From an uncultured archaeon (GTDB taxonomy: Archaea; Thermoproteota; EX4484-205; JAAOZP01): a stretch of DNA of 64,000 nt. Shown here piece by piece: positions 1 through 64,000 of this stretch. Position numbers and translations under genes: made by a program. The notes beneath the pieces are model-generated. The model did no database searches and was not told the origin of the DNA. It worked only from the letters and a program-made list of their open reading frames with translations. Position 1 is the first letter of the stretch, and each line of letters starts with the position of its first letter. The stretch spans positions 62,246 through 126,245 of the forward strand of contig CALIBN010000006.1 in the NCBI GenBank assembly GCA_938045545.1. The letters run 5' to 3'.

Positions 1-1233
1 CACTAGGAAAGGTGTTCCAGCTAAAAGGATGCTGAAAACAGAGTAGAAAACAACGGCGAAGCTGAAGGTCGCTATAAAGTAGGCTACGAGCATGCCTTTC
101 ACGTATCTCCGAAACCCTTTTTCCGAGACCGCTACCGTCCAGAGTGTTTCACGCTCAATTATTCCCCAGTTTATCGAGAAGATCGCCGGGATTAAAGGGG
201 TGTAGAGTATGCTGAAGGTTAAGGCTGCCAGCGCGAAGAATCTAAACTGCCTAACTAGAATCGGGAAGCTTAAATTGGCGAGTGTAGCGATTGCGAAGAG
301 CATAATGGCCGTGAAAAGACTGCCATCCCTCAATATCCTCAGGAGGTTCAGCTTAACGACTAAAGCCGTCGGCTTCTCACTCATTTTAGGCGAAAGTATC
401 TGTGTGAAAGTCCTTGGAACCCATCTAAGTATTCTACGGTTGCTCGAAGGCATCTCCATTAACGCCGTTGTGAGAAGAGGAGTAACATTAGGAAGGAAAT
501 TGATCCTCATCACAGCGGAGTAGGAGCCCAAAATCAAAATCAAGTAGGCAAACCATATGGCTGTTTCCAGGGTTCCTAAAGAGCCTAAAGAGAATTTGGC
601 CAGCAGGGTTGAAGGATAAGGCAGGTCGGAGTAGTTCACATCCAGTCCCATTGCCATGCTTACCAGAGGCATGAAGAGTGTGAGAAGGATAACCCATCCA
701 GCTGCCTCGACGCCAACTTCTTTCACGATACTCTTCAGAACCCCCAGTATCTGGGCTATTGTTGAAGAGGAAAAAAGCATCATCTCATAGGATAGAAAGA
801 CAGCGGGCAGAGCGTTTAAACGAGGATAGAGCATCACGGCCATGAAGGAAATTAACGGCGGAGTGACGGCGAAGTTTAGGAAGAAGAATTGGAAAAGCAG
901 GTCTGCCACAAGATATGTTGAAGGCCTTATGGGTGATGTTAAGACAAAGTCTATTTCCGGTTCAAGTGCCGTTATTCCTCCTTTAAGACCTAAGAAGACG
1001 CCCATGGCGATCACGCTTGAAAAAGTTATCGATATTACGTTGACAAGCTCCCTCTCGCTCATCTCGGAGAAACCATAGACCCCTCTTATGAAAAACCCGC
1101 TGAAAAGAGACGAGAAAACAATGACGAAGTAAAACATGACTGTGGAGAACTTTACTGAGGGACTTCTCCTTAACGGTCCATAATACTGGAGAAGCTTGAA
1201 AAAGAATATTTGCAGAACCCTAGAGCCTCCCAC
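1..1233 (-). CDS. ABC exporter permease (multi-TM), runs off the window edge
   Basis: Not in the ORF track. GTG at 1233 after GGAATAGAGG overlaps the ATPase stop. Translation MGGSRVLQIFFFKLLQYYGPL...ITALEPEIDFVLTSPIRPSTYLVADLLFQ is hydrophobic, and the same frame reads ...ILLAGTPFLV at base 1. Confidence 0.75.
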   Translation of the reverse strand, partial: MGGSRVLQIFFFKLLQYYGPLRRSPSVKFSTVMFYFVIVFSSLFSGFFIRGVYGFSEMSERELVNVISITFSSVIAMGVFLGLKGGITALEPEIDFVLTSPIRPSTYLVADLLFQFFFLNFAVTPPLISFMAVMLYPRLNALPAVFLSYEMMLFSSSTIAQILGVLKSIVKEVGVEAAGWVILLTLFMPLVSMAMGLDVNYSDLPYPSTLLAKFSLGSLGTLETAIWFAYLILILGSYSAVMRINFLPNVTPLLTTALMEMPSSNRRILRWVPRTFTQILSPKMSEKPTALVVKLNLLRILRDGSLFTAIMLFAIATLANLSFPILVRQFRFFALAALTFSILYTPLIPAIFSINWGIIERETLWTVAVSEKGFRRYVKGMLVAYFIATFSFAVVFYSVFSILLAGTPFLV

Positions 1234-1978
1234 CCTCTATTCCCCCGACTATTCTGAAGAAGGCTTCCTCCAACGTCGCCGTGGATTCAAGCCCCACGGT
1301 TTTCTTAAGCCCGTCTATGGAACCGTCGGCGATGCTTCTCCCCCTGTTTATTATTGTGGCGCTGGTGCAGAATCTCTCAGCCATGTCGAGCATATGCGTG
1401 CACACGAGTGCCGCTCCACCGTCGCCGACAATGTTTTTAACAAGGTTTTTCACGAGACGCTGGCCCTCTGGATCCAGGCCGATGAAAGGCTCATCCATTA
1501 TTATGAGCTTAGGCTGATGTATGAATACTGTTGCCAAAGCTAGCCTCTGCTTCAAGCCTTTCGAAAGCTCAAGGATAAACCTGTTTTCATAACCTTTAAG
1601 GTCAAACATGCTTAGAAACTCCTGGACCCTCTTCCTAGTCTCCTCCCCTGGTTCAACCCCCCTGATCCTTGCAATATACCCTAGAAACTCCTTGGGAGTA
1701 AGATAGTCTGGGAGGGAAGGGGCTTCAGGCAAGTATCCAACCAGCCTTTTAAAACCCTCGTCACTGTTAACGTTCCTCCGCATCACGAGTATCCTCCCTT
1801 TATCCGGTTTAAGAAGGCCGACGATGCATTTCACAGTGGTCGTCTTACCGGCGCCGTTTGGGCCTATTAGGCCATGTATAGCTCCTGCGTTAACCCTCAT
1901 AAATAAGCCTGCTACGCCCACTGTTTCCCCATAGCTCTTCCAGAGGTTCTCAACATCGAGCAGAACGTCGTTTTCCAC
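1220..1978 (-). CDS. ABC transporter ATP-binding protein (exporter type)
   Basis: Walker A GPNGAGKTT, signature LSKGLKQR, Walker B IIMDEP, H-loop CTH. Start moved to GTG 1978 (the ORF track gives 2083, overlapping the divergent MFS gene). Confidence 0.92.
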   Translation of the reverse strand: MENDVLLDVENLWKSYGETVGVAGLFMRVNAGAIHGLIGPNGAGKTTTVKCIVGLLKPDKGRILVMRRNVNSDEGFKRLVGYLPEAPSLPDYLTPKEFLGYIARIRGVEPGEETRKRVQEFLSMFDLKGYENRFILELSKGLKQRLALATVFIHQPKLIIMDEPFIGLDPEGQRLVKNLVKNIVGDGGAALVCTHMLDMAERFCTSATIINRGRSIADGSIDGLKKTVGLESTATLEEAFFRIVGGIEGGRL

Positions 1979-2074
1979 GTATTCGTCGCACGCCTGGAGC
2001 AAGACTGCTGAACAGTTTTGAAACAAGCATAGAATTTTTAAGCTTTTAACAATACGGGGAGAGACAATCGAAGC

Positions 2075-3256
2075 ATGAAGCATGGAAGGCTACGGGTTTT
2101 GATATATATGGGGTGGACCCATTCTCTAAACCACGGCCTATTCGTATCGATAGCACCATTGATCCCGATGATTGCTTCAGAGGGATTCGACTACCTTAGC
2201 ATAGGTCTTCTCCTATCCGTCTACCTTCTTTTATACAGCTTCGGTTCTCTGCTCTCAGCACCTCTTCTAAGGCGCGTGGAAGACAGTAGAATCCTGTTCA
2301 CGTCTCTCATGCTCCAAGGCTTGTCCACATTTTTCCTGCTCATGCCCGGTTTAACTGGCTTAAGCCTCTTCATACTATTCTCAGGAGTCTTCGCAAGTCT
2401 TTACCATCCTGTTTCAAACGTTTTCATATTTAACAGGTTCAGGGAAAACGTTAATTTTGCAATGGGGCTGCACGGCACAGGTGGAAACATAGCTCAATTC
2501 ATATTCCCATTGTTTTCTTTCCTGATGGCGGTGAGCCTCGGCTGGAGGATGGCGCTCATCTCAACCGGTTTCATGGTTTCCCTCTCTTCAATACCTTATC
2601 TCGCAACACCCCGTGTTGAGAAAAACGTTTCTGAGATGGGAGGAGACCTACGAGGATTCATCAAAGTTGTTTCACAGAAGTCGCTCATTATTCTAATATT
2701 TTTCTCGCTCCTCTTCGGCCTATATTATAGGGGGATAGAAGTGTTTCTGCCAACCTACTTGAATTCGGAGAAGGGGTTTAGCGGGGAAGCGGGCAGCACT
2801 GCTCTATCAATATTGTTGCTTGCAGGCGCACTCGGCCAGTACTTGGGGGGAGTGGTGGGGGAAAGGTTGAACGAGGAGACAGTCCTCCTCTTAGCATCAG
2901 CATTAGAATTAGGTTCACTCATACTGCTTCAAACAGTTTCCAGCCCCATGCTAGTTATGCTTTCAACTGCTCTTCTCGGGTTTGCATTCTACTCCCACCA
3001 GCCGGCTGCAAACTCGCTCTTAGGAAAAAAGAGCACGGAGGAGTTAAGAGCATACAGTTACAGCGTCTGGTTTTTCCTTGGCTTCATATCCTCCTCACCA
3101 TCCACTTTAACAGTCAGCCTTATCGGCCAGAAATTCGGCTTCACAGTCGCAATACTGGTCTTAAGCATGATCGCCATCCTGCCGCTGGCATTAGCCATCC
3201 ATATTTATCTCGAGACTAGACAACCCGGGGAGAGTGGTGATAAAACCCGTCTATAG
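2075..3256 (+). CDS. MFS transporter
   Basis: 393 aa with about 12 hydrophobic helices; ASLYHP and GLHGTGGN motifs typical of MFS_1/FSR-like permeases. Confidence 0.88.
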   Translation: MKHGRLRVLIYMGWTHSLNHGLFVSIAPLIPMIASEGFDYLSIGLLLSVYLLLYSFGSLLSAPLLRRVEDSRILFTSLMLQGLSTFFLLMPGLTGLSLFILFSGVFASLYHPVSNVFIFNRFRENVNFAMGLHGTGGNIAQFIFPLFSFLMAVSLGWRMALISTGFMVSLSSIPYLATPRVEKNVSEMGGDLRGFIKVVSQKSLIILIFFSLLFGLYYRGIEVFLPTYLNSEKGFSGEAGSTALSILLLAGALGQYLGGVVGERLNEETVLLLASALELGSLILLQTVSSPMLVMLSTALLGFAFYSHQPAANSLLGKKSTEELRAYSYSVWFFLGFISSSPSTLTVSLIGQKFGFTVAILVLSMIAILPLALAIHIYLETRQPGESGDKTRL

Positions 3257-3367
3257 GGGGAACAGGTACGCTCGTTTGTGAAAAGCTTTTCAGCTTTGAA
3301 AAGATTAGCCTAGTTTCCCCGGTTCTAATGTCACAAACGTTTTAAACCAGAGTAAAAATAGTTTTCA

Positions 3368-4591
3368 TCAGAATACATATGGTAAAAATATTAACCCTAC
3401 TATAAGCCCCAAGAGGGCTAGGCTTACAGCGTAAACCATTTTATCAATAGTGCTAATGCTCATCCTGCCGCCGAGCTTTCTCCTACAGAACAGTTTGAAG
3501 ACAACTCCGCCGTCCATCGGGTAAAGGGGAAGCGCATTAAACACTCCCAAGTTCAAGTTTACAAACCAGACCCAGAAGAAAAAGTTCACAGGATAATGAT
3601 AATCCTCACCTAGGAGGAGCGAGACATAATATTTTTGAAGAAGACTTGAAAAAGGTATTGTCTCGTAAACCCATGGAAACGGGACGGTGGGAATCATGAG
3701 GTATGTTACAAAACCTTCGAGAGGCGAGCGTGCGAAAGCCGTAGAATAGTTTTCAAGAACGTCTTTAAGCGGAACCAAGCTGAGTATCCCGCTGGAACTA
3801 ATGTTCTTTCCCAGCGTGAAAGTATAGTTTGAAAAACCGTTGCGCGAAACCCTGAATGTTATGTTTCCCTCAAGCTTGTAAACTTTTCTGACAGCTTCGG
3901 CGAAACTATGCCAGTCAGGCGTCGGCTCACCGTTCACACCTATTATTATGTCTCCAGGCCTCATTCCTTTCTGATAAGCAGTCCCGTTGGCGGAGAGCCC
4001 AACCACCAGTATCCCGTCAACAACCGGCTTTAAAGTAAGCATTAGAAGTATGAAGATGGCCAGCGCTGCTAAAGCTGCAATAACGTTGGAAACAGGCCCT
4101 GCTGATAAGACTCGCCCTGCTTTCTCAAGCCCAGCGTCTTCAAGCTGCTTCTCGTCAACCTCGGCGAAAGCGCCTACAGGTATTATTAGAAACAGCACTA
4201 AGCCAGTGGACTTAACATTCATGCCGTTAGCCTTTGCCTGAGTCCCGTGGGAATACTCGTGTATTACCATAGCTATGATCAGCGCCACCCAACCGTAGAA
4301 AACAGGCAGGTAAGGGTTTACGCCTGGAAGAAGTATGTTGGATGCGGGCCCGAGTTCCCTTAAAACTCTGCTGACGCTGGGGTTGCTCAGCATATTGCTT
4401 ATCGCGTTAAGCAGCAGGTAAACCATTACCGCCCCTAGGAACGGCATTACTACTAGCGAGACGAGCCCCATCTTCCTGGAAAACCCTGTTCCCCCAAGCC
4501 TATCCATCAGCTCCAATCCAACCCTCGTCTTGACTAGGATAAACGGGAATTGGACTTCAACCATGCTCGGCAGGCGTAAGCGCATCAACAA
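3368..4591 (-). CDS. Site-2 protease (M50) with PDZ-like domain
   Basis: HEYSH zinc motif, AGPVSN, NALPLYPMDGG, and a PDZ-like GMRPGDIIIGVNG segment. Confidence 0.93.
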   Translation of the reverse strand: MLMRLRLPSMVEVQFPFILVKTRVGLELMDRLGGTGFSRKMGLVSLVVMPFLGAVMVYLLLNAISNMLSNPSVSRVLRELGPASNILLPGVNPYLPVFYGWVALIIAMVIHEYSHGTQAKANGMNVKSTGLVLFLIIPVGAFAEVDEKQLEDAGLEKAGRVLSAGPVSNVIAALAALAIFILLMLTLKPVVDGILVVGLSANGTAYQKGMRPGDIIIGVNGEPTPDWHSFAEAVRKVYKLEGNITFRVSRNGFSNYTFTLGKNISSSGILSLVPLKDVLENYSTAFARSPLEGFVTYLMIPTVPFPWVYETIPFSSLLQKYYVSLLLGEDYHYPVNFFFWVWFVNLNLGVFNALPLYPMDGGVVFKLFCRRKLGGRMSISTIDKMVYAVSLALLGLIVGLIFLPYVF

Positions 4592-4642
4592 TGTTTCAGC
4601 CGAAGGGCTCTTTTAAACATAGCCCGGTTGAGCGCGGCTCCA

Positions 4643-5170
4643 TTATTGTTTAAAGCCGTCGAAAGAAACTATTTCGCTCAAAGGCTTCCTAGCGTCGGAT
4701 TCTTTAAACTGCTCGCCAGCAGGATACCCTAAAGGGGTTATGGCGACAACATTGTACTCCTCAGGTATTTCGAGCACCTCTTTAACCTTCCCGTTGTCGA
4801 ATGAGCCTATCCAGCATGTTCCGAGGCCCTCAGCCCTAGCCGCAAGGATGAGATGTGTGAAGGCTATTGAAACGTCTACGAGCATGCTCATAGAGCCCAT
4901 GTACCCACCCCTATTCCACCCTATGTCGCGGCCGCACGCAACAATGACCACGGGGGCCTCAGCTATGAAACCCTGGTTGCCGCACGCAGGTACGAGCTTC
5001 CTCTTCAAAGCCTCGTTCTTCACCACTATGAACCTCCAAGGCTGACGGTTTGAACCAGAAGGAGCTATTCTCGCAGCATCCAGAACCCTGGTTAACACGT
5101 CGTCGGGTATGGGATCCGGCTTGTAAGACCTTATGCTCCTCCTAGTTCTCACCACCTCGTAGAAGTCCAT
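4643..5170 (-). CDS. Nitroreductase family protein
   Basis: RRSIRSY, APSGSNRQPWRF and GLGTCWIG motifs. Confidence 0.93.
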   Translation of the reverse strand: MDFYEVVRTRRSIRSYKPDPIPDDVLTRVLDAARIAPSGSNRQPWRFIVVKNEALKRKLVPACGNQGFIAEAPVVIVACGRDIGWNRGGYMGSMSMLVDVSIAFTHLILAARAEGLGTCWIGSFDNGKVKEVLEIPEEYNVVAITPLGYPAGEQFKESDARKPLSEIVSFDGFKQ

Positions 5171-5263
5171 CTTCCTACACCCAATTAGCTTCGCAAAAAG
5201 ATGAATAAAAGTTTTAGCAACGGGCTAACGAGCGAAAGGAATTAAAAAAGAAAGGGTTGTCTA

Positions 5264-6697
5264 TTATCTGGATGGAGGCGGCGGAGGCGGGGGTGGTGGA
5301 AACTCTGCTTTAGGCTTTCTCCTTAAAAGCAGCAACACCAAAACCACAACGACTACTACTACAACAGCCCCTATGATCATGAGCCAGGGGATTTCTGGGG
5401 CGGCTACAGCTCCTTCCTCCTTGCTAACGGTCAGGCTCCCTGTTAAACCGTTAACGTTAATACTATACGTTCCCTCGCCAGTCGGCGTGAAGGTGAAGCT
5501 GACCGTTGTAGACTGGTCTGGGCCTAATGTGCCTGTTTTAGTATCTACAACCTGGTTGTTAATCTTAAGCGTGACCTCGTATGTGCCTGATTCCCCCCCA
5601 GTGTTCTTAACAGTGACGGAGATCGTTGAAGACTGTCCAACCTTGATAGAAATCGGGCTTATATTCAGTCCGCTAACCTCAAACCTTGCTGGAAGAGTTG
5701 CCGAAACAGTTATTGTGACTGTCTGGTCGCCAATCCTGACAACGTACGACCCCTCTGCGGTAAAGGGTAATTTGTAGATTAGACTCTTACTCTCACCAGG
5801 ATTCAGAACAATCAGCCAACTCTTCTTAACCTCTCCGTCCACGGTTATAGTCAGATTATGAACACCCATGGCGTTGCCGGTATTGGAAGCAGTAATCGTG
5901 ATAGTGATTTCCTCGTTAGGCTTTAACCGTGTCTTATCAAGGTTAGCGTTAATCACTACGTTAGGCGTCGGCTGCGGGCTAACCAGCTCAATCGATAAAA
6001 GCTCTGTCTTGACCCATTCGCGCGTCTCAGGCGACTCAGAGTACACGTATACTAAAAGGGTGCCGAAGCTGACAGGGGCGAACCACATTTCCACGATAGT
6101 ACGGTAAACTACCGGTGCATTCGCGAATCCTTCCCACCTCCATTTGTATACTAGAAGCTGGCTTGGGCCGAATGTCCTAGTTTCTGGACCTAAGTAAATA
6201 ATTCTTCCATACCCGAGCTCCCAGTATCCATATACCGTGGTTAGGTTCCATGCTTTCCACAGGATGCCGACCCAAATAACCCAGTAACGCATCATGGAGT
6301 CTCCAATAATCTCAGCATATTGCCCCGTGTAGATTTCTCCGTTAATCTCCACCTGTAGGCATTTGCCTGTCGACTTTGAGATCCACAGAGGTACAGCATT
6401 AGTCTCCCCGTTACTCTTATACTCCCATTCAACTTTCCACGCGGCCTCCCCGCTCACGGTTTCCTCTCCAAGAACCCGGAAGCCTACTTCTCCAGCGACT
6501 CCTTCTTCATCCGAGTAACGGTACCTGACCGACTTAACGTTGTTCAGTATGATCTTCACATCCTCATACGTAGATTCCTGAGCGTAAGACACCATTAGCG
6601 GATTTTGAACCAACAAAAGCATCATCAGGAGGGCGAGGCAGAACGCACTTTTCCGCTTTTCCGAACTACCTAACGGTTTCATTTGGAAAAAAGCCAC
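5264..6697 (-). CDS. Membrane-anchored surface protein with two CARDB/Ig-like domains and a polyproline tail
   Basis: Signal peptide; two repeats of the pattern ITxTxxNTG...G...V.L.I/V.G/N...L.PxxSxxxxF; C-terminal TM, RRK, then PPPPPPPPP. Confidence 0.8.
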   Translation of the reverse strand: MAFFQMKPLGSSEKRKSAFCLALLMMLLLVQNPLMVSYAQESTYEDVKIILNNVKSVRYRYSDEEGVAGEVGFRVLGEETVSGEAAWKVEWEYKSNGETNAVPLWISKSTGKCLQVEINGEIYTGQYAEIIGDSMMRYWVIWVGILWKAWNLTTVYGYWELGYGRIIYLGPETRTFGPSQLLVYKWRWEGFANAPVVYRTIVEMWFAPVSFGTLLVYVYSESPETREWVKTELLSIELVSPQPTPNVVINANLDKTRLKPNEEITITITASNTGNAMGVHNLTITVDGEVKKSWLIVLNPGESKSLIYKLPFTAEGSYVVRIGDQTVTITVSATLPARFEVSGLNISPISIKVGQSSTISVTVKNTGGESGTYEVTLKINNQVVDTKTGTLGPDQSTTVSFTFTPTGEGTYSINVNGLTGSLTVSKEEGAVAAPEIPWLMIIGAVVVVVVVVLVLLLLRRKPKAEFPPPPPPPPPSR

Positions 6698-6856
6698 ATA
6701 TAGAGCTTATAAAGATTTCGACCTTTAAAGGGCTTTTTCCTTAAAAGCACGAGATAACCAGTCACCCTGTCAGCATCATCATTATAATAGAGATCAAGCA
6801 AGTCTTTTATGATCATCACTCCATATAAGGATTACTAACGGGGTTAAAAACACTGG

Positions 6857-7222
6857 TCAGGAGAGTTTCTTTGAACAAGCTTGGCTCATAGGGCAAGTGC
6901 TGCAGGCTTTTCTCTTACAGTACTCTAGGTTCAGCCTGACTAGCTGAGACTCCACTTCTTTAATCCTCTTCACCCTGAGCCTCCGGGCGGTTTCAACAGC
7001 CAGTTTAGAAGGCTCAGGATCCGCCTTGCTCCAGACGCCTCTCAGCTCTCTCAGAAAAATATTGACTCCCGCAGGGCCGATGCCTCGAAACTCTGCGAGT
7101 AGTTCCTCCAGATGCTCGGGAGACCCAGCTTTTTCATGAACCCCGTCTATGCTTCCGAATTTTTCCAAAAGGCTCTTCAAAACGTCCAGCAGGTTCGTAG
7201 CTGTCGAAAAATCATGCCTCAA
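6857..7222 (-). pseudogene. 5'-truncated HhH-GPD (endonuclease III-like) DNA glycosylase family gene
   Basis: HhH motif FRGIGPAGVNIFLRELRGVW and a C-terminal CxxxxCxxCxxxxxC. It starts abruptly at RHDFSTAT, mid-domain, at a 12-bp repeat junction. Confidence 0.65.
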
Positions 7223-7232
7223 AAATCATGCC
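7207..7232. repeat. 12-bp direct repeat AAAAATCATGCC x2 (2-bp spacer) at the junction of two 5'-truncated genes
   Basis: 7207-7218 and 7221-7232 are identical. Confidence 0.85.
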
Positions 7233-9606
7233 GCTACTGAATTTGTAAATTCAATCACAGTACCGGACCAACCTTCTTGGCTTGAAATAAATGTCAAAGC
7301 ATCTGTAGAAAAATTCGTCTCGAAGGATGCCCCTGGATATGCTCCAAACTATGGTTGGATGCTTAAAGATGGAAAAGAAACATCGCCAATATTTTATCTC
7401 ATGTTCTCTAAAGAGGCGATTTTCATTCCTCCCGCAGACTATAAACCTAGACTGAATGTTAAATATTATCCTCCTCATTTGGAGCTTCAGATTTCAAAAG
7501 GGGACATGGAAGCGGGCAGCTGGATCAAAATGTCAGTATTTCGCAAGACTGCTAATGGGGAATCAATAACTTGTGGAAACCTTAAGGTTAAGCTTGATTC
7601 AACATCTACTTCTTCCAATAAGAAATTTGCTTTAACTCCCGGAGGATCTGCGATAACTGAGCTCGTAATACCCGATGGCTCAGATCATAAGGATTTCTAC
7701 TACTACGATGAGAAAGTAGGAACATGGAAAATTAGTGTCTGGACTGAACAATACTCGCCTTACTATGGAGATGAGAAGCTTATCACTGTAAACCCTGGTC
7801 CGCTAGACCACTCACCTTCAACACTATTACATCTCCGAAGACCGTCATGAAACCATTCACTATAACGATTACTGCTTACGACCGTATGGTAACGTTAAAA
7901 ACGATTATACGGGGACGAATTCCCTCTCTGACACCACCGGAACAATAGAGCCAATAATGACGGGTGCTTTTGTAAACGGCAAATGGACCGGCGACGTTGT
8001 TATAAAAAAAGTTGCTAAGAATGTTAGGATTACTACCCGTGGCTCAGGCAAGTCTGGCATAAGCAATAGTTTCGACGTTGAAGCCGGTCCCCCTGATAAG
8101 CTCGTCATAACGCCTTCGAGCTTTACGATGAATGCCGGAGAATTGTAATCCTACCTTAACATTTCCCTCAGGGATGCATATGGTTTCGAGACGATTACTC
8201 CTTCAACCATCACCGTAAGTCTTTCAACATCATCGCCCAAGGGGGAGTTTAGGGATTGTGAAACAGGAGAGAAAATAACGAAGATATACGTATTCGCTGG
8301 CCACGGTTGGAATAAGGTGTGTTATAACGATACGAAGCGCGGAACCTGGGTGATATCGGCCTCAGCCACAGGTTTAACCAGTGGGACAGCGACGGTGACA
8401 GTAATAGCTGATACAATTCCTCCTGTAACGACGATAACGATTGGCTTACCAAAGCATTATGCTGGAAACTATATTTACGTCAATTCTTCAACGAGTTTCT
8501 CTTTATCGACTTCAGATGACATGAGTGGAGTGGAAAAGACGAAGTACAGGGTTGATGAGGATCCATGGAAAGAATACACCAGTAAATTTAATCTTTCAGG
8601 ATATTCTGATGGCGCTCATGAAATAAGGTATTACAGCATTGATAAAGCCGGTAACAGTGAGGCTGAGAAAACGTTGACTGTCATACTGGATAATACTCCT
8701 CCTTCCATTGGAGACCCGTCTCCTACAGGAAGTCTAATTCAGAAAACGAATAGAGTTACCTTCACCGTTACCGTAGAAGACCCTGGTTCGGGAGTTAAAG
8801 AGGTCAGGTTAACTATAGATGGTATTTATCAGGGATTGATGACTAAGCGTGGGAATAACTACACTAGGACAGTGAGCTTGGACGAGGGAGACCATTCATG
8901 GATGGTTGAAGTAGTAGATAACTTGGGCAATTCAGGGATTCAAAATTATTCACTAGAATTAATTGTCGACAACACCCTGCCGACAATATCCGGGTTATAC
9001 GAGTCTTCGCCTGCGTGGGGAGAATCAACTATAGTATCATGCCAAGTTTCTGATGAGGAGTCAGGCGTTAAAGAAGTTTTCCTCTATCATTCAACGGATG
9101 GGACATCTTGGTCTCGAATAGCCATGAACCTCATAGGAAACAGATATTATGCCTCAATACCGTCTCAGCCGCCATTTACAAAAGTTCGGTATTACGTAGA
9201 AGCCTCGGATAACGTTGGAAACATCTCCCAGACGAGCATTTTTGAATATACGGTAGGGCTTCCAACGTGGTTATATATCTTAATTGTACTGATCGCAGTT
9301 TTAGCAATTTCATCTATATTCTTATTAAGGAGAAGGAAAAGGCCAAGGCCCAGCCCAACTCCAAAGGCCCCAGAGCCTAAACCGGAGGAGCCCCCTGTTC
9401 CCCCTCCTGCAGAGGAAGCTCCGCTAGAGCTTCAAGAACCAGTTTCATCGAGAGAAGAGACTAAACTTCCTTCCGAAGAGGAAGAGGCTCCGCATGAGGA
9501 ATCGTACGAACCATCGCCTGGGGAAGCTCCGTCAGAAGAGGAAGAAATGCCTTCCATCTTTGAGGAGGAGCCTCAACAACCTGAAGGGGAAGGCTTAGAA
9601 TCATAG
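7221..9606 (+). pseudogene. Fragmented large surface protein (DNRLRE-like half domain, Ig/Big repeats, C-terminal TM, acidic Pro-rich tail)
   Basis: ORFs 7149-7850, 7957-8148 and 8317-9606 join after single-base frameshifts near 7812 and 7883 and a TAA at 8146. Motifs WLEINV...NYGWMLKD...FSKE...KPRLNVKY and DTIPP/DNTPP...YYSIDKAGN. No 5' end or signal peptide. Confidence 0.75.
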
Positions 9607-9771
9607 GAATATATCGCAGCCTCCCTGTTGGAGAGCCTCGGCCATTCGATCTTGAGAAGAGGAAACCTGTGGTTGTTGGAGGAATCAAAAATAGCGGAGA
9701 TAGACATCGTTGCCAAGGATTCTGATGGAAACGTTTTTGCAGTGGAGGTTAAGTAGGGAAAAGCCACTGTA
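9589..9771 (+). pseudogene. Degenerate N-terminal fragment of a PD-(D/E)XK nuclease paralogous to 11996..12685
   Basis: EGLES*EYIAASLLESLG..[EKRKPVVVGGIK]IAEIDIVAKDSDGNVFAVEVK*GKATV aligns with KGLDAEDVATSILEKLG..EKRKPIVVGGVKVAEIDLMARDQEGDVLAVEVKSGKASV. Confidence 0.8.
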
Positions 9772-9844
9772 TTCAAAACCTATTTCAACCGGCCGAATGT
9801 CAGAATCCTTACCCATTGCTAAGGCGACAATATTCTCTAACTCT

Positions 9845-10795
9845 TTAACCTTTCGCTGAAGCTTGTGAACACTGTTTTTTCAACGCTGCTTGTCTCGCTT
9901 CAGAAGCCCGCTTAAAATATTCCTCCCTGGTTTCCAGGCTGAACTCTTCGATAACGTTTCCCACGGTAGTCTCCTCGGCTTCGCAAGACATGAGGAACAC
10001 TGCTTCCGGACGAGCCACTTCGAAACGGATCTTTGAACCATACTTCTCTTTTATCCGATCCATTTTTTCCCAGTTGTAGTCCAGATGCAGAACCTCGTAA
10101 TCCAGGTTTATCTCGCAGGATATAACCGGCTGGTAGCTGCTGGAAACAGCTAGAACCCTGCCCAAGGGGTTTATAATCATGCTTCCTCTGTCGTCAGCTA
10201 TTGAGGAAACCATGTAGACACCATGGTTAAAAGCCCATGTCTTCAACTGTAGTCCACCAGGATACATGGATGGGAAGAAAACGATCTTAACCCGGTTGTC
10301 GGCCAAGCCTTTAATAACGTCTTCGAAATTCAGGTCGAAACATATTGCCACGCCGATTTTCCCAAGCTCCAGATCGAACACCTTAGCCTCAACCCCCGGC
10401 GTAACGCCCGCTTCAATCTCCCATATCGTAGGGTGAATCTTATCATAGCTTCCAACATACTCCCCGTCTCTGCCTATTAAAACAGCCGAGTTGTAAACTT
10501 TACTGCCATCCCTCCGCATCATGGGGAAGACTATGTGAACCCTGTTCCGCCTGGCGAAGGACGATACTCTTGTGAAGATTGCTCCCGGGATTTCCTCAGC
10601 GTTCCTCACCATCTCCTCCAAGCTTAACCCTAGAAAAGGCGAGCACTCAGGAAGGCAAATTACATCAGGCTTATCGAAAACGGCTCTGTTTAAAAGCCTC
10701 AGTATTTCCTTAACATTGTCCTCTATCGTTTCGCTGACTGTTTCACCCCTGATTCCTCTAAAAGTTACAGTGGCTACGCGAACATTCTTGGCCAA
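9845..10795 (-). CDS. Carbon-nitrogen hydrolase (nitrilase superfamily)
   Basis: Catalytic triad motifs LPEC, YDKIHP and ICFDLNF. Probable TTG start at 10795 (track gives 10819). Confidence 0.9.
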   Translation of the reverse strand: MAKNVRVATVTFRGIRGETVSETIEDNVKEILRLLNRAVFDKPDVICLPECSPFLGLSLEEMVRNAEEIPGAIFTRVSSFARRNRVHIVFPMMRRDGSKVYNSAVLIGRDGEYVGSYDKIHPTIWEIEAGVTPGVEAKVFDLELGKIGVAICFDLNFEDVIKGLADNRVKIVFFPSMYPGGLQLKTWAFNHGVYMVSSIADDRGSMIINPLGRVLAVSSSYQPVISCEINLDYEVLHLDYNWEKMDRIKEKYGSKIRFEVARPEAVFLMSCEAEETTVGNVIEEFSLETREEYFKRASEARQAALKKQCSQASAKG

Positions 10796-10853
10796 CTTGT
10801 TTCTAAACACCCGTCTCACGATTTAAATATTGCTCACGTTTTTCAGAAACAAG
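10796..10853. promoter_or_regulatory. Symmetric bidirectional promoter CTTGTTTCT-N16-ATTTAAAT-N16-AGAAACAAG
   Basis: A 9-bp perfect inverted repeat shares its dyad axis with the palindromic TATA-like ATTTAAAT (10821-10828). Start codons lie about 30 bp to either side. Confidence 0.6.
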
Positions 10854-10856
10854 GCT

Positions 10857-11879
10857 ATGAGTAGAAAGGATGAGAAAATCAGGGTTCTAATAACGATACC
10901 TAGAGCCCTCTACAAGAAGGTCTCAAGGGTTGAAGACGAGGAGACGCTTAAGTCTTTTTCAGAATGCGTTTTCAACCCATTGGACAGGAATCTTACCGAG
11001 GAGGAGCTGTCACAGCTCATAGTTGACGTAGACGGGTGTATTACAAGCTGGGGCTCTCCAAGGTTCACCGAAGCAGTTTTGAATAACGCTAACAGGCTTA
11101 AAATCATTGGCCACGCTGCTGGAAGCGTTAAACCCTACGTGACAGACGAGGTTTTCAAGAAAGGAATAGTGGTTGTTAACGCTGCTTCAACAATAGCCAA
11201 ACCCGTGGCGGAGTTTACCCTCGCGATGATTCTGAACTGTTTAAGGGGAATACCGAAGTATGTTGAAGCAATGAGTAGAAGAGCCTGGAGCTATAGGGAT
11301 CAGAAGAGCTTTACGACTTATGATTTGAGAGGGAAGACGGTGGGAATAATAGGGTTTGGCGCTGTTGCCAGTGAATTGGTGAAACTGCTTAAACCGTTCG
11401 AAGTCGACGTGATTGTACACGACCCATATGTGGAGCCCAGCCAAGCTGCTGCATGCGGTGTTAGGAAGGCTGATTTAAACGGGCTGCTTTCACGTTCAGA
11501 CGTGGTTACTCTCCATGCTGCTTCAACCCCGGAGACCCGTCACATGATTGGCGAGAAAGAGTTGAGACTGATGAAGCCTACAGCCTACCTGATAAACACG
11601 TCCAGAGGTGCCCTCATAGATGAGAACGCCCTGGTTAAAGCTTTAAAGGAGAAATGGATTGCGGGGGCTGCTCTGGATGTTTTTGAACAGGAGCCTTTGG
11701 AAACCAGTAGTCCACTGTACGACTTGGAGAACGTGTTTTTAACACCCCATGTGGCAGGAGGGTCTGATGAGAGTATGAGAAATTTGTTCGGCACTATCGT
11801 CGAGGATTTTAAAAGATTCTTTTCAGGAGAGAAGCCTGTCAACACAGTGCTATACGAGAGGCTTAAAGTTCTTGCCTGA
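10857..11879 (+). CDS. D-isomer-specific 2-hydroxyacid dehydrogenase
   Basis: GIIGFGAVA Rossmann motif, INTSRG, LDVFEQEP, TPHVAG. ATG 10857 preferred over TTG 10830. Confidence 0.92.
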   Translation: MSRKDEKIRVLITIPRALYKKVSRVEDEETLKSFSECVFNPLDRNLTEEELSQLIVDVDGCITSWGSPRFTEAVLNNANRLKIIGHAAGSVKPYVTDEVFKKGIVVVNAASTIAKPVAEFTLAMILNCLRGIPKYVEAMSRRAWSYRDQKSFTTYDLRGKTVGIIGFGAVASELVKLLKPFEVDVIVHDPYVEPSQAAACGVRKADLNGLLSRSDVVTLHAASTPETRHMIGEKELRLMKPTAYLINTSRGALIDENALVKALKEKWIAGAALDVFEQEPLETSSPLYDLENVFLTPHVAGGSDESMRNLFGTIVEDFKRFFSGEKPVNTVLYERLKVLA

Positions 11880-11995
11880 GGTTTTTGAACCGAGTGAAAC
11901 ATTCGACAGCGTCATTTTATGCAAGCATATTATTCCTCATAGAAAAAATAAACACTTAAATAAGAAAACAGGATAAACAAACTGTAAACCAGTTA

Positions 11996-12685
11996 ATGAG
12001 AAAAGGATTGGATGCAGAAGACGTTGCGACCTCAATCTTGGAGAAGCTCGGCTACACGGTTTTAGAAAAAAGGAAGCCTATAGTAGTTGGAGGAGTGAAG
12101 GTTGCCGAGATAGATCTGATGGCAAGAGACCAGGAGGGGGATGTTTTAGCGGTTGAGGTTAAGTCTGGAAAGGCCTCAGTCACGGATGTTAGACAGGTTT
12201 TCAGCAACTCCAAGCTTTTAAAGGTCAAGCCGCTGCTAGTCTGCAAAGGCTTTTCAGACGCTTCAGCGCTCAGCCTCGCCAGCGAGCTGGGAGTCAGATA
12301 TATCCTTCTACCAGAGTACTATCTTCTCACGTTTGAAGATTTCAAAGAGGTTTCCAGAGAGATTATACATGACTTGTTAACGCTTTACTTCTCAGCGGAG
12401 GTTCAAGAAATCAGTAGTGAAGAGGAGAAAATAGTTGAGGCCGTTGCTCGTTCAAACAGCTTTACTGAAGCCTCGGGAAGGCTGAATGTTTCAGAAGAGG
12501 AGCTTGGCAGAATGGTTTCCAGCATGAGTATTTTCAGGCCTTCGGACAGGCAGAGCTTCAGCCAACTTAGGCTTAGAGCAATGCTTGTTAAAAGCAGGCT
12601 TAAAGAGAAGAGGCTTGTTGAAAACATTGAGCGTAGACTTGATGCTCTGGAAAAAAAGATAAATGGTTTGAAGGATAAAAAATAA
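11996..12685 (+). CDS. PD-(D/E)XK nuclease (YraN/Hjc/Mrr-like) with C-terminal helical region
   Basis: GLDAEDVA..LEKLGY...EIDLMA...AVEVKSG catalytic motifs. Confidence 0.75.
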   Translation: MRKGLDAEDVATSILEKLGYTVLEKRKPIVVGGVKVAEIDLMARDQEGDVLAVEVKSGKASVTDVRQVFSNSKLLKVKPLLVCKGFSDASALSLASELGVRYILLPEYYLLTFEDFKEVSREIIHDLLTLYFSAEVQEISSEEEKIVEAVARSNSFTEASGRLNVSEEELGRMVSSMSIFRPSDRQSFSQLRLRAMLVKSRLKEKRLVENIERRLDALEKKINGLKDKK

Positions 12686-12694
12686 GGGATTATT

Positions 12695-13375
12695 TTACCC
12701 GAGCTTCCTGTGGCAGAACCACCAGTCGAAGCACTCGAATTCACCTGCTTTCGCCTTCTCGAGACGGGTTTTCGCCGTTTCCACGTCTCTGGCAGGTGGG
12801 ATTATCACATGATCCTTAATCAGCTCGTTGTTAGGCCAGTCCGCCGGCATCGCTACACCATTCTTGTCCGATATCTGCATCGCCTCAACGATCCTAACAA
12901 TCTCATCCATATTCCTCCCCAGCTCCTGAGGATAGTAGAGGATTATGCGTATCTTTCCCCTGTCGTCGACCACGAATACGGCTCTAACGGTATTCGTCCC
13001 TTTCCCAGGGTGGATAAGACCCAGCTTCTCAGCAACCTCGCCGGTGTCAGCTATTATCGGAAACCTTATCTCTACGCCCAGTTTCTCCCTTATCCACTCC
13101 ATCCATTTTATGTGTGAGAAAACCTGGTCTACGCTTAGGCCGATTAACTCGCAGTTTAACGCTTTAAACTTGTCATACCTTTTCTGGAAGGCTACAAACT
13201 CCGTTGTGCAGACTGGAGTGAAGTCTGCAGGATGGCTGAACAGCACGAACCATTTCCCTGCAAAAGCCTTAGGTAGCTCTATAACTCCGTGCGTCGTTTG
13301 AACCTTTATTTCTGGAAAATCGTCCCCTAGGAGAGGCATGCTCCTTCTTTTAATCTCCATAGTTTTTTCTTCCAT
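12695..13375 (-). CDS. Peroxiredoxin (archaeal Prx6-type)
   Basis: [22 protein letters not shown] and C-terminal CFDWWFC. Confidence 0.95.
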
Positions 13376-13801
13376 TCAACAATGCCTTGTTTTGCCGATA
13401 TATAAGTTTTTCCAAAATTTCGAATCTGCGATACTTATTCTAGGCAATCCAGTTGATAGATATTTTTCCAGGAGCATTCCTCCCATTCACATCGAAAAGC
13501 TTCTAACAATTCATATTCTTCCTAATTTACTTTAGTGAGAAGGGCCTCTTCCCTGAGTGCGGTTTATCAGTTTCCCATCATCTATGCCAGAGCGCCAGAG
13601 ACCCCGTGAAAAATCCTATTTCTGTAAGCGTAATGGTAATTTCGCAAGGACATCAAAAATAATTTTTCACGCAATCAAAGGTTTATTCCAAGCTTTCCGA
13701 ATCATAAAGTCACAATCCAATATTCATCTTTTATACAAATCTCAAATACTGTTCCCCATATTTCTCCAGAGTAGTTACGCGAAGCTCAATAAGTGTTTTA
13801 C

Positions 13802-14356
13802 CTAATCAATTCTCAAGACATGGTTAAATCTACTCATCAACATATCCAGTAGCCTTTTCTCTTTTTCAGAAATCCCTGAGCCTTTATCGTCCATTAGAGA
13901 TTTATTGTAATATGAGTTTGCGACAACAGTGTTGGATAATTCTAGGCATTCGATTATTTTAAAAACGTTGCCAGAGTGCAAATAGATTGAGAGATCATTA
14001 ATTAAGAGAATTGGCGTAAGTTTCATTAAAAATTCTTCAATCAGGGGTTCAATCATCATTCTGTTAAACTCTGCAAGACTGAGAACTTCCTCTTTACTTT
14101 TGCCTTCTATTCTCGGAGCTCTTATTATCTGCGGTATCAAATATCTGACTTTGAAAACTTTAGGAGTATAGGAAGAAATCCTGCCTCCTACTCCTGGCAC
14201 GGTTGTGGGCGACATGTCTATTACTGTTATATCGCTAGGTGAAACTTTTTCAAGAAGCCTATCTAGTATTTCTGCAGTAATTTTTGTTTTACCACTACCC
14301 ATCTTTCCAAGTATCAATATCTTTCTTCCTAAAACGTCTTGAATAATATTATTCAA
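13802..14356 (-). CDS. Small P-loop NTPase of unknown function, last gene of the thiDN-thiW operon
   Basis: Walker A GKMGSGKT and Walker B-like ILLIND. TTG 14356 overlaps the thiW stop (ATTGAATAA). Confidence 0.75.
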   Translation of the reverse strand: MNNIIQDVLGRKILILGKMGSGKTKITAEILDRLLEKVSPSDITVIDMSPTTVPGVGGRISSYTPKVFKVRYLIPQIIRAPRIEGKSKEEVLSLAEFNRMMIEPLIEEFLMKLTPILLINDLSIYLHSGNVFKIIECLELSNTVVANSYYNKSLMDDKGSGISEKEKRLLDMLMSRFNHVLRID

Positions 14357-14894
14357 TGTCCTTAAGAGCACCTACTTTATCTAAAGCCAAGGCTAATAAT
14401 ATTCCAATAATGCATCCACTCACAGAGCTTAACGCCCATCCCAGATACAGAGGCAGCAGTGCACCAAACCTTGATTGCAAAACTGCTCCGAAGAAAGGAT
14501 CAACTATATACCATGAAACAGTACCACCTATGAAAACTGTCCCTACCGGCTCTCCTAATGACGCAAGAACAATTGCCCTTCTAATTTCAAACCTCTTCTT
14601 AAGTAGGATGTATAAAAATCCAACGACCAGTCCTCCTGGGATCCCGCCGGGATAAGCAAAAACCGTTCCCAATCCAAGCATTATTCGTAAAGTACCGACA
14701 ATAATTGCACAGAGAGAAGCCCACAATGGGCCAACCATTATCCCGGCTAAAACATTGATCACATGTTGACCTGGAAAAGCCTTTGTTGGACCCCATTGGA
14801 ACCATGCTACTGGAGAAACAGCTAAAGCAATAGCTGAAAACAATGCTGAGAGCACGAGCTTCCTTAAAGACTTGCCTTTAATCGTTTTAATCAC
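14349..14894 (-). CDS. thiW: ECF S-component ThiW (thiazole/thiamine precursor uptake)
   Basis: KAFPGQHVINVLAGIMVGP, LRIMLGLGTVFAYPG, GEPVGT; coupled to thiDN. Confidence 0.88.
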   Translation of the reverse strand: MIKTIKGKSLRKLVLSALFSAIALAVSPVAWFQWGPTKAFPGQHVINVLAGIMVGPLWASLCAIIVGTLRIMLGLGTVFAYPGGIPGGLVVGFLYILLKKRFEIRRAIVLASLGEPVGTVFIGGTVSWYIVDPFFGAVLQSRFGALLPLYLGWALSSVSGCIIGILLALALDKVGALKDIE

Positions 14895-16251
14895 CCAATT
14901 CGGAAGCTATCATTAATACTTTAGTAGCTACTTCAACAGCGTTTCTGCCAAGTATTCTTACCATTGGTTCTTTGCCAACATCCCCCAGGTCGTATATTAC
15001 GTCCGGTATTTTTCCAGCATTTTCAATGGCTTTTCCAACACCCCATGGTAGGCTTTCCCCCTCCTTAGCTTTAACTTCTTCAGGCTCTTTTCTTCTGTCA
15101 AAAGATGAAACTGTTAACTTCAATGATTTACATGCTTCAACTATCTCACTAGAGTATTTTATATTCATGGCTGCTCTCCACTCCTCTTCATACTCCATCA
15201 CCTTCAAAACTACTCTGGCTACGTGTGAAGAAGCACCGAACTCGGGGCCTCTAATAGCAAGTATCCTGTCCCCTAATTTAATAAGTCTCCCAGGTATTCC
15301 AGCCACATCTGATACGGAATTGGCATACCGCTTGGGTAAGGCCATGACTATGTTGCTTCCAACCTCAGGAATCAGCTTCGCAATTTCTGATGACTCCAGC
15401 ATCTTTACAGCCTTAGACAAATTCTCAATGACTCTGTATTTTTCGGCATCCCTCTCCATCCATGCTGTCGGATTAACTGGCCCATGTCCCTTGCCAATGT
15501 TTAAACCATATTCTATGGCGAGCTGGATGAATTTTTTAGCCTCTTCTAAGGCTTCCATAATGTTCTTGCCTTTAGCAAGCCCTGCGGCAATTGCTGCAGA
15601 GAAGCTACATCCTGTTCCATGCGTATTCCTCGTATCAATCCTGCTGCCATGCAGTTCATGAAACTCTCCGCCACTGTAAACTATGTCAACAGCTTCTTTG
15701 TTTTTCTCCAAATGGCCTCCTTTAACGACGACTGCCCTAGGACCTAATTCGGCGATCCTTTCAGCAGCAGCCTGCATATCGTCCAGTTTTGAAATTTTCA
15801 ACCCGCTTAAAACCTCGGCCTCGAATATGTTTGGAGTAACTACTGTTGCCACGGGTAAAAGCGTCTTCTTCACAGATTCCTCAGCCTCAGGCTTGAGCAA
15901 GCGGGCCCCGCTTTTAGCAACCATTACCGGATCCACAACCAACGGAAAACCGTATTCTCGGACCTTTTTCGCAACTAGTTCTATTACCTCTTTTCTATGA
16001 AGCATGCCTGTCTTAGCAGCATCTATACCGATGTCTTCGAAGACGACATCTATCTGTTTTTCCACAATGCTTAGCTCCACATCCTGTATGGCAAAGACGC
16101 CAACAGTATTCTGTGCAGTTATTGCCGTTAATGCCACGGTTCCATGTACCCCCATAACAGAGAATGTTTTAAGGTCAGCCTCTATTCCTGCCCCCCCACC
16201 AGAATCGCTTCCAGCTATAGTCATAGCAACAGGAATCCTCTTAGCCTTCAT
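14887..16251 (-). CDS. thiDN: Bifunctional HMP/HMP-P kinase and thiamine-phosphate synthase (ThiD-ThiN)
   Basis: ThiD motifs [31 protein letters not shown]; ThiN motifs [25 protein letters not shown]. Confidence 0.95.
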
Positions 16252-16271
16252 CTCTTATGCAAGCCGAAGTA

Positions 16272-16291
16272 AACATGTTTATAAACATGTT
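16272..16291. promoter_or_regulatory. Perfect 20-bp palindrome AACATGTTTATAAACATGTT over the divergent TATA box (candidate operator)
   Basis: Exact dyad centred on TTTATAAA, between thiDN and the HTH pseudogene. Confidence 0.7.
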
Positions 16292-16306
16292 GGCAACGTA
16301 TTTTTT

Positions 16307-16698
16307 ATGAAAACGCTTACGAGTACGTTATAAAAAGCTACTTGCCTCAGTTGAGAGCGAGGATAGTTAGAGAGCTCATCGAGTCTCACGGTTGGAGTAT
16401 AACGAGTGCAGTTAAGGCAATAGGGATCTCCTCGACTGCAGCCGCAAAGTACAAGAGGATAATAGCGACATCAAGCGGTTATTATAGCATAAGTTTAGAT
16501 TCGTTCTCGAGAAGCTTTGCCGAGAGAATATTGAAAAACGAGCTTACGCCAAGCAGTTTCATAGAAGAAGTGTGCTTAAAGTGCATTTAGGAAAGAGCGA
16601 GAGGAAGCATTTGTAAGCTTCACAGAAAAGTTCAACCACAGCTTGAAAGCTGTAGAAGTTGTTTCAAAGTATTTCAGAAAATGACTGAGCGCGCATAG
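16307..16698 (+). pseudogene. Archaeal HTH regulator (COG2522-like, resembling the ThiR N-terminal domain), disrupted
   Basis: MKT[frameshift][38 protein letters not shown]...CLKCI*ERARGSICKLH...CRSC; 1-bp deletion near 16316 and an in-frame TAG at 16588. Confidence 0.7.
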
Positions 16699-16756
16699 GA
16701 AGTATGTCAAGCGTAATGGCGTTTTTATGCTTGATGTCTGGAAAGCTCGAAAATAC

Positions 16757-17719
16757 TCACCAGCCTTTTAAAGCAGCCTCCTTTAAGACCCCGGCTGGAG
16801 GGTTTAACCCTGCCTCTCTAAAAGCTATTAAAAGTGCGCCCACGGCAGGAGGGTATGCCGGTCTTTTAACATTAATCTTACCGTATTCTAATGAAAGGTG
16901 CTTCCTAATTCTTCTAGCCAGGATGTCCGAATGATGGTTAAACATTCCCCCTACAAGGTAAATGTTCAACTCGTCTCCACGGGTCAGCTTCATCTTTCTA
17001 GCCACAGCCAACACGCCTCTCGAGAGGGATTTCGCAGCATCCTCAATTATGCACCTGGCAACCACATCGCCTTTCTCAGCCTCAGCCTTAACTATTTTCG
17101 CGAAGAGCGCTATACGCTCCTTCCTCATCTCGTGGACACGCCTAGCCAATTCCTCCATACTCCTGGCTTTAAAGAAACTTTTAGCCTCCTCCTCAAGGCT
17201 CGTCCTACTTCCCCTTCCATCGTAAGACTGGAATGCTGCTCTCAAAGCCTCGATGGAAACAGAGTATGCCCCACCCTCATCGTTGAAAACGTGGCCCCAT
17301 CCTCCTGCTCTGAAAAATGAGCCTCCCGACACTCCTACAACAACCGAGCCTGTTCCAACCACGACTATAATACCCTGCTCCCCCAACCCTAAGCAGGCTG
17401 CTGCAGCAGCCTCAACATCGCTTTTGACCAGGATTTTACCAGCCCTAATCCTGTTTCGAAACAGTTTTTCAAGCATTCTCCTTGCTGTCCAGGCTCCCGA
17501 AAGACATAGTGCTACAACTTCAGCCTCGACGCACCCGAGTTTCCCCAGGGCTCCGTTAAACGCTCTCACCACTGAAAGCAGAGTTGTTTCAGGGCCTGCT
17601 GAAAGAATGTTTGACGGCCCGGATTTGCATGCGGCAACACGCCAACTGCCGGTTTCAACGGCCAGACACCTTGTTGAGCTCGCACCCCCGTCTACACCGG
17701 CTACAACAATGCGTTTCAA
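16757..17719 (-). CDS. BadF/BadG/BcrA/BcrD-family amino-sugar kinase (MurK-like GlcNAc/MurNAc kinase)
   Basis: GVDGGASST, VGTGS and RAGGWGHVFNDEGG motifs; start overlaps the namZ stop. Confidence 0.85.
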   Translation of the reverse strand: MKRIVVAGVDGGASSTRCLAVETGSWRVAACKSGPSNILSAGPETTLLSVVRAFNGALGKLGCVEAEVVALCLSGAWTARRMLEKLFRNRIRAGKILVKSDVEAAAAACLGLGEQGIIVVVGTGSVVVGVSGGSFFRAGGWGHVFNDEGGAYSVSIEALRAAFQSYDGRGSRTSLEEEAKSFFKARSMEELARRVHEMRKERIALFAKIVKAEAEKGDVVARCIIEDAAKSLSRGVLAVARKMKLTRGDELNIYLVGGMFNHHSDILARRIRKHLSLEYGKINVKRPAYPPAVGALLIAFREAGLNPPAGVLKEAALKGW

Positions 17720-18864
17720 CCGTAGAGAAGAACCCTTCTGACCCTAGCTTTAAACCTTTTCTGCTCGTCTCTCAGTCTCAAAACAATCTCTTCGACGCTA
17801 ACGCCGTTTAAGATGTTTCTCCTGACCTTGCTGTCGCCGAGCAGCCTATCCATCTTCCCGTGTTCAACTTCTAACTCCCTCGGGTGAACCTCTAGCACAG
17901 TTTGAAGGATGTTGACCCCAACCTGGAAAGGCTTAATCTTCCTCTGGTCTTCCACCACAAGGTGGATCCCTCTGCAAACCTTTCCCTCGTGTTTGGAAGA
18001 GGAAGGGATGAACCTGGTCTCCATGAGGAGGCAATCTTTACCCAGCTTACGTCTCAACACGGGGGCGACCTCCGCTGATTTAAACCATGGAGCACCGAAG
18101 ACTTCAAAAGGCTTGTATGTTCCCCTGCCTTCAGAAAGGTTTGTAGCCTCCAGAAGAACCATCCCGGAATAGAGTAGCGCGGCAACCGGCGTCGGTATTG
18201 CGGGCGAAGGATAAACCCAGGGCAGGCCCGTGTCGCAGAAGTACATCATCCTGCTCCATCCTGAAAGCCTCACCACCAAGGGGGGTTTCAAGCCCTTTTC
18301 GAAAGCATAGAGGAGAGCCAGCTCGCCGGGAGTCATGCCGTATCTAAGGGGAACGTAATACGGTCCAACGAAGGATTCAAGCCCCTTTTTTAAAACAGGG
18401 CCCTCCACGGTGAGACCACCCAGTGGGTTAGGCCTGTCGAGAATCATGAAGCCGACGCTGTTCTTCGACGCCTCCTCTAAACAGTTTAGCATCGTGGATA
18501 TGTAAGTGTATGTTCTGCATCCAACGTCTTGAATATCGTAGATCAGCAGGTCTAGCTCCTTAAGCGTCTCGACACTGGGCTTTCTCCGCGTGCCGTATAG
18601 GCTTTGAACACTAACCCCGTTTAAAGAAAGTTTTTCAGACTCCACTGGCTCACCGGCACCGTAGGCTCCCCAAAGCCCGTGTTCAGGAGTAAAGATGGTT
18701 TTAACACGTATCCCTTTTTCTAAGAGCCGTATGTAAGACGGGTCTAATCTTCTCGTCACCGAAGTATGGTTTACGATAAGCCCTATGTTTAGACGGGAAA
18801 GCCTTTCAAGCAGTTTTCTCCTCTCGAGAAGGACGTCCAGCCCCGGCTTAACCCTGCTTGCCAA
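17716..18864 (-). CDS. namZ: Exo-beta-N-acetylmuramidase NamZ (DUF1343/GH171), no signal peptide
   Basis: NHTS, FTPEHG, SLYG, DIQDVGCRTYTY, LDRPNP, RYGMTPGELA, PSPAIP, NLSEGRGT. Confidence 0.92.
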   Translation of the reverse strand: MASRVKPGLDVLLERRKLLERLSRLNIGLIVNHTSVTRRLDPSYIRLLEKGIRVKTIFTPEHGLWGAYGAGEPVESEKLSLNGVSVQSLYGTRRKPSVETLKELDLLIYDIQDVGCRTYTYISTMLNCLEEASKNSVGFMILDRPNPLGGLTVEGPVLKKGLESFVGPYYVPLRYGMTPGELALLYAFEKGLKPPLVVRLSGWSRMMYFCDTGLPWVYPSPAIPTPVAALLYSGMVLLEATNLSEGRGTYKPFEVFGAPWFKSAEVAPVLRRKLGKDCLLMETRFIPSSSKHEGKVCRGIHLVVEDQRKIKPFQVGVNILQTVLEVHPRELEVEHGKMDRLLGDSKVRRNILNGVSVEEIVLRLRDEQKRFKARVRRVLLYG

Positions 18865-18865
18865 A

Positions 18866-19579
18866 CTACTCGCCCAGGAGGCTTTTCCTCCTTATCCTCT
18901 TAACACCCCAGTCTCCGAAGGTCATGAACGCTTCAGCGTATTGGAAACCGACTTCAAGCCCTCTGATCCTTTTTAAGCAGGAATAGTAATCAACGTAGTT
19001 GAACCCGCTGTACTTTCCAGATGTAAAATCGTAAGTCTTAATCACATCCAAATATTTTTCGAAAACACTGCCGACGTCAACGTACACCTCCGGCTGGAAG
19101 CCCTGCGGGTCCTCCCAGTTCTCAGGATAGTAAAGCTCAACCGACCTACTGTGCCTCCCCTCCGCCCTCTGCTCTCCCGTGAAGCTTTCGAAAGCCTGTA
19201 TGGCTAGAAGGTGGCACGCAAGATGATCAGGATGATAGCTTCCCTTCCAGTGAATCAGAACCGCGTCAGGCATGAACTCTGAAAGAGCCTTATACATTTT
19301 CTGCTTAACCTCCTCCGCATCGTAGGGAACGCCCTCCACGCAACCCAGGAAACCCACTTCAGCATCCAGCTTCCTAGACGCTTCTAAAGCCTGCTTAACC
19401 CTTGTTTCAGCATACTCCTCAGCAGATAACCCTGGCGGACGAGCCCATTTTCCAGAAGGCTTAAACATGTGGAGTATTAGACATCTTCCCCCCTCCTCAG
19501 CGTTTCTCAGAATCGACCCGCCCGCTGTGATTTCAACATCCCCAGTGTGGGCGCTAAACGCTAGTATTTTAATGCCCAA
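18866..19579 (-). CDS. PIG-L/LmbE family N-acetyl-sugar deacetylase
   Basis: SAHTGDVE (variant of HPDD), HPDH, VYVDV...RG...G..YAEAF. Confidence 0.85.
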   Translation of the reverse strand: MGIKILAFSAHTGDVEITAGGSILRNAEEGGRCLILHMFKPSGKWARPPGLSAEEYAETRVKQALEASRKLDAEVGFLGCVEGVPYDAEEVKQKMYKALSEFMPDAVLIHWKGSYHPDHLACHLLAIQAFESFTGEQRAEGRHSRSVELYYPENWEDPQGFQPEVYVDVGSVFEKYLDVIKTYDFTSGKYSGFNYVDYYSCLKRIRGLEVGFQYAEAFMTFGDWGVKRIRRKSLLGE

Positions 19580-19585
19580 CGTTGG

Positions 19586-20506
19586 TCACCCTCTTTCAAT
19601 ACTCTTGGTGAAAACCGCGAACCTACGGGCTTCAGACATGCCGTTCCTCACGTAGAAACTGTAGTTTCTACCCCCGCCCCAGGCCAACCAAGCATTCTTA
19701 CCGCCGAGAGACTGGATCAGCCTTAGACACCTGTGGAACAGGACCGTCCCAACCCCCTTGTTCCTATGCTCCTCAGCAACCCCGAAAGGGCCGAAATGCT
19801 CTATCAGCCCGTCGGTAGCTATTTGACAATAGCCAACTATCTCCCCGCCGTGGAAAGCAAGAGTAAACCAGTCGAGACACCTAGGATATTTCTCCATCGT
19901 CCTCCTAGCGTCCTCGTACCACCATGGGAACCTGGCTTTAAGGAAGAGAAGAAGCTCCAACACGTGTTCATCGTCAAGCTGCCGGAATAAGTAGCCTTCT
20001 CCAGAAAGCCTTCTCTCAAGTTCTAAAACCTCTCTTGGTGTCGCGTATCCCATAAGCGACATGCTCATTGAAACCGATTCCCTGCTTGACTCACTGTAGC
20101 CGTTCTTGGTGAAGAAGCCTATCGCCCCCGGGTAAGCCTTAACGTCAACCCCTGGAACAAGGTATCTCGGCCCGCCTGAGAAGACTACTCTCTTAACCCC
20201 TTTCCCTCTGAGTTTTTCCTCAACCGTTGCAAGCATTCTCGACCCGACGCCCATGCCTCTAAACCCGTTTTTCACAGCAAGTATGTTTATGTATCCTGTT
20301 TCACCCCTTGTTACGGAGTAGATGAAGCCGACCACCCTGCCCTCGGACTCTGACACGATGCAGAGATCAGGATCATAATTCTCCTGCAGGAGAACCCTGT
20401 ACCTGAAGGACTCCTCGTTAAGCCTGTCGAGAGGCATCGCGTCATTGATGATTTCTAGAACAGGCCTGAGATCCCGGCCTTTAAAACTTCTTTCCTCCAG
20501 GTTCAA
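19586..20506 (-). CDS. Tandem-GNAT acetyltransferase (GlmA-like amino-sugar N-acetyltransferase)
   Basis: Two acetyl-CoA binding motifs (FRGMGVG; HRNKGVG), YLVPGVD and FGPFGV; first gene of the namZ operon. Confidence 0.8.
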   Translation of the reverse strand: MNLEERSFKGRDLRPVLEIINDAMPLDRLNEESFRYRVLLQENYDPDLCIVSESEGRVVGFIYSVTRGETGYINILAVKNGFRGMGVGSRMLATVEEKLRGKGVKRVVFSGGPRYLVPGVDVKAYPGAIGFFTKNGYSESSRESVSMSMSLMGYATPREVLELERRLSGEGYLFRQLDDEHVLELLLFLKARFPWWYEDARRTMEKYPRCLDWFTLAFHGGEIVGYCQIATDGLIEHFGPFGVAEEHRNKGVGTVLFHRCLRLIQSLGGKNAWLAWGGGRNYSFYVRNGMSEARRFAVFTKSIERG

Positions 20507-20590
20507 CGAAAATCTGTTTGAACTGCTACATATAAGTGTTTTTCAAACCCAAGGTTTATCACCCACCGGGTTAACGTATAACGGCTTAAC

Positions 20591-21586
20591 ATGGTTTCAA
20601 GACTGGAGAGGATAGACGCGGAGTTTGAAAAACTGTTGACGGAGCATAGAAACCCTAGGACGGTTAGGATAGACAGGGTTGAGGTGGTTGAGGCCTTGAA
20701 GATGATAAACAGGGAGGACAAGAAGGTGGCTAGGGCTGTTGAACTAGAGATACCGAGGATCGCCAGGGCTGTTGAAAGCGTCGTCAAAGCCTTTAAGAAA
20801 GGCGGTAGGCTGATTTACGTTGGCGCCGGCACGAGCGGCAGGATAGGAGTCATAGACGCGGCCGAGTGTCCACCTACCTTCGGCACAAGCCCAAGCATGG
20901 TTCAGGCTCTGATAGCGGGTGGAAGAAGAGCCATGTTCAGGGCTGTTGAAGGGGCTGAGGACAACATGAAGGCCGGGGTTAACGATATCAAGCGTCTTAA
21001 GGTTTCCGAGAGGGATGTCGTCATAGGGCTGAGCGCCTCGGGCAGGGCACCCTACGTGGCAGGGGCTCTTAAGGAGGCTAGGCGAAGAGGTGCTGAAACC
21101 ATTGCCGTCGCAACAGTGCCTAACCCTAAGATCGGGGTCTACGCCAACATACTGATAACGCCAATAGTTGGTCCAGAAGCGATAGCGGGGTCTACTAGGA
21201 TGAAGGCGGGTACTGCTGAGAAGATGGTGCTAAACATGATTTCAACAGTCTCGATGGTCAGGATTGGAAAGGTGTATACGAACCTGATGATAGACATTAA
21301 GCCTTTAAGCGTGAAGCTTAGGTCACGGGCTAGGAGGCTGCTACGCTTTTTCGCAGGAGTCTCAAGCGAAGAGGCAGAGGAAATATACAGGGAGAGCAGG
21401 TATGATTTGAAGGTTGCTCTAGTCATGGCTTTAGCGAGGGTTGAGGCAGGCCAGGCAAGAAAAGCTTTGAGGAAAAGCCAGGGCCTAGTCTGGAGGGCTA
21501 TAAGGCTGATTCAGGAAGAAAGCACGAGACCCAGGTTTAAAACTCGAAAACAACAACGTCGTAAACCATCAGGCTGTCCAGAGTGA
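20591..21586 (+). CDS. murQ: N-acetylmuramic acid 6-phosphate etherase
   Basis: TEHRNP, GAGTSGRIGVIDAAECPPTFG, AVEGAED, GPEAIAGSTRMKAGTAEKMVLNMIST. Confidence 0.95.
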   Translation: MVSRLERIDAEFEKLLTEHRNPRTVRIDRVEVVEALKMINREDKKVARAVELEIPRIARAVESVVKAFKKGGRLIYVGAGTSGRIGVIDAAECPPTFGTSPSMVQALIAGGRRAMFRAVEGAEDNMKAGVNDIKRLKVSERDVVIGLSASGRAPYVAGALKEARRRGAETIAVATVPNPKIGVYANILITPIVGPEAIAGSTRMKAGTAEKMVLNMISTVSMVRIGKVYTNLMIDIKPLSVKLRSRARRLLRFFAGVSSEEAEEIYRESRYDLKVALVMALARVEAGQARKALRKSQGLVWRAIRLIQEESTRPRFKTRKQQRRKPSGCPE

Positions 21587-23723
21587 ATTCAAAACAGTCG
21601 GGGAGCTCCCGGACGGGGAGCATGCCTCTATCGCTAAGCTTAAACACCCTCCTGGGCCGGCTACCCCTGATTCTGACTTTAATATTGTGCACACTGGTTA
21701 TGCTTGAAATAGGCCTCTGCATGTCTCCAGTAGTATTAACAAGGTGGACAAGAATTCTGCCCGTGCTTCTCTGCTCCCTGACTTCGAACAGCACCGTCTC
21801 GGGAGCGTCAACCTCCACGACAGGAGGCTTACGCATCGCAAACCTAATGCAGCCGGCATAAACCTGCGAGATATCCGGCATCCTGTACCTGGAGTAGAAG
21901 TCTTCAATAAGCGAGGAGAAGTAGATCGTCCTGCTCTCGCCGTGGCTACTGCAGATGATTGCAGCATAGTTCGAAACCCCTCTGGGAGCCGCGTAGTAGG
22001 CGCCTATCGGATTCATGAAAAAGCATATCGCCTCAGCATCCCGCCTGCTGAAAGCCTTAAGGCTATACACTGGTCTAGGGATTAACGCGCCAACAGGCAT
22101 TGAGAAGATTTTCTTTTCAGGCTCTGCAAGCTTCATGTATTCCTCCCCGACCCTGGGAAGCATCATGCCGTCGCATCTTTCTACGCCTAGAATACTCCAG
22201 AGCGGGTTTTCAAGCCTATGGTCCCCATACTCGTCATAACAACCGGTTTCAAAGGAGCAGACCAAGCTTCCACCCTTTCCAATGAAGCTTCTAACGCTGC
22301 GGATCTGTTCATCGCTCAAGCAGGCAGAGTTTGGAAGAATAAGCAGAGAGTATTTTTCAAGCTCGCCTTTGGCAAGAGCGTCATCCAGAATCACGTCGTA
22401 CGGAATATGGCTTCGGCTTAAAATGGTTGCAGCGCCCAGTATAGAGTTAGTGTAGATCTCGTCGCATATTTCCTTTCTCGCCTTAAGGTCTGTTTTCCTC
22501 CTGCCAGTACTCCCCTCTATCCTAAGGTCCCTCTCAACACCAGTCCCCGGATCCAAGTATAGTTCCCTGAGCTCAGACAAGTAGAACGTGGATGTTTGCG
22601 TTGAGACCAGCAGGGCTACTTCAGCCTTCGAGACAGTGTCAGCATAGTATTCTTCGTTTCTCGACAGGAAGCCGAGAATGTTTCTCATAGGGGTTAAGGC
22701 ATCCTCCAGCCTAGTGTCTAAAGCGTAGTCGAATACTGCGAACCAAGGGTTTGCACCGCAGGAAACGGTTTGCGCAACCGAGACCTCAGCCTCGAAACGT
22801 GGCAGGGGAACGTAGTGCCAGCTGCCCAGCGCGTGATGGCTGAAGACAACCGCCGGCTTACCTTTGGCGGCGAGGTGCTTAGCCTCAAGCGTCCAGAAGA
22901 TTAGAGGCACGTTTTGAGAACCAGGATGGAAGAACGCCTCTGCGCCGTTAAAATCCTCGTATTCGCTTAGCTTTTCAATGTTGCGGGCAACCCTCCAGCT
23001 GCCGGGCCACCAGGCCCCACCGTTAAGAAATATTACACCCTCCTCGTTAACCCTCTTAACAGCTTGACGAGCATCCCTGAGAAACTCAACCATAGACTCT
23101 TCTCTGAACTCTATGAATCTCTTCCAGAGAGGGTTCGACCAGTCTTCCCAGCTGGGAGGCTCGCTGCCATGCTTTTCCGAAAACTTTTCCCGGCATGACT
23201 TGCAGTAGCAGCACCCTGGGAAAACAACCGGCCCATCCAGGAAAACACCGTCAATCCCTGTTTTCATAGCCTCCTCTATGAGTTCGAAAGCCCAGTTTCT
23301 CCACCCTGTGTTCACGCAGAAAGTCGTCCCGGATCCATATAGGGGATGCACGCTACCATAGCTTCTACCGTCTTCTATGCGTTGCTCCCAATCAGCATGC
23401 CTACGTCCAAACTCATACGAATACCAGTGCATGTTCAAGTATGCTAAGACCCTGATCCCATGCTTCCTGGCATGAGGCAAGTATTCCCTCACCAGGTCGA
23501 AATCACCCAGCCCAGGATACTTTTCGAACTTCGGCGTGTTGAAAGTGGTTAAGTAGCCCAGCCCCGGGGCTGTCCCCGGCGTACCTATCACCCATTCGCA
23601 GTTAATATTCCACTCCTCCTTCTTCCACCCGGCCAGCTTATCCATGTCTGATTCAGCCATCCTGCCCAGAGCATCCAAGTAGTCGAGCCTCATCATCCTA
23701 ACGGGTTTCCGCCACCACTCCAA
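21537..23723 (-). CDS. Uncharacterised glycoside hydrolase (GHL6/GH42-like TIM barrel plus beta-galactosidase trimerisation domain)
   Basis: GIRVLAYL, CVNTGW, DGVFLDG, CCYCKSC, LILPNSACLSD..GGSLV, VHLVN. Confidence 0.75.
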   Translation of the reverse strand: MEWWRKPVRMMRLDYLDALGRMAESDMDKLAGWKKEEWNINCEWVIGTPGTAPGLGYLTTFNTPKFEKYPGLGDFDLVREYLPHARKHGIRVLAYLNMHWYSYEFGRRHADWEQRIEDGRSYGSVHPLYGSGTTFCVNTGWRNWAFELIEEAMKTGIDGVFLDGPVVFPGCCYCKSCREKFSEKHGSEPPSWEDWSNPLWKRFIEFREESMVEFLRDARQAVKRVNEEGVIFLNGGAWWPGSWRVARNIEKLSEYEDFNGAEAFFHPGSQNVPLIFWTLEAKHLAAKGKPAVVFSHHALGSWHYVPLPRFEAEVSVAQTVSCGANPWFAVFDYALDTRLEDALTPMRNILGFLSRNEEYYADTVSKAEVALLVSTQTSTFYLSELRELYLDPGTGVERDLRIEGSTGRRKTDLKARKEICDEIYTNSILGAATILSRSHIPYDVILDDALAKGELEKYSLLILPNSACLSDEQIRSVRSFIGKGGSLVCSFETGCYDEYGDHRLENPLWSILGVERCDGMMLPRVGEEYMKLAEPEKKIFSMPVGALIPRPVYSLKAFSRRDAEAICFFMNPIGAYYAAPRGVSNYAAIICSSHGESRTIYFSSLIEDFYSRYRMPDISQVYAGCIRFAMRKPPVVEVDAPETVLFEVREQRSTGRILVHLVNTTGDMQRPISSITSVHNIKVRIRGSRPRRVFKLSDRGMLPVRELPDCFEFTLDSLMVYDVVVFEF

Positions 23724-24035
23724 GCCTATCGCCGTTTATGCGACGAGATGTTGAAAAGCTATTTTAAAACATTTATGCCTCATGCAAACCACAGTCATGA
23801 AGCTTAGAGCACTACCATCTCGTGATGCGGCAAGTTAAACAGAGAATTGTCTGCAATACTCCCGCATCTCTTCAGAAAGCTTCAAGCGATTCATCTACTT
23901 GCTGACGCAACAATGGAGACGGTTTCTCCAGCATTGCGATGAGCCCATTTCCGGATTTAAAGTATTTTTACCTAGTTTAAGTTTATAGCTTGGAACTAAT
24001 ACAGTAGACTAGTTAGAAAGCACGGAGGAAAAATA

Positions 24036-25154
24036 TTGGTCGAAGATGCAACGAGGGAACAGAAGGTACACGGTGTACAAATGTCGATTATAATCCCCAC
24101 TTACATGGAAGCAGAAACCCTTTCTAAGCTTGTAGAAAGAGTAGAGAAGACTTTGGTGGAAACAGATTTCGAGATCATCATTGTCGACGATAATAGTCCC
24201 GATGGGACAGCTGACATCGCTGAGGGGCTTGGCATGAAGTTTGGAAATATCAGGGTGATAAGAAGGCCTGGAAAGCTGGGGTTGGGCTCTGCAGTGATGG
24301 ATGGACTAAAGTTGGCGAGATCACAGCTGATCGCTGTTATGGACGCCGATTTGCAGCATCCTCCGGAAGTCCTAAAACATATGTTGGAGGAGTTAGGAAA
24401 AGGTTGTGATGTTGTCATCGCCTCAAGGTATGTTAAGGGTGGTGGAGCCCAGGGCCTCAGCGTGTGGAGGCGATTTATATCTAAAGGAGCCACCGTCCTT
24501 GCGCACGTTTCCCTGCCGAAGACGAGCCGCGTTTCAGACCCGCTATCTGGATATTTCGCGCTCAACAAGAAAGTGATTCATGGAATTAAGCTGAACCCGA
24601 TCGGTTACAAGATCCTGCTCGAAATCCTTGTGAAAGGAAAATACGGAAGGGTCTGCGAAATACCTTACAACCTTCAGCATAGGGCTGGGGGTAGAAGTAA
24701 ACTCGGTTTACGCGAGATTTTGCTTTATTTGAAACACTTATACTCATTGACAAAGGAGGCAAGCGAACATAGGAGGCTTATAAACTTCGTGCTGGTTGGG
24801 TTGGCGGGAATCCTAGTTAATGAGACCATCTTATGGTTTTTGACTGAACACTTATATCTGCATTATGTGTTTTCCGCTTCGATCAGCGCAGAAGTATCTG
24901 TTTTATCAAACTTCGCTCTGAACGAGGTTTTCACGTTCAGGGACCTGGTAGCAGATTCCTCTTTAAGATCGGTGTTTAGAAGAGTCTTTGAATACAACTG
25001 GACAAGAATAGTGGGGATATGCATAGAGCTGTTCACATTGCATGTTTTAACCATTTTCGCGGGACTACACTATCTTCTTGCAAACCTTGTGGGTATTGCT
25101 TTAAGCTTGGCTTGGGGTTATTCAACCAGCATCTCAATTGTATGGAAGAGTTAG
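24036..25154 (+). CDS. Dolichol-phosphate mannosyltransferase (GT2) with C-terminal GtrA domain
   Basis: IIIPTY, VDDNSPDGT, MDADLQHPP, SDPLSG, IGYKILLE; GtrA-like tail FVLVG..GILVN...SNFALNEVFTF. Confidence 0.9.
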   Translation: MVEDATREQKVHGVQMSIIIPTYMEAETLSKLVERVEKTLVETDFEIIIVDDNSPDGTADIAEGLGMKFGNIRVIRRPGKLGLGSAVMDGLKLARSQLIAVMDADLQHPPEVLKHMLEELGKGCDVVIASRYVKGGGAQGLSVWRRFISKGATVLAHVSLPKTSRVSDPLSGYFALNKKVIHGIKLNPIGYKILLEILVKGKYGRVCEIPYNLQHRAGGRSKLGLREILLYLKHLYSLTKEASEHRRLINFVLVGLAGILVNETILWFLTEHLYLHYVFSASISAEVSVLSNFALNEVFTFRDLVADSSLRSVFRRVFEYNWTRIVGICIELFTLHVLTIFAGLHYLLANLVGIALSLAWGYSTSISIVWKS

Positions 25155-25347
25155 GCCATGCCAGTTATTCTTTGAGTAAGCTAGGGTGTTTTTTGAAGAT
25201 GTTGAACACGAGTCTCATATTCCGAGATACTGGGTTGAGAGCAGTATTGAGCGTTAATCCAGTTCGATTAATTCCGAGCTGGTAGCGTTGCCGTAATGCT
25301 TTTAAACTTTGGCTTCTTATCAATAATTTGCCTGATAATAAGCTAAG

Positions 25348-27642
25348 ATGAGCATGCCTTTGAAAGCCGCACATTCGTGTTTGAAAACATTTACACTCAT
25401 CCTTATTGTCGTCTTGCTTGCACTCAGCCTTCTCTCGATTCCTCTAGGCATTAGCATAATCTTAGTTGAAGGCCTCTCGAATGCAGCCTCGAAAATCCAA
25501 ACATCGTGGTACTTTTACTTCGCATTAGCTGAGATTATTTATTCTTTATGCTTCGTTTTTGCTTTCAGGTCGAGAGAAAGCCTCAGAAAATCTATACGTA
25601 AATTTCTTAACGAGCCCATTGCATTTCCAAGCGATAATTTCTTGCTACTTATGCCTGTTATCACGTGCTTAACCCATATGGCCCTGAGCCTTATCGAATC
25701 GATCCAAAAACATCTACAGATATCAACAGGCCTCCCACCCCTAAGCTCGGACCCGATATCGGCCTACTTTGAATCAGCCTGGTCCCCCATACTTGAAGAG
25801 ATTGTGTTTAGAATGCTCTTGCTGGGTTTTTTCTACTCTTTCTACCTGAACAGAGGCATCGGCACCCTTTCAGTTCGCAAAAAGCTCAATGTTTCTCTGC
25901 TTTCATTCTTAAGCCCGGAAAGCGCGAAGAGGCTTTTAAGATCATGGGGCTCATCCATATCTTTTAAAATCGAAAATGACGAATGGATGATCATCATTTT
26001 CTCCTCTGCCCTCTTTGCTTTTTCCCACTACGCGGTGCCAAACGCTTGGGGTATTGGAAAACTTACCTTAGCGTTCATACAAGGATTTACTATGGCGCTG
26101 TCATACGTCTTTTATGGTATCTATGCTTCCCTACTAATTCACTGGTACTTCAATTACTATCTGTACACCAATAGACTAATTGCAGTTTTACTTCCAAACC
26201 TGTCATTTCTAAGCGTGTTCAGCGAAGTAGTATCCATGGTCTTGACAGTACTAACCTTAACCCTGTTGGTGCTTTTGAACATTAGAAGCATGATCAAGAC
26301 AGTTTCGTCTACCTGCAAGAAATATCGGCCGAGCCTCATAATGCTAGTCCCTAGAGCCTGCGTGACAATAAAGAAAAGAATGCTGGCTTTAAATGTTGTT
26401 AAAAAAGCAATCCCTGAGCTGGCTTTGCTAGCTGTAGTTGTCCTCACGTTAATCTTAAGGCTGTCCATTCTCGAATATCCGAAGCGTGAAACCTACGGAG
26501 GGATAGTAAGCTGGGACTTTATATTTGATGAGAAGTATTACGTTAGTGCAGCTAGAGACATGTTGGCAGACAAGGCAACGAACAATGAACATCCACCTCT
26601 AGTGAAGGTTTTCATTGCTTTGGGCATAATGTTCTTGGGAGATAACCCGGCAGGTTGGCGTGTCTTCACAATCTCAGCTGCAACGGCTTCAGTATTATTG
26701 GTGTACGCACTTTCTTTGCTTCTCAATGGTAGTAGAGAGGTTTCTCTTTGCTCAGCGATACTCTTTGCCTTAGACATAATGGTGTTCAACATAGGACAGA
26801 TCGCCATTCTAGATGCTCCAGCAATAACGTTTATGCTTGCTGCAAGCGTATTATTTTTGAAGAAGAGGCATGATCTTGGCGGGTTTTTTCTAGGCTTAGC
26901 CTCATTGTGTAAGCTTACTTCCGTGTTTTTATATTTAGGCATCACAGCCTTTCTAGTTCTATCTGAGGTAAAGTCGTTCCGAAAGACTATAGAATCCTGT
27001 TTAAGGATTGGCGTCACAGCCCTTGTTGTCTTCTTAGCCGGATTATGGGTCTACGACTCATTATATTCCGCCTTCGCTAAAAACCCTCTAAGTCACATTA
27101 GCTACATGCTAACATACCACAGCAGCCTGAAATATCAGGATTCGAAAGAAGTAATTCTTCCATTACAATGGATAAATCCACTCGACCCGTTCACCCCCAT
27201 GCCGTTCTACGTTATAACGACTATGGAAACAGTGGGAGGAACCCTTAAAGTATACCATCCTGTTGCCTATTACGGTATCTACAGCCCTCTATGGTGGAGC
27301 ATATGGATAGTCATGTCTCTAAGCCTATTCTACATCTTAAGAGAAGCAAGAAATAGAAGTTTTGAGAGAACCCGGCTTTTCATCCTTACTTGGATCCTTG
27401 CGAACTTCTTGCCTTATGTTTTTCTAGCATACCTAATGTCTAGATGGGTTTACCCATTTTACTTCTACTTGACATTGCCGGCGCTATATATCGGTCTATC
27501 CAGCTACTTGAATAGATGCAAGTATTCAAAACTAGTTATGGCTTCCACTGTAATTTTGCAAGCTTTTTGGTTCGTCTTATGGTTTCCGGTTAAACCAAAG
27601 CTTCTTATTGATATCTTAGCATCTTTGGGATTGCCAGTTTAA
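25348..27642 (+). CDS. Fusion of a CPBP (Abi/Rce1-like) intramembrane protease and a Pmt/GT39 protein O-mannosyltransferase
   Basis: N-terminal half: PILEEIVFR, FAFSH, IHWYFN. C-terminal half: FDEKYY, NEHPPLVK, GDNPAGWR, ILD, CK, YH...W, YPFYF. Confidence 0.85.
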   Translation: MSMPLKAAHSCLKTFTLILIVVLLALSLLSIPLGISIILVEGLSNAASKIQTSWYFYFALAEIIYSLCFVFAFRSRESLRKSIRKFLNEPIAFPSDNFLLLMPVITCLTHMALSLIESIQKHLQISTGLPPLSSDPISAYFESAWSPILEEIVFRMLLLGFFYSFYLNRGIGTLSVRKKLNVSLLSFLSPESAKRLLRSWGSSISFKIENDEWMIIIFSSALFAFSHYAVPNAWGIGKLTLAFIQGFTMALSYVFYGIYASLLIHWYFNYYLYTNRLIAVLLPNLSFLSVFSEVVSMVLTVLTLTLLVLLNIRSMIKTVSSTCKKYRPSLIMLVPRACVTIKKRMLALNVVKKAIPELALLAVVVLTLILRLSILEYPKRETYGGIVSWDFIFDEKYYVSAARDMLADKATNNEHPPLVKVFIALGIMFLGDNPAGWRVFTISAATASVLLVYALSLLLNGSREVSLCSAILFALDIMVFNIGQIAILDAPAITFMLAASVLFLKKRHDLGGFFLGLASLCKLTSVFLYLGITAFLVLSEVKSFRKTIESCLRIGVTALVVFLAGLWVYDSLYSAFAKNPLSHISYMLTYHSSLKYQDSKEVILPLQWINPLDPFTPMPFYVITTMETVGGTLKVYHPVAYYGIYSPLWWSIWIVMSLSLFYILREARNRSFERTRLFILTWILANFLPYVFLAYLMSRWVYPFYFYLTLPALYIGLSSYLNRCKYSKLVMASTVILQAFWFVLWFPVKPKLLIDILASLGLPV

Positions 27643-27845
27643 AGAAACCGATCTCGACTCGACTCCCACTCGTATTGAAAGAAGACGGTGCAAAATATGA
27701 CGAGGCAGATGAGAATTTTAAAAATCATGGTGTCTGTTTAGACATATTATGGTCAAGATTAATAACAAAACTTTTTTGCATCACCTAGCAATCTCATATA
27801 AGGTGGTACTTAATTTTTATTGAAAAAGATAACAGGGTATTATAG

Positions 27846-29771
27846 TTACTTCTTTCTGGATGCCACGAGCCAGCCGATTGCAACGCCTATTATAAGCGCT
27901 ACTATGCCAATGCCCCCGGCACTAACCACATCGAAACCTGGTGCTCCGGCAACTGTAGTAGTAACAGTGATTGTTACAGTTACAGCAGTAGGCGGCGACT
28001 TCGGCTGTATCCTAGCTAGTACGAAGAAGAACGTAGGCCACCAGTTGTAAGGCACTATGTACATATTGTCTTGAGAAGGCCAGCCAACCCAGTATTTGGT
28101 TGAGAAAGTCTGTACGAACGTCTTCTCAACCGCGGGAACAGTTATGCAGTCCCTCTGCACTATGTAAAAGGCTTCTTCCAGTAACGAGGCGGTACGCGGA
28201 TGGTCTAATGGTATTGTCCAAAGCTCATCTATTATGGCATCTAGCTCCGGGTTTCTGTACCTTGGATTAGCACCCTGGATACCGGGAGAGTTGGAAGTAC
28301 TACCGATAGGAGCGTACCATTTGCTGTGAAATACGTCTAGGGTTGACACAGGGTCACCCATGATCCATCCCGGGGTGCAGTGAGTACATATCCTTATGTC
28401 GTATTGGCCAAGCGCTGAGAGATCACCCAGCAGCGCACCTCCTATTTTAGTAGTGGCGTCTATTCCGACTGCCTTTAGTTCCTCCACTAGGTCATAACCT
28501 ATGTAGTGGGCAGCGTCTTCACCCAGCAGAAGCTCTACAGTGAACTTTGTCCCGTTAGGCAGCTCTCTAAACCCGTCTTTATCTATGTCCCGGAACCCTA
28601 GGGAGTCCAATATTTGTTTCGCCTTTTCAGGGTCGTATTTCAATTCGAAACCAAGTTCATTCTTGATTCTTTCTAGCCCCCTGTTAATCATGGGTTTATA
28701 CGGATCGAAAACAGCCCAAGAGTATGGCATCGGAAGAAGCCAATCTGTCGTCGGAGTGCCATTCGATAACGCATAAGCCCTAGCTAAGGCAGGACGGTTC
28801 ACTAAATAAGCTATGGCCCATCTGAACTCCCTTATGCTAAACGGATACTTGGCCACGTTAAACGAGTTAATCCCATAGGGACATGGGTCGGTATATGGAG
28901 CTATAACAATATCAATTGTCCTCCTCATAGCAGTACTGATCATCTCCCAAGTAAATATGTGGGGAAGCACGACATCGACATCACCCCTAACGAAGTCCTC
29001 AAGATCCACGTCGGCTGCAGGAATGCCACGCCATATCACGTATTTGGGAGTTGGGAAAACCCCCATATTTTTACCCCAGTAATCATCTCTCCTCTCCCAT
29101 ATGAACATCGGTATTTCTGGATAAACTGCATAAAGCTTGTAGGGGCCCGTGTCTACGGGTGGCCAATTCGCAAAGGTTTTCGGATCAACATTCTTCCATA
29201 TGTGCTCCGGGACTATGGGGAAATAGCTCCACATCCTGAATGTATGATGGAACCTTGGGTTAGGCTTCTTCAAGTGTACAACCAGTGTATAGTCGTCAGG
29301 CATTTCAACCGATTCAACCCATTCGTTAACATAACTTGAACCTCCAAAGTCAGGATTCTGTTTCAGCATGTTCATAGTGAATGCAATATCTCTTGCAGTA
29401 TATGGATGGCCGTCATTCCAAGTAACACCCCTCCTGATGTACAGGGTAAAGGTTCTGTAATCATCGCTATATTTCCACCCAGTTACTCTCCAGTATATGA
29501 TTTCGCCAGTAGCATAGTTAATGTACCAGTCCCATTCTTGTGCTATTTGGTGCCATCCAGAACCCCACTGCGAACCTTGAGGTATGAAGGGATTCGCTTT
29601 GTCAAATACCGTGAAGTAAGGTGAAAGCATTATCTCGGTAATTACTGTTTGATCCCGGGGGACAGGCAGAGCCGGTTGAGCCTTAACTGGCATTGCTAAG
29701 GGCATCAAGAAGGCAAATACAATTATTGATATGAAAATCGATTTAGCCATCCTTTTTAACAACATTTTCAC
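27846..29771 (-). CDS. Family 5 ABC substrate-binding protein (oligopeptide/oligosaccharide) with Thr-rich linker and C-terminal TM anchor
   Basis: Signal peptide; RRGVTWNDGHPYTARDIAFT, GPYKL, FRWAIAYLVNR; tail PTAVTVTITVTTTVAGAPGF-TM-SRKK. Confidence 0.92.
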   Translation of the reverse strand: MKMLLKRMAKSIFISIIVFAFLMPLAMPVKAQPALPVPRDQTVITEIMLSPYFTVFDKANPFIPQGSQWGSGWHQIAQEWDWYINYATGEIIYWRVTGWKYSDDYRTFTLYIRRGVTWNDGHPYTARDIAFTMNMLKQNPDFGGSSYVNEWVESVEMPDDYTLVVHLKKPNPRFHHTFRMWSYFPIVPEHIWKNVDPKTFANWPPVDTGPYKLYAVYPEIPMFIWERRDDYWGKNMGVFPTPKYVIWRGIPAADVDLEDFVRGDVDVVLPHIFTWEMISTAMRRTIDIVIAPYTDPCPYGINSFNVAKYPFSIREFRWAIAYLVNRPALARAYALSNGTPTTDWLLPMPYSWAVFDPYKPMINRGLERIKNELGFELKYDPEKAKQILDSLGFRDIDKDGFRELPNGTKFTVELLLGEDAAHYIGYDLVEELKAVGIDATTKIGGALLGDLSALGQYDIRICTHCTPGWIMGDPVSTLDVFHSKWYAPIGSTSNSPGIQGANPRYRNPELDAIIDELWTIPLDHPRTASLLEEAFYIVQRDCITVPAVEKTFVQTFSTKYWVGWPSQDNMYIVPYNWWPTFFFVLARIQPKSPPTAVTVTITVTTTVAGAPGFDVVSAGGIGIVALIIGVAIGWLVASRKK

Positions 29772-29887
29772 TCAAAGCATTATTAATTCAGGTACATATA
29801 AATCTTATGGTTAAAAAAGTAAACTCGACGGCCGGCGACAGAAAGCTTTTTATTTTAGATCTTTATCTTTCAAAGAAGGTAGAGTGA

Positions 29888-30907
29888 ATGACTAGTAAAA
29901 AACGCATTCTGCGCTATATGACGAAGCGTGTAATCGTCTACGTGATCACGTTATTCATATCATTCTCAATCGTGTTCTTATTCCTACGTTTGATACCGGG
30001 AGACCCTATAACACGATACTTGAGAATGCTTGAGCAGAGATACTCTTATTCAATGGAAATGCTGGATATTGTGGTAAAATGGAAGGCTGAGCTTGGTCTA
30101 GAAGGAGATCTATTTACACAATACTCGCGTTATATACAAAATTTATTCTTACGTTTAGATTTGGGCCCATCATTCGTGGCTTTCCCAACTCCGGTTCAGG
30201 ATCTCATACTGACGAGGCTGCCGTGGACGATAGCACTCCTAGGAGTGGCAACTTTAATTTCTTGGAGTATCGGTACTTTAGCAGGGGTAATATTAGGTTG
30301 GAAGAGAGGCACTAAATTTGACTCCACGCTTTTTACAATAGCTCTCTGTATGTCTCAAGTACCATATTATATCGCCGCAATTTTTTTAGTTCTACTTTTA
30401 GCCTATGTTTTCCCTGTTTTTCCATCCAGATATGCTTTTTCACCTGGAGTTCAAATAAAGCTCAGTCTCGACTTTATATCAAGTGTTTTATACCATTCTT
30501 TTCTTCCCGCATTATCCATAGTACTAACTTCTGCTTTTGGTTGGCTAATTTCCGCAAGGTTCCTTACCATTAGTATAATAGGTGAGGATTATCTTCTCTT
30601 TGCCCAAGCCAAAGGTCTAAAGGCAAACAGAGTCTTAAATAGGTACATTCTAAGAAATGCCTTATTACCGCAAGCCACAGGACTCGCCATGTCACTGGGC
30701 TTCATAGTAAATGGTGCTTACTTAGTGGAGTGGGTGTTTTCTTACCCAGGCATAGGAGGACTATTACAGTATGCTATAAATCTTGTTGACTATAATACTA
30801 TCCAAGGAATCATATTGATGTCAATCTTTACTGTTCTCACAGCCAACCTTATAATGGATCTGATTTACCCGTTGATAGACCCAAGAATAAGGTCTGGTGA
30901 GAGATGA
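29888..30907 (+). CDS. ABC permease DppB/OppB-like
   Basis: RLIPGDP, RLPWT, EDYLLFAQAKGL, EWVFSYPGIG, IDPRIR. Confidence 0.93.
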   Translation: MTSKKRILRYMTKRVIVYVITLFISFSIVFLFLRLIPGDPITRYLRMLEQRYSYSMEMLDIVVKWKAELGLEGDLFTQYSRYIQNLFLRLDLGPSFVAFPTPVQDLILTRLPWTIALLGVATLISWSIGTLAGVILGWKRGTKFDSTLFTIALCMSQVPYYIAAIFLVLLLAYVFPVFPSRYAFSPGVQIKLSLDFISSVLYHSFLPALSIVLTSAFGWLISARFLTISIIGEDYLLFAQAKGLKANRVLNRYILRNALLPQATGLAMSLGFIVNGAYLVEWVFSYPGIGGLLQYAINLVDYNTIQGIILMSIFTVLTANLIMDLIYPLIDPRIRSGER

Positions 30908-31797
30908 TGAATACTCTTAAGTTAAAAAAAGGATTAAAAAGCGCAGCATCATTTTTTGCGAGATCGACTGCCTTTAGAGTGGGAATTATCATGCTTAGTC
31001 TGATCCTGCTTCTAGCTTTATTAGAACCAGTCATAAACGGATACATTCTTAAAGGAAAAGGTCCTCTCAAGACCGGGGTTTTTGACAAATATTTACCTCC
31101 TTCTTTAGAGCATCCGTTAGGAACAGACCACTATGGAAGGGATGTGCTTGCTCTCTTACTAGCTAGCCTTAAGTATTCTTTGCTAATAGGAGCCTTCGCA
31201 GGATTGATCGCCACTTTGATCGGAACCACGATAGCTAGTTTATCCGGCTATTTTGGTGGCAAGGTTGACCTTATATTAAACAGTGTCACAAACGGGATGC
31301 TGGTTATTCCAAGTTTTCCGATTCTGATAGCTATTGCTGCGTATATACGACTCGATCTTATTACAATGTGCTTGGTCCTAGCGATATTCAGCTGGGCTTG
31401 GTCTGCACGCTTGGTAAGAGCCCAGATTTTAAGCATGAAGGAAAGACCCTATATAGAACTAGCTAAAGTCTCTGGCTTCCACAGTTTCGAAATAATGTTT
31501 CTAGAAATACTGCCGAACATGGCTCCCTTTATAATTATGGGTTTAATAAATAGCATAATGGGTGCGATGTTTGCTGAAACCGGATTAAGGGTTCTGGGTT
31601 TAGGGCCTGGTGAAATACCGTCTCTCGGCCTTATGATAAGCTGGGCACTTACTTTCGGAGCTATCTCCATAGGGCGTTATAACTTATTAGTAGCTCCGGC
31701 AGGGGCTCTCGTCCTGGTTTTCATATCGTTAAACTTAATTAACATAGGTCTGGAGGAAATATTTAATCCAAGGCTTAAAAAAATTACAGGGCTTTAG
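30904..31797 (+). CDS. ABC permease DppC/OppC-like
   Basis: HPLGTDHYGRD, ARLVRAQILSMKERPYIELAK, NPRL. Confidence 0.93.
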   Translation: MMNTLKLKKGLKSAASFFARSTAFRVGIIMLSLILLLALLEPVINGYILKGKGPLKTGVFDKYLPPSLEHPLGTDHYGRDVLALLLASLKYSLLIGAFAGLIATLIGTTIASLSGYFGGKVDLILNSVTNGMLVIPSFPILIAIAAYIRLDLITMCLVLAIFSWAWSARLVRAQILSMKERPYIELAKVSGFHSFEIMFLEILPNMAPFIIMGLINSIMGAMFAETGLRVLGLGPGEIPSLGLMISWALTFGAISIGRYNLLVAPAGALVLVFISLNLINIGLEEIFNPRLKKITGL

Positions 31798-31804
31798 AAA
31801 ATGG

Positions 31805-32809
31805 TTATTTAACATAGAGAAAGCACAGGACCCTTCTACCTGGCTCCACCTCTATCATAGGGGGCCTTTCTTTTTTACACACGTCCATAGCGTAGGGACA
31901 TCTTGGCCAGAATATGCAGCCCTTCTCTACCCTAGCCTGCTCCGAGAGGGAAGTCGCTTCTGCCAACTGCATCCGATCTTTCCATCTAGCCTTCGGGCTG
32001 GGAGCAGGTATTGAGGATAGTAAGAGCTTTGTATATGGATGCAATGGTTCATTTATAATTTCGTTGGTACTACCCTCCTCAACAACATTGCCTTGACACA
32101 ATACGATTAAACTATCTGCCACGCAGTTAGCTATATCCAGGTCATGAGTTATGTATAAGCATGAGGCCCCTATCTTATCTTTTAATACGCGTAACTGATC
32201 TAGGAATATCGCTCTTAAAGAAGCATCTATCATGGAGACAGGTTCATCCGCCACTATGAGTCTAGGTTTTATTAGAAGTATCCTGGCTAGCATTAGCCTT
32301 TGTCTTTCTCCTCCACTCAGTTGATGAGGATATCTTCCTAATATATCTTCAGGCCTGAGCCCCATGTCTTTCATAGCAGAAATAATCATATCTTCGATAG
32401 CTTTACCGTCGTTAACTATTTTCAACTTTTTTAAGGGCGCTTTGAGTATTCGCTCGACTCTATAGAAAGGATTATAGATGCTGTAAGGGTCTTGAAAAAT
32501 GGGTTGAACCTCTTTTAAATAAGCTAACTTATTTTTTCTGAGCCACTCCGATACAGACTTTCCTTTATATAATACCTTTCCATAAGTAGGCTCTAGCAAC
32601 CCCAAGATCAGTCTGGCTATTGTAGTTTTTCCACTGCCACTTTCACCTATAAGACCTATAGATACAGGCTTCTCAGAAGGCACTGAAAATGAAACGGAAA
32701 CTAATGCTTTAATAGTCGATCTACCTACTATTCCTAAACCACCGCCTACCCTATATTCATGCGTGACATCCTTCAATTCAAGAAGCGGTTCACTCTTCAT
32801 TTTAATCAC
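31805..32809 (-). CDS. ABC ATPase DppF/OppF-like
   Basis: GESGSGKTT, YPHQLSGGERQR, ADEP, HPYT, C-terminal Cys motif. Confidence 0.93.
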   Translation of the reverse strand: MIKMKSEPLLELKDVTHEYRVGGGLGIVGRSTIKALVSVSFSVPSEKPVSIGLIGESGSGKTTIARLILGLLEPTYGKVLYKGKSVSEWLRKNKLAYLKEVQPIFQDPYSIYNPFYRVERILKAPLKKLKIVNDGKAIEDMIISAMKDMGLRPEDILGRYPHQLSGGERQRLMLARILLIKPRLIVADEPVSMIDASLRAIFLDQLRVLKDKIGASCLYITHDLDIANCVADSLIVLCQGNVVEEGSTNEIINEPLHPYTKLLLSSIPAPSPKARWKDRMQLAEATSLSEQARVEKGCIFWPRCPYAMDVCKKERPPMIEVEPGRRVLCFLYVK

Positions 32810-33773
32810 CGTAAAGATGACATGCTACAAATCTACCTTGTTGAATTGATTTAACAGGAGGTTCGATTTCCCTACAGATATTCATGACAAAGGGGCATCT
32901 CGGATGGAACCGACAGCCTTTAGGCCAATCCAAGGGGCTTGGTGCCAACCCAGGTATACCCTTGATTATTTTCTTTTCAAGTGACGGCACGGCCGCTATC
33001 AGTCCTTTACTGTAGGGATGTAAAGGGTCCTCAAATAGTTCGTAGACAGGACTGACTTCTACAACTTTCCCCGCATACATTACGGCCACCCTATCACCAA
33101 CCTGCGCGTGAGCAGCCATGCTGTGAGATACTAAAACGATAGACATGCCGTACTTATCCTTGAGGGTCCTTAAAAGCTGCAGGATTCCCTTCTGAACAAC
33201 TACATCCAAAGCAGTGGTTGGTTCATCGGCTATAATTAGAGTAGGCTTCAAAGCTATGGCCATCGCTATTATGACTCTCTGTTTCATACCACCACTAAGC
33301 TCGTGAGGATACATTTCAGCCACCTTGGTAGATAGGCCCACTTCCTGAAGCAACTGCATTATAAGTTGCATAGCCTCTTTCTTTTTCATATCAGAATGAT
33401 CTAGTATAGCATCCATCATCTGTTCTTTGACTTTTAAGAAGGGGTTCAAAGAATTCATAGCACCTTGCGGAACGTAAGCTAACTTAGTCCACCTAATTCT
33501 GTTTAATTCTTTCTCAGGAAGTTTCAATAAATCTACTCCTTCAAATATGACTTTACCGCTGGGAATGTAGCCCGGAGTTTTAACTAGTCTAAGCATTCCA
33601 TCTACGAGGGTTGATTTACCACATCCCGATTCTCCAGCTATGCTGAAAACTTCATCGCGAACCACTTCTAAAGACACCCCGTCAACAGATTTATAGTCGC
33701 CATATATGCTTCTATAATATATTTTTAAATCCTTGACTTCCAGTATTTTATCCAAGACTTGCTCTGGTTCCAT
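32802..33773 (-). CDS. ABC ATPase DppD/OppD-like
   Basis: GESGCGKST, YPHELSGGMKQR, ADEPTTALDV, GCRFHPRCP. Confidence 0.93.
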   Translation of the reverse strand: MEPEQVLDKILEVKDLKIYYRSIYGDYKSVDGVSLEVVRDEVFSIAGESGCGKSTLVDGMLRLVKTPGYIPSGKVIFEGVDLLKLPEKELNRIRWTKLAYVPQGAMNSLNPFLKVKEQMMDAILDHSDMKKKEAMQLIMQLLQEVGLSTKVAEMYPHELSGGMKQRVIIAMAIALKPTLIIADEPTTALDVVVQKGILQLLRTLKDKYGMSIVLVSHSMAAHAQVGDRVAVMYAGKVVEVSPVYELFEDPLHPYSKGLIAAVPSLEKKIIKGIPGLAPSPLDWPKGCRFHPRCPFVMNICREIEPPVKSIQQGRFVACHLYGD

Positions 33774-33866
33774 TCGTTGAAAACTGCTTTATAAATTTTT
33801 GGTAAATGCTGCTTAGCATGTGCTGTTCTCAAAGCTAAAATTTATAAGTTGCTATTGGCGGGAAAC

Positions 33867-36092
33867 TTATTCCAAAAGGTACATATAGGTTACGTTTGCT
33901 CTCATATCTATGTCAAAACTGCTTGCTTCTTCAGCTACTTTCTTATCGTTCCAAAGATCAGTTACCGTCATGGATTTGGGTAGTTTTATAGTTTGTCTTC
34001 CAGTTAACCGAGGAGTTATAGAAAGGAAATGCTTATTAGCGTAAACAAGGTTCCCTCCCTCACTATATAGATGTACGCCAGCGAATCTAGCAATATTCCG
34101 CAAAACCTGCTTAGATATATAGGGTACTGCAACATATATTGACGTCCAGTTGTTAAACTCTCTTATGCAAAAACCTGGCTTATCGCTTGGATTGAGTCTA
34201 CCTAGAATCGTTGCCTCAGCGTCAGAGCAGTAGAAAAGCGGGGAAGAGACAAACGTTGGATCATCCTCTATAAACCCTGATTCTTTAAACAAAACCATGT
34301 GCCACCTACTTAATTCTGGTCCGAAAGAGTGACCAGCAGGCAAATCATGAGTTATCGGATGCTGATAATTAGTAATATCAATATGAGTATGACCTTTCTT
34401 TTTCTCATAATTTATTATCATTCCGGTAATTTGTCGCATGTTCTCAATATCAATTCCTTCATCAGATATCAATCCAGGAGCCCATTGCCATATCGCGACT
34501 TTTCCATCTTTTTTTATTAATTGATCTATGCTTCTGCGCTCATTCATGTCGATAAAGACATTGTTCATAAAGATGAACAGTTTATACCTTTCAGCATCAA
34601 ATCTGGGATTGGATAGGTCGCTTTGAAGATAGGTATCAAAGGGTGCACCTATAAAGGCAAGCTCCCATTGCCGCTGAACATTTCTGAGAGCCATTGCCAT
34701 ATTCTGGCAGGGTCTCATATAGAGGAGGCTTCTCTCGTCTAAAATCACTGCAATTTCTCTGTTAGATTCTTGGCTGAATGAGCTGAGCCTTTCTTCAATC
34801 TTCCTTAGCTTTCTGAGAGCCTCAATAATAGTTTCATGATGATACCAGCCTTGATTGAAGAGGTCTGTCCACCACATTCCCATGCCCATAGATTGTACAT
34901 AGGAATAATCGCGTTTTAGAAGCTCTACGGTTCCTTCCGCAGTTCTAGGTGCAAAATGCTCTAAATGATGCCACTTCAACGCAGGATCTGTAAGGAATGT
35001 TTTAGGATCAACTTCCGTGAAAAACATTTTCCCCTGCAAAAAAACGCTCTCCGGCAGAGATTGGGAATAGCATGCTCCTCCTAAAACACGATTCTCGTAA
35101 TCGTAAGGGGCAGCCAGAAAATCAACATAAGGCGATTTCAAAATCTTTGAAAGCGCTAAATGTCCAGCGTTTTGCATATAGAATCCTCTGAAAAAGTTGA
35201 GCCATATATATCCATAAAAAACACCAACTAATTTTCTGGTTTCGCTCTTAGCAACTTTACATAAGTTTAAAATTAGATCCGAATGCGTGTCTTGAAAACA
35301 TATTTCATAGTCAATCACATTCATCTGCTTCGCAGGATCTCTGATAGTTAATATTTCAGCCGAAAGCCTCTCGAGTTTGGTTGGAATCGTGATGGTGGAA
35401 AAATCTACATCTCTTTTTTTCCATGACCTTCTTAATGCTTCTAAATCATCTTTGTATTTTCTCCTTACCCATTCTCTAAAAGCGTTTAGCATAGGCTTAG
35501 AATAGTCCGGCCATGGAGTAGAACATTCCACCGGAGTCTTGCCTGGTTGACAAACCCATCGTAACGCATGGACATCCTTCTCGAAATTAGCCGAATCCCA
35601 AGCAAACCATTCGGAAAAATGGCCATCGCAAATATGATATCCAATTATGTTAGAAGAATATTGCGAGTTTTCAATATGCCTTATGAAATTTGACAATGCA
35701 TAAGATGCTTCCTCAAACCAAACAAGTGAAGCACTCGAATGACCAGAGCCAAGCTCTCCATTAGAAAGAACGACTAGTTCTTCGGGATGTTCTTTGCACC
35801 ACCAATCTTGGTTATTTCCGGGAAAGCTTATCCTTGGCAGGATCATAACGTTTGGATCTATAGATAAATAATCTTCAATGACTTTATCCGTGGCATCAAA
35901 ATTAAATTTTTTTGGTCCCACCCATCCCAAGGGAATATTCCAAGTAACAGTATTTATTCCAGCTTCCCTAAAATCGGAATAGTATTTGGGGCTTGCATAA
36001 CATATAACTTTTGACATGGGCACGCCGTCTTTAAAGACCCACATCGAACCCATGTACTTTCTTAATTGTACGGACATGCGGTTTGTTCTCAA
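33867..36092 (-). CDS. Uncharacterised clan-A-like glycoside hydrolase (beta-galactosidase/GH42-like)
   Basis: WWCKEHPEE, SSASLVW, IIGYH...EWF, DYS...FREW...Y..L.AL...W, FTEVDPKT and a trimerisation-like C-terminus; no signal peptide. Confidence 0.65.
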   Translation of the reverse strand: MRTNRMSVQLRKYMGSMWVFKDGVPMSKVICYASPKYYSDFREAGINTVTWNIPLGWVGPKKFNFDATDKVIEDYLSIDPNVMILPRISFPGNNQDWWCKEHPEELVVLSNGELGSGHSSASLVWFEEASYALSNFIRHIENSQYSSNIIGYHICDGHFSEWFAWDSANFEKDVHALRWVCQPGKTPVECSTPWPDYSKPMLNAFREWVRRKYKDDLEALRRSWKKRDVDFSTITIPTKLERLSAEILTIRDPAKQMNVIDYEICFQDTHSDLILNLCKVAKSETRKLVGVFYGYIWLNFFRGFYMQNAGHLALSKILKSPYVDFLAAPYDYENRVLGGACYSQSLPESVFLQGKMFFTEVDPKTFLTDPALKWHHLEHFAPRTAEGTVELLKRDYSYVQSMGMGMWWTDLFNQGWYHHETIIEALRKLRKIEERLSSFSQESNREIAVILDERSLLYMRPCQNMAMALRNVQRQWELAFIGAPFDTYLQSDLSNPRFDAERYKLFIFMNNVFIDMNERRSIDQLIKKDGKVAIWQWAPGLISDEGIDIENMRQITGMIINYEKKKGHTHIDITNYQHPITHDLPAGHSFGPELSRWHMVLFKESGFIEDDPTFVSSPLFYCSDAEATILGRLNPSDKPGFCIREFNNWTSIYVAVPYISKQVLRNIARFAGVHLYSEGGNLVYANKHFLSITPRLTGRQTIKLPKSMTVTDLWNDKKVAEEASSFDIDMRANVTYMYLLE

Positions 36093-36231
36093 TGTATGTG
36101 ATTTATTAATGTTTTCTTTTTTTCCGCTGAAGGACTTAACTAGCCAGCAATTGATTCAGGCCAATGGATAATGCTTCTTGTAATACCTAAAGCTTTTTAT
36201 ATAGGCTTTTAGCATATGGACTCTCGTCCAT

Positions 36232-37269
36232 ATGAAGAAAATAAGATTAGGCATAGTTGGATTAGTACATGATCATGTTTGGGGTCTACTTAAAGAATTC
36301 AGTGACTTAGAAGAGGTTGAGATTATAGCAGCCGCGGACAGAAATAAACCTCTCTTGCAGAAAGTAGGAGACCTCTTTAACTTATCCACTTATGAAGACT
36401 ATGAAACGATGTTTACGAAAGAAAAACTCGATGCAGTTCTTGTTTGCACAGAAAATAGTAAACATGCCGATGTGGTAGAGTCTGCCTCTGAAAGAGGTTT
36501 ACATGTTATGATGGAGAAACCCATGTCCGCTGATTTCGCGCAAGCTAAGAGGATAGTTTCGGCTTCTGAGAAACATGATACGAAGGTTATGGTGAATTAT
36601 CCGACCACTTGGAGCCCAGGAGTCCAACTGGCACATAGAATGGTGAAGAATGGTGACATAGGAAGAGTGCATCACATAAGGTTCAGGGCGGCTCATTCTG
36701 GACCGAAGGAAATAGGATGTTCCGAGTACTTCTACAGTTGGCTGTACGATAGAGAGCTGAATGGAGCTGGCGCATTCATGGACTACTGTTGTTACGGGGT
36801 TAACTTGGCTCTTTGGTTTCTAGGAATGCCTAGGAGCGTAGTTGCCATTTTCGGAACGCTGGCAAGGCATTACCTTACGGTTGATGATAACGCTATCCTT
36901 CTAATGGAGTATGCTGATGCCTTCGGAGTAGCGGAGGCTTCATGGTCCCAAGTCGGCAAGTATCCTATACATGGTCCGATTTTGAACGGTTTGCATGGAA
37001 CAATAGTCGTAGAGGAGGATGGAAAAGTGCGCTTTGCAAGAGTAAGAGAGGAAGGGAATTTTAGGAACGTGGCGGAAGAAGTGATAGATCCCCCACAGCT
37101 TCCCTTGGGCCTGAGAAACGGCCCAGAGTATTTCGTAAGATGCATTCTTGACGACAAACCTCTTGAACCACCTGTTGATGCAAAGTTCAATCTTGCGGTA
37201 CAGGAGGTCTTAGAGGCTGGGCTAACATCGGCAAAGGAGGGGAGGAGAATAGCTCTTCCAATCCAGTAA
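36232..37269 (+). CDS. Gfo/Idh/MocA oxidoreductase
   Basis: GIVGL, HVMMEKPM, GAGAFMDYCCY. Confidence 0.9.
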   Translation: MKKIRLGIVGLVHDHVWGLLKEFSDLEEVEIIAAADRNKPLLQKVGDLFNLSTYEDYETMFTKEKLDAVLVCTENSKHADVVESASERGLHVMMEKPMSADFAQAKRIVSASEKHDTKVMVNYPTTWSPGVQLAHRMVKNGDIGRVHHIRFRAAHSGPKEIGCSEYFYSWLYDRELNGAGAFMDYCCYGVNLALWFLGMPRSVVAIFGTLARHYLTVDDNAILLMEYADAFGVAEASWSQVGKYPIHGPILNGLHGTIVVEEDGKVRFARVREEGNFRNVAEEVIDPPQLPLGLRNGPEYFVRCILDDKPLEPPVDAKFNLAVQEVLEAGLTSAKEGRRIALPIQ

Positions 37270-37279
37270 GAGAGAATGG

Positions 37280-38326
37280 GTGAGAAACTTGAGAAAGATT
37301 GGTTTTGGCGTGATTGGATGCGGCGGTATTGCAAACTATTTCCATCTGCCAGAGCTTTGTAACATAGAGGAAGTGAATGTGGTTGCAGTGGCAGATATAA
37401 AGGAAAAAAGGGCCAGGATTACCGCGGGCAAGTTTAAGGTGCCAAACTGGTATACTGATTATTGGAAGCTGCTTGAAAGAGAGGACGTGGAAGCGGTGGT
37501 CGTAGCGACTCCTCACCCGACACACTCGCCTATAGCCGTAGATGCCATCAAAGCCGGGAAGCATGTAATCATACAGAAGCCGATGGCTACTAAGGTAAAG
37601 GATGCCGAGATAGTTGTTGAATATGCTAAAAAGCATAAAGAACTTAAGGTAATGGTGCTACCTTTTGTGTATTTTGATAATCCTTATTTTGACTATGTAA
37701 AGGAGTTGATCTGTAACGAGCATCTTGGTAAAGTATGCATGGCGAGAATTAGGGTGGCCCATTCAGGTCCTGAGAAATATCAGGATGATGTGGCCAAGAT
37801 GTTTGGTGAAGAAGGAGGGGATTGTTGGTTCTTTGATAAACAACGGGCTGATGGCGGTGCACTGTTCGACATGGGTGTATACTCTTTCACAATGGCTAAT
37901 TTACTCTTCGGGAAAGCTAGGCGATTGATATCCATTATGGATACGCTTGACAAGAAGGCTAGCGTCGAAGATTCTGCCGCGACTATAATGAACATGGAAA
38001 CGGGAAGCATAGTCGTGGCTGAGACTGCTTGGACACAAGCAAGGGGAGCCAATGAGATAATTATTTATGGTGTCAAGGGCATGTTGGTGTGGGAGGATTT
38101 TTTTGGGAATCCGATTGTTAAACACTATGATTCTTCAAGTTCATCTTGGAAGATCCCCTCTCTTTCAAGGGAAAAGGAACCTCAGCATACCCACCGTCAC
38201 TTTGTAAAATGCATTATTGAAGACGCGGTGCCAATCGGTACGGTTGAGGAGGGCAAATACTTGGTGGAGCTCATGGAGGCTGCTCGGAGATCATCGGAAG
38301 AAGGAAGAATCATAGATTTTGTATAG
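37280..38326 (+). CDS. Gfo/Idh/MocA oxidoreductase
   Basis: GVIGCGGIA, HVIIQKPM, GGALFDMGVY. Confidence 0.9.
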   Translation: MRNLRKIGFGVIGCGGIANYFHLPELCNIEEVNVVAVADIKEKRARITAGKFKVPNWYTDYWKLLEREDVEAVVVATPHPTHSPIAVDAIKAGKHVIIQKPMATKVKDAEIVVEYAKKHKELKVMVLPFVYFDNPYFDYVKELICNEHLGKVCMARIRVAHSGPEKYQDDVAKMFGEEGGDCWFFDKQRADGGALFDMGVYSFTMANLLFGKARRLISIMDTLDKKASVEDSAATIMNMETGSIVVAETAWTQARGANEIIIYGVKGMLVWEDFFGNPIVKHYDSSSSSWKIPSLSREKEPQHTHRHFVKCIIEDAVPIGTVEEGKYLVELMEAARRSSEEGRIIDFV

Positions 38327-38505
38327 TTGTTTGGCGTGTTATAACTTATTGTCTTGAAAAAAATTTAGGAAGCCTAATTTATACTTTTTATCGGAACACA
38401 GGATTTGAAGCCTTGCTCAATTACTCTGGTAATAGTTTCATTTTGTATAGTTTCGCCGTTTATACTTATCTCCAATAATGTTTTTATTGACCGTCTATAA
38501 AATCC

Positions 38506-40359
38506 ATGAATAAGGAGATGATCGTGGGGGAGAAGCGTGAGGTAGTAGGTAACCTTGTGGCGGCTAGCTTATCTGGTGGAAGCGTCAAGTCTTTTTCATT
38601 CGGCGAATTCTTCGAAGCCGAGTCTCTAGTAGAAATAATAGAGCCGACGGTATCAGTCAGACAGCAGGTTTGGCGTGATGGTACGGCTTACAATTTGTTA
38701 ATGGCTGAAGGAATAGAGTTGGAGGCGCGGTTAATGGCATATAACAATACGTTAGTCTATACTGTTTCGAACCACTCACCGTTGAAATTGAAGATTAAGC
38801 TTAAGGGAAGCATAGAGGTTTTCAGCTGGTTTAACCCTAATTATCGAGATAAAATAGCTGAAATGGCTTCTGTACGTTTAGAAGTCTCGGATAAGCATCT
38901 ATTAGGATCCTATAGAGATGCATACTTTATCTGTATAGCTTCAAATGGTTCTATGGTAGCTAATATCGGGAGGAGTATTGCAACCTATGAGGTGAGTTCA
39001 GAGCTTAACGCTGGAGGGATGCTGGCCTTTACGGCGGTGGGGGCTAGCTCAAAGGATGAAGCTATTAGGCTGGCTAGAGCAGCTTTAGTTAACCCATCTA
39101 AGGTTGAAGAAGAAAAGCGGATATGGATAAACACCATTATGAATAGGATACCTGTGCTAAGTGGTATTAAACCTGAATACGGGTTTCTATGGAAATATAT
39201 GTGGTATGTCATACTGTCCAATAGAGCTACGGTATGGGGCCATCCTGTACTTAAGAATCCGTTCAACATGCCTAGCAAATTTACGTTTAGGCATCAGTGG
39301 CTCTGGGACTCTGCTTTTCATGCTATAGTACTATCTCTATACGATGTTAAGATGGCTGAAGAAGAGCTCCTAAACTTATTTGAAGCTCAGAAGCCAGATG
39401 GGCGAATACCTCATGAGATCTTCATATCTAAAGAGTTTTGCAAGCTATTCTGGAATGTGTACGACTATTCTCCATGGACTACTCAACCACCGGTATTAGC
39501 TATAGCTGTTAAACATATAATGGATGCCGGTGGATATAGGGAGTTCTTAGTTAAAGCTTTTAACGCTTTAGATCGATATGATAAATGGTTTAGATATTTT
39601 AGGGATGCCGATAGGGATCAACTCATGGCTTACGTAGATTACTTAGAGTCAGGATGGGATAATGCCGTCAGGTGGGATGAAGCCGTAAGGCTATTCAATA
39701 AAAACCCTGCTAAGTATAAAATTGGGTATAGCGATGTCAGGATGGCTCCAGTAGAAGCAATAGACCTTAATTGCCTTATTTATCTTCAGAGGAAAATTCT
39801 GGCGGAGCTAGCAGAGAGGCTGGGTTTGTACGATAAGGCTGAGGAGTATAATAGACTTGCCGAAGAAACGGCTGAAGGAATAAAGAGGTATATGTGGGAT
39901 GCCGAAACAGGGTTCTTTTATGATATATTAGAAGAAAATCATAAGCAGGTTCAGGTTAAGAGCCCGGCGGCCTTCTTAACCCTTTACACCGGTATTGCTT
40001 CGCAGGAGCAAGCAGAAAAACTGGTAGAACACCTATTCAACCCAAGAGAATTTTGGACTAGATTCCCACTCCCAACCGTCAGCGCTGATGATAAAGAGTA
40101 TGATCCCAAGGGGTACTGGAGAGGCCGTTCGTGGATAAACATACTCTGGTTCACATATTATGGACTGAAGAACTATGGTTTTCAGGATGAAGCCAGATGC
40201 CTTTCCGAAAAAGCTCTGGACATTATGTCAGCCGGACCTACTTGTAACGAGAATTACGACAGCTCTACAGGAGAGCCTCTTGGAACCGTGGATTTCGGTT
40301 GGTCAACCCTAATGATTACTGTTCTGGAAGACCTTCAGAAAGTTAAAGCCGATAAATAG
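38506..40359 (+). CDS. GH63/MGH1-like (alpha/alpha)6 glycoside hydrolase
   Basis: QWLWDSAFH, TQPP, ESGWDN, YWRGRSW, ENYD...FGWS. Confidence 0.88.
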   Translation: MNKEMIVGEKREVVGNLVAASLSGGSVKSFSFGEFFEAESLVEIIEPTVSVRQQVWRDGTAYNLLMAEGIELEARLMAYNNTLVYTVSNHSPLKLKIKLKGSIEVFSWFNPNYRDKIAEMASVRLEVSDKHLLGSYRDAYFICIASNGSMVANIGRSIATYEVSSELNAGGMLAFTAVGASSKDEAIRLARAALVNPSKVEEEKRIWINTIMNRIPVLSGIKPEYGFLWKYMWYVILSNRATVWGHPVLKNPFNMPSKFTFRHQWLWDSAFHAIVLSLYDVKMAEEELLNLFEAQKPDGRIPHEIFISKEFCKLFWNVYDYSPWTTQPPVLAIAVKHIMDAGGYREFLVKAFNALDRYDKWFRYFRDADRDQLMAYVDYLESGWDNAVRWDEAVRLFNKNPAKYKIGYSDVRMAPVEAIDLNCLIYLQRKILAELAERLGLYDKAEEYNRLAEETAEGIKRYMWDAETGFFYDILEENHKQVQVKSPAAFLTLYTGIASQEQAEKLVEHLFNPREFWTRFPLPTVSADDKEYDPKGYWRGRSWINILWFTYYGLKNYGFQDEARCLSEKALDIMSAGPTCNENYDSSTGEPLGTVDFGWSTLMITVLEDLQKVKADK

Positions 40360-40574
40360 ATGTCCCTCTAACATTTCATCCAATAATTCTATTATCTAAT
40401 ATTCAGATTAAGCGGAATAGGTCACCCTGTTATAAACAGGATAATGCAGCATATGCTGAGTAGTCGATAACCTTTTTCAGCAAGTTCAGAGGAGACTCGG
40501 AATATAAGATAGAATGCTCTTCATACTATCATTATAAACCTTGGATGATTTATGTTCGAAAGACTCCTACAGGC

Positions 40575-42095
40575 TTAGGCAACCCTATAGTCTGGAACCC
40601 TCTTCAGCAGCATTCCACCTATTGGTATAGGCGTGAGTTTCTGAGCTAAAGCCTTAGCCCTCTCCAGCTTAACCATGCTGTCAGCGTAAATCGTGAAAAG
40701 CCTGTCGCCCTTCTTAACCTGGCTGCCCATTTTCTGCCAGACCACCATTCCAGCCCCCTTATCCCTGGGGGCCCCGGCTGCACGGCATATCTGGATTACG
40801 GCAGCATTGTTAACTATTTGAACGTAACCGTCCTCCCAAGCAGTAAAGTCGTAAGTATACTTTCCCACCTTAATATCCTCGGAAGTCACATGAGGGTTGC
40901 CGCCTTGAGCAGCGATAATCTCCTTAAGCTTCGAGAGGGCTTTCCCACTTTTCAGAGTCTCCTCAGCCAGTTCTCTACCCTTACCCCTCTCAGCCACACC
41001 AGCCATCTCCAGGAGGATTCCGGCAAGGACGCAGGACTTCTCAACCAGGCTTCTAGGCGCATACTTTCCCTCTAAAGCCATTAGGGCCTCCCTGGCCTCC
41101 AGAGCTGGGCCAACAGCTCTGCCCAATGGCTGTGAACCGTAGGTTATTGCGCATTCAACCCTTATCCCTACTCTTCTCCCGAGCTCTATGAAGTCTTGAG
41201 CTAGGCTCCTAGCCTCGTCTTCAGTCTCAACCTTCGCCCCCTTCCCAGTCGGAATGTCTATGAGGAGAAGCTCCACGCCGGCAGCCTTCTTCTTAGACAT
41301 TACTGAAGCGAGAACCTGCGGCCGGGGGTCTAGGGAGAGAGGGTACTCAGCCCTTATTATCTTGTCGTCGGCAGGCGCAAGGTTAACGCTTCCGCCCCAG
41401 GCAAGGGTTCCCCCGGTGCTTTCAGCGATGAACTTTATCTTCTGGGCTGTGAGAGATACTGGGGCGAGCACCTCCATAGTGTCAGCTATCCCCGACGGGC
41501 TGGTTATGGCTCTTGAGGATGTCTTCGGAATCGTCACACCGTTTGCGGCGACTATCGGAACAGTTAGGAGGGCATACTTGTTGCCGGGAACCCCTCCGAT
41601 GCTGTGAACGTCGACAATGGGCGACTTGTCGAAAACTATGGTCTCACCGGTCTCGACCATCGCTTTAACCATGTCTGTCACCTCATCCATATCCATGCCA
41701 CGCATCTCGACAGCGCTCACGTACGCGGAGAGCTCTATGTCTGAAAGATTGTTCTCCACGATGTCTCTAATTATCACGCGTATTTCCTCTCCAGCCAGCT
41801 TCTGTCCTTTCATCTTCTTTCTGATGTAGGCGATTGACTGCGGCCTCTCGCTGGGAACCAGGTTAACCAGCTCCCCGTCCTTTAACGCTAAGGACCTAGC
41901 CGCCTCCGTGAAAACCCCTATCTCCCCTCTGCCCAACAGTGTTGAAGTAATGTTCGCCACGGCGGTCAGCGAACCCTTCTCGCAATATATCCTAACATGG
42001 TCAAGCGGGTGGACCCCGAGCTCCCCGGCGTCGTCAACGTTCAGCAGGACCTCGTAGGCGCCTTGCTCAATGTCAATAATCCTTGCCTTAAACAT
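40575..42095 (-). CDS. AMP phosphorylase (pentose bisphosphate pathway)
   Basis: DVHSIGGVPGNK, IPKTSSRAITSPSGIADTMEVL, WGGSVNLAPADD, IDIPTGKGAK, AGAPRDKGAG. Confidence 0.93.
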   Translation of the reverse strand: MFKARIIDIEQGAYEVLLNVDDAGELGVHPLDHVRIYCEKGSLTAVANITSTLLGRGEIGVFTEAARSLALKDGELVNLVPSERPQSIAYIRKKMKGQKLAGEEIRVIIRDIVENNLSDIELSAYVSAVEMRGMDMDEVTDMVKAMVETGETIVFDKSPIVDVHSIGGVPGNKYALLTVPIVAANGVTIPKTSSRAITSPSGIADTMEVLAPVSLTAQKIKFIAESTGGTLAWGGSVNLAPADDKIIRAEYPLSLDPRPQVLASVMSKKKAAGVELLLIDIPTGKGAKVETEDEARSLAQDFIELGRRVGIRVECAITYGSQPLGRAVGPALEAREALMALEGKYAPRSLVEKSCVLAGILLEMAGVAERGKGRELAEETLKSGKALSKLKEIIAAQGGNPHVTSEDIKVGKYTYDFTAWEDGYVQIVNNAAVIQICRAAGAPRDKGAGMVVWQKMGSQVKKGDRLFTIYADSMVKLERAKALAQKLTPIPIGGMLLKRVPDYRVA

Positions 42096-42177
42096 TAGGG
42101 ATTAAAAGGCACGTTGCCCTTTTAACCTTTACCAGCAGGCTTAGATGCTCTTTGAGACTTCAGACCCTGTTTAACAC

Positions 42178-44199
42178 TCAGCTGGGTGTCGCCGCTTTAA
42201 AGCCAAGCCTCTCAATCCTAACTAGGCCGCTCAGCCTCTCCCCTGATAGAAGGTCCCTGAAAATCCTTCCGCCAAGGTTTATCTCCACATCCTTGTCCCC
42301 ATGGTTTAAAAAGAACAGGATTTCCTTCCCGTTTCCCTTCCTCCTGGTTGCCTCAACTCCTTGAACGTTTGGAAGCACTTCCTCAACAATACTTCTCCCC
42401 AGAAGCCAGTTAACCAGTTCATCGTAGAACTCTGCGGAGGCGAATGTCCCGAGGTAAATGGCAGTACCCTTGCCGAGGCTTTTCATTGTTGCAACCGGTT
42501 TTCCAGCGTACATGCCTGAGCCGTATTCAGCAATAACCTCAGCATCCTCAACCGCCAGTTTCTCCATCCAGTTCCTAGCTTTGAAGAAAGCCTTCTTCCC
42601 TAGGAACACTGCCTCACACCCTTCACCCTCAGGCAGACCAGTATACTCCTCAACAGTGACGCCGAACAAGTCTGACAACCTCCCGGGAAGAGGCTTGTCA
42701 ACAATATTATTGTTCCAATCCTTTGCTCCAGTCCTAGGCGTGGCGATAAGCACCCCGCCCCTACTCACGTAGGATCTCAGCGAATCCTCCAGTCTATCGT
42801 TCAACAGCATTAGGGATGGTGCGAATAAAGCGCGATACTTGTTTAAGCCATCCGAGAGAGGATTTACAAAGTCCACCGGAATGTTTCTCTTGTATAGCGC
42901 TCTGTAAACGTCTAAAACAGGCTCCCACGCAGCCATCCCGTAATAGTTCTCCCCGCCGTAGCCAACCTCAAGGTCCCACGCCCAGAGATTATCGTAAACC
43001 AGCAGGATGCCGGTATTCGCGTCGAAAAAAGTGTTCTCGAAAAACGGGGCGATCCTGAAGAGCTCCCCGGAAACCTTCTTGACCTCGAAAAACCTCCTCC
43101 TGGGCGTGCCGTCATGGTCCAAGATGCCGTGCCAATACTCCTCAGCACCAAACCTGCAGGACCTCCACCTAAAGTACAGGATGCCGTCAGCACCCCTGGC
43201 GACTGATTGAACAGTCCAGAGCCGTATTTCACCCGGCCTTGGTATTGGAGCGAGACGGGTCTTAACAGCACCGCTCTGCAGCTCCATTATCCAGTAGGGT
43301 TTCATCTTAAGACTCCTCATCAAGTCGTGAGCCATTGCTGAAGCAGCATAGTCGACTTTTGAGGACCACCTGGGGTAATAGTCGAAGGAGACGAAATCCA
43401 GGTCCCTTGCAAGCTTAAAGTAGTCAAGCTCCTTGTAGAGCCCCATGAAGTTATGAGTTACCATGTGGTGGGGTGCGTGTCTACGTATTATTTCCACCTG
43501 CAGCCTCTGGTAATTAATCCAAGCGTCGCTCGAAAAGCGGTGCCACTCCAGGCAGAGCGCAGGGTTCTGCATGTCGAACGGCGGCCTAGGGGGGAACACT
43601 TCGTCCCAAGAACCGTACTCCTGGCCCCAGAAGACGAGGCCGCACGCGGAGTTCAGCCTTTCAACACTGCCATATTTCTCCTTTAACCAGCTTCTGAAAG
43701 CCCTTATCGAGTTTTCGCAATAACAGAGGTTCACGTCAAACTCGTTGTCTATTTGCCAACCTATAACGCTAGGGTTATCCTTGTAGTGGAGAACCATTGC
43801 TTCAACTATCCTTTTCGTATGCTCAATGTAGTTCGGGTTTACTGCGCAACAGTTCTTCCTAGTGCCCTCAGGCTTACGTCTACCCTGAGCGTCAACCTGC
43901 AGGATGTCGGGATGAGCCTTCACCAGCCAGGGGGGTGGGGCTGCAGTAGGTGTTCCGAGCACCGCCTTTATGCCGTGCTTGGAGAGAGTTTCAAGAGCAT
44001 CGTCAAGCCAGCTGAATTCGAACTTTCCTTCAGCAGGCTCCATCATGCTCCAAGCGAACTCAGCCAGCCTAACCGTGTTAAAACCCAGCTCAGCCATCAT
44101 CTTAGCGTCCGTAGCCCATCTTTCCCTAGGCCAGTGCTCCGGGTAATAGTCGGCGCCGAACCTGAAGGACGAGTTTCCTCCATGACCCGGATCCTTCAT
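42178..44199 (-). CDS. Beta-galactosidase, GH42
   Basis: GADYYPEHWP, AEFAWSMMEP, TPTAAPPPW, WQIDNE, IMELQ, FRWR...GAEEYWHG. Confidence 0.95.
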   Translation of the reverse strand: MKDPGHGGNSSFRFGADYYPEHWPRERWATDAKMMAELGFNTVRLAEFAWSMMEPAEGKFEFSWLDDALETLSKHGIKAVLGTPTAAPPPWLVKAHPDILQVDAQGRRKPEGTRKNCCAVNPNYIEHTKRIVEAMVLHYKDNPSVIGWQIDNEFDVNLCYCENSIRAFRSWLKEKYGSVERLNSACGLVFWGQEYGSWDEVFPPRPPFDMQNPALCLEWHRFSSDAWINYQRLQVEIIRRHAPHHMVTHNFMGLYKELDYFKLARDLDFVSFDYYPRWSSKVDYAASAMAHDLMRSLKMKPYWIMELQSGAVKTRLAPIPRPGEIRLWTVQSVARGADGILYFRWRSCRFGAEEYWHGILDHDGTPRRRFFEVKKVSGELFRIAPFFENTFFDANTGILLVYDNLWAWDLEVGYGGENYYGMAAWEPVLDVYRALYKRNIPVDFVNPLSDGLNKYRALFAPSLMLLNDRLEDSLRSYVSRGGVLIATPRTGAKDWNNNIVDKPLPGRLSDLFGVTVEEYTGLPEGEGCEAVFLGKKAFFKARNWMEKLAVEDAEVIAEYGSGMYAGKPVATMKSLGKGTAIYLGTFASAEFYDELVNWLLGRSIVEEVLPNVQGVEATRRKGNGKEILFFLNHGDKDVEINLGGRIFRDLLSGERLSGLVRIERLGFKAATPS

Positions 44200-44283
44200 G
44201 AAAAGAATATTGTTAACGATGGAGATAAAGTTTTTTACGTTTTAAAAATCTATATACCGCGGAGACCATTGGCTGAGAAAGAG

Positions 44284-45159
44284 ATGGTTGAAAAGCCTGA
44301 CAAAGATGTTGCAAACAGGGTTTTGGCTTTCCAGAGGAACGAGATAACTGAACACATGATTTACAATGCTCTCTCCAAGAGAGCTAAGGGAAGTAATTCA
44401 CAGATTTTGAAAAAGATGTCTGAAGACGAGTTACGCCACTACGGCGAGTGGAGAGAATACACGGGTAGAGACATCGCCCCGAGCAGGCTGATGCTGTTCA
44501 AAATCCTATTCGTCGCCAGGCTCTTCGGCTTAACCTTCGCGGTTAAACTAATGGAGAAAGGTGAAAAGGAGGCTGAGGGGGTTTATGAGAAAATATCCTG
44601 TGTCTTTCCAAAGGCTAAGGAGATAATGAGGGATGAGAAGGAGCATGAAGAGATGCTAATAGGCATGATTGACGAGGAGATGGTGAATTATGTCGGCTCA
44701 CTGGTGCTGGGTTTGAACGATGCTCTTGTCGAGCTCACCGGGGCTCTAGTCGGCCTGACCTTCACTCTTCAAAACAGTAGGCTGGTTGGAGTAGCGGGGC
44801 TGGTAACCGGCATAGCCGCCTCCCTCTCCATGTCCGCCTCAGAATACTTGTCCCAGAGATCGGAGAAGTCTGAGAAAAACCCTTTGAGAGCATCTTTATA
44901 CACCGGCATTGCTTATTTGGCAACCGTCCTCATATTGTCAGCCCCGTTTCTCATCCTACCAGATTATCGTCTCTCACTATCGATCATGTTCCTCAGCATA
45001 AGCCTAATCGTGTCCGTCTTCACCTTCTTCATCTCGATAACTAAGGAGACCTCTTTCAGAAGGATGTTTCTAGAAATGATCCTCATAAGCCTTGGAGTGG
45101 CTGCAGTATCCTTCATAATAGGATGGTTTGCAAGAACCCTTTTCGGAATAGAGGTCTAA
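44284..45159 (+). CDS. Rubrerythrin-like plus VIT1/CCC1 membrane protein (MbfA-like iron exporter)
   Basis: ExxH motifs (NEITEH, DELRH, DEKEHE), then VLGLNDALVE and SMSASEYLS. The track's 43753 start is an antisense extension across GH42. Confidence 0.88.
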   Translation: MVEKPDKDVANRVLAFQRNEITEHMIYNALSKRAKGSNSQILKKMSEDELRHYGEWREYTGRDIAPSRLMLFKILFVARLFGLTFAVKLMEKGEKEAEGVYEKISCVFPKAKEIMRDEKEHEEMLIGMIDEEMVNYVGSLVLGLNDALVELTGALVGLTFTLQNSRLVGVAGLVTGIAASLSMSASEYLSQRSEKSEKNPLRASLYTGIAYLATVLILSAPFLILPDYRLSLSIMFLSISLIVSVFTFFISITKETSFRRMFLEMILISLGVAAVSFIIGWFARTLFGIEV

Positions 45160-45246
45160 CATAAAGCCGGATAGGCATTTTTCAAATCTTTAAGCAAAAA
45201 CTCGGTGTGTAAAAAAGAGGTGTGCATTAAAGCGAATTTGAAAAGG

Positions 45247-46239
45247 TTAAACCTGGACCCGGCCGGCGAAAAGCCTTATGTATTCTTTAGCCTTCTCCTT
45301 AACCATGTCCCGGGCCGCGGTGCCGAATCTCCTGAAGTCCTTCTCACTCGGATTAGCCTGGTAGGCCTTTATGAAGCCTTCGATGAAGGCTATCGACAGC
45401 GCGGTAGCAACATTCACCTTCGTCACGCCACCTGTCTTGATAGCGTCTAGAAGAGTGCCCTCGCCCTTCTGCAGAACAATCCCTTTTTCACGCGCATCCT
45501 TTGGAGTCATAAGTATTCCGGAGGAGCCGTGGGACACGATGGGTATACGCATCCGCTCCTGTATGGCGATAAGCCTATCTATGCGGACCGGCCATATGTC
45601 GTCCCAAATCCCGTGTATTGAACCGAAGGCGGCAGCCAGAAAGTCGCAGCCAGTCTTCTTCACAAAGTATTCAACGTCTTCCGGCTTAGCCATGAGCTCC
45701 TCCACAGACCTCCCTGCTTTCTCCCGGATAATCGCAACGGCTTCAGCCGGCGGAAGCGATCTTAAACGGGCTATCTCGGCTTGGGAAAAATAGTCTTCAA
45801 TCTTCGGGATCTTCCCCAGCTCAGCCTCAACCGGCACTCCTTTCTCACGGCACATTTCAACAACCTGCCGGGTAAGCCTGATGTTCTCCTCCAGTGGCAG
45901 AGAAGAGCCGTCGAAAAGAACTGCCGTGAAACCCGCGTTAAGGGCTTTTTTAACCTGGTCTATTTCAGTCGCGTGGTCAAGGTTGAGAGCTATACGTATA
46001 TCTGTCTCAGAGGCGGCGATCTTAACCATTCCAGCCCCAAGAGACCATCCTGCATACTTGCTTGCCCCTGGGCTCAGCTGGATTATCAGGTCCATCGGTT
46101 CACCGACCTCTTTTGATACTTCTTCAGCAGCCCATATGAATGCCTGTATCATCTCCATGTTGTTCGCGTTGAAGGCTCCTACAGCCCTGCCCTCCTTCAA
46201 GGCAGGTAGAAGCAAATCCCGCTCATTCACCAAAGGCAT
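45247..46239 (-). CDS. Class II fructose/tagatose-bisphosphate aldolase family protein
   Basis: AVGAFN, NLDHA, FDGSSLPLEENI, VEAELG, GSIHG, SHGSSG, KVNVAT. Confidence 0.88.
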   Translation of the reverse strand: MPLVNERDLLLPALKEGRAVGAFNANNMEMIQAFIWAAEEVSKEVGEPMDLIIQLSPGASKYAGWSLGAGMVKIAASETDIRIALNLDHATEIDQVKKALNAGFTAVLFDGSSLPLEENIRLTRQVVEMCREKGVPVEAELGKIPKIEDYFSQAEIARLRSLPPAEAVAIIREKAGRSVEELMAKPEDVEYFVKKTGCDFLAAAFGSIHGIWDDIWPVRIDRLIAIQERMRIPIVSHGSSGILMTPKDAREKGIVLQKGEGTLLDAIKTGGVTKVNVATALSIAFIEGFIKAYQANPSEKDFRRFGTAARDMVKEKAKEYIRLFAGRVQV

Positions 46240-46383
46240 ATTTCTTCCACCCGTCCTCAAACCATTTGAAGGGTATAAAAGCTTTCCCCCTCGAAAGGCT
46301 AAGCCACATGCTCATTCCAATATCCTCTTTCCCACGGAGCCAAGTAAAACTTAAAAGCGTTTCAACCGTTCTCCCCAGAATTA

Positions 46384-47715
46384 TTGTTGAAAATACTGAA
46401 TAAAAAAATGCTTTCAAAAAGCAGGTGGAGGAAAGATGTTTTGAAAATACTTGAAGAAGGGTTAAGGGCTTCTGACCCGAAGAAATCGGTGGAGGAGGCT
46501 CTTGAAGGAATAAGCAGGGAGATTAAGGCTGCGGAAAGAGTCTTCGTAATCGGGTTTGGAAAAGCCTCTGCATCAATGGCTGAAGCATGCGAAGAAAAAA
46601 TCGGGGGAAGGATTGTAGGCGGCGCCATAATAATCCCTGAGAACGTTGACGCGAAGAGGCTTAGGAGAGTAAGGGTTTTTAAAGGGACGCATCCGACTCC
46701 TTCTGAAGCCAGCGTCGAGTCAACCAGAAGACTGATTTCCATATGTCAGGGTTTAACCCGAAGAGACCTTGTAATATGCCTAGTCTCCGGAGGAGGATCA
46801 TCCCTATTGACCCTTCCGGCTGAAGGCGTGACGCTGGAGGAGAAGAGGATGACTACGGATATTCTCCTGAAATCCGGTGCGGAGATAAAGGAGATCAATA
46901 CTGTCAGGAAACACTTATCGAGTGTTAAAGGTGGGCAGTTGATAAACTTCCTTAAGCCGGCGAAAGTATTTTCACTCATCCTGTCAGACATAGTGGGAGA
47001 CCCCGTTGAACACATAGCTTCAGGGCCGACTTCCCCAGACCCGTCGACCTTCAAAGACGCTTACGACATTATTTTGAAGTACGATTTGATGGGAAAGCTG
47101 CCTGGAAGCATCGTTGAAAGAATAGAGAGGGGGATAAGGGGTGAGGTTCCTGAAACCCCTAAGCCTGGAGACAAGGTTTTCAAAAATGTTAAGAACATTA
47201 TTGTTTCAAACAACATGAAGTCTCTGGCCGCGATGGAGAAAAAGGCTGTTGAACTCGGCTACAACACGCTTGTCTTAACATCGTTCGCGGAAGGCGAGGC
47301 CCGTGAAGTCGGAAGGTTCCTGTGCGGAATCATTAAGCAAATAGCCACGTATGACTCGCCCGTTAAAAAGCCAGCCTGCTTGATAGTAGGCGGGGAGACC
47401 ACCGTAACCGTTAAGGGCAGAGGAAAGGGGGGTAGAAACCAGGAGCTCGCCTTATCCGTCTTAACTAATTGCGGCGGTTTAAAGAACTTTGTATTCGCAT
47501 CGATTGGGAGCGACGGCATCGACGGCTATACTGACGCCGCGGGCGCCGTTGCCGATTTTTCCACGCTGGAAAACACTTGTAAGAAAGGATTGAATCCAGA
47601 GGTGTTTCTCCAGGATAATGATTCCTACAATTTCTTCAAGCAGACGGGTGACCTGATCTTCACCGGCCCAACAGGCACTAACGTAAACGATTTCACCCTA
47701 GCAATAGTACACTAG
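46384..47715 (+). CDS. Glycerate 2-kinase (MOFRL family)
   Basis: GFGKAS, HPTP, SGGGSSL, GGETTV, GGRNQE, TGTNVND. Confidence 0.93.
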   Translation: MLKILNKKMLSKSRWRKDVLKILEEGLRASDPKKSVEEALEGISREIKAAERVFVIGFGKASASMAEACEEKIGGRIVGGAIIIPENVDAKRLRRVRVFKGTHPTPSEASVESTRRLISICQGLTRRDLVICLVSGGGSSLLTLPAEGVTLEEKRMTTDILLKSGAEIKEINTVRKHLSSVKGGQLINFLKPAKVFSLILSDIVGDPVEHIASGPTSPDPSTFKDAYDIILKYDLMGKLPGSIVERIERGIRGEVPETPKPGDKVFKNVKNIIVSNNMKSLAAMEKKAVELGYNTLVLTSFAEGEAREVGRFLCGIIKQIATYDSPVKKPACLIVGGETTVTVKGRGKGGRNQELALSVLTNCGGLKNFVFASIGSDGIDGYTDAAGAVADFSTLENTCKKGLNPEVFLQDNDSYNFFKQTGDLIFTGPTGTNVNDFTLAIVH

Positions 47716-47758
47716 CAGTGACGCGCTAATGTAACGATGCTCCTAAACCAAGGTGTCT

Positions 47759-48835
47759 TTAAACAACGTATTTAGAAATATATTTTCTCCCCGCGTATTC
47801 TTCGATCAGCTTCTCGTCTATCGGATACGTGCCGTATTTCTTCGTCAACTCTAACATAAGCATGTAGTTGGAAGGCTTTACCGCCGGATGGATACTGTTG
47901 CTTGAAGCCATAATGTGTCCTCCCCCTGGAGAAGCCTTCGCAATAGTCTCCTTAACCGCCTCCTCAACCTCCTTCTCACTACCCAGCGGGAGAACATAGG
48001 AGCAGTCAACATTTCCGATGACAGCAATTCTCTTCCCGTATTTTTTCTTAATCTCCCCTATATCCATTCCTGCAATCGGCTCAATCGGGTCGAGAGCATC
48101 TATTCCTGAGTCGATGATCATGTCGATTATCGGCCAAAGGTTTCCGTCAGTATGCTTTATGAAGGGGGCTTCAAGCTTCTTAACTTTTTGAACAACCCTC
48201 TTCAAATATGGAAGGACAAACTCCTCAAACTGTTTCACCGACATGAGCGGGCCCTTTCTGTCAGCATAATCGTCCCCGGTTAAAACGACATCAGCCCCCA
48301 TCCTAACAGCCCTCTCAATAACCCTACACTTATACTCTGAAATGGTTTCGCTCAGCCTGTGGACGAAATCCTTGTTCCTATGGTAGTAAAGGAAAAGGTT
48401 CTGTAAGCTGCCGACTAAGTAGTGTGAGAACTCGAACGTTTCATGGCTGAGCAATACTATTGCCCTCTCCCCCTTAAACCTGTCAACATATGCCTCTAGT
48501 GTTTTCAGCCTCCAGTCTGCATCCGGATCTGGGGGAGAATACTTGCTCAAGTCGCCCGGCTCCTTTATCGGGCCCCCAACAGGGTAGTTTATTCCAGCAT
48601 CAATAGGCTTCCACCTTATTCCCCATTCGTCCACAAGGTATTCCCCATTCCTTTCAAATCTTTGATCCTCGCTCACACATATCCCGTCTAACCCTGCCCA
48701 CTCTACAAAGTCAGCATAGGTACCGCCTGGAAGCAGGCTTCTAATCACAGGCTCGTTTATTATGAGCTCCCAGAGAGGAACTCTGTCAGGCTCACGCCTG
48801 TTTAAAGCCTTCAGGAACCTGTCTCTAGGCTTCAC
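47759..48835 (-). CDS. Uroporphyrinogen decarboxylase / MtaA-CmuA family protein
   Basis: R...AL...EPDRVP, DEWG, GDD, HTDG, IGNVD, GGGHI.ASSNSI. GTG 48835 is the probable start. Confidence 0.85.
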   Translation of the reverse strand: MKPRDRFLKALNRREPDRVPLWELIINEPVIRSLLPGGTYADFVEWAGLDGICVSEDQRFERNGEYLVDEWGIRWKPIDAGINYPVGGPIKEPGDLSKYSPPDPDADWRLKTLEAYVDRFKGERAIVLLSHETFEFSHYLVGSLQNLFLYYHRNKDFVHRLSETISEYKCRVIERAVRMGADVVLTGDDYADRKGPLMSVKQFEEFVLPYLKRVVQKVKKLEAPFIKHTDGNLWPIIDMIIDSGIDALDPIEPIAGMDIGEIKKKYGKRIAVIGNVDCSYVLPLGSEKEVEEAVKETIAKASPGGGHIMASSNSIHPAVKPSNYMLMLELTKKYGTYPIDEKLIEEYAGRKYISKYVV

Positions 48836-48904
48836 AATAAAGCATAACTCCACGTTGTTTATAAGCTTTCTTAGCACGAGTAATCCTGCGAGACGTATGC
48901 TTCG

Positions 48905-49702
48905 CTAAACGCTTGAAACCGACTGTTTCAGAACCTCTAACGCGAACCTCAGCTCTTCCCCCGGGTTCTCCCCAAGCCTTGCCTCAATAGACATCGCACC
49001 CCGGTAGCCTATTTCCCCGAAGCATTTTAAAAGCCTATTGAAATCTATAATGCCCCGTCCCGGAACCCTACTATTATTATCTGCAAGATGCACGTGAACG
49101 ATTTCTCCCCCGGCCTTTTTCAAAGATTCCACTAAGTCGTATTCCTCTCTTATCATGTGTCTAACGTCCGCCGTTATCTTTACGAAATCAGAGTTGACTT
49201 TTTCGACGAGTTCCAACGCTTCTTCAATCGTGTTCACGAAATTAGTCTCGTTCTTCGGCAGCGGCTCTATTCCGAACCTAACGTTAAACTCCTCTCCTGC
49301 TTTAGCCGCAGTCTTCAAAACCTCCAGGTTTCTCTCACAACCCTTTTCACGAACGGTTTCAAAAGGTATGCTTCTAGCCTTTCCGGAGCCCCATACTAAA
49401 ACTGGACACGTGACCTCTGAAGCGGCCTCAGCAAGCTTGTAAGTATATTCAATGCTTCTCCTCCTCAAGTGTTCTGACTCAGATGTATGCGAGAAACCCG
49501 GCGGATAAATAATGTTTGAAGCAACTATGCTCACGCCATATGAGCTAGAGAGCTCCCTTATTCTCTTTAAATCCGTCTTGGAAAAATTAAAAGGGTTAAG
49601 CTGCAGCCAGCCTGGGATCTCTATGGCTTTAAACCCAAGCTCAGAGAGAATTTTCAAGTTCTCCTCAGTAGCCTGCATGCAGACGCTAAGCGTCCAGTTC
49701 AA
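48905..49702 (-). CDS. Sugar-phosphate isomerase/epimerase (AP_endonuc_2 TIM barrel)
   Basis: IEPL, DVRHM, HVHLAD..RVPG.G, GYRG..SIE. Confidence 0.88.
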   Translation of the reverse strand: MNWTLSVCMQATEENLKILSELGFKAIEIPGWLQLNPFNFSKTDLKRIRELSSSYGVSIVASNIIYPPGFSHTSESEHLRRRSIEYTYKLAEAASEVTCPVLVWGSGKARSIPFETVREKGCERNLEVLKTAAKAGEEFNVRFGIEPLPKNETNFVNTIEEALELVEKVNSDFVKITADVRHMIREEYDLVESLKKAGGEIVHVHLADNNSRVPGRGIIDFNRLLKCFGEIGYRGAMSIEARLGENPGEELRFALEVLKQSVSSV

Positions 49703-49756
49703 AAGTAATCGAGGCCTCCGAGCATACTTGAGCCATCTGGTTCCGTGGAGACAGGG

Positions 49757-51910
49757 TTAGCTTTCCTTCGCAAGATCCAGCACCCTTTTCCTAAACGTTA
49801 AGTAGGCTCTCGTAAACTCCTGCAGGGTCTTTATGCAAGGACCATAGCTAGGCCAATCTGCTATTTTTACTCCTCTATCGCCGTAGTCCTCCACTATCCC
49901 AACCTCTTTCAAAAGGCCGTTCAACTCTGGAGAGGCCTCGTATGCTTTCACAAAGTCTTCAATGCCCATGAGAATCTCAAGAACATCCGGGCCTATTCTT
50001 CTGCTGATCGAATCCTCGTAGTCTCCCATGTTAAACCCCTCTCTAAGAGCCTCCTTAACCACAGCCAGCTGATGGTTCGGAAACTCCGTGTTCGTCACGT
50101 TCCTCCTGGAAAGAGTTAGAAAAGTGTCTTCAGGCTTACGTTTAGAAGCGGGCAGCAGGTCTATCCTGTTAATTATTAATTCCGCGCTCTCACCCGGAAT
50201 CCTATGCTTCCTCATCAAGTAATCCACCCATTTAAACCTGTTCGACGGCGAGAACATTATCTCGTAGACTCTTCTAGCAACATATGTTCCAGACATTCTC
50301 ACCGCGTCTTCAAAGGTTTTCAGCATGTTGAGGACCTGCTCTCTCCCGCCGTAGGCCCCTGTTGAAACCAGGGCTTCAATGAAAGCCTCGTTAACCAGGC
50401 TTCCGAGGAGCCTCCTACTCGTAAGTAGCTCCACCTTTCCTCTGATGTCTTTCGCCCTGAATATCGAAACCTCTTCACCTTTAATTCCAAGCCTATCAGC
50501 CATTTTCTCTAAAAGGACCTCCCCACCGCCAACGCCCAGCTTTTCAACCGCTTTAAGCAAGAGGCTTGCGGCGACGCTTTCCCTCAGATGATCCTCTAGT
50601 CTTCCACCCATGTTGGTGTCATATGTTTGCGTCGGCATGATGCCTTTTCCCACGGCTACTGCCATTCCCTCCATAGCGGCCACCCCTAGGATCACTTCCT
50701 GCGACACGGTGAAGCTAAGCGTAACGTTCTGCCCTATCCCCATCTCGTTGATTTTCCTAACTATCTCTACTGAAGAAGGATAGGCTGCTGCAACCTTTAC
50801 GACAAGATTCGGCCTTCCTTTTTCCCGAGGCTCCCTATAACCCCAGAACAGATATTCATCGTAAACCCTTAAATCGTTCTCCAGTTTCTCAGCGAAACTT
50901 CTTGCAGCCTCCACACTTTTATCAACATCGTCTGCAATCAACGGGTTTAACTGGTAGCTTACAAGACCATCCTGATACTTTGACAATGCGAAAGGCACCC
51001 TGAAGACGTAGAAATTGTCAAGCAGGGCGAACCTCGTCGCTTCCATCACTATTTCGTCAGCATGTTTCTCTGGCTCCGAGAACCATTCCGGATACTGTCT
51101 CCTTAGGTTTTCCTCAACATGCTTTTTAAAAGACTCCCAGAGATAAGGGTCATCCTCATACGCTAGTGCTGCAAGCACCGGGTTCGTCGAAACCTGTACG
51201 TATCCTAAGTGTCTCAACCATCTTAGGCCAAGGGCATAATCGTTTCCAAACTTGCATAAGCCACTCCTATACGCAGAGTAGTAAAAATTATTATTCAAAG
51301 TTTTTTCGACGGCTCGAACATAGCTCTCCGCCAAGGGCTCAGTTTCAAGCTCACTCTCCATTTCTCTAGCCATCCATGCGACAAGGCTGTTACCCTTGTT
51401 CACGAGCCTCATCCTCTCGAGCTGGCTTGCTATTGTGCATCTGAAAACAACGGGTTCGCCAAGCTCCTCTTTCTCCAGCTCCTCACACTTCTTCAAAAAA
51501 CCCGTGATGAACCCAATCGTCTTTGACGCTTCCTCGTCGGAAAAGCCGACCCATGTTTTTTCAACACCCGTAAGGCTCCAAATTGTTTCAAGCAGCACGT
51601 CGTAAATCCTGTTTCTGGCGACAATGGTCTCCCCAAGTTTCTTCTCATCAGACCGCACGCCAGAACCCGCTCTAGTTAAGACTGTCTCAAGCCTCTCCAC
51701 TAGTAAACTCGCCGTTTCTACAAGCATTCCCCTGAGCTCAGGATGCAGAAGATGGTCCGACGCGAGTTTAGTATGCCCATCTAAAGCAGTCTTAATCACA
51801 TGGTCCACATGGTCTAAACGGAATGGAACGGGCAGGTTTAACGGCGACGGGCGAGAACTTAATATGACCTCCGCCGCATAATCGCGAGAAACACCGCTGT
51901 ATGTTCCCAT
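49757..51910 (-). CDS. Large transaldolase-family protein (717 aa)
   Basis: GND, STNP, VSYQLNP, PNLVVKV (Schiff-base Lys), NVTLSF, GRLED; long N-terminal helical extension. Confidence 0.78.
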   Translation of the reverse strand: MGTYSGVSRDYAAEVILSSRPSPLNLPVPFRLDHVDHVIKTALDGHTKLASDHLLHPELRGMLVETASLLVERLETVLTRAGSGVRSDEKKLGETIVARNRIYDVLLETIWSLTGVEKTWVGFSDEEASKTIGFITGFLKKCEELEKEELGEPVVFRCTIASQLERMRLVNKGNSLVAWMAREMESELETEPLAESYVRAVEKTLNNNFYYSAYRSGLCKFGNDYALGLRWLRHLGYVQVSTNPVLAALAYEDDPYLWESFKKHVEENLRRQYPEWFSEPEKHADEIVMEATRFALLDNFYVFRVPFALSKYQDGLVSYQLNPLIADDVDKSVEAARSFAEKLENDLRVYDEYLFWGYREPREKGRPNLVVKVAAAYPSSVEIVRKINEMGIGQNVTLSFTVSQEVILGVAAMEGMAVAVGKGIMPTQTYDTNMGGRLEDHLRESVAASLLLKAVEKLGVGGGEVLLEKMADRLGIKGEEVSIFRAKDIRGKVELLTSRRLLGSLVNEAFIEALVSTGAYGGREQVLNMLKTFEDAVRMSGTYVARRVYEIMFSPSNRFKWVDYLMRKHRIPGESAELIINRIDLLPASKRKPEDTFLTLSRRNVTNTEFPNHQLAVVKEALREGFNMGDYEDSISRRIGPDVLEILMGIEDFVKAYEASPELNGLLKEVGIVEDYGDRGVKIADWPSYGPCIKTLQEFTRAYLTFRKRVLDLAKES

Positions 51911-52078
51911 ATGGCGTTCATCCGAGTCGAAGAGTTTATAAGTTTTTAAACGTTACTTTAAAAAATAACATTCAGAATTCTAAATCCGCGACATGTCAAA
52001 GCTAGCGGAGCCGAGAATACTTGGATAGCCTTGAAACTGAATTGGAATGTGGCGAGCTCAAGGTTATACTCTAGGGGC

Positions 52079-53311
52079 TTAGGCGACAGGGGGAATTACG
52101 TTCATCCTCGTAGATAGGCTGAAAACATACTTGTCGGAGTGGAGGAAAGATAGTTCTCCGAAGAATGCGACATACTCTTTTCCTTTTTCAATACTGTAAG
52201 CATAGTCGCCATCCTGCTTAAGCAGAGGTAGAGAGAACCAAACGGAATCCCTAAAATCCATGCTTTTCGAAGAGGCAAGCCACCCGTCAACATACAGAGG
52301 TTCTTCGCTGGAGTTTACAGTAAAGGCGACCCGCCCGTTTCCATCCCTTTCAACCCTTACCTTCGGCAAGCTCTTATTCGACACAATAGAGTGTGCGAAT
52401 GCTGTAATCGAGTTAATAACCCTCCTACTATCTTCTAAAGCATGGCCGGAATTCGGCACGTATAAGAGGTACTTTTCACCCAATAAAGCGTCAAAGTAAA
52501 GGTTTGAAGAATCGACCGTCCAATACCTATCGTTAGTCCCATTTACGATCAGCTTCGGAGCTTTCAAATACTCCAAGTAATTAAACGGATCTATTATTTG
52601 CACCAGTCTTTGGCCGGTTTCAGAGTACATGCGCTCCTGAAGCCCCAACCTAGTGTAATCCTGAATGAGTTCACTGTAGCCCCCGTAGCATTCGAGCTGA
52701 TGCTTCATCTGCTCGTTAAAGTTGAGATTGTCGAATACCAGTGGGATTATTCCGGAAACTCTTTTATCTACTGCAGCTAAGAGCCAAGTGGTCCATCCTC
52801 TTTTCGAGGCCCCTGTAACTATGAAACCTTTTAACTCCCCAAGCTTCGCTTCAAGAAAAGCCTCCGCCATATCCATCGCTTTCTTAGCAGATTTCACCAT
52901 CGGAAGGAGCAGGGGCCATTCTTCATCCCGGGTTTCCAAAAATCTAAGGAAAGTATATGAAACCAATCCATCCTCGTATAGCCCGTTGAACAAGGGCTGG
53001 TTAGGGACGTCGTGAAGAATTATACAGGGCAGGGGCAGCATACGGGATAAAGCCTTGCAGAAGGCTAGCTCCCCTAAACCGGAGCCGCTTCCGGTTATCA
53101 GCAGGACGGCGTAATTGTGCTCAACTCCTTTAGGAATTACTATGCTCACCCTATGAGACCACAGGTATTCCTTCCATTTTTGAGATTGGAGATTAACAGC
53201 ATATGTGTCGAAGCCCCGTTCCTCGCGAAAACTTTCAATCTTCCACGAGTAGCATTCGTCTCCTCTCCAAACATACTCGCTTAATACGTTGGACATTAGA
53301 ACGTTCAACAA
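52079..53311 (-). CDS. PqaA-type (PhoPQ-activated pathogenicity-related) alpha/beta hydrolase
   Basis: SQKW, W.H, VPNQPL, WPLLLPMVKS, GASKRGWTTW, DP, ND.YW, PNSGH. Confidence 0.88.
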   Translation of the reverse strand: MLNVLMSNVLSEYVWRGDECYSWKIESFREERGFDTYAVNLQSQKWKEYLWSHRVSIVIPKGVEHNYAVLLITGSGSGLGELAFCKALSRMLPLPCIILHDVPNQPLFNGLYEDGLVSYTFLRFLETRDEEWPLLLPMVKSAKKAMDMAEAFLEAKLGELKGFIVTGASKRGWTTWLLAAVDKRVSGIIPLVFDNLNFNEQMKHQLECYGGYSELIQDYTRLGLQERMYSETGQRLVQIIDPFNYLEYLKAPKLIVNGTNDRYWTVDSSNLYFDALLGEKYLLYVPNSGHALEDSRRVINSITAFAHSIVSNKSLPKVRVERDGNGRVAFTVNSSEEPLYVDGWLASSKSMDFRDSVWFSLPLLKQDGDYAYSIEKGKEYVAFFGELSFLHSDKYVFSLSTRMNVIPPVA

Positions 53312-53322
53312 TGTTCAGGCTA

Positions 53323-54390
53323 TTAAATTTTATTCAGCCTGTACTTGTTTGCCGCCTCGTATAGGGTCAGAATGTTTTCAATCGGCGTGTTTCTGAGAAT
53401 TGTGTGACTCGGCCTCAGCGTGTAGCCGGTTGGGCCAAGAACCCTTATGGCCTCCTTAACTTCCTGCTCTATCTCAACCCTGTTTTTAAAAGGAAGAGTT
53501 TGAACGCCTATTCCACCTTCGAAACTCAGTTTTTCACCATACTTCTCCTTTATTTTCGCAATATCCATGCTCTCCGGCTGAAGCGGTTCTAAAACGTCTA
53601 CGCCTACCTCAATCAGGTCCTGAATAATCGGTTCAACCCAGCCGTCGCTGTGAAAATGAAAGAAAGCATCCCCCTTATGTATTACGTCTGCAAGCCTCTC
53701 ATACCTTGGCTTCAAGAACCTTCTCCACTGGGAAGGGGAAACCAGCATGGTTGTCTGCGCCCCAACATCGTCACCATTGTAAACCTGGTCGACGCCTGCT
53801 TCAACGAGAAGCTTAGCCTGCTTACAGGATATTTCGAAAAGCCTATCTAGGGCGAGCTCCACCTTTCTAGGCTCGTTAACCATTAGTTTAAAAATCTCGT
53901 TATACCCGAATAGTGCGCAAGCCGTTTCAAAAGCCTGTAGAGTAAACCCTACGACGCAATAATCCTCGTGTCTTCTTCTAAACTTTTCAACCTTCTCAAA
54001 ATCCTGTTCTATTATTTCCGGGAAAGGATAGTCCTCCACCTCCATGTGTTTTAAAGGATGGTCTACGTAAAAACTGGTCAACCCGTTTCTCGAAACCATT
54101 GAAACAACACCCCAGTGGTTTCTGCGAAGAACCCTGCCTTGAGAGTCCTTAATATTCTCCTCCTTAAAACCGCCTTTCAAACCAATCCCTATCGCGTCGA
54201 TTCCAACGTTGCCACGGTAATCTATTTTGAAAAACTCGTATAGCTCCTCCGTGTCCTTCAAGTTAAGATGGCTCATTAAGCTCCTCAATGGCTCCGGAGA
54301 GTCTATCCAAATGTTGATCGGGATGCAGTCTACTTCCTCCCTTTTCACGGCCCTATAACATCTTTCTCTCGAACTGTATTTTTTCTGCAT
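53323..54390 (-). CDS. Uroporphyrinogen decarboxylase / MtaA-CmuA family protein
   Basis: SRER...A, HWG, GDDVGAQ, HSDG, LQPE.MD..K.KYG, P.H.....TPIENI. Confidence 0.85.
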   Translation of the reverse strand: MQKKYSSRERCYRAVKREEVDCIPINIWIDSPEPLRSLMSHLNLKDTEELYEFFKIDYRGNVGIDAIGIGLKGGFKEENIKDSQGRVLRRNHWGVVSMVSRNGLTSFYVDHPLKHMEVEDYPFPEIIEQDFEKVEKFRRRHEDYCVVGFTLQAFETACALFGYNEIFKLMVNEPRKVELALDRLFEISCKQAKLLVEAGVDQVYNGDDVGAQTTMLVSPSQWRRFLKPRYERLADVIHKGDAFFHFHSDGWVEPIIQDLIEVGVDVLEPLQPESMDIAKIKEKYGEKLSFEGGIGVQTLPFKNRVEIEQEVKEAIRVLGPTGYTLRPSHTILRNTPIENILTLYEAANKYRLNKI

Positions 54391-54482
54391 CCTTCCGCTT
54401 GTACACCACCGAATTTTAAATCTTTACTCCAGCGCCAGCTTAAAATAAGCTCATCCTGTTAAGCTAATGCTCTTATAGCGCG

Positions 54483-55991
54483 CTACCTGATCAACGGAAC
54501 TTGAAACCCGCATCTGGGACACTTGCCTTCAGAAGTCAATCTCATGCTTAGAATGTTGAAGCCTAAGCGTTTAATCAAAAGTTCGCCGCATCCGGGACAC
54601 CAAGTGTTCTCGTATTTATGGCCCGGGACGTTTCCAACGTATGGGAACAAAACGCCTAGGGATCTGGCAAGTTCCCTAGCTTTCTCAAGGGTTTTAATAG
54701 GGGTGGATGGGGCCTTAAACTTATACTCCGGATGGTACCGGGTGAAGTGGAGCGGAGTATCGGGTCCAAGCTCCTTAAGATGGGTCTCCACCAATTGTCT
54801 GAGGCAATCGTCGTCGTCATTAACCCCAGGGATCACCAGGTTAACCATCTCCACGTGAAGGCCGAGCTCTCTGGCTCTCCGCGCATTCCTCCATACAACG
54901 CCTGCTTTAACCCCGCCGCAATACTTCTCGTAAGCCTCCTCATCACCCTTGACGTCGAACTTTATCGCGTCTAAACCTGCTTCGGCCAGAGCATCCAAGG
55001 CTTTAAGCGTCATGTACCCGTTTGAAACGAAAGTGTTGTAGAGCCCCTTCTTCCTGGCCAAGGGGAACAGGTCCAGGCTGTATTCTAGCAGGAGGGTTGG
55101 TTCGTTGAAGGATATCGACGTTCCCTCGCAACCATTCATCCACGCTATGTCCACAAACTGCTGTGGGCCTATGTAATGGGCCCTTCCAGGGTCAGGCTGG
55201 TTCTTAGATATATCATAATTTTGGCAATTGGACACGAGGAAACCGTTGGCGAAGAAATTGTGCGTCGGCTTTACCGTCGTCAGATCCCTTACGTCTGAAA
55301 TCTCCACTTTTTCCATACTCTCAATAGTTTCCCAGACTAAAACTTCATCCCCAAGTTTAGACTCCTTAAGCCATTCTTTAAACTTCGGGTAAACGGCGAC
55401 CCTATCTCCCATCTTTAAATCCTTCAATGGCGAGTAGCCGTTTGGAGTATAGAAAGGGTGTTCCTCGGTAGCAATGACTTCTCGCCCAGTTTCTTTCGTC
55501 ACAATCTTGAAGGCTCTAAGTCCTTTTGAGCGAGGGTTAATTTTGAAATATCTTGCTATTTTGGATGCGGCTAAGGTTTTCCTTTCAAGATCGTAAGTGA
55601 TGATTTCATAATGCTTCCAACATTTTTCAAGCCTGCCAATCGGAATAGTGTAGCCATCGCTCAATAGCACCTCCGTATTAGGATCTAGACACCACGGGCA
55701 GGAAAAGTTGCAGCTCCAGGTTCCAACTGTAAGCGCGTAGCTGCCAGGGTGGAAATGGAAAAACGGCTTCTTCTCAATAGGGTTTGCCGAAATAGAGGAT
55801 ATGTCTCCGTAGACAATCGTGTACAGTTTTCCCTCAACGTTCACCCTAGTGCCGCAGAATCCTCTAGCGCCCTCTTTAATCCTGCACCGACGCTCGCAGG
55901 CTAGGCATACTGTCTCGTCAACCCCTGTCTTCTCGTAGAACCTTGCTTCTCTAACCGTTGGAAACCGTGTAAGCTCAACCCCCTGCTTCAA
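54483..55991 (-). CDS. AmmeMemoRadiSam-type radical SAM enzyme (PFL-activating-enzyme-like), intein-containing
   Basis: CLACERRC, PIEKKPFFHFHPG, CNFSCPW|intein|CQNYDIS, NEP, PLHFTRYHP, YVGNV.G, CPGC, CPRC. Confidence 0.92.
   Translation of the reverse strand: MKQGVELTRFPTVREARFYEKTGVDETVCLACERRCRIKEGARGFCGTRVNVEGKLYTIVYGDISSISANPIEKKPFFHFHPGSYALTVGTWSCNFSCPWCLDPNTEVLLSDGYTIPIGRLEKCWKHYEIITYDLERKTLAASKIARYFKINPRSKGLRAFKIVTKETGREVIATEEHPFYTPNGYSPLKDLKMGDRVAVYPKFKEWLKESKLGDEVLVWETIESMEKVEISDVRDLTTVKPTHNFFANGFLVSNCQNYDISKNQPDPGRAHYIGPQQFVDIAWMNGCEGTSISFNEPTLLLEYSLDLFPLARKKGLYNTFVSNGYMTLKALDALAEAGLDAIKFDVKGDEEAYEKYCGGVKAGVVWRNARRARELGLHVEMVNLVIPGVNDDDDCLRQLVETHLKELGPDTPLHFTRYHPEYKFKAPSTPIKTLEKARELARSLGVLFPYVGNVPGHKYENTWCPGCGELLIKRLGFNILSMRLTSEGKCPRCGFQVPLIR
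55227..55691 (-). mobile_element. Mini-intein (155 aa, no homing endonuclease)
   Basis: Block A CLDPNTEVLLSDG, block B IATEEHPFYT, block F/G VRDLTTVKPTHNFFANGFLVSN followed by Cys+1. Confidence 0.93.
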
Positions 55992-56000
55992 CAGTTTTTA

Positions 56001-56026
56001 AAAGACTTTTGAGCGTAAAAGTCTTT
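56001..56026. promoter_or_regulatory. Inverted repeat AAAGACTTTT-N6-AAAAGTCTTT upstream of the radical SAM gene
   Basis: Perfect 10-bp arms starting 10 bp upstream of the start codon. Confidence 0.45.
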
Positions 56027-56459
56027 CCGTAGTGAGGAGTTTAGGAGAATGCCTAAACTTTCACGGCTTAAACGGCGGTTAGGATTGCGGAGAAAGAGGA
56101 TGACTGAGGCTTATGGGAAAACTGGGATTGAGAGAGTTCTTCAGGATGTCGGTAAGGCATTGGGAGAAAAAGGTGTTGAAAATACTCTTGCAACATGGGC
56201 AGGAAATTTTGGCTTAGCGGTTGGCTAAGTGATTGTGAGCAGGTGGTAGAATAGTTTCGTCTTCCCAATCGTTAAGACACACGGGCTTGATGCGAGGCGC
56301 GTATGAAGAAAAGTCTATCCATGCCTCTGAACAGTTTTTAAAAAGGATTAACCCAAAGTTAAACTTTGGCGGAACCATGATGAGATTAAGCCTCATAAGC
56401 TTATTGCGAAGAAAAAACGTGTGGAGGAGTATGAAGCACAGGCTTCTGGATTTAACGAA

Positions 56460-58106
56460 CTACCTTAGCTTAGAGTCTACTCTTCCCGCGGCTCCCCAGA
56501 ATCTTTCAATAATCCTCTCTAGACCATGAGGCTTCCGCTCGGAGAGCCAGAGCTTACTGTACTTGTTTGCAAGATAGATGAAGTCTGACGGTTTAACCTC
56601 GTTCTTCAGCCTCTTCAAGCATACTTCTATGCAGCTTCTGATGAAGCCAAGGTCCTCCGGCAGATTCACCCCGCTTTTCTCCTCCAAAAGCTTTTCCATG
56701 GAAAGTTTCAACGAGTACACTTCCGCTTCAGACATTCTGTAGTACCAGAAGTCCGCGAACAACACGTGTTTCAAAGTTTCTGAAACATCAGGTTGCCCAA
56801 AGGCCTTCCTAATCTCAACAATCTCCATTGGTTCTCCTGTTAAAGCACTCCACTTCTCCTCCCACCTGCCATCTCCCTCAGCGTACTCCATGCATGCTAG
56901 GATAAGCGGCTCTAGGAACGAGAAGAGGCATTCCTCACCGTCGTCACCCCAAGCCGTTAATAGGAATCCTGGAAGGCCCTCTGCCCTAGCCGCCAGCAGG
57001 AAGCCCTTCATGTTTTCCAAGGCTGTTTTAAAGTTGGGATAATACCTGTTCCAATTCGAGAGCCCCGGGCATACGATCTGCTGCATCTTCTTTTCGCCGA
57101 ACATGTTTATCTTACCCCTGAAATACTTCTCATCACCAGGACTGTAGTCCCAGTTTGCAATCACAACATCCTGCCAGATGGGGCTCTTGACAACCCCTGA
57201 CCATTTAGCCCTCTCCTCCTCTCTCAAATACATTCCAGTAAGCATGTCTCCCCATAGTATCGGGGTCTTACCCTTTTCTTTAACGATGTTAACCATGTTT
57301 CTGTGATGAGCCTCGTAGAGCATGGGTCCCTCGAAGACTCCGGTTTTATCAAGGCTTCTCCCTCTCCCCATCGCCCAAGTCTCGTCTCCACCTATGTGAA
57401 TATGTTTAGAAGGCGAGGCTTCAACCGCTTCCCTTAGGAGTTCATACGCGAACTCTCTGGCCTTCTCATTGCTGACGTCCAAGCATCCTTCCCCCGGGCG
57501 ATGCCACTCGCTGAAACTCCAGTATTCCGGGAGTGAAAGAATATGCTCCATGTGGCCAGCCAGCTCTAGTGACGGGAAAACCTCTATTCCAAGCTGCTTC
57601 CCATAGTTAACCACTTCGGAATACTCTTCCCTGGAAAGCCTTCCTCTGTGTACTCCTATGCTAGGATGCTTCTCCCAGGGGAAAAGGTCTTCGAAGTAAA
57701 TGGCGAAGTAGTTGTATTTCAGGAGGAAAAGCCATCTTAGAATCTTTTTGAAAGTCTCCACAGTAGGGACCCCGCCGCGTGCAATATCCAAGTGGTAGCC
57801 CCGGAAGGAGAATTTAAGATTCTCCTCAACGCTCACCTCAGGAATATGACCAGGTTTCTGTCTTAGAAGCTGGATTATCGTCGCGTGACAGATTTTCTCA
57901 TCCCCCCATATGGCGATTTCCCTGCTTTCACCATTCACCTCTAAGCCATTCCAGCTTCTTTCAGTCTTAACTATCTTCCAGGAGCCTCGAGGAATATTGA
58001 ATTCCCTGCTTAGAAACTCTGGAAGGTTTAAACCGTCGAACTCAAACCATTTCCCCGTGAAGACCAGTTTCTTCGGCTCGGGAACTATTTCAATCTTCTT
58101 AACCAT
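56460..58106 (-). CDS. Beta-N-acetylhexosaminidase, GH20
   Basis: FRGYHLDIAR, GHME, HIGGDE catalytic motif, WGDM, TAWGDDG. ATG 58106 preferred over 58250. Confidence 0.92.
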   Translation of the reverse strand: MVKKIEIVPEPKKLVFTGKWFEFDGLNLPEFLSREFNIPRGSWKIVKTERSWNGLEVNGESREIAIWGDEKICHATIIQLLRQKPGHIPEVSVEENLKFSFRGYHLDIARGGVPTVETFKKILRWLFLLKYNYFAIYFEDLFPWEKHPSIGVHRGRLSREEYSEVVNYGKQLGIEVFPSLELAGHMEHILSLPEYWSFSEWHRPGEGCLDVSNEKAREFAYELLREAVEASPSKHIHIGGDETWAMGRGRSLDKTGVFEGPMLYEAHHRNMVNIVKEKGKTPILWGDMLTGMYLREEERAKWSGVVKSPIWQDVVIANWDYSPGDEKYFRGKINMFGEKKMQQIVCPGLSNWNRYYPNFKTALENMKGFLLAARAEGLPGFLLTAWGDDGEECLFSFLEPLILACMEYAEGDGRWEEKWSALTGEPMEIVEIRKAFGQPDVSETLKHVLFADFWYYRMSEAEVYSLKLSMEKLLEEKSGVNLPEDLGFIRSCIEVCLKRLKNEVKPSDFIYLANKYSKLWLSERKPHGLERIIERFWGAAGRVDSKLR

Positions 58107-58193
58107 TTTCCACGCTTCTTCAACGGGCGGAGACATATAAAGCTTAATGTTTTTCACGAAAAATTTAACTCTCCTGCTCCGGCTGTAATACCG

Positions 58194-58574
58194 ATGAAGC
58201 AAGAAGTATTTACAGAAGACGCTCCAAAGCCGATAGGCCCTTATTCTCAAGCCATACGTTCCGGAAGCCTCGTGTTCCTTTCAGGGATAATACCTTTAGA
58301 CCCCGCTACTGGAGAAATAGTAAGAGGCGACATAAGAAGAGCTACTGAGCAAGTGTTTAAAAACGCTTCCTCGATACTTAAGGCGGCAGGCGTTTCCCTG
58401 GAGGATGTGGTGAAGGTCACAGTATTCATGAAAGATTTAACGTTTTTCAACGAAATGAACGACGTCTACTCTAAATGGTTTAAGAAGCCATATCCTGCGA
58501 GGACAACGGTTCAGGTAGCAGCATTGCCAAGGGACGTTGACTTGGAAATGGATTTCATCGCGGAAACCGGATGA
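58194..58574 (+). CDS. ridA: RidA family enamine/imine deaminase
   Basis: APKPIGPYSQA, VVKVTVF, PARTTVQVAALP, EMDFIA. Confidence 0.93.
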   Translation: MKQEVFTEDAPKPIGPYSQAIRSGSLVFLSGIIPLDPATGEIVRGDIRRATEQVFKNASSILKAAGVSLEDVVKVTVFMKDLTFFNEMNDVYSKWFKKPYPARTTVQVAALPRDVDLEMDFIAETG

Positions 58575-58581
58575 CTCTAGG

Positions 58582-59811
58582 CTAGAGTATCCTATAGTTG
58601 AAACCCCTGTTTTCCATGCATCTTCCCAATTCCTCTAATGTTTCCCCGGTCACGACCTCGACGACTATTTCCACGGTCGCCATCGCCGGAGGAATCCAGG
58701 GCTCGTTTCTCAAATGTATCAGGTCAACTATGTTAGCCTTAACTCTGGAGATGCATTCAAGCACCGTCCTAAGGCTTCCAGACCTGTCTGGGATTGTCAC
58801 TATAAGCCTCACTATCCTGCCTTCCTGCCTGAGGCTTTGAGTAATAACCCGGGCTAGCAGAAGCGGGTTGATGTTTCCGCCACTAATCACAACGCCAACC
58901 CTCCCTTGCTTCAAATCCACCTTGTTGGATAGGACTGCAGCAAGACTCGCAGCCCCCGCGGGCTCCGCAACCATCTTAGCCCTCTCAAGCAGGAGAAACA
59001 TTGCGCGCATTATTTCTTCATCGCTCACCGTCACGAAGTCGTCTACAACTTCAGAGGCTATTTTAAAAGTCAGGTCGCCGGGCTTCTTCACCGATATGCC
59101 GTCAGCTATCGAGTAGCTCCTCACCACGTCTATTATCCTTCCCTGTTTGAACGACTCGGCGAAAGCAGGATAACTGTTTGTCTGGACACCGATTATCTTT
59201 GTTTCCGGAGACAGTTTTTTAAAAACCGTCCCGATTCCAGATATCAAGCCCCCACCTCCAACTGGAATGAAAAGATAATCCAGCCCTCTGGTTTCGCTGA
59301 GGATTTCGAAACCGATCGTCCCCTGGCCGCTTACAACATGCTTGTCGTCGAAAGCGTGAACCATCCTCACCCCCCTGGTTCTAGCATACTCCAGCGCATA
59401 TGCGTTAGCATCATCATAAGTCTCCCCAGCCAGAATCACGTTTGCACCATAGTTCCTCGTAGCCTCAATCTTATTCGGATATGAAAACTCTGGCATAAAT
59501 ATCGTGCACCTCATCCCCAGCATCCTTGCGGCGAATGCCACTCCCTGAGCATGATTACCGGCGGAAGCAGCCACAACCTCCTTAACCCCCTCTTTTTTAG
59601 CGGCGATGCAAGCGTTAAGCGCCCCCCTAACCTTGAAGGAGCCTGTTTTCTGAAGGTTTTCAAGCTTAAGGAGAACCTCAGCCCCCACGATGCTGCTTAT
59701 AGACTCGCTTCTTGTAAAGGGAGTTTTATGAATGAAAGAACCCATTGTTTCCGAAGCGGTTTTAGAGAGCTCGAAAACCTCATCCTGAAGAGAACACATC
59801 TTTCCACTCAC
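58582..59811 (-). CDS. ilvA: Threonine ammonia-lyase with C-terminal ACT domain
   Basis: KLENLQKTGSFKVRGA, SAGNHAQG, PVGGGGLISG, EPAGA, SGGN, IPDRSGSL. Confidence 0.92.
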   Translation of the reverse strand: MSGKMCSLQDEVFELSKTASETMGSFIHKTPFTRSESISSIVGAEVLLKLENLQKTGSFKVRGALNACIAAKKEGVKEVVAASAGNHAQGVAFAARMLGMRCTIFMPEFSYPNKIEATRNYGANVILAGETYDDANAYALEYARTRGVRMVHAFDDKHVVSGQGTIGFEILSETRGLDYLFIPVGGGGLISGIGTVFKKLSPETKIIGVQTNSYPAFAESFKQGRIIDVVRSYSIADGISVKKPGDLTFKIASEVVDDFVTVSDEEIMRAMFLLLERAKMVAEPAGAASLAAVLSNKVDLKQGRVGVVISGGNINPLLLARVITQSLRQEGRIVRLIVTIPDRSGSLRTVLECISRVKANIVDLIHLRNEPWIPPAMATVEIVVEVVTGETLEELGRCMENRGFNYRIL

Positions 59812-60023
59812 CCGGCTGCCCTATTAAACAGCCGACCTTAAAACACGCGTAAAACCCACATATTTTTTTCAAGAGCTTAAACCGCTTAACCATTTGAAGC
59901 TTAAGTCCCATGCTGGGTTTTAACACGGACACGTTTAAAAACTTTCGCGAACTCGAATCGGAGAATCGGCCGTCCGGTTTCTCGGAAAACCTTTTTAACA
60001 ATGGAACGCTCCCTATTTGAAAA

Positions 60024-60938
60024 ATGAGGATAGTTGAGTTTGCCGAGGAGTTCTTCAGCCAAGTAAGGTGCGTTGCAAACCTGAGCCTTCACGAAGACAC
60101 TATTACCGATGGAAGCTTAAGGAGAATAACCTTCGGAGACCCGAATTACAGCAGCAAGTACAGCCTTGTCGCTGTGAAGAATGGTGAAGTAGCCGGGTTT
60201 CTCCTCGCTGTTAGGAGGCTGAAGGAGCCTCCGGAAGTAGTTGAGGCTCAAAAGGATCTCGCATGGATCAAGCTTTTCGCCGTGAGGGAGGATTGCAGGA
60301 GGAGGGGTATTGCTACAGCGCTTTTCAACGAGCTTGAAAACAGGTTGAAGGAAGACGGTGTTAAAAGAATCCGGATCTCCGACTATCCGTTCTGGTATTT
60401 GTTCAGCGGCGTAGACCTGAAATACGAGGATGCGATCGACTTTCTATCCAGAAGAGGATTCAGAAAGGCGGGTGAAACAGTGGATTACGAGATTGACCTT
60501 CTTAAGTTCCACGTTCCCAAGAGGCTCGCAAGCATGAGCGTTAGCCCGCTCACCATAAGGAGAGCCAGGCATGAGGATAGGGAGAATGTTTTCAAATGGA
60601 TTAAGACGGAGTTCTCGATTTTCTGGGCGTATGAGGCGGATGCAAGCTTCAAACATGATAGTCCAAAGCTTTGGATGGCTGAGGAAAACGATAGGATAAT
60701 CGGCTTCTCTGTCTATGGTGCGCTCGAACCCCACTGGTTCGGCCCGATCGGAGTTTTGACTGAAGCAAGGTCCAAGGGGATTGGCTCCATCCTGCTTTTC
60801 AACTGTCTCAAAAGCATGAGAGAGGAGGGGCAGAGGCATGCGGTAGTCCCTTGGACCAACCACCTGTTCTTCTACACGCAGGTCCCAGGGATAACGAGGA
60901 TCAGGCATTATTGGATTATGGAGAAGACGCTTTCCTAA
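60024..60938 (+). CDS. Tandem-GNAT acetyltransferase, paralog of 19586..20506
   Basis: CRRRGIA and ARSKGIG motifs, YLFSGVD, FGPIGV. Confidence 0.85.
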   Translation: MRIVEFAEEFFSQVRCVANLSLHEDTITDGSLRRITFGDPNYSSKYSLVAVKNGEVAGFLLAVRRLKEPPEVVEAQKDLAWIKLFAVREDCRRRGIATALFNELENRLKEDGVKRIRISDYPFWYLFSGVDLKYEDAIDFLSRRGFRKAGETVDYEIDLLKFHVPKRLASMSVSPLTIRRARHEDRENVFKWIKTEFSIFWAYEADASFKHDSPKLWMAEENDRIIGFSVYGALEPHWFGPIGVLTEARSKGIGSILLFNCLKSMREEGQRHAVVPWTNHLFFYTQVPGITRIRHYWIMEKTLS

Positions 60939-60965
60939 AAAGAATATAAGGGACGTGGAAAAGAA

Positions 60966-61489
60966 CTGGTTGCGGGCAAATTAGGCCTGAAGATTCTAAT
61001 ACTTGTCGCAACTCTAGTCGCCATCCTATTTTTCACACTGCTCATAATCGGAGTTAGCCCGGTTCGCCACAGGGGTCCCTGGAGGGTTTTCCCGGTTGAC
61101 GTGGCACACTGGTTCGGGTGGGCGAGCGGAGTGATGCTGGGAGCCTCAGCAACATATTCAGCGCTCAAAAGAGGCTTCCCGGGAAGAATAAGGCTGTGGC
61201 TGTCCACTGTATTCCTGGTTTACTCTCGCTAGCATTAGCTGGGGTTCACCTGATTAACAAGATATGGTTTGCAAGGCTGGGGCACTTGCTGAGCTTCTTC
61301 ACATTCGGACTTATGTTCGTAATAGTTTTAGGGGGAATCCTTGGAAGATACGTGAAAAAGCCTAGGGTGATAAGGGAATATTGGAAAACCCTTCACATAC
61401 CCCTTACCGCAATATTCTACCTCATGCTGGGCATACACGTGCTCACTAAAACTGGCGTATTATTGTTTTCCGGTTTTTCTGAAACTTAG
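60966..61489 (+). pseudogene. Frameshifted membrane protein with paired His residues (cytochrome b/ferric-reductase-like TM domain)
   Basis: Frame A LVAGKLGLKILILV...YSALKRGFPGRIRLWL continues in frame B as VHCIPGLLSLALAGVH...WKTLHIP...GIH after a shift near 61200. Confidence 0.6.
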
Positions 61490-62150
61490 ATATCCACGTG
61501 TCAGCGAAGACGCAGAGGATGAGAATGAAGAGTGAAAAGCAGATGCTTCCCAAGTCGTCCTCGCATCAGCAGCCCCAGTTTTCAGCATACGGTATTTCAC
61601 CCTAGGCCCAGAGTGTTTAAAGAGAGTTTGAGAAAGTTTTCGGCAATGGATTCTTAGCGATGTTCCCCCTGACCCGAGTAATCCCGGCACACTGTAGCCT
61701 GTAACACAGCGCGTTCAACCGACGTTTCGAAAACAGGATGATGAAGCCCTTCATAGACTTAGGCGGGGCGGCGAAACAATCCGGGTTGGAAGAAGGATAA
61801 GCCCAGCCGGGGAGGGATTGTCAGAATCAGGGTTACTTTTCAACTCTACAGCGAGAGTGAAAGCTTAACCTATCGCCGTAAGCTGCTACATCGGCCTTAC
61901 AGAACTCTCGAAGTGGAGCGATTCTGCCGTTTTAGGGCCTGCGAACACCGTTAAAGGATGGGGCGTAGAGTTACGAGGCTTATTGAGCACAAGTTTGACG
62001 GGTGAAGCATGGGCAGCCATAGGATCTCGACGCGTTGGAAACATTATAACCTGTTACATGAGGATTAGGAAATATTTTGGAATAAAACTTGAGGCAAAAG
62101 CGGTTTTAAAGCAAGACTTATAAGCTTCTTTTTTAAAGACTTTTAGAAAA

Positions 62151-62561
62151 ATGGCTGAGAAACCCACGGCGGCCTTCATACTGTCGTTAATCGGAGCAGC
62201 CCTAATCATTCTGAACGCTTTGATACTTGCTTTTTTCACAACCTTGGCGGGCATAATTCTTAGTGATTCCGGAAGGGCTTTAGGAGTGTTTCTACCTAGG
62301 CTCGCCAGCCTGGTTTTTCTATTAGGCATCGCGGGACTGGTTATTGGAGTAATCGTTCTAGCAGGAGCGTTCATGATTAATTCTGAAGATAAGAGCAGGG
62401 TTACAACCGGTTCGCTCATAGTCCTGGTTTTTTCAGTAATAAGCTTCTTCATCGGAGGAGGCTTCATAATAGGCCTCCTATTATGCGTCGTCGGAAGCAT
62501 TCTTGGCTTAACATGGAAGCCTTCAGCCCCGCCGCCGCCACCACCCTCACAATTCTGTTGA
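62151..62561 (+). CDS. Small 4-TM membrane protein with polyproline tail (DUF4064/DUF6114-like)
   Basis: PTAAFILSLIG...SVISF..GGGFIIG..L..VGSILGL, then PPPPPP. Confidence 0.8.
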   Translation: MAEKPTAAFILSLIGAALIILNALILAFFTTLAGIILSDSGRALGVFLPRLASLVFLLGIAGLVIGVIVLAGAFMINSEDKSRVTTGSLIVLVFSVISFFIGGGFIIGLLLCVVGSILGLTWKPSAPPPPPPSQFC

Positions 62562-62644
62562 AAGCCCATTCAGCCTTATAGCCGGCGGCACCGTGTTAAA
62601 ATTCGAGAGATGTTTATATAACCCGTATATATGCTTATTCAGGA

Positions 62645-63859
62645 TTGAAACATCTTGAAAACATTAGGGACCTCGTAAGTTATCACAGCACGGTGGAGAA
62701 GGAGGTCTACCTCGACTTGGAGAACTCAACACCCGTCCCACTGGAGGTTCTTCAAGAAATGCTGCCCTACTTCTCTTCTAAAGCATACGGGAACCCAACG
62801 CTAACCCATAAGCAGGGCTGGGAGGCTTATGAAACAATCATGGATGCAGCGGGATTCATTACGAGACTGATAGGAGGATCCTCGCCGGAGGAGCTGTGCT
62901 TCGCAAGCGGCGAGGCGGAGGTGAACAGCCTAGCCATCTTCGGGACCGCGGTAGGAAAAACCGGTAGAATAGTCGTCTCATCCGTAGACCCTCTCACCAT
63001 CCTGCTGCCGGTTGAAAGGCTTGAGAAAAAGGGTTTTGAAGTCGTTAGGGTTCCAGTCGACCCGGAGGGCTTCGTGGATCTTGAGGCTTTATCCAAGGCT
63101 GTTAACAGAGACACCGTACTGGTGAGCATGAGCATGGTTAACAACGAGATTGGAACCATACAGCCGTTCAGGGAGATCGTGAAGACAGCCAGGGAGGGGA
63201 ACCCGGATGTGACCATACACATGGATGCCTCCGACGCCTACGGGAGGATAGGCTTCAACGTTAAGGACATGGATGTGGACCTGCTGAGCATCAGCAGCTA
63301 TAAGATTATGGGGCCAAGGGGCGTGGCTGCGCTCTACGTGAGGAGCGGGGTTGAAGTTGAAAGAATAATTGAAGGCCCCATCGGGACCCAGCCCCTCTGG
63401 CCGGGTGTTGAAAACACGCCGCTGATAGTAGGTTTTAAAAAGGCTTCGGAGCTGGCGTTTAAAGACTTCGAAGGGAACGTCAGCAAGATGAGAAAGCTTA
63501 GAGACATGCTGATTAACGGCCTCCTGAGCATCGAGGAGACTCTTCTAAACGGCCCCGCTGGGGGGAAGAGGGCTCCGGACAACGTTAACATAAGCTTCCT
63601 ACACTGCGAGGGCGAATCACTAACCATCGAGCTAAGCTTCAAAGGAGTCTATGTTTCAAGCGGAAGCGCGTGCACGAGAAGAATACTCCAGCCAAGCCAC
63701 GTTTTAACAGCCATAGGGAGAGAGTATGAGGCTGCTCACGGAAGCATCCTCATGAAGGTTTCAAGGTATCATAGTGTCGAGGATATAGAGTATGTTTTAG
63801 AGGCTTTTAAGCCGGCTGTCGAAAGAATAAGGGCCATGAGCCCGACGAGGAGGATTTAG
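62645..63859 (+). CDS. iscS: IscS/NifS-like class V PLP protein (atypical active site)
   Basis: YGNP, VNNEIGTIQP, SSYKIMGPRG, SSGSACT, PSHVL; directly upstream of iscU. Confidence 0.85.
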   Translation: MKHLENIRDLVSYHSTVEKEVYLDLENSTPVPLEVLQEMLPYFSSKAYGNPTLTHKQGWEAYETIMDAAGFITRLIGGSSPEELCFASGEAEVNSLAIFGTAVGKTGRIVVSSVDPLTILLPVERLEKKGFEVVRVPVDPEGFVDLEALSKAVNRDTVLVSMSMVNNEIGTIQPFREIVKTAREGNPDVTIHMDASDAYGRIGFNVKDMDVDLLSISSYKIMGPRGVAALYVRSGVEVERIIEGPIGTQPLWPGVENTPLIVGFKKASELAFKDFEGNVSKMRKLRDMLINGLLSIEETLLNGPAGGKRAPDNVNISFLHCEGESLTIELSFKGVYVSSGSACTRRILQPSHVLTAIGREYEAAHGSILMKVSRYHSVEDIEYVLEAFKPAVERIRAMSPTRRI

Positions 63860-63860
63860 A

Positions 63861-64000
63861 ATGTCAAGAGCCCCACTACCCTACAGCCAGAAAATCCTTG
63901 AACTGTTCAGGAACCCCAAGAACCTTGGAAGGATGGAGGACGCTACTGTTTCAGCCACAGCCGGAAGCCCGGCGTGCGGAGACATGATAGCGTTCTACCT
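63861..64000 (+). CDS. iscU: IscU/NifU-like Fe-S scaffold, N-terminal part (runs off the window edge)
   Basis: Not in the track. MSRAPLPYSQKILELFRNPKNLGRMEDATVSATAGSPACGDMIAFY. Confidence 0.9.
   Translation, partial: MSRAPLPYSQKILELFRNPKNLGRMEDATVSATAGSPACGDMIAFY

Follow-up and report, generated by a model that had tools for sequence, protein, structure and literature searches.

Here we describe a compact five-gene cluster which, judged by homology, gene order and conservation, probably constitutes the core of a cytoplasmic route using N-acetylmuramic acid (MurNAc) from bacterial peptidoglycan in a Brockarchaeota-type archaeon. Bacteria are, to our knowledge, the sole makers of this sugar, which serves their cell walls, and an intact, conserved gene set for dismantling it suggests archaea living partly on bacterial wall debris. 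No description of an archaeal MurNAc pathway was found in the literature searched. All coordinates refer to the window, i.e. the whole 64,000-nucleotide stretch of DNA that was analysed.

Four genes are tightly packed on the minus strand, encoding a MurK-like BadF kinase (16757-17719, 320 aa), NamZ of family GH171 (DUF1343; 17716-18864, 382 aa), a PIG-L deacetylase-like protein (18866-19579, 237 aa) and a GlmA-like tandem GNAT (19586-20506, 306 aa), the first two overlapping by 4 nt and the next two junctions leaving gaps of 1 and 6 nt, respectively. An intact murQ (20591-21586, plus strand, 331 aa) diverges from them across an 84-nt spacer (20507-20590). The first-pass annotation claimed the same arrangement, and the ORFs are listed at identical coordinates. 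Aligned across five species, the spacer contains two conserved blocks, AAACACTTATATGT and GTTAACC..GGT.G.TGATAAA, each with a TATA-like box that precedes a start codon by approximately 25-35 nt, and we infer that it serves as a divergent promoter region. Since identical gene order and orientation recur in loci L010, L011, L013-L018 and L055, the adjacency of these genes is not accidental. The first-pass annotation described the proteins as lacking signal peptides, and by crude hydropathy no N-terminal hydrophobic signal is present in any of the five, nor in the adjacent GHL6 protein.

The functions of all enzymes in the cluster are predicted from homology, with HMMs and structures agreeing with the five families originally named. 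MurQ exceeds the cut-off of the equivalog TIGR00274 (365.4 versus 302 bits), matches NF003915 (397.5 bits) and aligns with PDB 4S12 over residues 14-300 (E 6e-86); the AVEGAED stretch is identical to that of the solved enzyme, and DA(A/S)ECPPTFG is one residue off. NamZ comprises NamZ_N (233.7 bits) and NamZ_C (144 bits), aligns with PDB 4K05 (E 3e-63) and retains Glu61 of the PEHG motif (Glu in 94 of 100 aligned NamZ sequences), E181 (100 of 100) and R247 (99 of 100). With an N-terminus that is charged rather than hydrophobic, it appears to be an exo-beta-N-acetylmuramidase homologue (GH171) lacking a signal peptide. The kinase matches PF01869 (BcrAD_BadFG, 123.9 bits), and its closest solved structure is the N-acetylmuramic acid/N-acetylglucosamine kinase 8ZO3 (E 2e-41, residues 6-302 aligned), followed by the S. 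tokodaii hexokinase 2E2N (1.8e-27), in agreement with a predicted MurK-like MurNAc/GlcNAc 6-kinase of the BadF/ASKHA sugar kinase type.

Additional enzymes are encoded elsewhere in the genome. NagA (312 bits) and NagB (339 bits) are present, and AnmK (431.7 bits, cut-off 387) is located on another contig, adjoining a PBP4B-like gene; that contig also carries HdrABC/MvhD and Endo_dU. The neighbours of nagA are EtfB, EtfA and a GlcD-like gene, the latter enzyme with its Etf partners being a candidate lactate dehydrogenase. With these components, a full route from MurNAc or anhydro-MurNAc to fructose-6-P and D-lactate can be drawn. The suggestion that muramic-acid synthesis is missing agrees with searches of this genome, although at 92% completeness absences are not proof: murB yielded no matches, with positive controls detected in 10/10 bacteria, true murA was not found (best match 62 bits versus a cut-off of 392.7), and neither were Mur ligases. 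The sole Mur_ligase_M match was rejected as a Mur ligase, as it adjoins a 5-formyl-THF cyclo-ligase gene and looks like FolC. Amidase_3 also yielded no matches in the genome, and an intact MurNAc-L-Ala amidase was not found, the single Amidase_2 match having two in-frame stops.

We propose that the pathway operates as follows. Soluble, peptide-free wall glycans or sugars would be imported, and MurNAc would be clipped off the non-reducing end of MurNAc-GlcNAc by the signal-less NamZ. The MurK-like kinase would then generate MurNAc-6-P (and GlcNAc-6-P), with AnmK as a second entry that would turn 1,6-anhydro-MurNAc into MurNAc-6-P. Next, MurQ would remove the D-lactyl ether, yielding GlcNAc-6-P and D-lactate, and NagA and NagB would convert GlcNAc-6-P to fructose-6-P and ammonia, while the Etf-linked GlcD-like enzyme adjoining nagA may oxidise D-lactate. 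The GlmA-like GNAT may re-acetylate the glucosamine of naturally de-N-acetylated wall fragments for entry into the route. In the least certain step, the PIG-L protein may de-N-acetylate GlcNAc or one of its glycosides.

The neighbourhood offers further candidates. A cytoplasmic three-domain GHL6/GH42M glycosidase-like protein (21537-23723, minus strand; PF14871 and PF08532) is 55-57% identical to bacterial proteins, and the fold closest to its AF2 model (pLDDT 92.5) is that of 6TVK, a GH151 alpha-L-fucosidase (TMt 0.83), with enzymes of families GH42 and GH164 ranking next. The gene is syntenic in L013, L015 and L018, with a 45-aa remnant in L017, and is a possible accessory to the cluster. 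An Opp/Dpp-family ABC transporter (27846-33773), identified through Pfam matches, consists of a binding protein, two permeases and two ATPases. The binding protein has an N-terminal signal by hydropathy, and its closest solved relatives are sugar-binding members of the Opp family, i.e. 4PFU, a mannoside-binding protein from T. maritima (2e-46), and 1ZTY, which binds chitin oligosaccharides. The transporter is a candidate oligosaccharide importer whose link to the cluster is weak; GT2 and PMT genes stand in between. The cluster as a whole lies within an island devoted to sugar utilisation in general, where GH42, GH63-like and GH20 genes are also encoded.

It is conceivable, at clearly lower probability than a catabolic role, that the route mainly provides salvage instead of energy, MurNAc and GlcNAc being scavenged as GlcN-6-P and GlcNAc-6-P for the cell's own N-glycans and surface glycans. 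The search for GlmS gave no match above the cut-off in the genome (best match 36 bits) or in any of the 8 other pathway-bearing congeners, and matches of >679 bits in 8/8 pathway-free congeners, a genus pattern that hints at amino-sugar dependence: a subclade that lost GlmS would use scavenged wall MurNAc and GlcNAc as its amino-sugar source. In the congener G007, the glmS site (HD-domain gene to Topo VI-A) is contiguous and holds another 9-kb segment without a glmS remnant, and glycosyltransferase genes (AglJ-like GT2, PMT-like) adjoin the cluster. However, the syntenic site lies at contig ends in the genome studied, the pattern may reflect one event in one subclade so that the kin are not independent, GlmS occurs in 8 of 20 other MurQ-bearing archaea, and NagB is present, the reverse reaction of which could supply GlcN-6-P. 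A GlmU-like search of the genome reached 239 bits (cut-off 292). Salvage would alter the purpose of the pathway and leave its chemistry as is. The catabolic reading put forward at first pass is supported, all computational tests proposed with it being favourable; feeding is indistinguishable from a salvage of amino sugars that go into glycans of the cell itself.

It is unlikely that the enzymes act on a non-peptidoglycan substrate following a shift in specificity of MurQ, NamZ and the kinase, for example towards another 3-O-ether or acidic hexosamine of archaeal, fungal or exopolysaccharide glycans. Such a shift is compatible with the cytoplasmic location of the archaeal NamZ, as opposed to the secreted B. 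subtilis enzyme in the available part of PMC8054146, with the GH42, GH63-like and GH20 genes around the cluster and with the likeness of the GHL6 protein to fucosidases and galactosidases. Specificity is moreover not fixable by sequence, and that of the kinase and NamZ for MurNAc cannot be read from it. MurQ, however, lies above its equivalog cut-off, strongly resembles solved MurQ enzymes along its full length, and co-occurs with AnmK, which is specific for the anhydro-sugar produced by bacterial lytic transglycosylases. In relatives, MurQ also co-occurs with genes for PBP4B-like proteins, Pab87-type D-peptidase and DAP decarboxylase, which likewise argues for peptidoglycan.

Counting against the peptidoglycan route, the GNAT and PIG-L proteins would cancel out if both acted on one sugar. 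The acetyltransferase has two GNAT stretches in one protein, and its AF2 model (pLDDT 95.2) is best matched by 5KF1, a glucosamine N-acetyltransferase from C. acetobutylicum (TM 0.84/0.82, E 3e-21; sequence identity only ~17%) and by the GNAT region of the fungal GH3 4ZM6 (TMq 0.86), on which basis it is a predicted GlmA-like glucosamine/glucosaminide N-acetyltransferase. The PIG-L protein matches PF02585 (63.4 bits), shows weak PDB matches to TT1542, BC1534-type LmbE and diacetylchitobiose deacetylases, and appears to be a deacetylase-like member of the PIG-L/LmbE superfamily within a narrow archaeal subfamily. HPDH is retained, and motif 1 reads AHxGDxE in place of what we take to be the canonical AHPDD, i.e. 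the catalytic Asp would be replaced by Gly. That the two form a separate unit, merely neighbouring the muramic-acid genes in this genus, is improbable; it could be, e.g., a mycothiol- or bacillithiol-like thiol or glycoconjugate pathway that deacetylates and then acylates. Family f4 keeps the pair adjacent and apart from NamZ and MurQ, BshB1 is the top NCBIfam match of PIG-L (61.8 bits, under the cut-off of 182.5), some GNAT homologues are titled 'mycothiol synthase' and MshD shares the tandem architecture. Nevertheless, the fit of the GNAT model to MshD (TM only 0.59-0.67) is far poorer than that to GlmA, no MshA/MshC-type partners were seen beside the pair, and GNAT homologues lie near NamZ in the bacterial loci L021 and L061. 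PIG-L further tracks MurQ across the order, in nearly the same genomes, and is absent from 8/8 congeners without pathway genes and from G006, whose sole pathway gene is AnmK.

The locus is archaeal. The genome, of an uncultured hot-spring/sediment archaeon (phylum Thermoproteota), contains an archaeal 16S, and the cluster is flanked by archaeal genes (ThiD-ThiN fusion, ThiW, AglJ-like GT2, Orc1-like fragment), an arrangement found again in seven or more MAG species of the genus, of which one bears the title Candidatus Brockarchaeota. Closest to NamZ are six full-length loci from archaeal MAGs (75-89% identity), in which the entire cluster is syntenic, the next best being bacterial (≤43%). As sought at first pass, the archaeal sequences group together in maximum-likelihood trees, for MurQ with 34/34 archaeal rows apart from 13 bacterial ones (SH-aLRT 89) and for NamZ with 25 archaeal rows together (SH-aLRT 80), with support below 95 and bacterial sampling skewed towards the closest NamZ matches. 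Misassembly or misbinning of bacterial DNA is very improbable: all five families are typically bacterial, local GC is a little higher (0.51 versus ~0.47) and the bin is not perfectly clean, as a short contig carries another archaeal 16S of 77.7% identity, yet the cluster is embedded amid archaeal genes in a 126-kb contig, recurs with its flanks in several species whose MAGs are titled as archaeal, forms archaeal groups in the trees and has conserved TATA-like boxes.

The MurNAc trait extends beyond this organism. Among the genome and 40 relatives, NamZ occurs in 15, MurQ in 17, AnmK in 16 and PIG-L in 16, in almost identical genome sets; PBP4B-like, Pab87-type D-peptidase and DAP decarboxylase genes accompany the pathway in relatives. 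Of 401 genomes sampled from the phylum, 37 have MurQ, and in other archaeal families NamZ-MurQ is often adjoined by GH3, AnmK, beta-lactamase/Pab87-type peptidases, DAP decarboxylase and OPT, so that the cluster represents a lineage-specific form of a trait more widespread among archaea.

Several known systems are related. In C. acetobutylicum, murK is presumably adjacent to glmA, and the archaeal kinase and GNAT are nearest to 8ZO3 and GlmA, respectively; the archaeal cluster differs in also having the PIG-L protein and the GHL6 glycosidase. Tannerella forsythia is not known to make the amino sugar itself and relies on wall fragments of neighbouring bacteria, with a MurK-type kinase and NamZ-type enzymes, as proposed here for the archaeon. 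However, T. forsythia puts the scavenged sugar back into peptidoglycan of its own, whereas the archaeon has no peptidoglycan and a MurQ that would destroy MurNAc. The chitin pathway of Thermococcales, with its PIG-L-type diacetylchitobiose deacetylase, exo-glucosaminidase and Opp-type sugar ABC transporter, is similarly an archaeal cytoplasmic amino-sugar route combining PIG-L, a large GH-A-type exo-glycosidase and an Opp-family importer. In contrast, the substrate proposed here bears a lactyl ether, PIG-L resembles Dac only weakly (E 1e-4 to 8e-4, PDB 8BGN/3WE7) and the solved T. kodakarensis glucosaminidase is absent among the GHL6 sequence matches.

The B. subtilis MurNAc/peptidoglycan recycling operon, given as murQ-murR-murP-amiE-nagZ-namZ in the accessible sections of PMC8054146, likewise combines NamZ (GH171) and the MurQ etherase in one pathway ending at GlcNAc-6-P, and NamZ-MurQ linkage is common in the bacterial loci fetched. 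Compared to that description, the archaeal cluster is without the PTS transporter MurP, the regulator MurR and the amidase AmiE, phosphorylation would depend on an ATP-dependent kinase, NamZ is without the signal peptide of the secreted enzyme, and the host is an archaeon in which muramic-acid synthesis was not found. Finally, according to the available text of PMC13198582, anaerobic ciliates have laterally acquired NamZ, murQ, anmK, pbp4b, nagB-PIGL and lysA, amino-sugar genes of bacterial origin that are interpreted as serving peptidoglycan degradation. Although these hosts are eukaryotic, with the PIG-L domain fused to NagB and no operon in that account, the gene set is nearly identical to that of the archaeon, and the ciliates are non-bacterial feeders on detritus or bacteria (PMC13198582).

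Based on the gene content of the locus, its counterparts in related genomes and the remainder of the window's own genome, we consider it likely that this archaeon operates a cytoplasmic N-acetylmuramic acid (MurNAc) route for bacterial peptidoglycan sugars. The cluster finding itself is real and well-supported, and of clear ecological interest. A five-gene cluster had been proposed in the first-pass annotation, and ORFs were recovered at identical coordinates, with their families assigned by Pfam and NCBIfam. On the minus strand lie a kinase (16757-17719, 320 aa), NamZ (17716-18864, 382 aa), a PIG-L-type protein (18866-19579, 237 aa) and a GNAT protein (19586-20506, 306 aa), spaced by a 4-nt overlap and then 1-nt and 6-nt gaps, and murQ (20591-21586, plus strand, 331 aa) starts 84 nt from the nearest of these genes. 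The 84-bp spacer holds two blocks conserved across five species, each with a TATA-like box that precedes a start codon by 25-35 nt, which would fit archaeal leaderless transcription; the window has no Rfam match at gathering thresholds. The proposed lack of signal peptides is in agreement with simple hydropathy, which detects no N-terminal hydrophobic segment in the cluster proteins and does detect one in a nearby solute-binding protein.

MurQ scores 365.4 bits against its equivalog (cut-off 302), covering model positions 1-290 of 291, and its residues 14-300 align with the solved etherase 4S12 (E 6e-86). Compared to this structure, the stretch AVEGAED is identical and DA(A/S)ECPPTFG differs in one residue, with the glutamate kept in both; we take these to be the two catalytic glutamates, after MurQ of E. 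coli and H. influenzae. The protein is predicted to release D-lactate from MurNAc-6-P. The kinase is of the BadF/BadG-type ASKHA class (PF01869, 123.9 bits), and its top PDB match is 8ZO3, titled 'N-acetylmuramic acid/N-acetylglucosamine kinase' (145.6 bits, E 2e-41, full length), with a Sulfolobus hexokinase ranking behind it; against the GlcNAc-kinase equivalog NF046058 it reaches 86.9 bits, below the cut-off of 370. Phosphorylation of MurNAc at O6 is its putative activity.

NamZ comprises complete NamZ_N (233.7 bits) and NamZ_C (144 bits) domains and matches the B. fragilis DUF1343 structures 4K05 (E 3e-63) and 4JJA (E 1.2e-42). In an alignment of 100 sequences, Glu61 of the PEHG motif is conserved in 94, E181 in 100 and R247 in 99. 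For the B. subtilis enzyme, PMC8054146 proposes the conserved residues Glu92, at the end of strand 2, and Arg279, in the C-domain; Glu61 and Arg247 correspond to these by motif and by a 31-32-residue offset rather than by direct alignment. The founding NamZ member carries a signal peptide and is secreted, whereas the window's protein lacks one, as no hydrophobic stretch, and hence no sign of secretion, is found by hydropathy at its N-terminus, MASRVKPGLDVLLERRK... Secretion is not a defining property of the NamZ fold, and the missing signal places this step in the cytoplasm. Relative to two congeneric loci (L011 and L018), the products of 16757-18864, NamZ and the kinase, are 72-75% identical, compared to 87-91% for PIG-L, GNAT, MurQ and the adjoining GHL6; this difference suggests that the NamZ-kinase pair has been swapped through recombination.

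The remainder of the route was located elsewhere in the genome. NagA (312 bits, cut-off 225.65) and NagB (339 bits, cut-off 236.9) are both present, as is the 1,6-anhydro-MurNAc kinase AnmK (431.7 bits, cut-off 387), encoded next to a PBP4B-like beta-lactamase-family gene at the end of contig C14 (C14:16192-18255). Also on C14 are HdrABC/MvhD, whose HdrA contains an intein, Endo_dU and a second BadF-type kinase, and the HdrABC/MvhD and Endo_dU genes make this an archaeal context. The nagA region (C7:38000-57999) looks like a second amino-sugar cluster: nagA is adjoined by EtfB, EtfA and a GlcD-like FAD oxidase (GlcD 328 bits, below cut-off), possibly a candidate electron-bifurcating D-lactate dehydrogenase, and the region also holds a YdjC-type sugar deacetylase, an MFS transporter and an AAC(3)-like acetyltransferase. 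From NagA, NagB, AnmK, the lactate-dehydrogenase candidate and the cluster genes, a complete route therefore exists on paper from MurNAc or anhydro-MurNAc to fructose-6-P, ammonia, acetate and D-lactate, the chemical steps of which we infer. Within the window, a D-2-hydroxyacid dehydrogenase (10830-11879), for which the top-scoring names, PGDH and glyoxylate reductase, all stay under their cut-offs, could only possibly serve D-lactate use. A 514-aa GH3 protein consisting of the N-domain only is a weak candidate for NagZ. For a stem-peptide (MurNAc-L-Ala) amidase, no Amidase_3 was found in the genome, and an Amidase_2 candidate was rejected as a fragment with two in-frame stops and without an ORF. 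The latter match, of AmpD/PGRP type (C7:909-1208, 87.5 bits), appears to be a decayed gene.

Two alternative explanations were weighed, namely recycling of the organism's own wall and a locus that is not archaeal. Regarding the former, MurNAc synthesis is not known outside bacteria. A search for murB gave no match in the window's genome, which is 92% complete, and was positive in 10 of 10 bacterial controls; the best murA match reaches 62 bits against a cut-off of 392.7, and the single Mur_ligase_M gene adjoins 5-formyl-THF cyclo-ligase and looks like FolC. The absence of MurA-G anticipated in the first-pass annotation hence stands as 'not found' at 92% completeness.

A chimeric or bacterial origin of the locus is very unlikely, as the contig taxonomy questioned earlier is borne out by archaeal flanks, archaeal 16S genes and syntenic loci in archaeal MAGs. 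The genome (2.03 Mb, 51 contigs, 1.4% contamination) contains the window inside a 126-kb contig, on which the genes flanking the cluster encode a ThiD-ThiN fusion, ThiW, an Orc1/Cdc6-like fragment, an AglJ-like GT2 and a PMT-like protein; among the congeneric loci, the GT2 and PMT flanks are seen only in L015 and L017. The closest full-length NamZ loci among 185,579 species genomes are those of six archaeal MAGs (75-89% identity), one titled Candidatus Brockarchaeota and the others Thermoproteota, Nitrososphaerota or Thaumarchaeota. A seventh, truncated locus (residues 1-141, 84% identity) is titled Crenarchaeota, and the next matches are bacterial, at 43% identity or less. The whole arrangement of GHL6 and murQ followed by GNAT, PIG-L, NamZ and kinase is repeated in those archaeal loci at 72-92% identity. 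In quick maximum-likelihood trees, all 34 archaeal MurQ rows separate from 13 bacterial rows (SH-aLRT 89) and 25 archaeal NamZ rows form one group (SH-aLRT 80), two copies from family f4 falling just outside it; both supports are below the 95 mark, and the bacterial sample consists of the sequences closest to NamZ of the window. At most, these trees hint at a single ancient acquisition with later spread among archaea. As a separate observation, the bin contains two archaeal 16S genes (C36:171-1653 and C16:29805-31302) that are only 77.7% identical, and that on C36, a short contig of higher GC (8 kb, GC 0.53), probably does not belong to this genome.

Among the window's genome and 40 relatives, NamZ is present in 15, AnmK in 16, the PIG-L orthologue in 16 and MurQ in 17 genomes, and these sets nearly coincide. 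The pathway is found in 8 of 17 members of the genus (the window's genome and seven others), 2 of 2 of family f3, 5-6 of 6 of f4 and a single genome of f12 (G033). The latter lacks PIG-L, and two further genomes carry incomplete sets, G006 having AnmK only and G010 lacking AnmK. In the wider phylum, MurQ occurs in 37 of 401 sampled genomes (36 over the cut-off), representing 17 of 161 genera, and an NamZ ORF lies within the same locus (±1.5 kb) in 11 of 30 archaeal MurQ loci; four archaeal control genomes gave no match for NamZ, MurQ or AnmK. The contexts vary between families, with GH3, NamZ-MurQ(-kinase), an amidohydrolase and a beta-lactamase/Pab87-type peptidase in f27; OPT, a C39-like peptidase, DAP decarboxylase, GH3, kinase-MurQ-NamZ and a beta-lactamase-family gene in f39; and a kinase, MurQ-NamZ, GH3, a beta-lactamase-family gene and AnmK in f45. 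Because of this wider distribution and these contexts, the window is to be seen as the variant, specific to one lineage, of a more widespread archaeal gene set for bacterial wall fragments; this variant has GNAT, PIG-L and GHL6 and lacks GH3 or a peptidase at the locus. In L140 (G019, C10:9000-28900; 7877-16601; same order), NamZ-kinase-NamZ adjoins a giant 1696-aa M28-like/FtsX membrane protein, possibly an importer or processing machine for wall fragments.

The GNAT protein comprises two GNAT domains, and its predicted model (pLDDT 95.2) has as rank-1 fold match the C. acetobutylicum glucosamine N-acetyltransferase 5KF1 (TM 0.84/0.82), the other best match being the glucosamine-acetyltransferase region of a fungal GH3 enzyme, compared to TM 0.59-0.67 for the mycothiol synthase MshD. 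Tyr285 is invariant in the family alignment, and PDB titles of GlmA mutants name D287 and Y297, the catalytic Asp and Tyr. A second tandem-GNAT paralogue, 25% identical to that of the cluster, is located at 60024-60938 of the window.

The PIG-L domain scores 63.4 bits (Pfam gathering cut-off 28.2) and belongs to a narrow subfamily of 28 clusters. H116, D118 and H119 of its HPDH motif are invariant in 19 of 19 sequences, with P117 varying in some. In PIG-L/LmbE proteins, motif 1 is canonically AHPDD, with a catalytic Asp before the zinc-binding Asp; AHPDD was found in none of the 19 subfamily sequences, where motif 1 reads AH(T/A/V)GD, His11 and Asp14 are kept, and the catalytic-Asp position is Gly in 18 and Ala in 1. 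Across the alignment of the 18866-19579 product, AHxGDxE replaces AHPDD and an ENWEDP block is strictly conserved. Because of the Gly at the catalytic-Asp position, we class the protein as a divergent member of the PIG-L superfamily, which may use a different general base and whose activity is uncertain, being the least secure element of the cluster.

That one operon encodes both an acetyltransferase and a deacetylase seems contradictory, and the simplest resolution would be that the two act at different stages. GNAT would then act on unphosphorylated GlcN-containing fragments from de-N-acetylated walls, a substrate class on which GlmA reportedly acts, and PIG-L would act on GlcNAc, a GlcNAc glycoside or GlcNAc-6-P. 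The pair stays adjacent in f4, apart from NamZ and MurQ, and one such pair adjoins an MFS transporter and a divergent D-2-hydroxyacid dehydrogenase. Elsewhere, too, such gene sets include a PIG-L enzyme, as anaerobic ciliates show: according to PMC13198582, they acquired NagB-PIG-L fusions together with NamZ, murQ, anmK and pbp4b.

GHL6 looks like a later addition to the cluster, judging from its 55-57% identity to bacterial proteins (e.g. of Armatimonadota). A role as a Thermococcus-like exo-glucosaminidase was not supported, the sole PDB sequence match being the GH151 fucosidase 6TVK; the fold matches listed are GH151, GH42 and GH164, and in the Atlas the protein falls with unnamed bacterial clusters only. 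The notion that it is an obligatory part of the cluster is weakened by its almost complete loss in one congener (L017/G009). An Opp-family transporter (27846-33773) is only a candidate importer: its binding protein most resembles the sugar-binding members of that family, yet two genes lie between it and the cluster. Further downstream extends a sugar-utilisation island, which includes, like the second GNAT paralogue 35-40 kb from the cluster, a GH20 hexosaminidase-like protein (56460-58250), and also carries GH42 and GH63-like genes, GFO/IDH/MocA oxidoreductases and MtaA/URO-D-like genes. At 54483-55991, a radical SAM protein is interrupted by an intein, and a further intein is found in NrdD of a relative (L134).

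A possible consequence for the host concerns GlmS, which was not found in the window's genome (best match 36 bits). A GlmU-like match there scores 239 bits, under its cut-off of 292. Nine congeners with pathway genes (G000, the window's own genome, G002, G006-G010, G012 and G016) have no GlmS match, and all eight congeners without the pathway have GlmS (679-691 bits). In one of the latter, G003, glmS is flanked by an HD-domain gene and Topo VI-A; in G007 both flanks are retained on one contig, where a different segment of 9 kb lies between them, carrying a GHL6-family gene and no remnant of glmS, and in the window's genome the site falls on the ends of contigs C30 and C27. The pattern may represent one event, as kin are not independent. 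A general rule that MurQ-bearing archaea always lack GlmS is refuted, since 8 of 20 further MurQ-bearing genomes have it; many of the remaining ones have only an SIS-only GlmD-like protein. It is possible, on these data, that the pathway-bearing subclade needs to scavenge amino sugars or to run NagB in reverse. That it gave up GlmS and depends on wall amino sugars (MurNAc, anhydro-MurNAc and GlcNAc) for carbon, nitrogen and its own surface glycans is a bolder proposal, which we regard as rather doubtful. If true, it would represent an archaeal counterpart of the MurNAc auxotrophy of Tannerella, couple an archaeal lineage's growth to bacterial necromass or to the turnover of bacterial walls, and might explain the resistance of these organisms to cultivation.

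Peptidoglycan is among the largest bacterial-necromass pools of sediments and hot-spring mats. A complete and conserved MurNAc route would mean a defined food source for these archaea and tie them directly to bacteria in trophic terms; MurNAc, GlcNAc or wall digests suggest themselves as cultivation supplements, and the genomes would be a source of thermostable NamZ, MurK and MurQ enzymes. Full-text literature searches returned no account of an archaeal MurQ, NamZ or AnmK, although subscription journals may hold one. The main text of the founding Brockarchaeota paper has no mention of peptidoglycan, muram*, murQ or chitin; in 12 of the 16 files of its supplement, peptidoglycan occurs 8 times, the two occurrences displayed being generic CAZy family descriptions only. 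Likewise, the main texts of a 2025 Bathyarchaeia review and a 2023 Bathyarchaeia genomics paper (PMC12694404, PMC10321748) contain no mention of peptidoglycan or muram*.

In conclusion, the predicted chemistry matches the MurNAc catabolic and recycling pathway of bacteria, its nearest counterpart being the kinase-based clostridial version with NamZ in addition. New are the archaeal host, the cytoplasmic NamZ, the GNAT/PIG-L pair of an archaeal subfamily and a host without such a wall, in which a 'recycling' pathway may persist purely for consumption.

Follow-up and report, generated by a model that had tools for sequence, protein, structure and literature searches.

To our knowledge, no enzyme of archaeal protein O-glycosylation has been identified so far, most prokaryotic CPBP proteins are without a known substrate, and we know of no CAAX-type substrate in archaea. 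The protein O-mannosyltransferases (PMTs) of family GT39, such as the fungal Pmt1/Pmt2 and Pmt4 and Cg_1014 of C. glutamicum, have a GT-C fold across the membrane domain and a DE motif in the first outer loop. A MIR domain in the large luminal loop is a feature of the eukaryotic PMTs, and is not known from the bacterial ones. For C. glutamicum Pmt, the DE motif (D65/E66) has been reported to be required for activity (PMC11727336).

Proteins with the CPBP fold are described in quite different settings. MmRce1 (PDB 4CAD) bears the EExxxR, FxxxH and HxxxN motifs on TM4, TM5 and TM7 of eight, and its termini are reported to lie on the face opposite the cavity opening (PMC5874806). In S. aureus, the eight-TM CPBP-fold proteins SpdC and LnsB are partners of envelope-modifying enzymes at the outer face, namely the glucosaminidase SagB (10.1101/2020.05.21.109470) and the NlpC/P60 acyltransferase LnsA, and in the latter pair no CPBP motif residue is reported to be essential (PMC13559823); APH-1 and SpdC have been treated as non-catalytic CPBP folds (PMC7387801). 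In the systems of the myxosortase MrtX and of CGP-CTERM in archaea (Thermococcales), exported proteins are the targets of a CPBP intramembrane protease, and the stretch of 30 residues ahead of CGP-CTERM is rich in Thr/Ser and has been suggested to be O-glycosylated (10.1101/2023.06.07.544157; PMC11980579). The myxosortase-type enzymes come without a glycosyltransferase fusion, the text of that preprint (10.1101/2023.06.07.544157) containing 0 mentions of 'fusion', 'fused' or 'glycosyltransferase'. Finally, in Haloferax volcanii an archaeal GT2 synthase inside is combined with a membrane transferase outside that uses Dol-P-Man: AglD is reported to make Dol-P-Man, AglR to help flip it, and AglS to mannosylate an Asn-linked tetrasaccharide (PMC3871713).

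In the present work, we analyze a gene of an uncultured Thermoproteota (Bathyarchaeia-like) archaeon, in which a CPBP/Rce1-like domain is joined to a Pmt-like GT-C domain. It is situated in a window of 64,000 nucleotides, i.e. the whole stretch of DNA that was analyzed. We are highly confident that this architecture is that of a genuine and conserved gene. The fusion is apparently undescribed: a literature search for a CPBP-mannosyltransferase fusion returned no paper. The protease half is nearly unannotated in the public databases, where the fused proteins bear names such as 'glycosyltransferase family 39 protein' or 'ArnT-like', and a precomputed PF02517 hit is found on just 1 of the 54 matches listed.

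The fused gene and its two domains

The features of the locus are given in Table 1. Each of the six named motifs has a single occurrence in the protein, and the strand opposite the ORF is riddled with stop codons. The motif set goes beyond chance, because the motif residues are conserved across 32 aligned full-length fused proteins. In these, D394 and E395 as well as E414, H415, P416, P417, L418, G436, W437 and R438 are invariant, and all six CPBP catalytic positions are intact in 25, including the present protein.

Table 1. Features of the fused gene and its two neighbours; positions are counted from the first nucleotide of the window.
Feature	Residues	Position	Strand	Remarks
Type-III dolichyl-phosphate mannose synthase homologue	372 aa	24036..25154	+	GT2 catalytic and GtrA/DPMS TM domains
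Fused CPBP and GT-C gene	764 aa and stop	25348..27642	+	ATG 25348, stop 27640-27642, frame unbroken
CPBP/Rce1-like domain	1-325	25348..26322	+	Eight long TM helices; PF02517, AlphaFold2 model
CPBP motif 1, EEIVFR	150-155	25795..25812	+	E150, E151, R155; fourth TM helix
Subfamily-specific stretch between motifs 1 and 2	SPESAK 189-194, DEW 211-213	25912..25986	+	Predicted cytoplasmic
CPBP motif 2, FAFSH	223-227	26014..26028	+	H227; end of fifth TM helix
CPBP motif 3, HWYFN	265-269	26140..26154	+	H265, N269; seventh TM helix
Basic linker	317-353	26296..26406	+	10 K/R, 0 D/E; predicted cytoplasmic
GT-C glycosyltransferase domain, Pmt (GT39-like) type	348-764	26389..27639	+	Pfam PMT_2/PMT, structural matches
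FDEKYY, catalytic/metal-binding DE motif	393-398	26524..26541	+	D394-E395; first extracytoplasmic loop
NEHPPL and GWR, conserved GT-C stretches	413-418, 436-438	26584..26661	+	NEHPPL 26584-26601, GWR 26653-26661
P0205, SBP_bac_5 solute-binding protein	641 aa	27846..29771	-	Convergent neighbour; signal peptide; Pfam 179.4 bits

The junction between the halves is not an assembly artefact, because 32 relatives keep the fusion, the fused halves each form one clade, and a second assembly is identical. The latter is a Logan contig of 16,642 nt from run X1, which spans 24036-27900 with 0 differences at a word depth of 20.9; run X1 may be the source sample, and the contig comes from another assembler working on possibly the same reads. 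The open fused frame is seen again in relatives from many independent assemblies, among which the linker differs in length and sequence and the reading frame is open in every one.

When the N-terminal 350 aa are scanned alone, PF02517 scores 26.2 bits (cut-off 22.4) over residues 144-270, while a Pfam scan of the whole 764-aa protein leaves it unreported and gives only PMT_2 (42.1 bits, cut-off 26.1) and PMT (24.1 bits, cut-off 22.7). The AlphaFold2 model of residues 1-350 (pLDDT 88.7, pTM 0.86) has helices at 3-45, 49-74, 98-122, 136-169, 210-229, 237-256, 258-281 and 283-325. The predicted cytoplasmic insert at residues 170-209 is helical, with model helices 176-188 and 190-199. Among the 32 fused proteins, E150 is present in 31, E151 and R155 in 29 each and H227 in 31, while 7 proteins, all from one clade, have R or S in place of H265. 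P190, K194, E212 and W213 are invariant in all 32. The alignment of the stand-alone CPBP family (39 rows, 22 of which match PF02517 at E <= 0.01) has E150, R155, H227, H265 and W266 as well as P190 invariant and E212 conserved to at least 90%.

The structural search with this domain placed SpdC of the SagB-SpdC complex at rank 1 (Z 6.2) and MmRce1 (4cad_C) at rank 3 (Z 5.1) among 48,161 chains, both being weak matches below the noise level of the tool for helical proteins. Both alignments run over the motif-bearing core, that with 4cad_C covering 126 residues (rmsd 3.8 Å, 15% identity). Foldseek with the N-domain model gave no structural match, and the CPBP family profile gave none against the 4CAD sequence. 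The Atlas clusters nearest to the CPBP half are archaeal CPBP proteins, with scores of 0.94-0.95. In the model, the three motifs are on the fourth, fifth and seventh of eight long helices, the positions described for MmRce1 (PMC5874806). The present protein differs from MmRce1 in the 40-residue insert between motifs 1 and 2, predicted to be cytoplasmic and having its own invariant residues, and in a predicted cavity that faces outward.

This orientation follows from the predicted topology. Besides the linker, whose pLDDT is below 50 in the full-length model, the loop 74-97 of the CPBP domain is basic (6 K/R), and the GT-C half begins to align with the Pmt structures at model residue 349. Both ends of the CPBP domain are predicted to be cytoplasmic, and going by the fold of MmRce1 the cavity should open outward. 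Both active sites are therefore predicted at the outer membrane face, a placement that derives from topology rules and not from measured geometry.

We now turn to the C-terminal half. While PMT_2 is clear of its cut-off, PMT is a marginal pass, and the NCBIfam Pmt equivalog NF058602 stays at 38.7 bits against a cut-off of 800, residues 391-505 alone matching. In the structural ranking, protein O-mannosyltransferases take the first five places (9i5l_A, Z 31.6; 9i5k_A, 31.1; 6p25_B, 30.3; 9e61_A, 29.4; 9e6i_B, 29.2), and they are followed by ArnT (Z 25.3), AglB (Z 25.0) and OST (about 24). The Pmt4/Pmt2 alignments extend over 375-379 of the ca 417 residues (model 349-764) with an rmsd of 3.1-3.3 Å, at 15-17% identity to the PMTs. 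A profile search matched yeast Pmt1 (6P25, E 0.0029), with the DE (VFDE of Pmt1) and HPPL stretches aligned, and no other GT-C; the only other row was a chance-level match of the N-half (E 0.95).

The DE motif comes after helix 348-373 of the model, the first TM helix of this domain, and is likewise invariant throughout the C-domain alignment (21 of 21 rows). There is no Pfam match to a MIR domain in the 764-aa protein, and its absence is compatible with the prokaryotic branch. The domain thus has in common with the GT39 PMTs the fold across the membrane domain (Z 29-32), the DE motif in the first outer loop and the HPPL stretch that aligns with Pmt1, and differs from them in its small size, its missing MIR domain, its low identity and its distance from the equivalog. 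The N-terminal CPBP domain is not known from any characterized PMT. The fused gene is the sole PMT_2 gene in the genome.

Directly upstream lies the only full-length synthase copy in the genome. It scores 121.6 bits for Glycos_transf_2 and 66.5 bits for GtrA_DPMS_TM in Pfam, and is homologous over its full length to the type-III DPMS of Pyrococcus furiosus (5MLZ; 313.6 bits, E 1.8e-92, query 12-370 matching chain 21-372). It is probably the maker of the lipid-linked sugar donor, and its proximity suggests Dol-P-Man as the donor of the GT-C domain. A synthase is directly upstream of the fusion at 5 of the 7 fused loci with flanks examined, and is non-adjacent at the two most distant ones. On a Dehalococcoidia contig, a synthase of 47% identity adjoins a stand-alone GT-C.

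These results agree with much of the earlier note on this DNA. It had described an uninterrupted ORF carrying all named motifs, with a CPBP domain that possesses all three of its motifs, a basic linker, and a Pmt/GT39 domain with the DE motif, and each of these elements is found as described. Its choice of 'Pmt-type' over a generic GT-C is supported by the top five structural matches and by the Dol-P-Man synthase homologue upstream. It had not recognized the architecture, had proposed a check of read support across the linker and a search for fused relatives, and had named a stop between the halves as an observation that would undo the fusion; the contig matches throughout this region, the relatives exist, and such a stop is excluded for the present locus and for the relatives.

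Relatives and distribution

In the databases, 36 proteins cover at least 85% of the fused protein, and the 32 full-length fused relatives have identities of 41-75%. The fused C-domains form one clade with a support of 100, and so do the fused N-domains. Judged by these clades, the fusion arose once and has persisted down to 41% identity. The N-half is absent from just two nested short proteins, encoded on contigs of 2.7 and 7.6 kb.

In the clade of seven members without H265, the mean identity is 79% for the N-domain and 83% for the C-domain, and the N/C distance ratio (1.28) does not exceed that of other pairs (1.41). As the N-domain is here nearly as conserved as the C-domain, we read the conserved role of the CPBP domain across the family as at least partly non-proteolytic. 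The earlier note had mentioned an inactive domain as a possible refutation. In the present protein all catalytic residues are intact; 7 of the 32 fused proteins have lost CPBP catalytic residues.

The fusion has a patchy distribution: of the 16 other genomes of the genus, 3 carry it, and of the 301 in the phylum sample, 6. The CPBP subfamily is present in 93 of the 301 genomes and GT-C orthologues in 54, and the two occur together in 11, of which 6 are fusions, compared to ca 17 expected if they were independent. One family (f5) has the CPBP protein in 43 of 43 genomes and GT-C in 0 of 43, while two others show the reverse (f13, GT-C 11/11 and CPBP 0/11; f18, GT-C 18/18 and CPBP 1/18). This near-complementary distribution of the stand-alone families means that neither half needs the other elsewhere. 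Furthermore, no GT-C or synthase gene was found within 1.5 kb of the stand-alone CPBP genes at 28 loci, where the neighbours are housekeeping genes (HisRS, AdoMet synthetase, CBS and polyprenyl synthetase). Adjacent split genes, for which the earlier note had proposed to look, are thus not seen: the halves exist separately, hardly co-occur and were in no case seen as neighbours. In its own genome, the fused copy is the sole member of the CPBP subfamily (1 match).

Possible roles of the fused protein

We favour, if only tentatively, the explanation that the protein is a Pmt-type mannosyltransferase which depends on Dol-P-Man and carries its CPBP partner within the same chain, the two domains working at the outer face and being functionally linked. 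The gene product would be a two-domain integral membrane enzyme, whose minimal Pmt-type GT-C would form a two-gene module with the upstream synthase. The synthase would load dolichyl phosphate with mannose at the cytoplasmic face, Dol-P-Man would then be flipped, and the GT-C domain would pass the mannose on at the outer face, the acceptors most likely being Ser/Thr residues of proteins that are exported or anchored in the membrane. The CPBP half, which appears to stem from the stand-alone archaeal family, would have its cavity on the same side as the DE loop of the GT-C domain, and could serve as a partner that grips a membrane-embedded or juxtamembrane segment of the GT-C domain's own substrates. 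Here it would probably also cleave them, because all catalytic residues are intact. It is important to note that in this scheme we infer the identity of donor and acceptor, the side to which the CPBP cavity opens and any link between the two halves.

In favour of a functional link we have counted the single origin of the fusion, its persistence to 41% identity and the single subfamily member in the genome. The complementary distributions, the lack of adjacency, the structural matches of the CPBP half that stay below noise level and the non-adjacent synthase at the two most distant loci have been counted against the favoured explanation, and NF058602 far below its cut-off, the marginal Pfam PMT match and the few Ser/Thr-rich linkers against the PMT assignment.

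Precedents are seen in S. aureus. As in SagB-SpdC and LnsA-LnsB, an eight-TM protein, here of predicted CPBP fold, is paired with an envelope-modifying enzyme predicted at the outer face. Those pairs, in contrast to the fusion, are separate bacterial polypeptides and include no GT-C, and SpdC and LnsB lack or do without the catalytic motifs, all of which the present protein keeps. The likeness to AglD/AglR/AglS lies in the GT2 synthase inside and the transferase outside; unlike the fusion, AglS finishes an N-glycan, and that system has no CPBP component.

AglS also brings another kind of acceptor into consideration. As it takes the mannose of Dol-P-Man to complete an N-glycan (PMC3871713), the GT-C domain may have a glycan as its acceptor. 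The domain would then not be a protein O-mannosyltransferase, and would instead transfer a Dol-P-hexose to an N-glycan, a lipid or a surface polysaccharide. The low equivalog score, the breadth of PMT_2, which takes in ArnT-like proteins, and the 'ArnT-like' names of relatives are consistent with this, and so are the presence of AglB in the genome and the scarcity of Ser/Thr-rich linkers (10 of 1638 ORFs, mostly short and doubtful). We nevertheless consider it unlikely, since the five PMTs stand 4-6 Z units over ArnT, AglB, OST and ALG, with ca 378 of 417 residues superimposed at ca 3.2 Å, and since the sequence profile matches yeast Pmt1 and no other GT-C. This alternative concerns the acceptor alone and can be combined with every interpretation of the CPBP domain.

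Another option is that the halves have independent functions, i.e. that a housekeeping protease and a mannosyltransferase with compatible topologies (both N-in) were joined by chance and are merely co-expressed. The absence of co-occurrence beyond the fusions, the lack of adjacency, the housekeeping surroundings of the stand-alone CPBP genes, the patchiness of the fusion and the long, variable linker of low model confidence all fit this picture. It is, on the other hand, rather unlikely in view of one ancient fusion retained in all sampled descendants apart from the two short nested proteins, and of a catalytically dead N-domain that is still conserved, an observation that is difficult to account for unless the N-domain has a role linked to the GT-C domain.

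The same conserved but catalytically depleted clade, together with the rank of SpdC as the best structural match, albeit below noise level, and with the non-catalytic examples LnsAB (PMC13559823), APH-1 and SpdC (PMC7387801), could indicate that the CPBP domain is a scaffold only, which is no longer a protease and orients, stabilizes or gates the GT-C domain or the lipid-linked donor, as SpdC does for SagB and LnsB for LnsA, the pairing being made permanent here by the fusion. We judge this to be quite unlikely. The six catalytic positions kept in 25 of the 32 fused proteins, down to 41% identity, would be unexpected for a pure scaffold, the catalytic residues are invariant in the stand-alone ancestors, and whole families have stand-alone GT-C orthologues without a CPBP partner.

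The remaining scenario is sortase-like, with the CPBP domain stripping C-terminal anchors or sorting signals and the GT-C domain O-mannosylating the Thr/Ser-rich linker upstream of the cut, in analogy with the stretch suggested to be O-glycosylated before CGP-CTERM (10.1101/2023.06.07.544157). The convergent neighbour P0205 ends in the Thr-rich TAVTVTITVTTTV, followed by AGAPGF, a hydrophobic TM helix and SRKK, and is for us a candidate substrate only. It adjoins the fusion in the closest relative alone, and of the 16 other genomes of the genus, only 1 has an orthologue, while 3 have the fusion. Sorting systems are defined by a family that shares a signal, and none was found in the ORFs of the genome. 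Using crude home-made filters over all ORFs of the 92%-complete genome, 68 of 2115 passed the filter for a C-terminal TM helix and a basic tail, with the Thr-rich/PGF form in P0205 alone; among the 20 rows compared, those proteins that are C-anchored and plausibly secreted have no common pre-helix motif and no conserved Cys.

The Mrt models give a similar result. MrtJ (NF033192, cut-off 75) scores 16.3-18.1 bits on the fused protein and at most 21.5 bits on the stand-alone CPBP relatives, which reach at most 17.2 bits with Mrt_core (NF040914, cut-off 100). Compared to the myxosortase systems, the present one thus has no cognate signal family, no invariant Cys and scores far under the cut-offs. 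An archaeosortase was not found in the 92%-complete genome at E <= 1 with PF09721, TIGR04178 and TIGR04125, while control genomes gave matches for both TIGR models.

The earlier note had gone further and proposed a single enzyme that couples the C-terminal processing or anchoring of surface proteins to their O-glycosylation. The outer-face placement predicted for both active sites and the tail of P0205 speak for it. The missing signal family and the low Mrt scores weigh against it, as do the rare co-occurrence and lack of adjacency of the separate halves and the subclade that is catalytically depleted yet keeps the domain. Coupling of sorting to O-glycosylation is thus a hypothesis, while the architecture claim stands. 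The sortase-like scenario itself, despite the intact catalytic residues and the missing archaeosortase, is very unlikely given the CPBP protein in all 43 members of a family without GT-C and the loss of catalytic residues in 7 of the 32 fused proteins. Equally improbable, in our estimate, is a self-contained maturation machine for surface proteins, with both active sites at the outer face, in which the CPBP domain captures and, in most lineages, also clips the C-terminal or juxtamembrane anchor of exported proteins like P0205, and the GT-C domain mannosylates the adjoining Thr-rich linker, using Dol-P-Man supplied by the upstream synthase.

Implications

The analysis sets apart an archaeal subfamily of CPBP proteins in which the catalytic residues are invariant and which has its own, predicted cytoplasmic, insert. 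If the halves are independent, the outcome is only an annotation correction, namely that a set of 'GT39 family' proteins carries an unannotated protease-like domain. The conserved fusion leads to a testable hypothesis, that a Pmt-type transferase and a CPBP domain share exported substrates at the outer face, in a system that is small, consisting of the synthase, the fusion and the neighbouring candidate substrate. Should the maturation machine prove true, an archaeal protein O-mannosyltransferase would have been identified for the first time, and intramembrane proteolysis and protein glycosylation would be seen physically coupled in a way without precedent. A Rosetta-stone argument would then also suggest a role in envelope-protein maturation for the stand-alone CPBP family, which is widespread in Nitrososphaeria and their relatives.

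A single frame encoding CPBP and GT-C domains

The earlier note had described an uninterrupted ORF of 764 codons carrying six named motifs, and reading the frame at window positions 25348-27642 (+), opposite a strand with many stops, confirms this. EEIVFR (residues 150-155), FAFSH (223-227) and HWYFN (265-269) lie in the CPBP/Rce1-like N-terminal half (1-325), FDEKYY (393-398), NEHPPL (413-418) and GWR (436-438) in the Pmt-type GT-C half (348-764), and each occurs once. A Pfam scan of the whole protein gives PMT_2 at 42.1 bits, PMT at 24.1 bits (cut-off 22.7) and nothing else, and residues 1-350 scanned alone match the Rce1-like model PF02517 at 26.2 bits (cut-off 22.4). That PF02517 passes its cut-off only in the isolated half is probably the reason why public annotation misses this domain.

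The architecture is real and conserved. Read support across the linker was a check proposed in the same note, and a Logan contig of run X1, the only DNA run containing 24036-27642, is identical to the window over 24036-27900 at a word depth of about 21. Since X1 is possibly the source sample, this contig represents a second assembler, not second data. Conservation among relatives is the stronger argument against an artefact: the basic linker is variable, yet the frame is open through it in all 32 rows of an alignment of full-length fused proteins (A1; the query and 31 relatives, leaving out the window's own protein, P0002, as well as the shorter P0004, P0009, P0026 and P0037). No RNA runs matching 24036-27642 were listed.

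A word-index search with the fused protein returned 54 proteins, 36 of which (P0002-P0037) span 85% or more of the query, with identities of 40-100%. All 36 are encoded in metagenome bins of Thermoproteota/Bathyarchaeia, and their database names are 'glycosyltransferase family 39 protein', 'phospholipid carrier-dependent glycosyltransferase' or 'ArnT-like'; among the 54 listed proteins, a precomputed PF02517 match is found in P0023 only. In quick, unrooted FastTree trees calculated without bootstrap, the 32 fused C-domains form one clade (support 100) and the 32 fused N-domains fall on one side of a branch of support 100. Judged from these trees, the conserved fused family has one origin. Two short proteins, P0039 and P0040, are nested within the C-domain clade; their contigs measure 7.6 and 2.7 kb, and both proteins may be fragmentary.

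An exhaustive HMMER search of 1.84 billion cluster representatives gave 2089 proteins at E <= 0.001. Among the 150 matches listed, only P0010 and P0020 span both halves, 44 match by the N-half only (about 260-400 aa), and the remainder match by the C-half alone. With just the N-half as query, the word-index search retrieved no match from 8000 candidates (192-613 aa); this is a failure of sensitivity, as dozens of stand-alone relatives that it missed were recovered by HMMER. The fusion is rare and patchy across the genome samples, being present in three of the 16 other genomes of the genus and in six of the 301 genomes of a phylum sample, the genome of the window (G000) included.

Some further observations concern the history of the locus. 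The N-domain of the window protein is most similar to that of P0003 (83% identity), with which it forms a supported pair in the N tree, and the C-domain is nearest to P0005 (84%), grouping with P0005/P0006 in the C tree. This mismatch points to recombination between close lineages in the region of the linker. On the Bathyarchaeota bin345 chromosome (CP070749.1, L020:5905-7635) the fused ORF stops at 576 aa, within the PMT_2 domain, and may be a truncated or frameshifted copy. The G+C content is 0.39-0.46 in 500-nt bins across window 24500-33000, with one exception (0.49 at 28000-28499), and 0.47-0.54 in the 4.5 kb upstream. Low G+C, taken with the scattered occurrence within the genus, could point to acquisition of the synthase-fusion-transporter block.

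The two domains and their predicted orientation

The assignment of a CPBP domain with three motifs stands, given the PF02517 score of the isolated half and an N-domain model (pLDDT 88.7, pTM 0.86) with eight long helices, of which the fourth, fifth and seventh bear the motifs. The account of MmRce1 in PMC5874806 describes the same placing. Structure searches are weak in this case. Foldseek yields no match at E <= 0.001 for the N-domain model, and the N-family profile gives only a chance match, a designed protein, among PDB sequences. A wide VIA search of 48,161 chains, only two of which attain Z 5, ranks SpdC first (Z 6.2) and MmRce1 third (displayed Z 5.1), values that are within noise for helical proteins; both alignments fall on the motif-bearing core, and APH-1B is at rank 48. 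These results are consistent with the CPBP family and are not proof of it. In the window protein the CPBP domain is probably still catalytic.

The stand-alone relatives make up a distinct archaeal CPBP subfamily. In their 39-row alignment (A2), E150, R155, H227 and H265 of the catalytic motifs are invariant, as are P103, P190, F223, W234, G237, K238, G257, W266 and Y271, and 22 rows match PF02517 at E <= 0.01. Three rows end in a zinc ribbon, as would fit a C-terminus in the cytoplasm. The subfamily is present in all 43 genomes of family f5. Housekeeping genes surround its members: those for histidyl-tRNA synthetase and AdoMet synthetase and, in family f11, for a protein with four CBS domains and a polyprenyl synthetase. 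At the f11 loci L018, L122-L125 and L127, the latter two flank the CPBP homologue, with all three genes on one strand (Pfam-confirmed in L018 and L122, partly in L123 and L124, the others inferred from ORF sizes). A link of the stand-alone protein to isoprenoid metabolism is conceivable in this family.

Two other long frames with CPBP domains were observed. G000 encodes a second, different fusion of 595 aa (G000:C6:60971-62758 (-), or L001:1465-3252), the 5' end of which lies within window 1-513; it has a C-terminal Rce1-like domain (83.6 bits, residues 497-584) and no Pfam match in its N-terminal ~490 residues. The open frame around a stand-alone CPBP homologue at G032:C1:327787-328716 (-) runs to 683 aa, roughly double the usual size, and may be another fusion or merely a long frame.

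For the C-terminal half, the proposed Pmt-type domain with DE, NEHPPL and GWR motifs is borne out by structure ranking, profile matching and residue conservation. The full-length AlphaFold2 model (mean pLDDT 77.8, pTM 0.66, linker residues 317-353 below 50) has Chaetomium Pmt4 as its top Foldseek match (E 5.6e-7). In the VIA comparison the best five entries are all protein O-mannosyltransferases (Z 29.2-31.6), aligned over 375-379 residues at an rmsd of 3.1-3.3 A, from model residue 349/351 to 759/764; they are followed by ArnT (25.3), AglB (25.0), OST subunits (about 24) and then ALG enzymes. Among PDB sequences, the family profile matches a single GT-C protein, yeast Pmt1 (E 0.0029), in an alignment that pairs the DE and HPPL stretches; the sole further row comes from the N-half at chance level (E 0.95). 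D394, E395, H415 and R438 are invariant in the 32 fused proteins. The C-half lacks a MIR domain and scores 38.7 bits against the NCBIfam Pmt equivalog, below its cut-off of 800, and therefore we use the label 'Pmt-type' for a likeness in fold and motifs, not for a demonstrated member of the characterised enzymes. It is the sole PMT_2 gene of G000, whose one AglB gene lies elsewhere.

Related GT-C proteins occur in other arrangements. In P0147, P0164 and P0173 (753-840 aa) the same GT-C family is joined to an N-terminal GT87-like GT-C domain, giving a double GT-C protein. Fusion-free genomes of the genus encode a different PMT_2 protein of 734-799 aa (L014:463-2853 (-), L015 and L016). The L014 protein has one N-terminal TM helix, after which the first ~340 residues look soluble and are probably extracellular; a GT2 of weak similarity adjoins the gene in L015 and L016.

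As regards topology, basic segments are found at the N-terminus, in loop 74-97 (6 K/R) and in the linker (10 K/R, no D/E), which together with the eight helices would put both ends of the CPBP domain in the cytoplasm. The chain is accordingly predicted to lie outside near residues 45, 130, 232 and 285, and inside near residues 85, 190 and 335. The alignment to Pmt structures starts at the first helix of the GT-C half. In Pmt enzymes the DE loop is extracytoplasmic, and a cytoplasmic C-terminal end of the CPBP domain agrees with a GT-C half that starts at its first helix and has this loop outside. In MmRce1, according to section 7 of PMC5874806, the termini are on the side opposite to the opening of the catalytic cavity. 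Applied to the fusion, this rule would open the CPBP cavity to the outside, and we infer from these topology rules that cavity and DE loop may share the same outer face. Complex prediction for residues 1-328 versus 346-764, cut from A1, gives a score of 0.00, which speaks neither for nor against packing.

Gene neighbourhood

The gene upstream of the fusion, the only one of its kind in G000, encodes a homologue of Dol-P-Man synthase with a full-length match to the Pyrococcus furiosus enzyme (5MLZ; 313.6 bits, E 1.8e-92). It precedes the fusion in G000, G002, G009, G010 and G024, and not in the two most distant loci, those of G197 and bin345. On a Dehalococcoidia contig, a synthase of 47% identity adjoins a stand-alone GT-C gene; the flanks of the sister GT-C genes that stand alone in archaea (L021-L026, L030), which reach up to 6 kb and are incomplete on one side in L023, L025 and L030, contain no synthase gene. 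The gap between synthase and fusion is 193 bp. It contains TTTTAAA some 45 nt ahead of the fusion ATG, and on our reading a separate promoter may thus drive the fusion. Further upstream, window 16757-23723 looks like an archaeal cluster for the scavenging of amino sugars from peptidoglycan.

Other features of the window, with strand and context
Feature	Position	Strand	Context
BadF/BcrA-type ATPase	16757-17719	-	amino-sugar cluster
NamZ exo-beta-N-acetylmuramidase	17716-18864	-	amino-sugar cluster
PIG-L-type deacetylase	18866-19579	-	amino-sugar cluster
double GNAT	19586-20506	-	amino-sugar cluster
GKRP/MurQ-type SIS protein	20591-21586	+	amino-sugar cluster
GHL6/GH42M protein	21537-23723	-	amino-sugar cluster
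GT2 with GtrA/DPMS membrane domain	24036-25154	+	Pfam; Dol-P-Man synthase homologue
P0205, family-5 solute-binding protein	27846-29771	-	convergent to the fusion
radical SAM protein	54483-55991	-	intein-splicing domain inserted ahead of the radical SAM domain

Possible coupling of the halves and proposed function

Four points count for a functional coupling of the two halves: one ancient fusion retained through divergence down to 41% identity, the fused copy being the only member of the CPBP subfamily in G000, the same predicted face of the membrane, and a seven-member fused clade without H265, some members of which also lack E150, E151, R155 or H227. Within this clade the mean identity is 79% for the N-domain and 83% for the C-domain, and the N/C distance ratio, at 1.28, does not exceed that of other pairs (1.41). 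The N-domain without H265 is thus still conserved and would therefore be kept for something besides catalysis.

Against coupling we count the distribution of the separate families, which is nearly complementary: of the 301 genomes, 93 have the CPBP subfamily, 54 have GT-C orthologues and 11 have both, and while six of these 11 are the fusions, the other five carry the two genes on different contigs. The earlier note had suggested looking for relatives with fused or adjacent split genes; fused relatives exist, but the 1.5-kb flanks of 28 stand-alone CPBP loci contain neither a GT-C nor a synthase gene, which also counts against coupling. Two CPBP-fold proteins of S. aureus are described as outer-face membrane partners that do not need the protease motifs, namely SpdC for SagB (10.1101/2020.05.21.109470) and LnsB for LnsA (PMC13559823), and by this precedent a partner role of the CPBP half is plausible. 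On balance, we lean slightly towards the halves being functionally linked at all.

Another explanation is that the CPBP half acts in C-terminal sorting of surface proteins, coupled to their O-glycosylation. A myxosortase preprint (10.1101/2023.06.07.544157) links CPBP proteases to C-terminal sorting, archaea included, with Thr/Ser-rich stretches preceding the signal, and the tail of the solute-binding protein P0205 consists of a Thr-rich stretch, PGF, a hydrophobic helix and SRKK. Moreover, no archaeosortase was found in G000 with three models. A sorting system needs a substrate family, however, and whole-genome scans of G000, using crude hydropathy and composition rules on raw ORFs, revealed no convincing family of sorting signals and only rare Ser/Thr-rich linkers, which counts against this explanation. 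In addition, the Mrt models score far under their cut-offs, and of the other genomes of the genus just one has an orthologue of P0205, at G010:C31:5628-7570, where it is split into two frames. We thus consider sorting improbable.

The function best supported is that of a Pmt-type mannosyltransferase which depends on Dol-P-Man, acts at the outer face and has a CPBP partner domain built in. It is likely that the GT-C half uses a Dol-P-hexose made by the neighbouring synthase, and there is an even chance that the acceptor is protein Ser/Thr. We found no paper on a CPBP-glycosyltransferase fusion and, judged by titles and the beginnings of abstracts, none on archaeal GT39 O-mannosylation enzymes. 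The architecture is apparently undescribed in print and under-annotated in databases. Each of the two domains is of a known kind, and it is their combination that is the new element.
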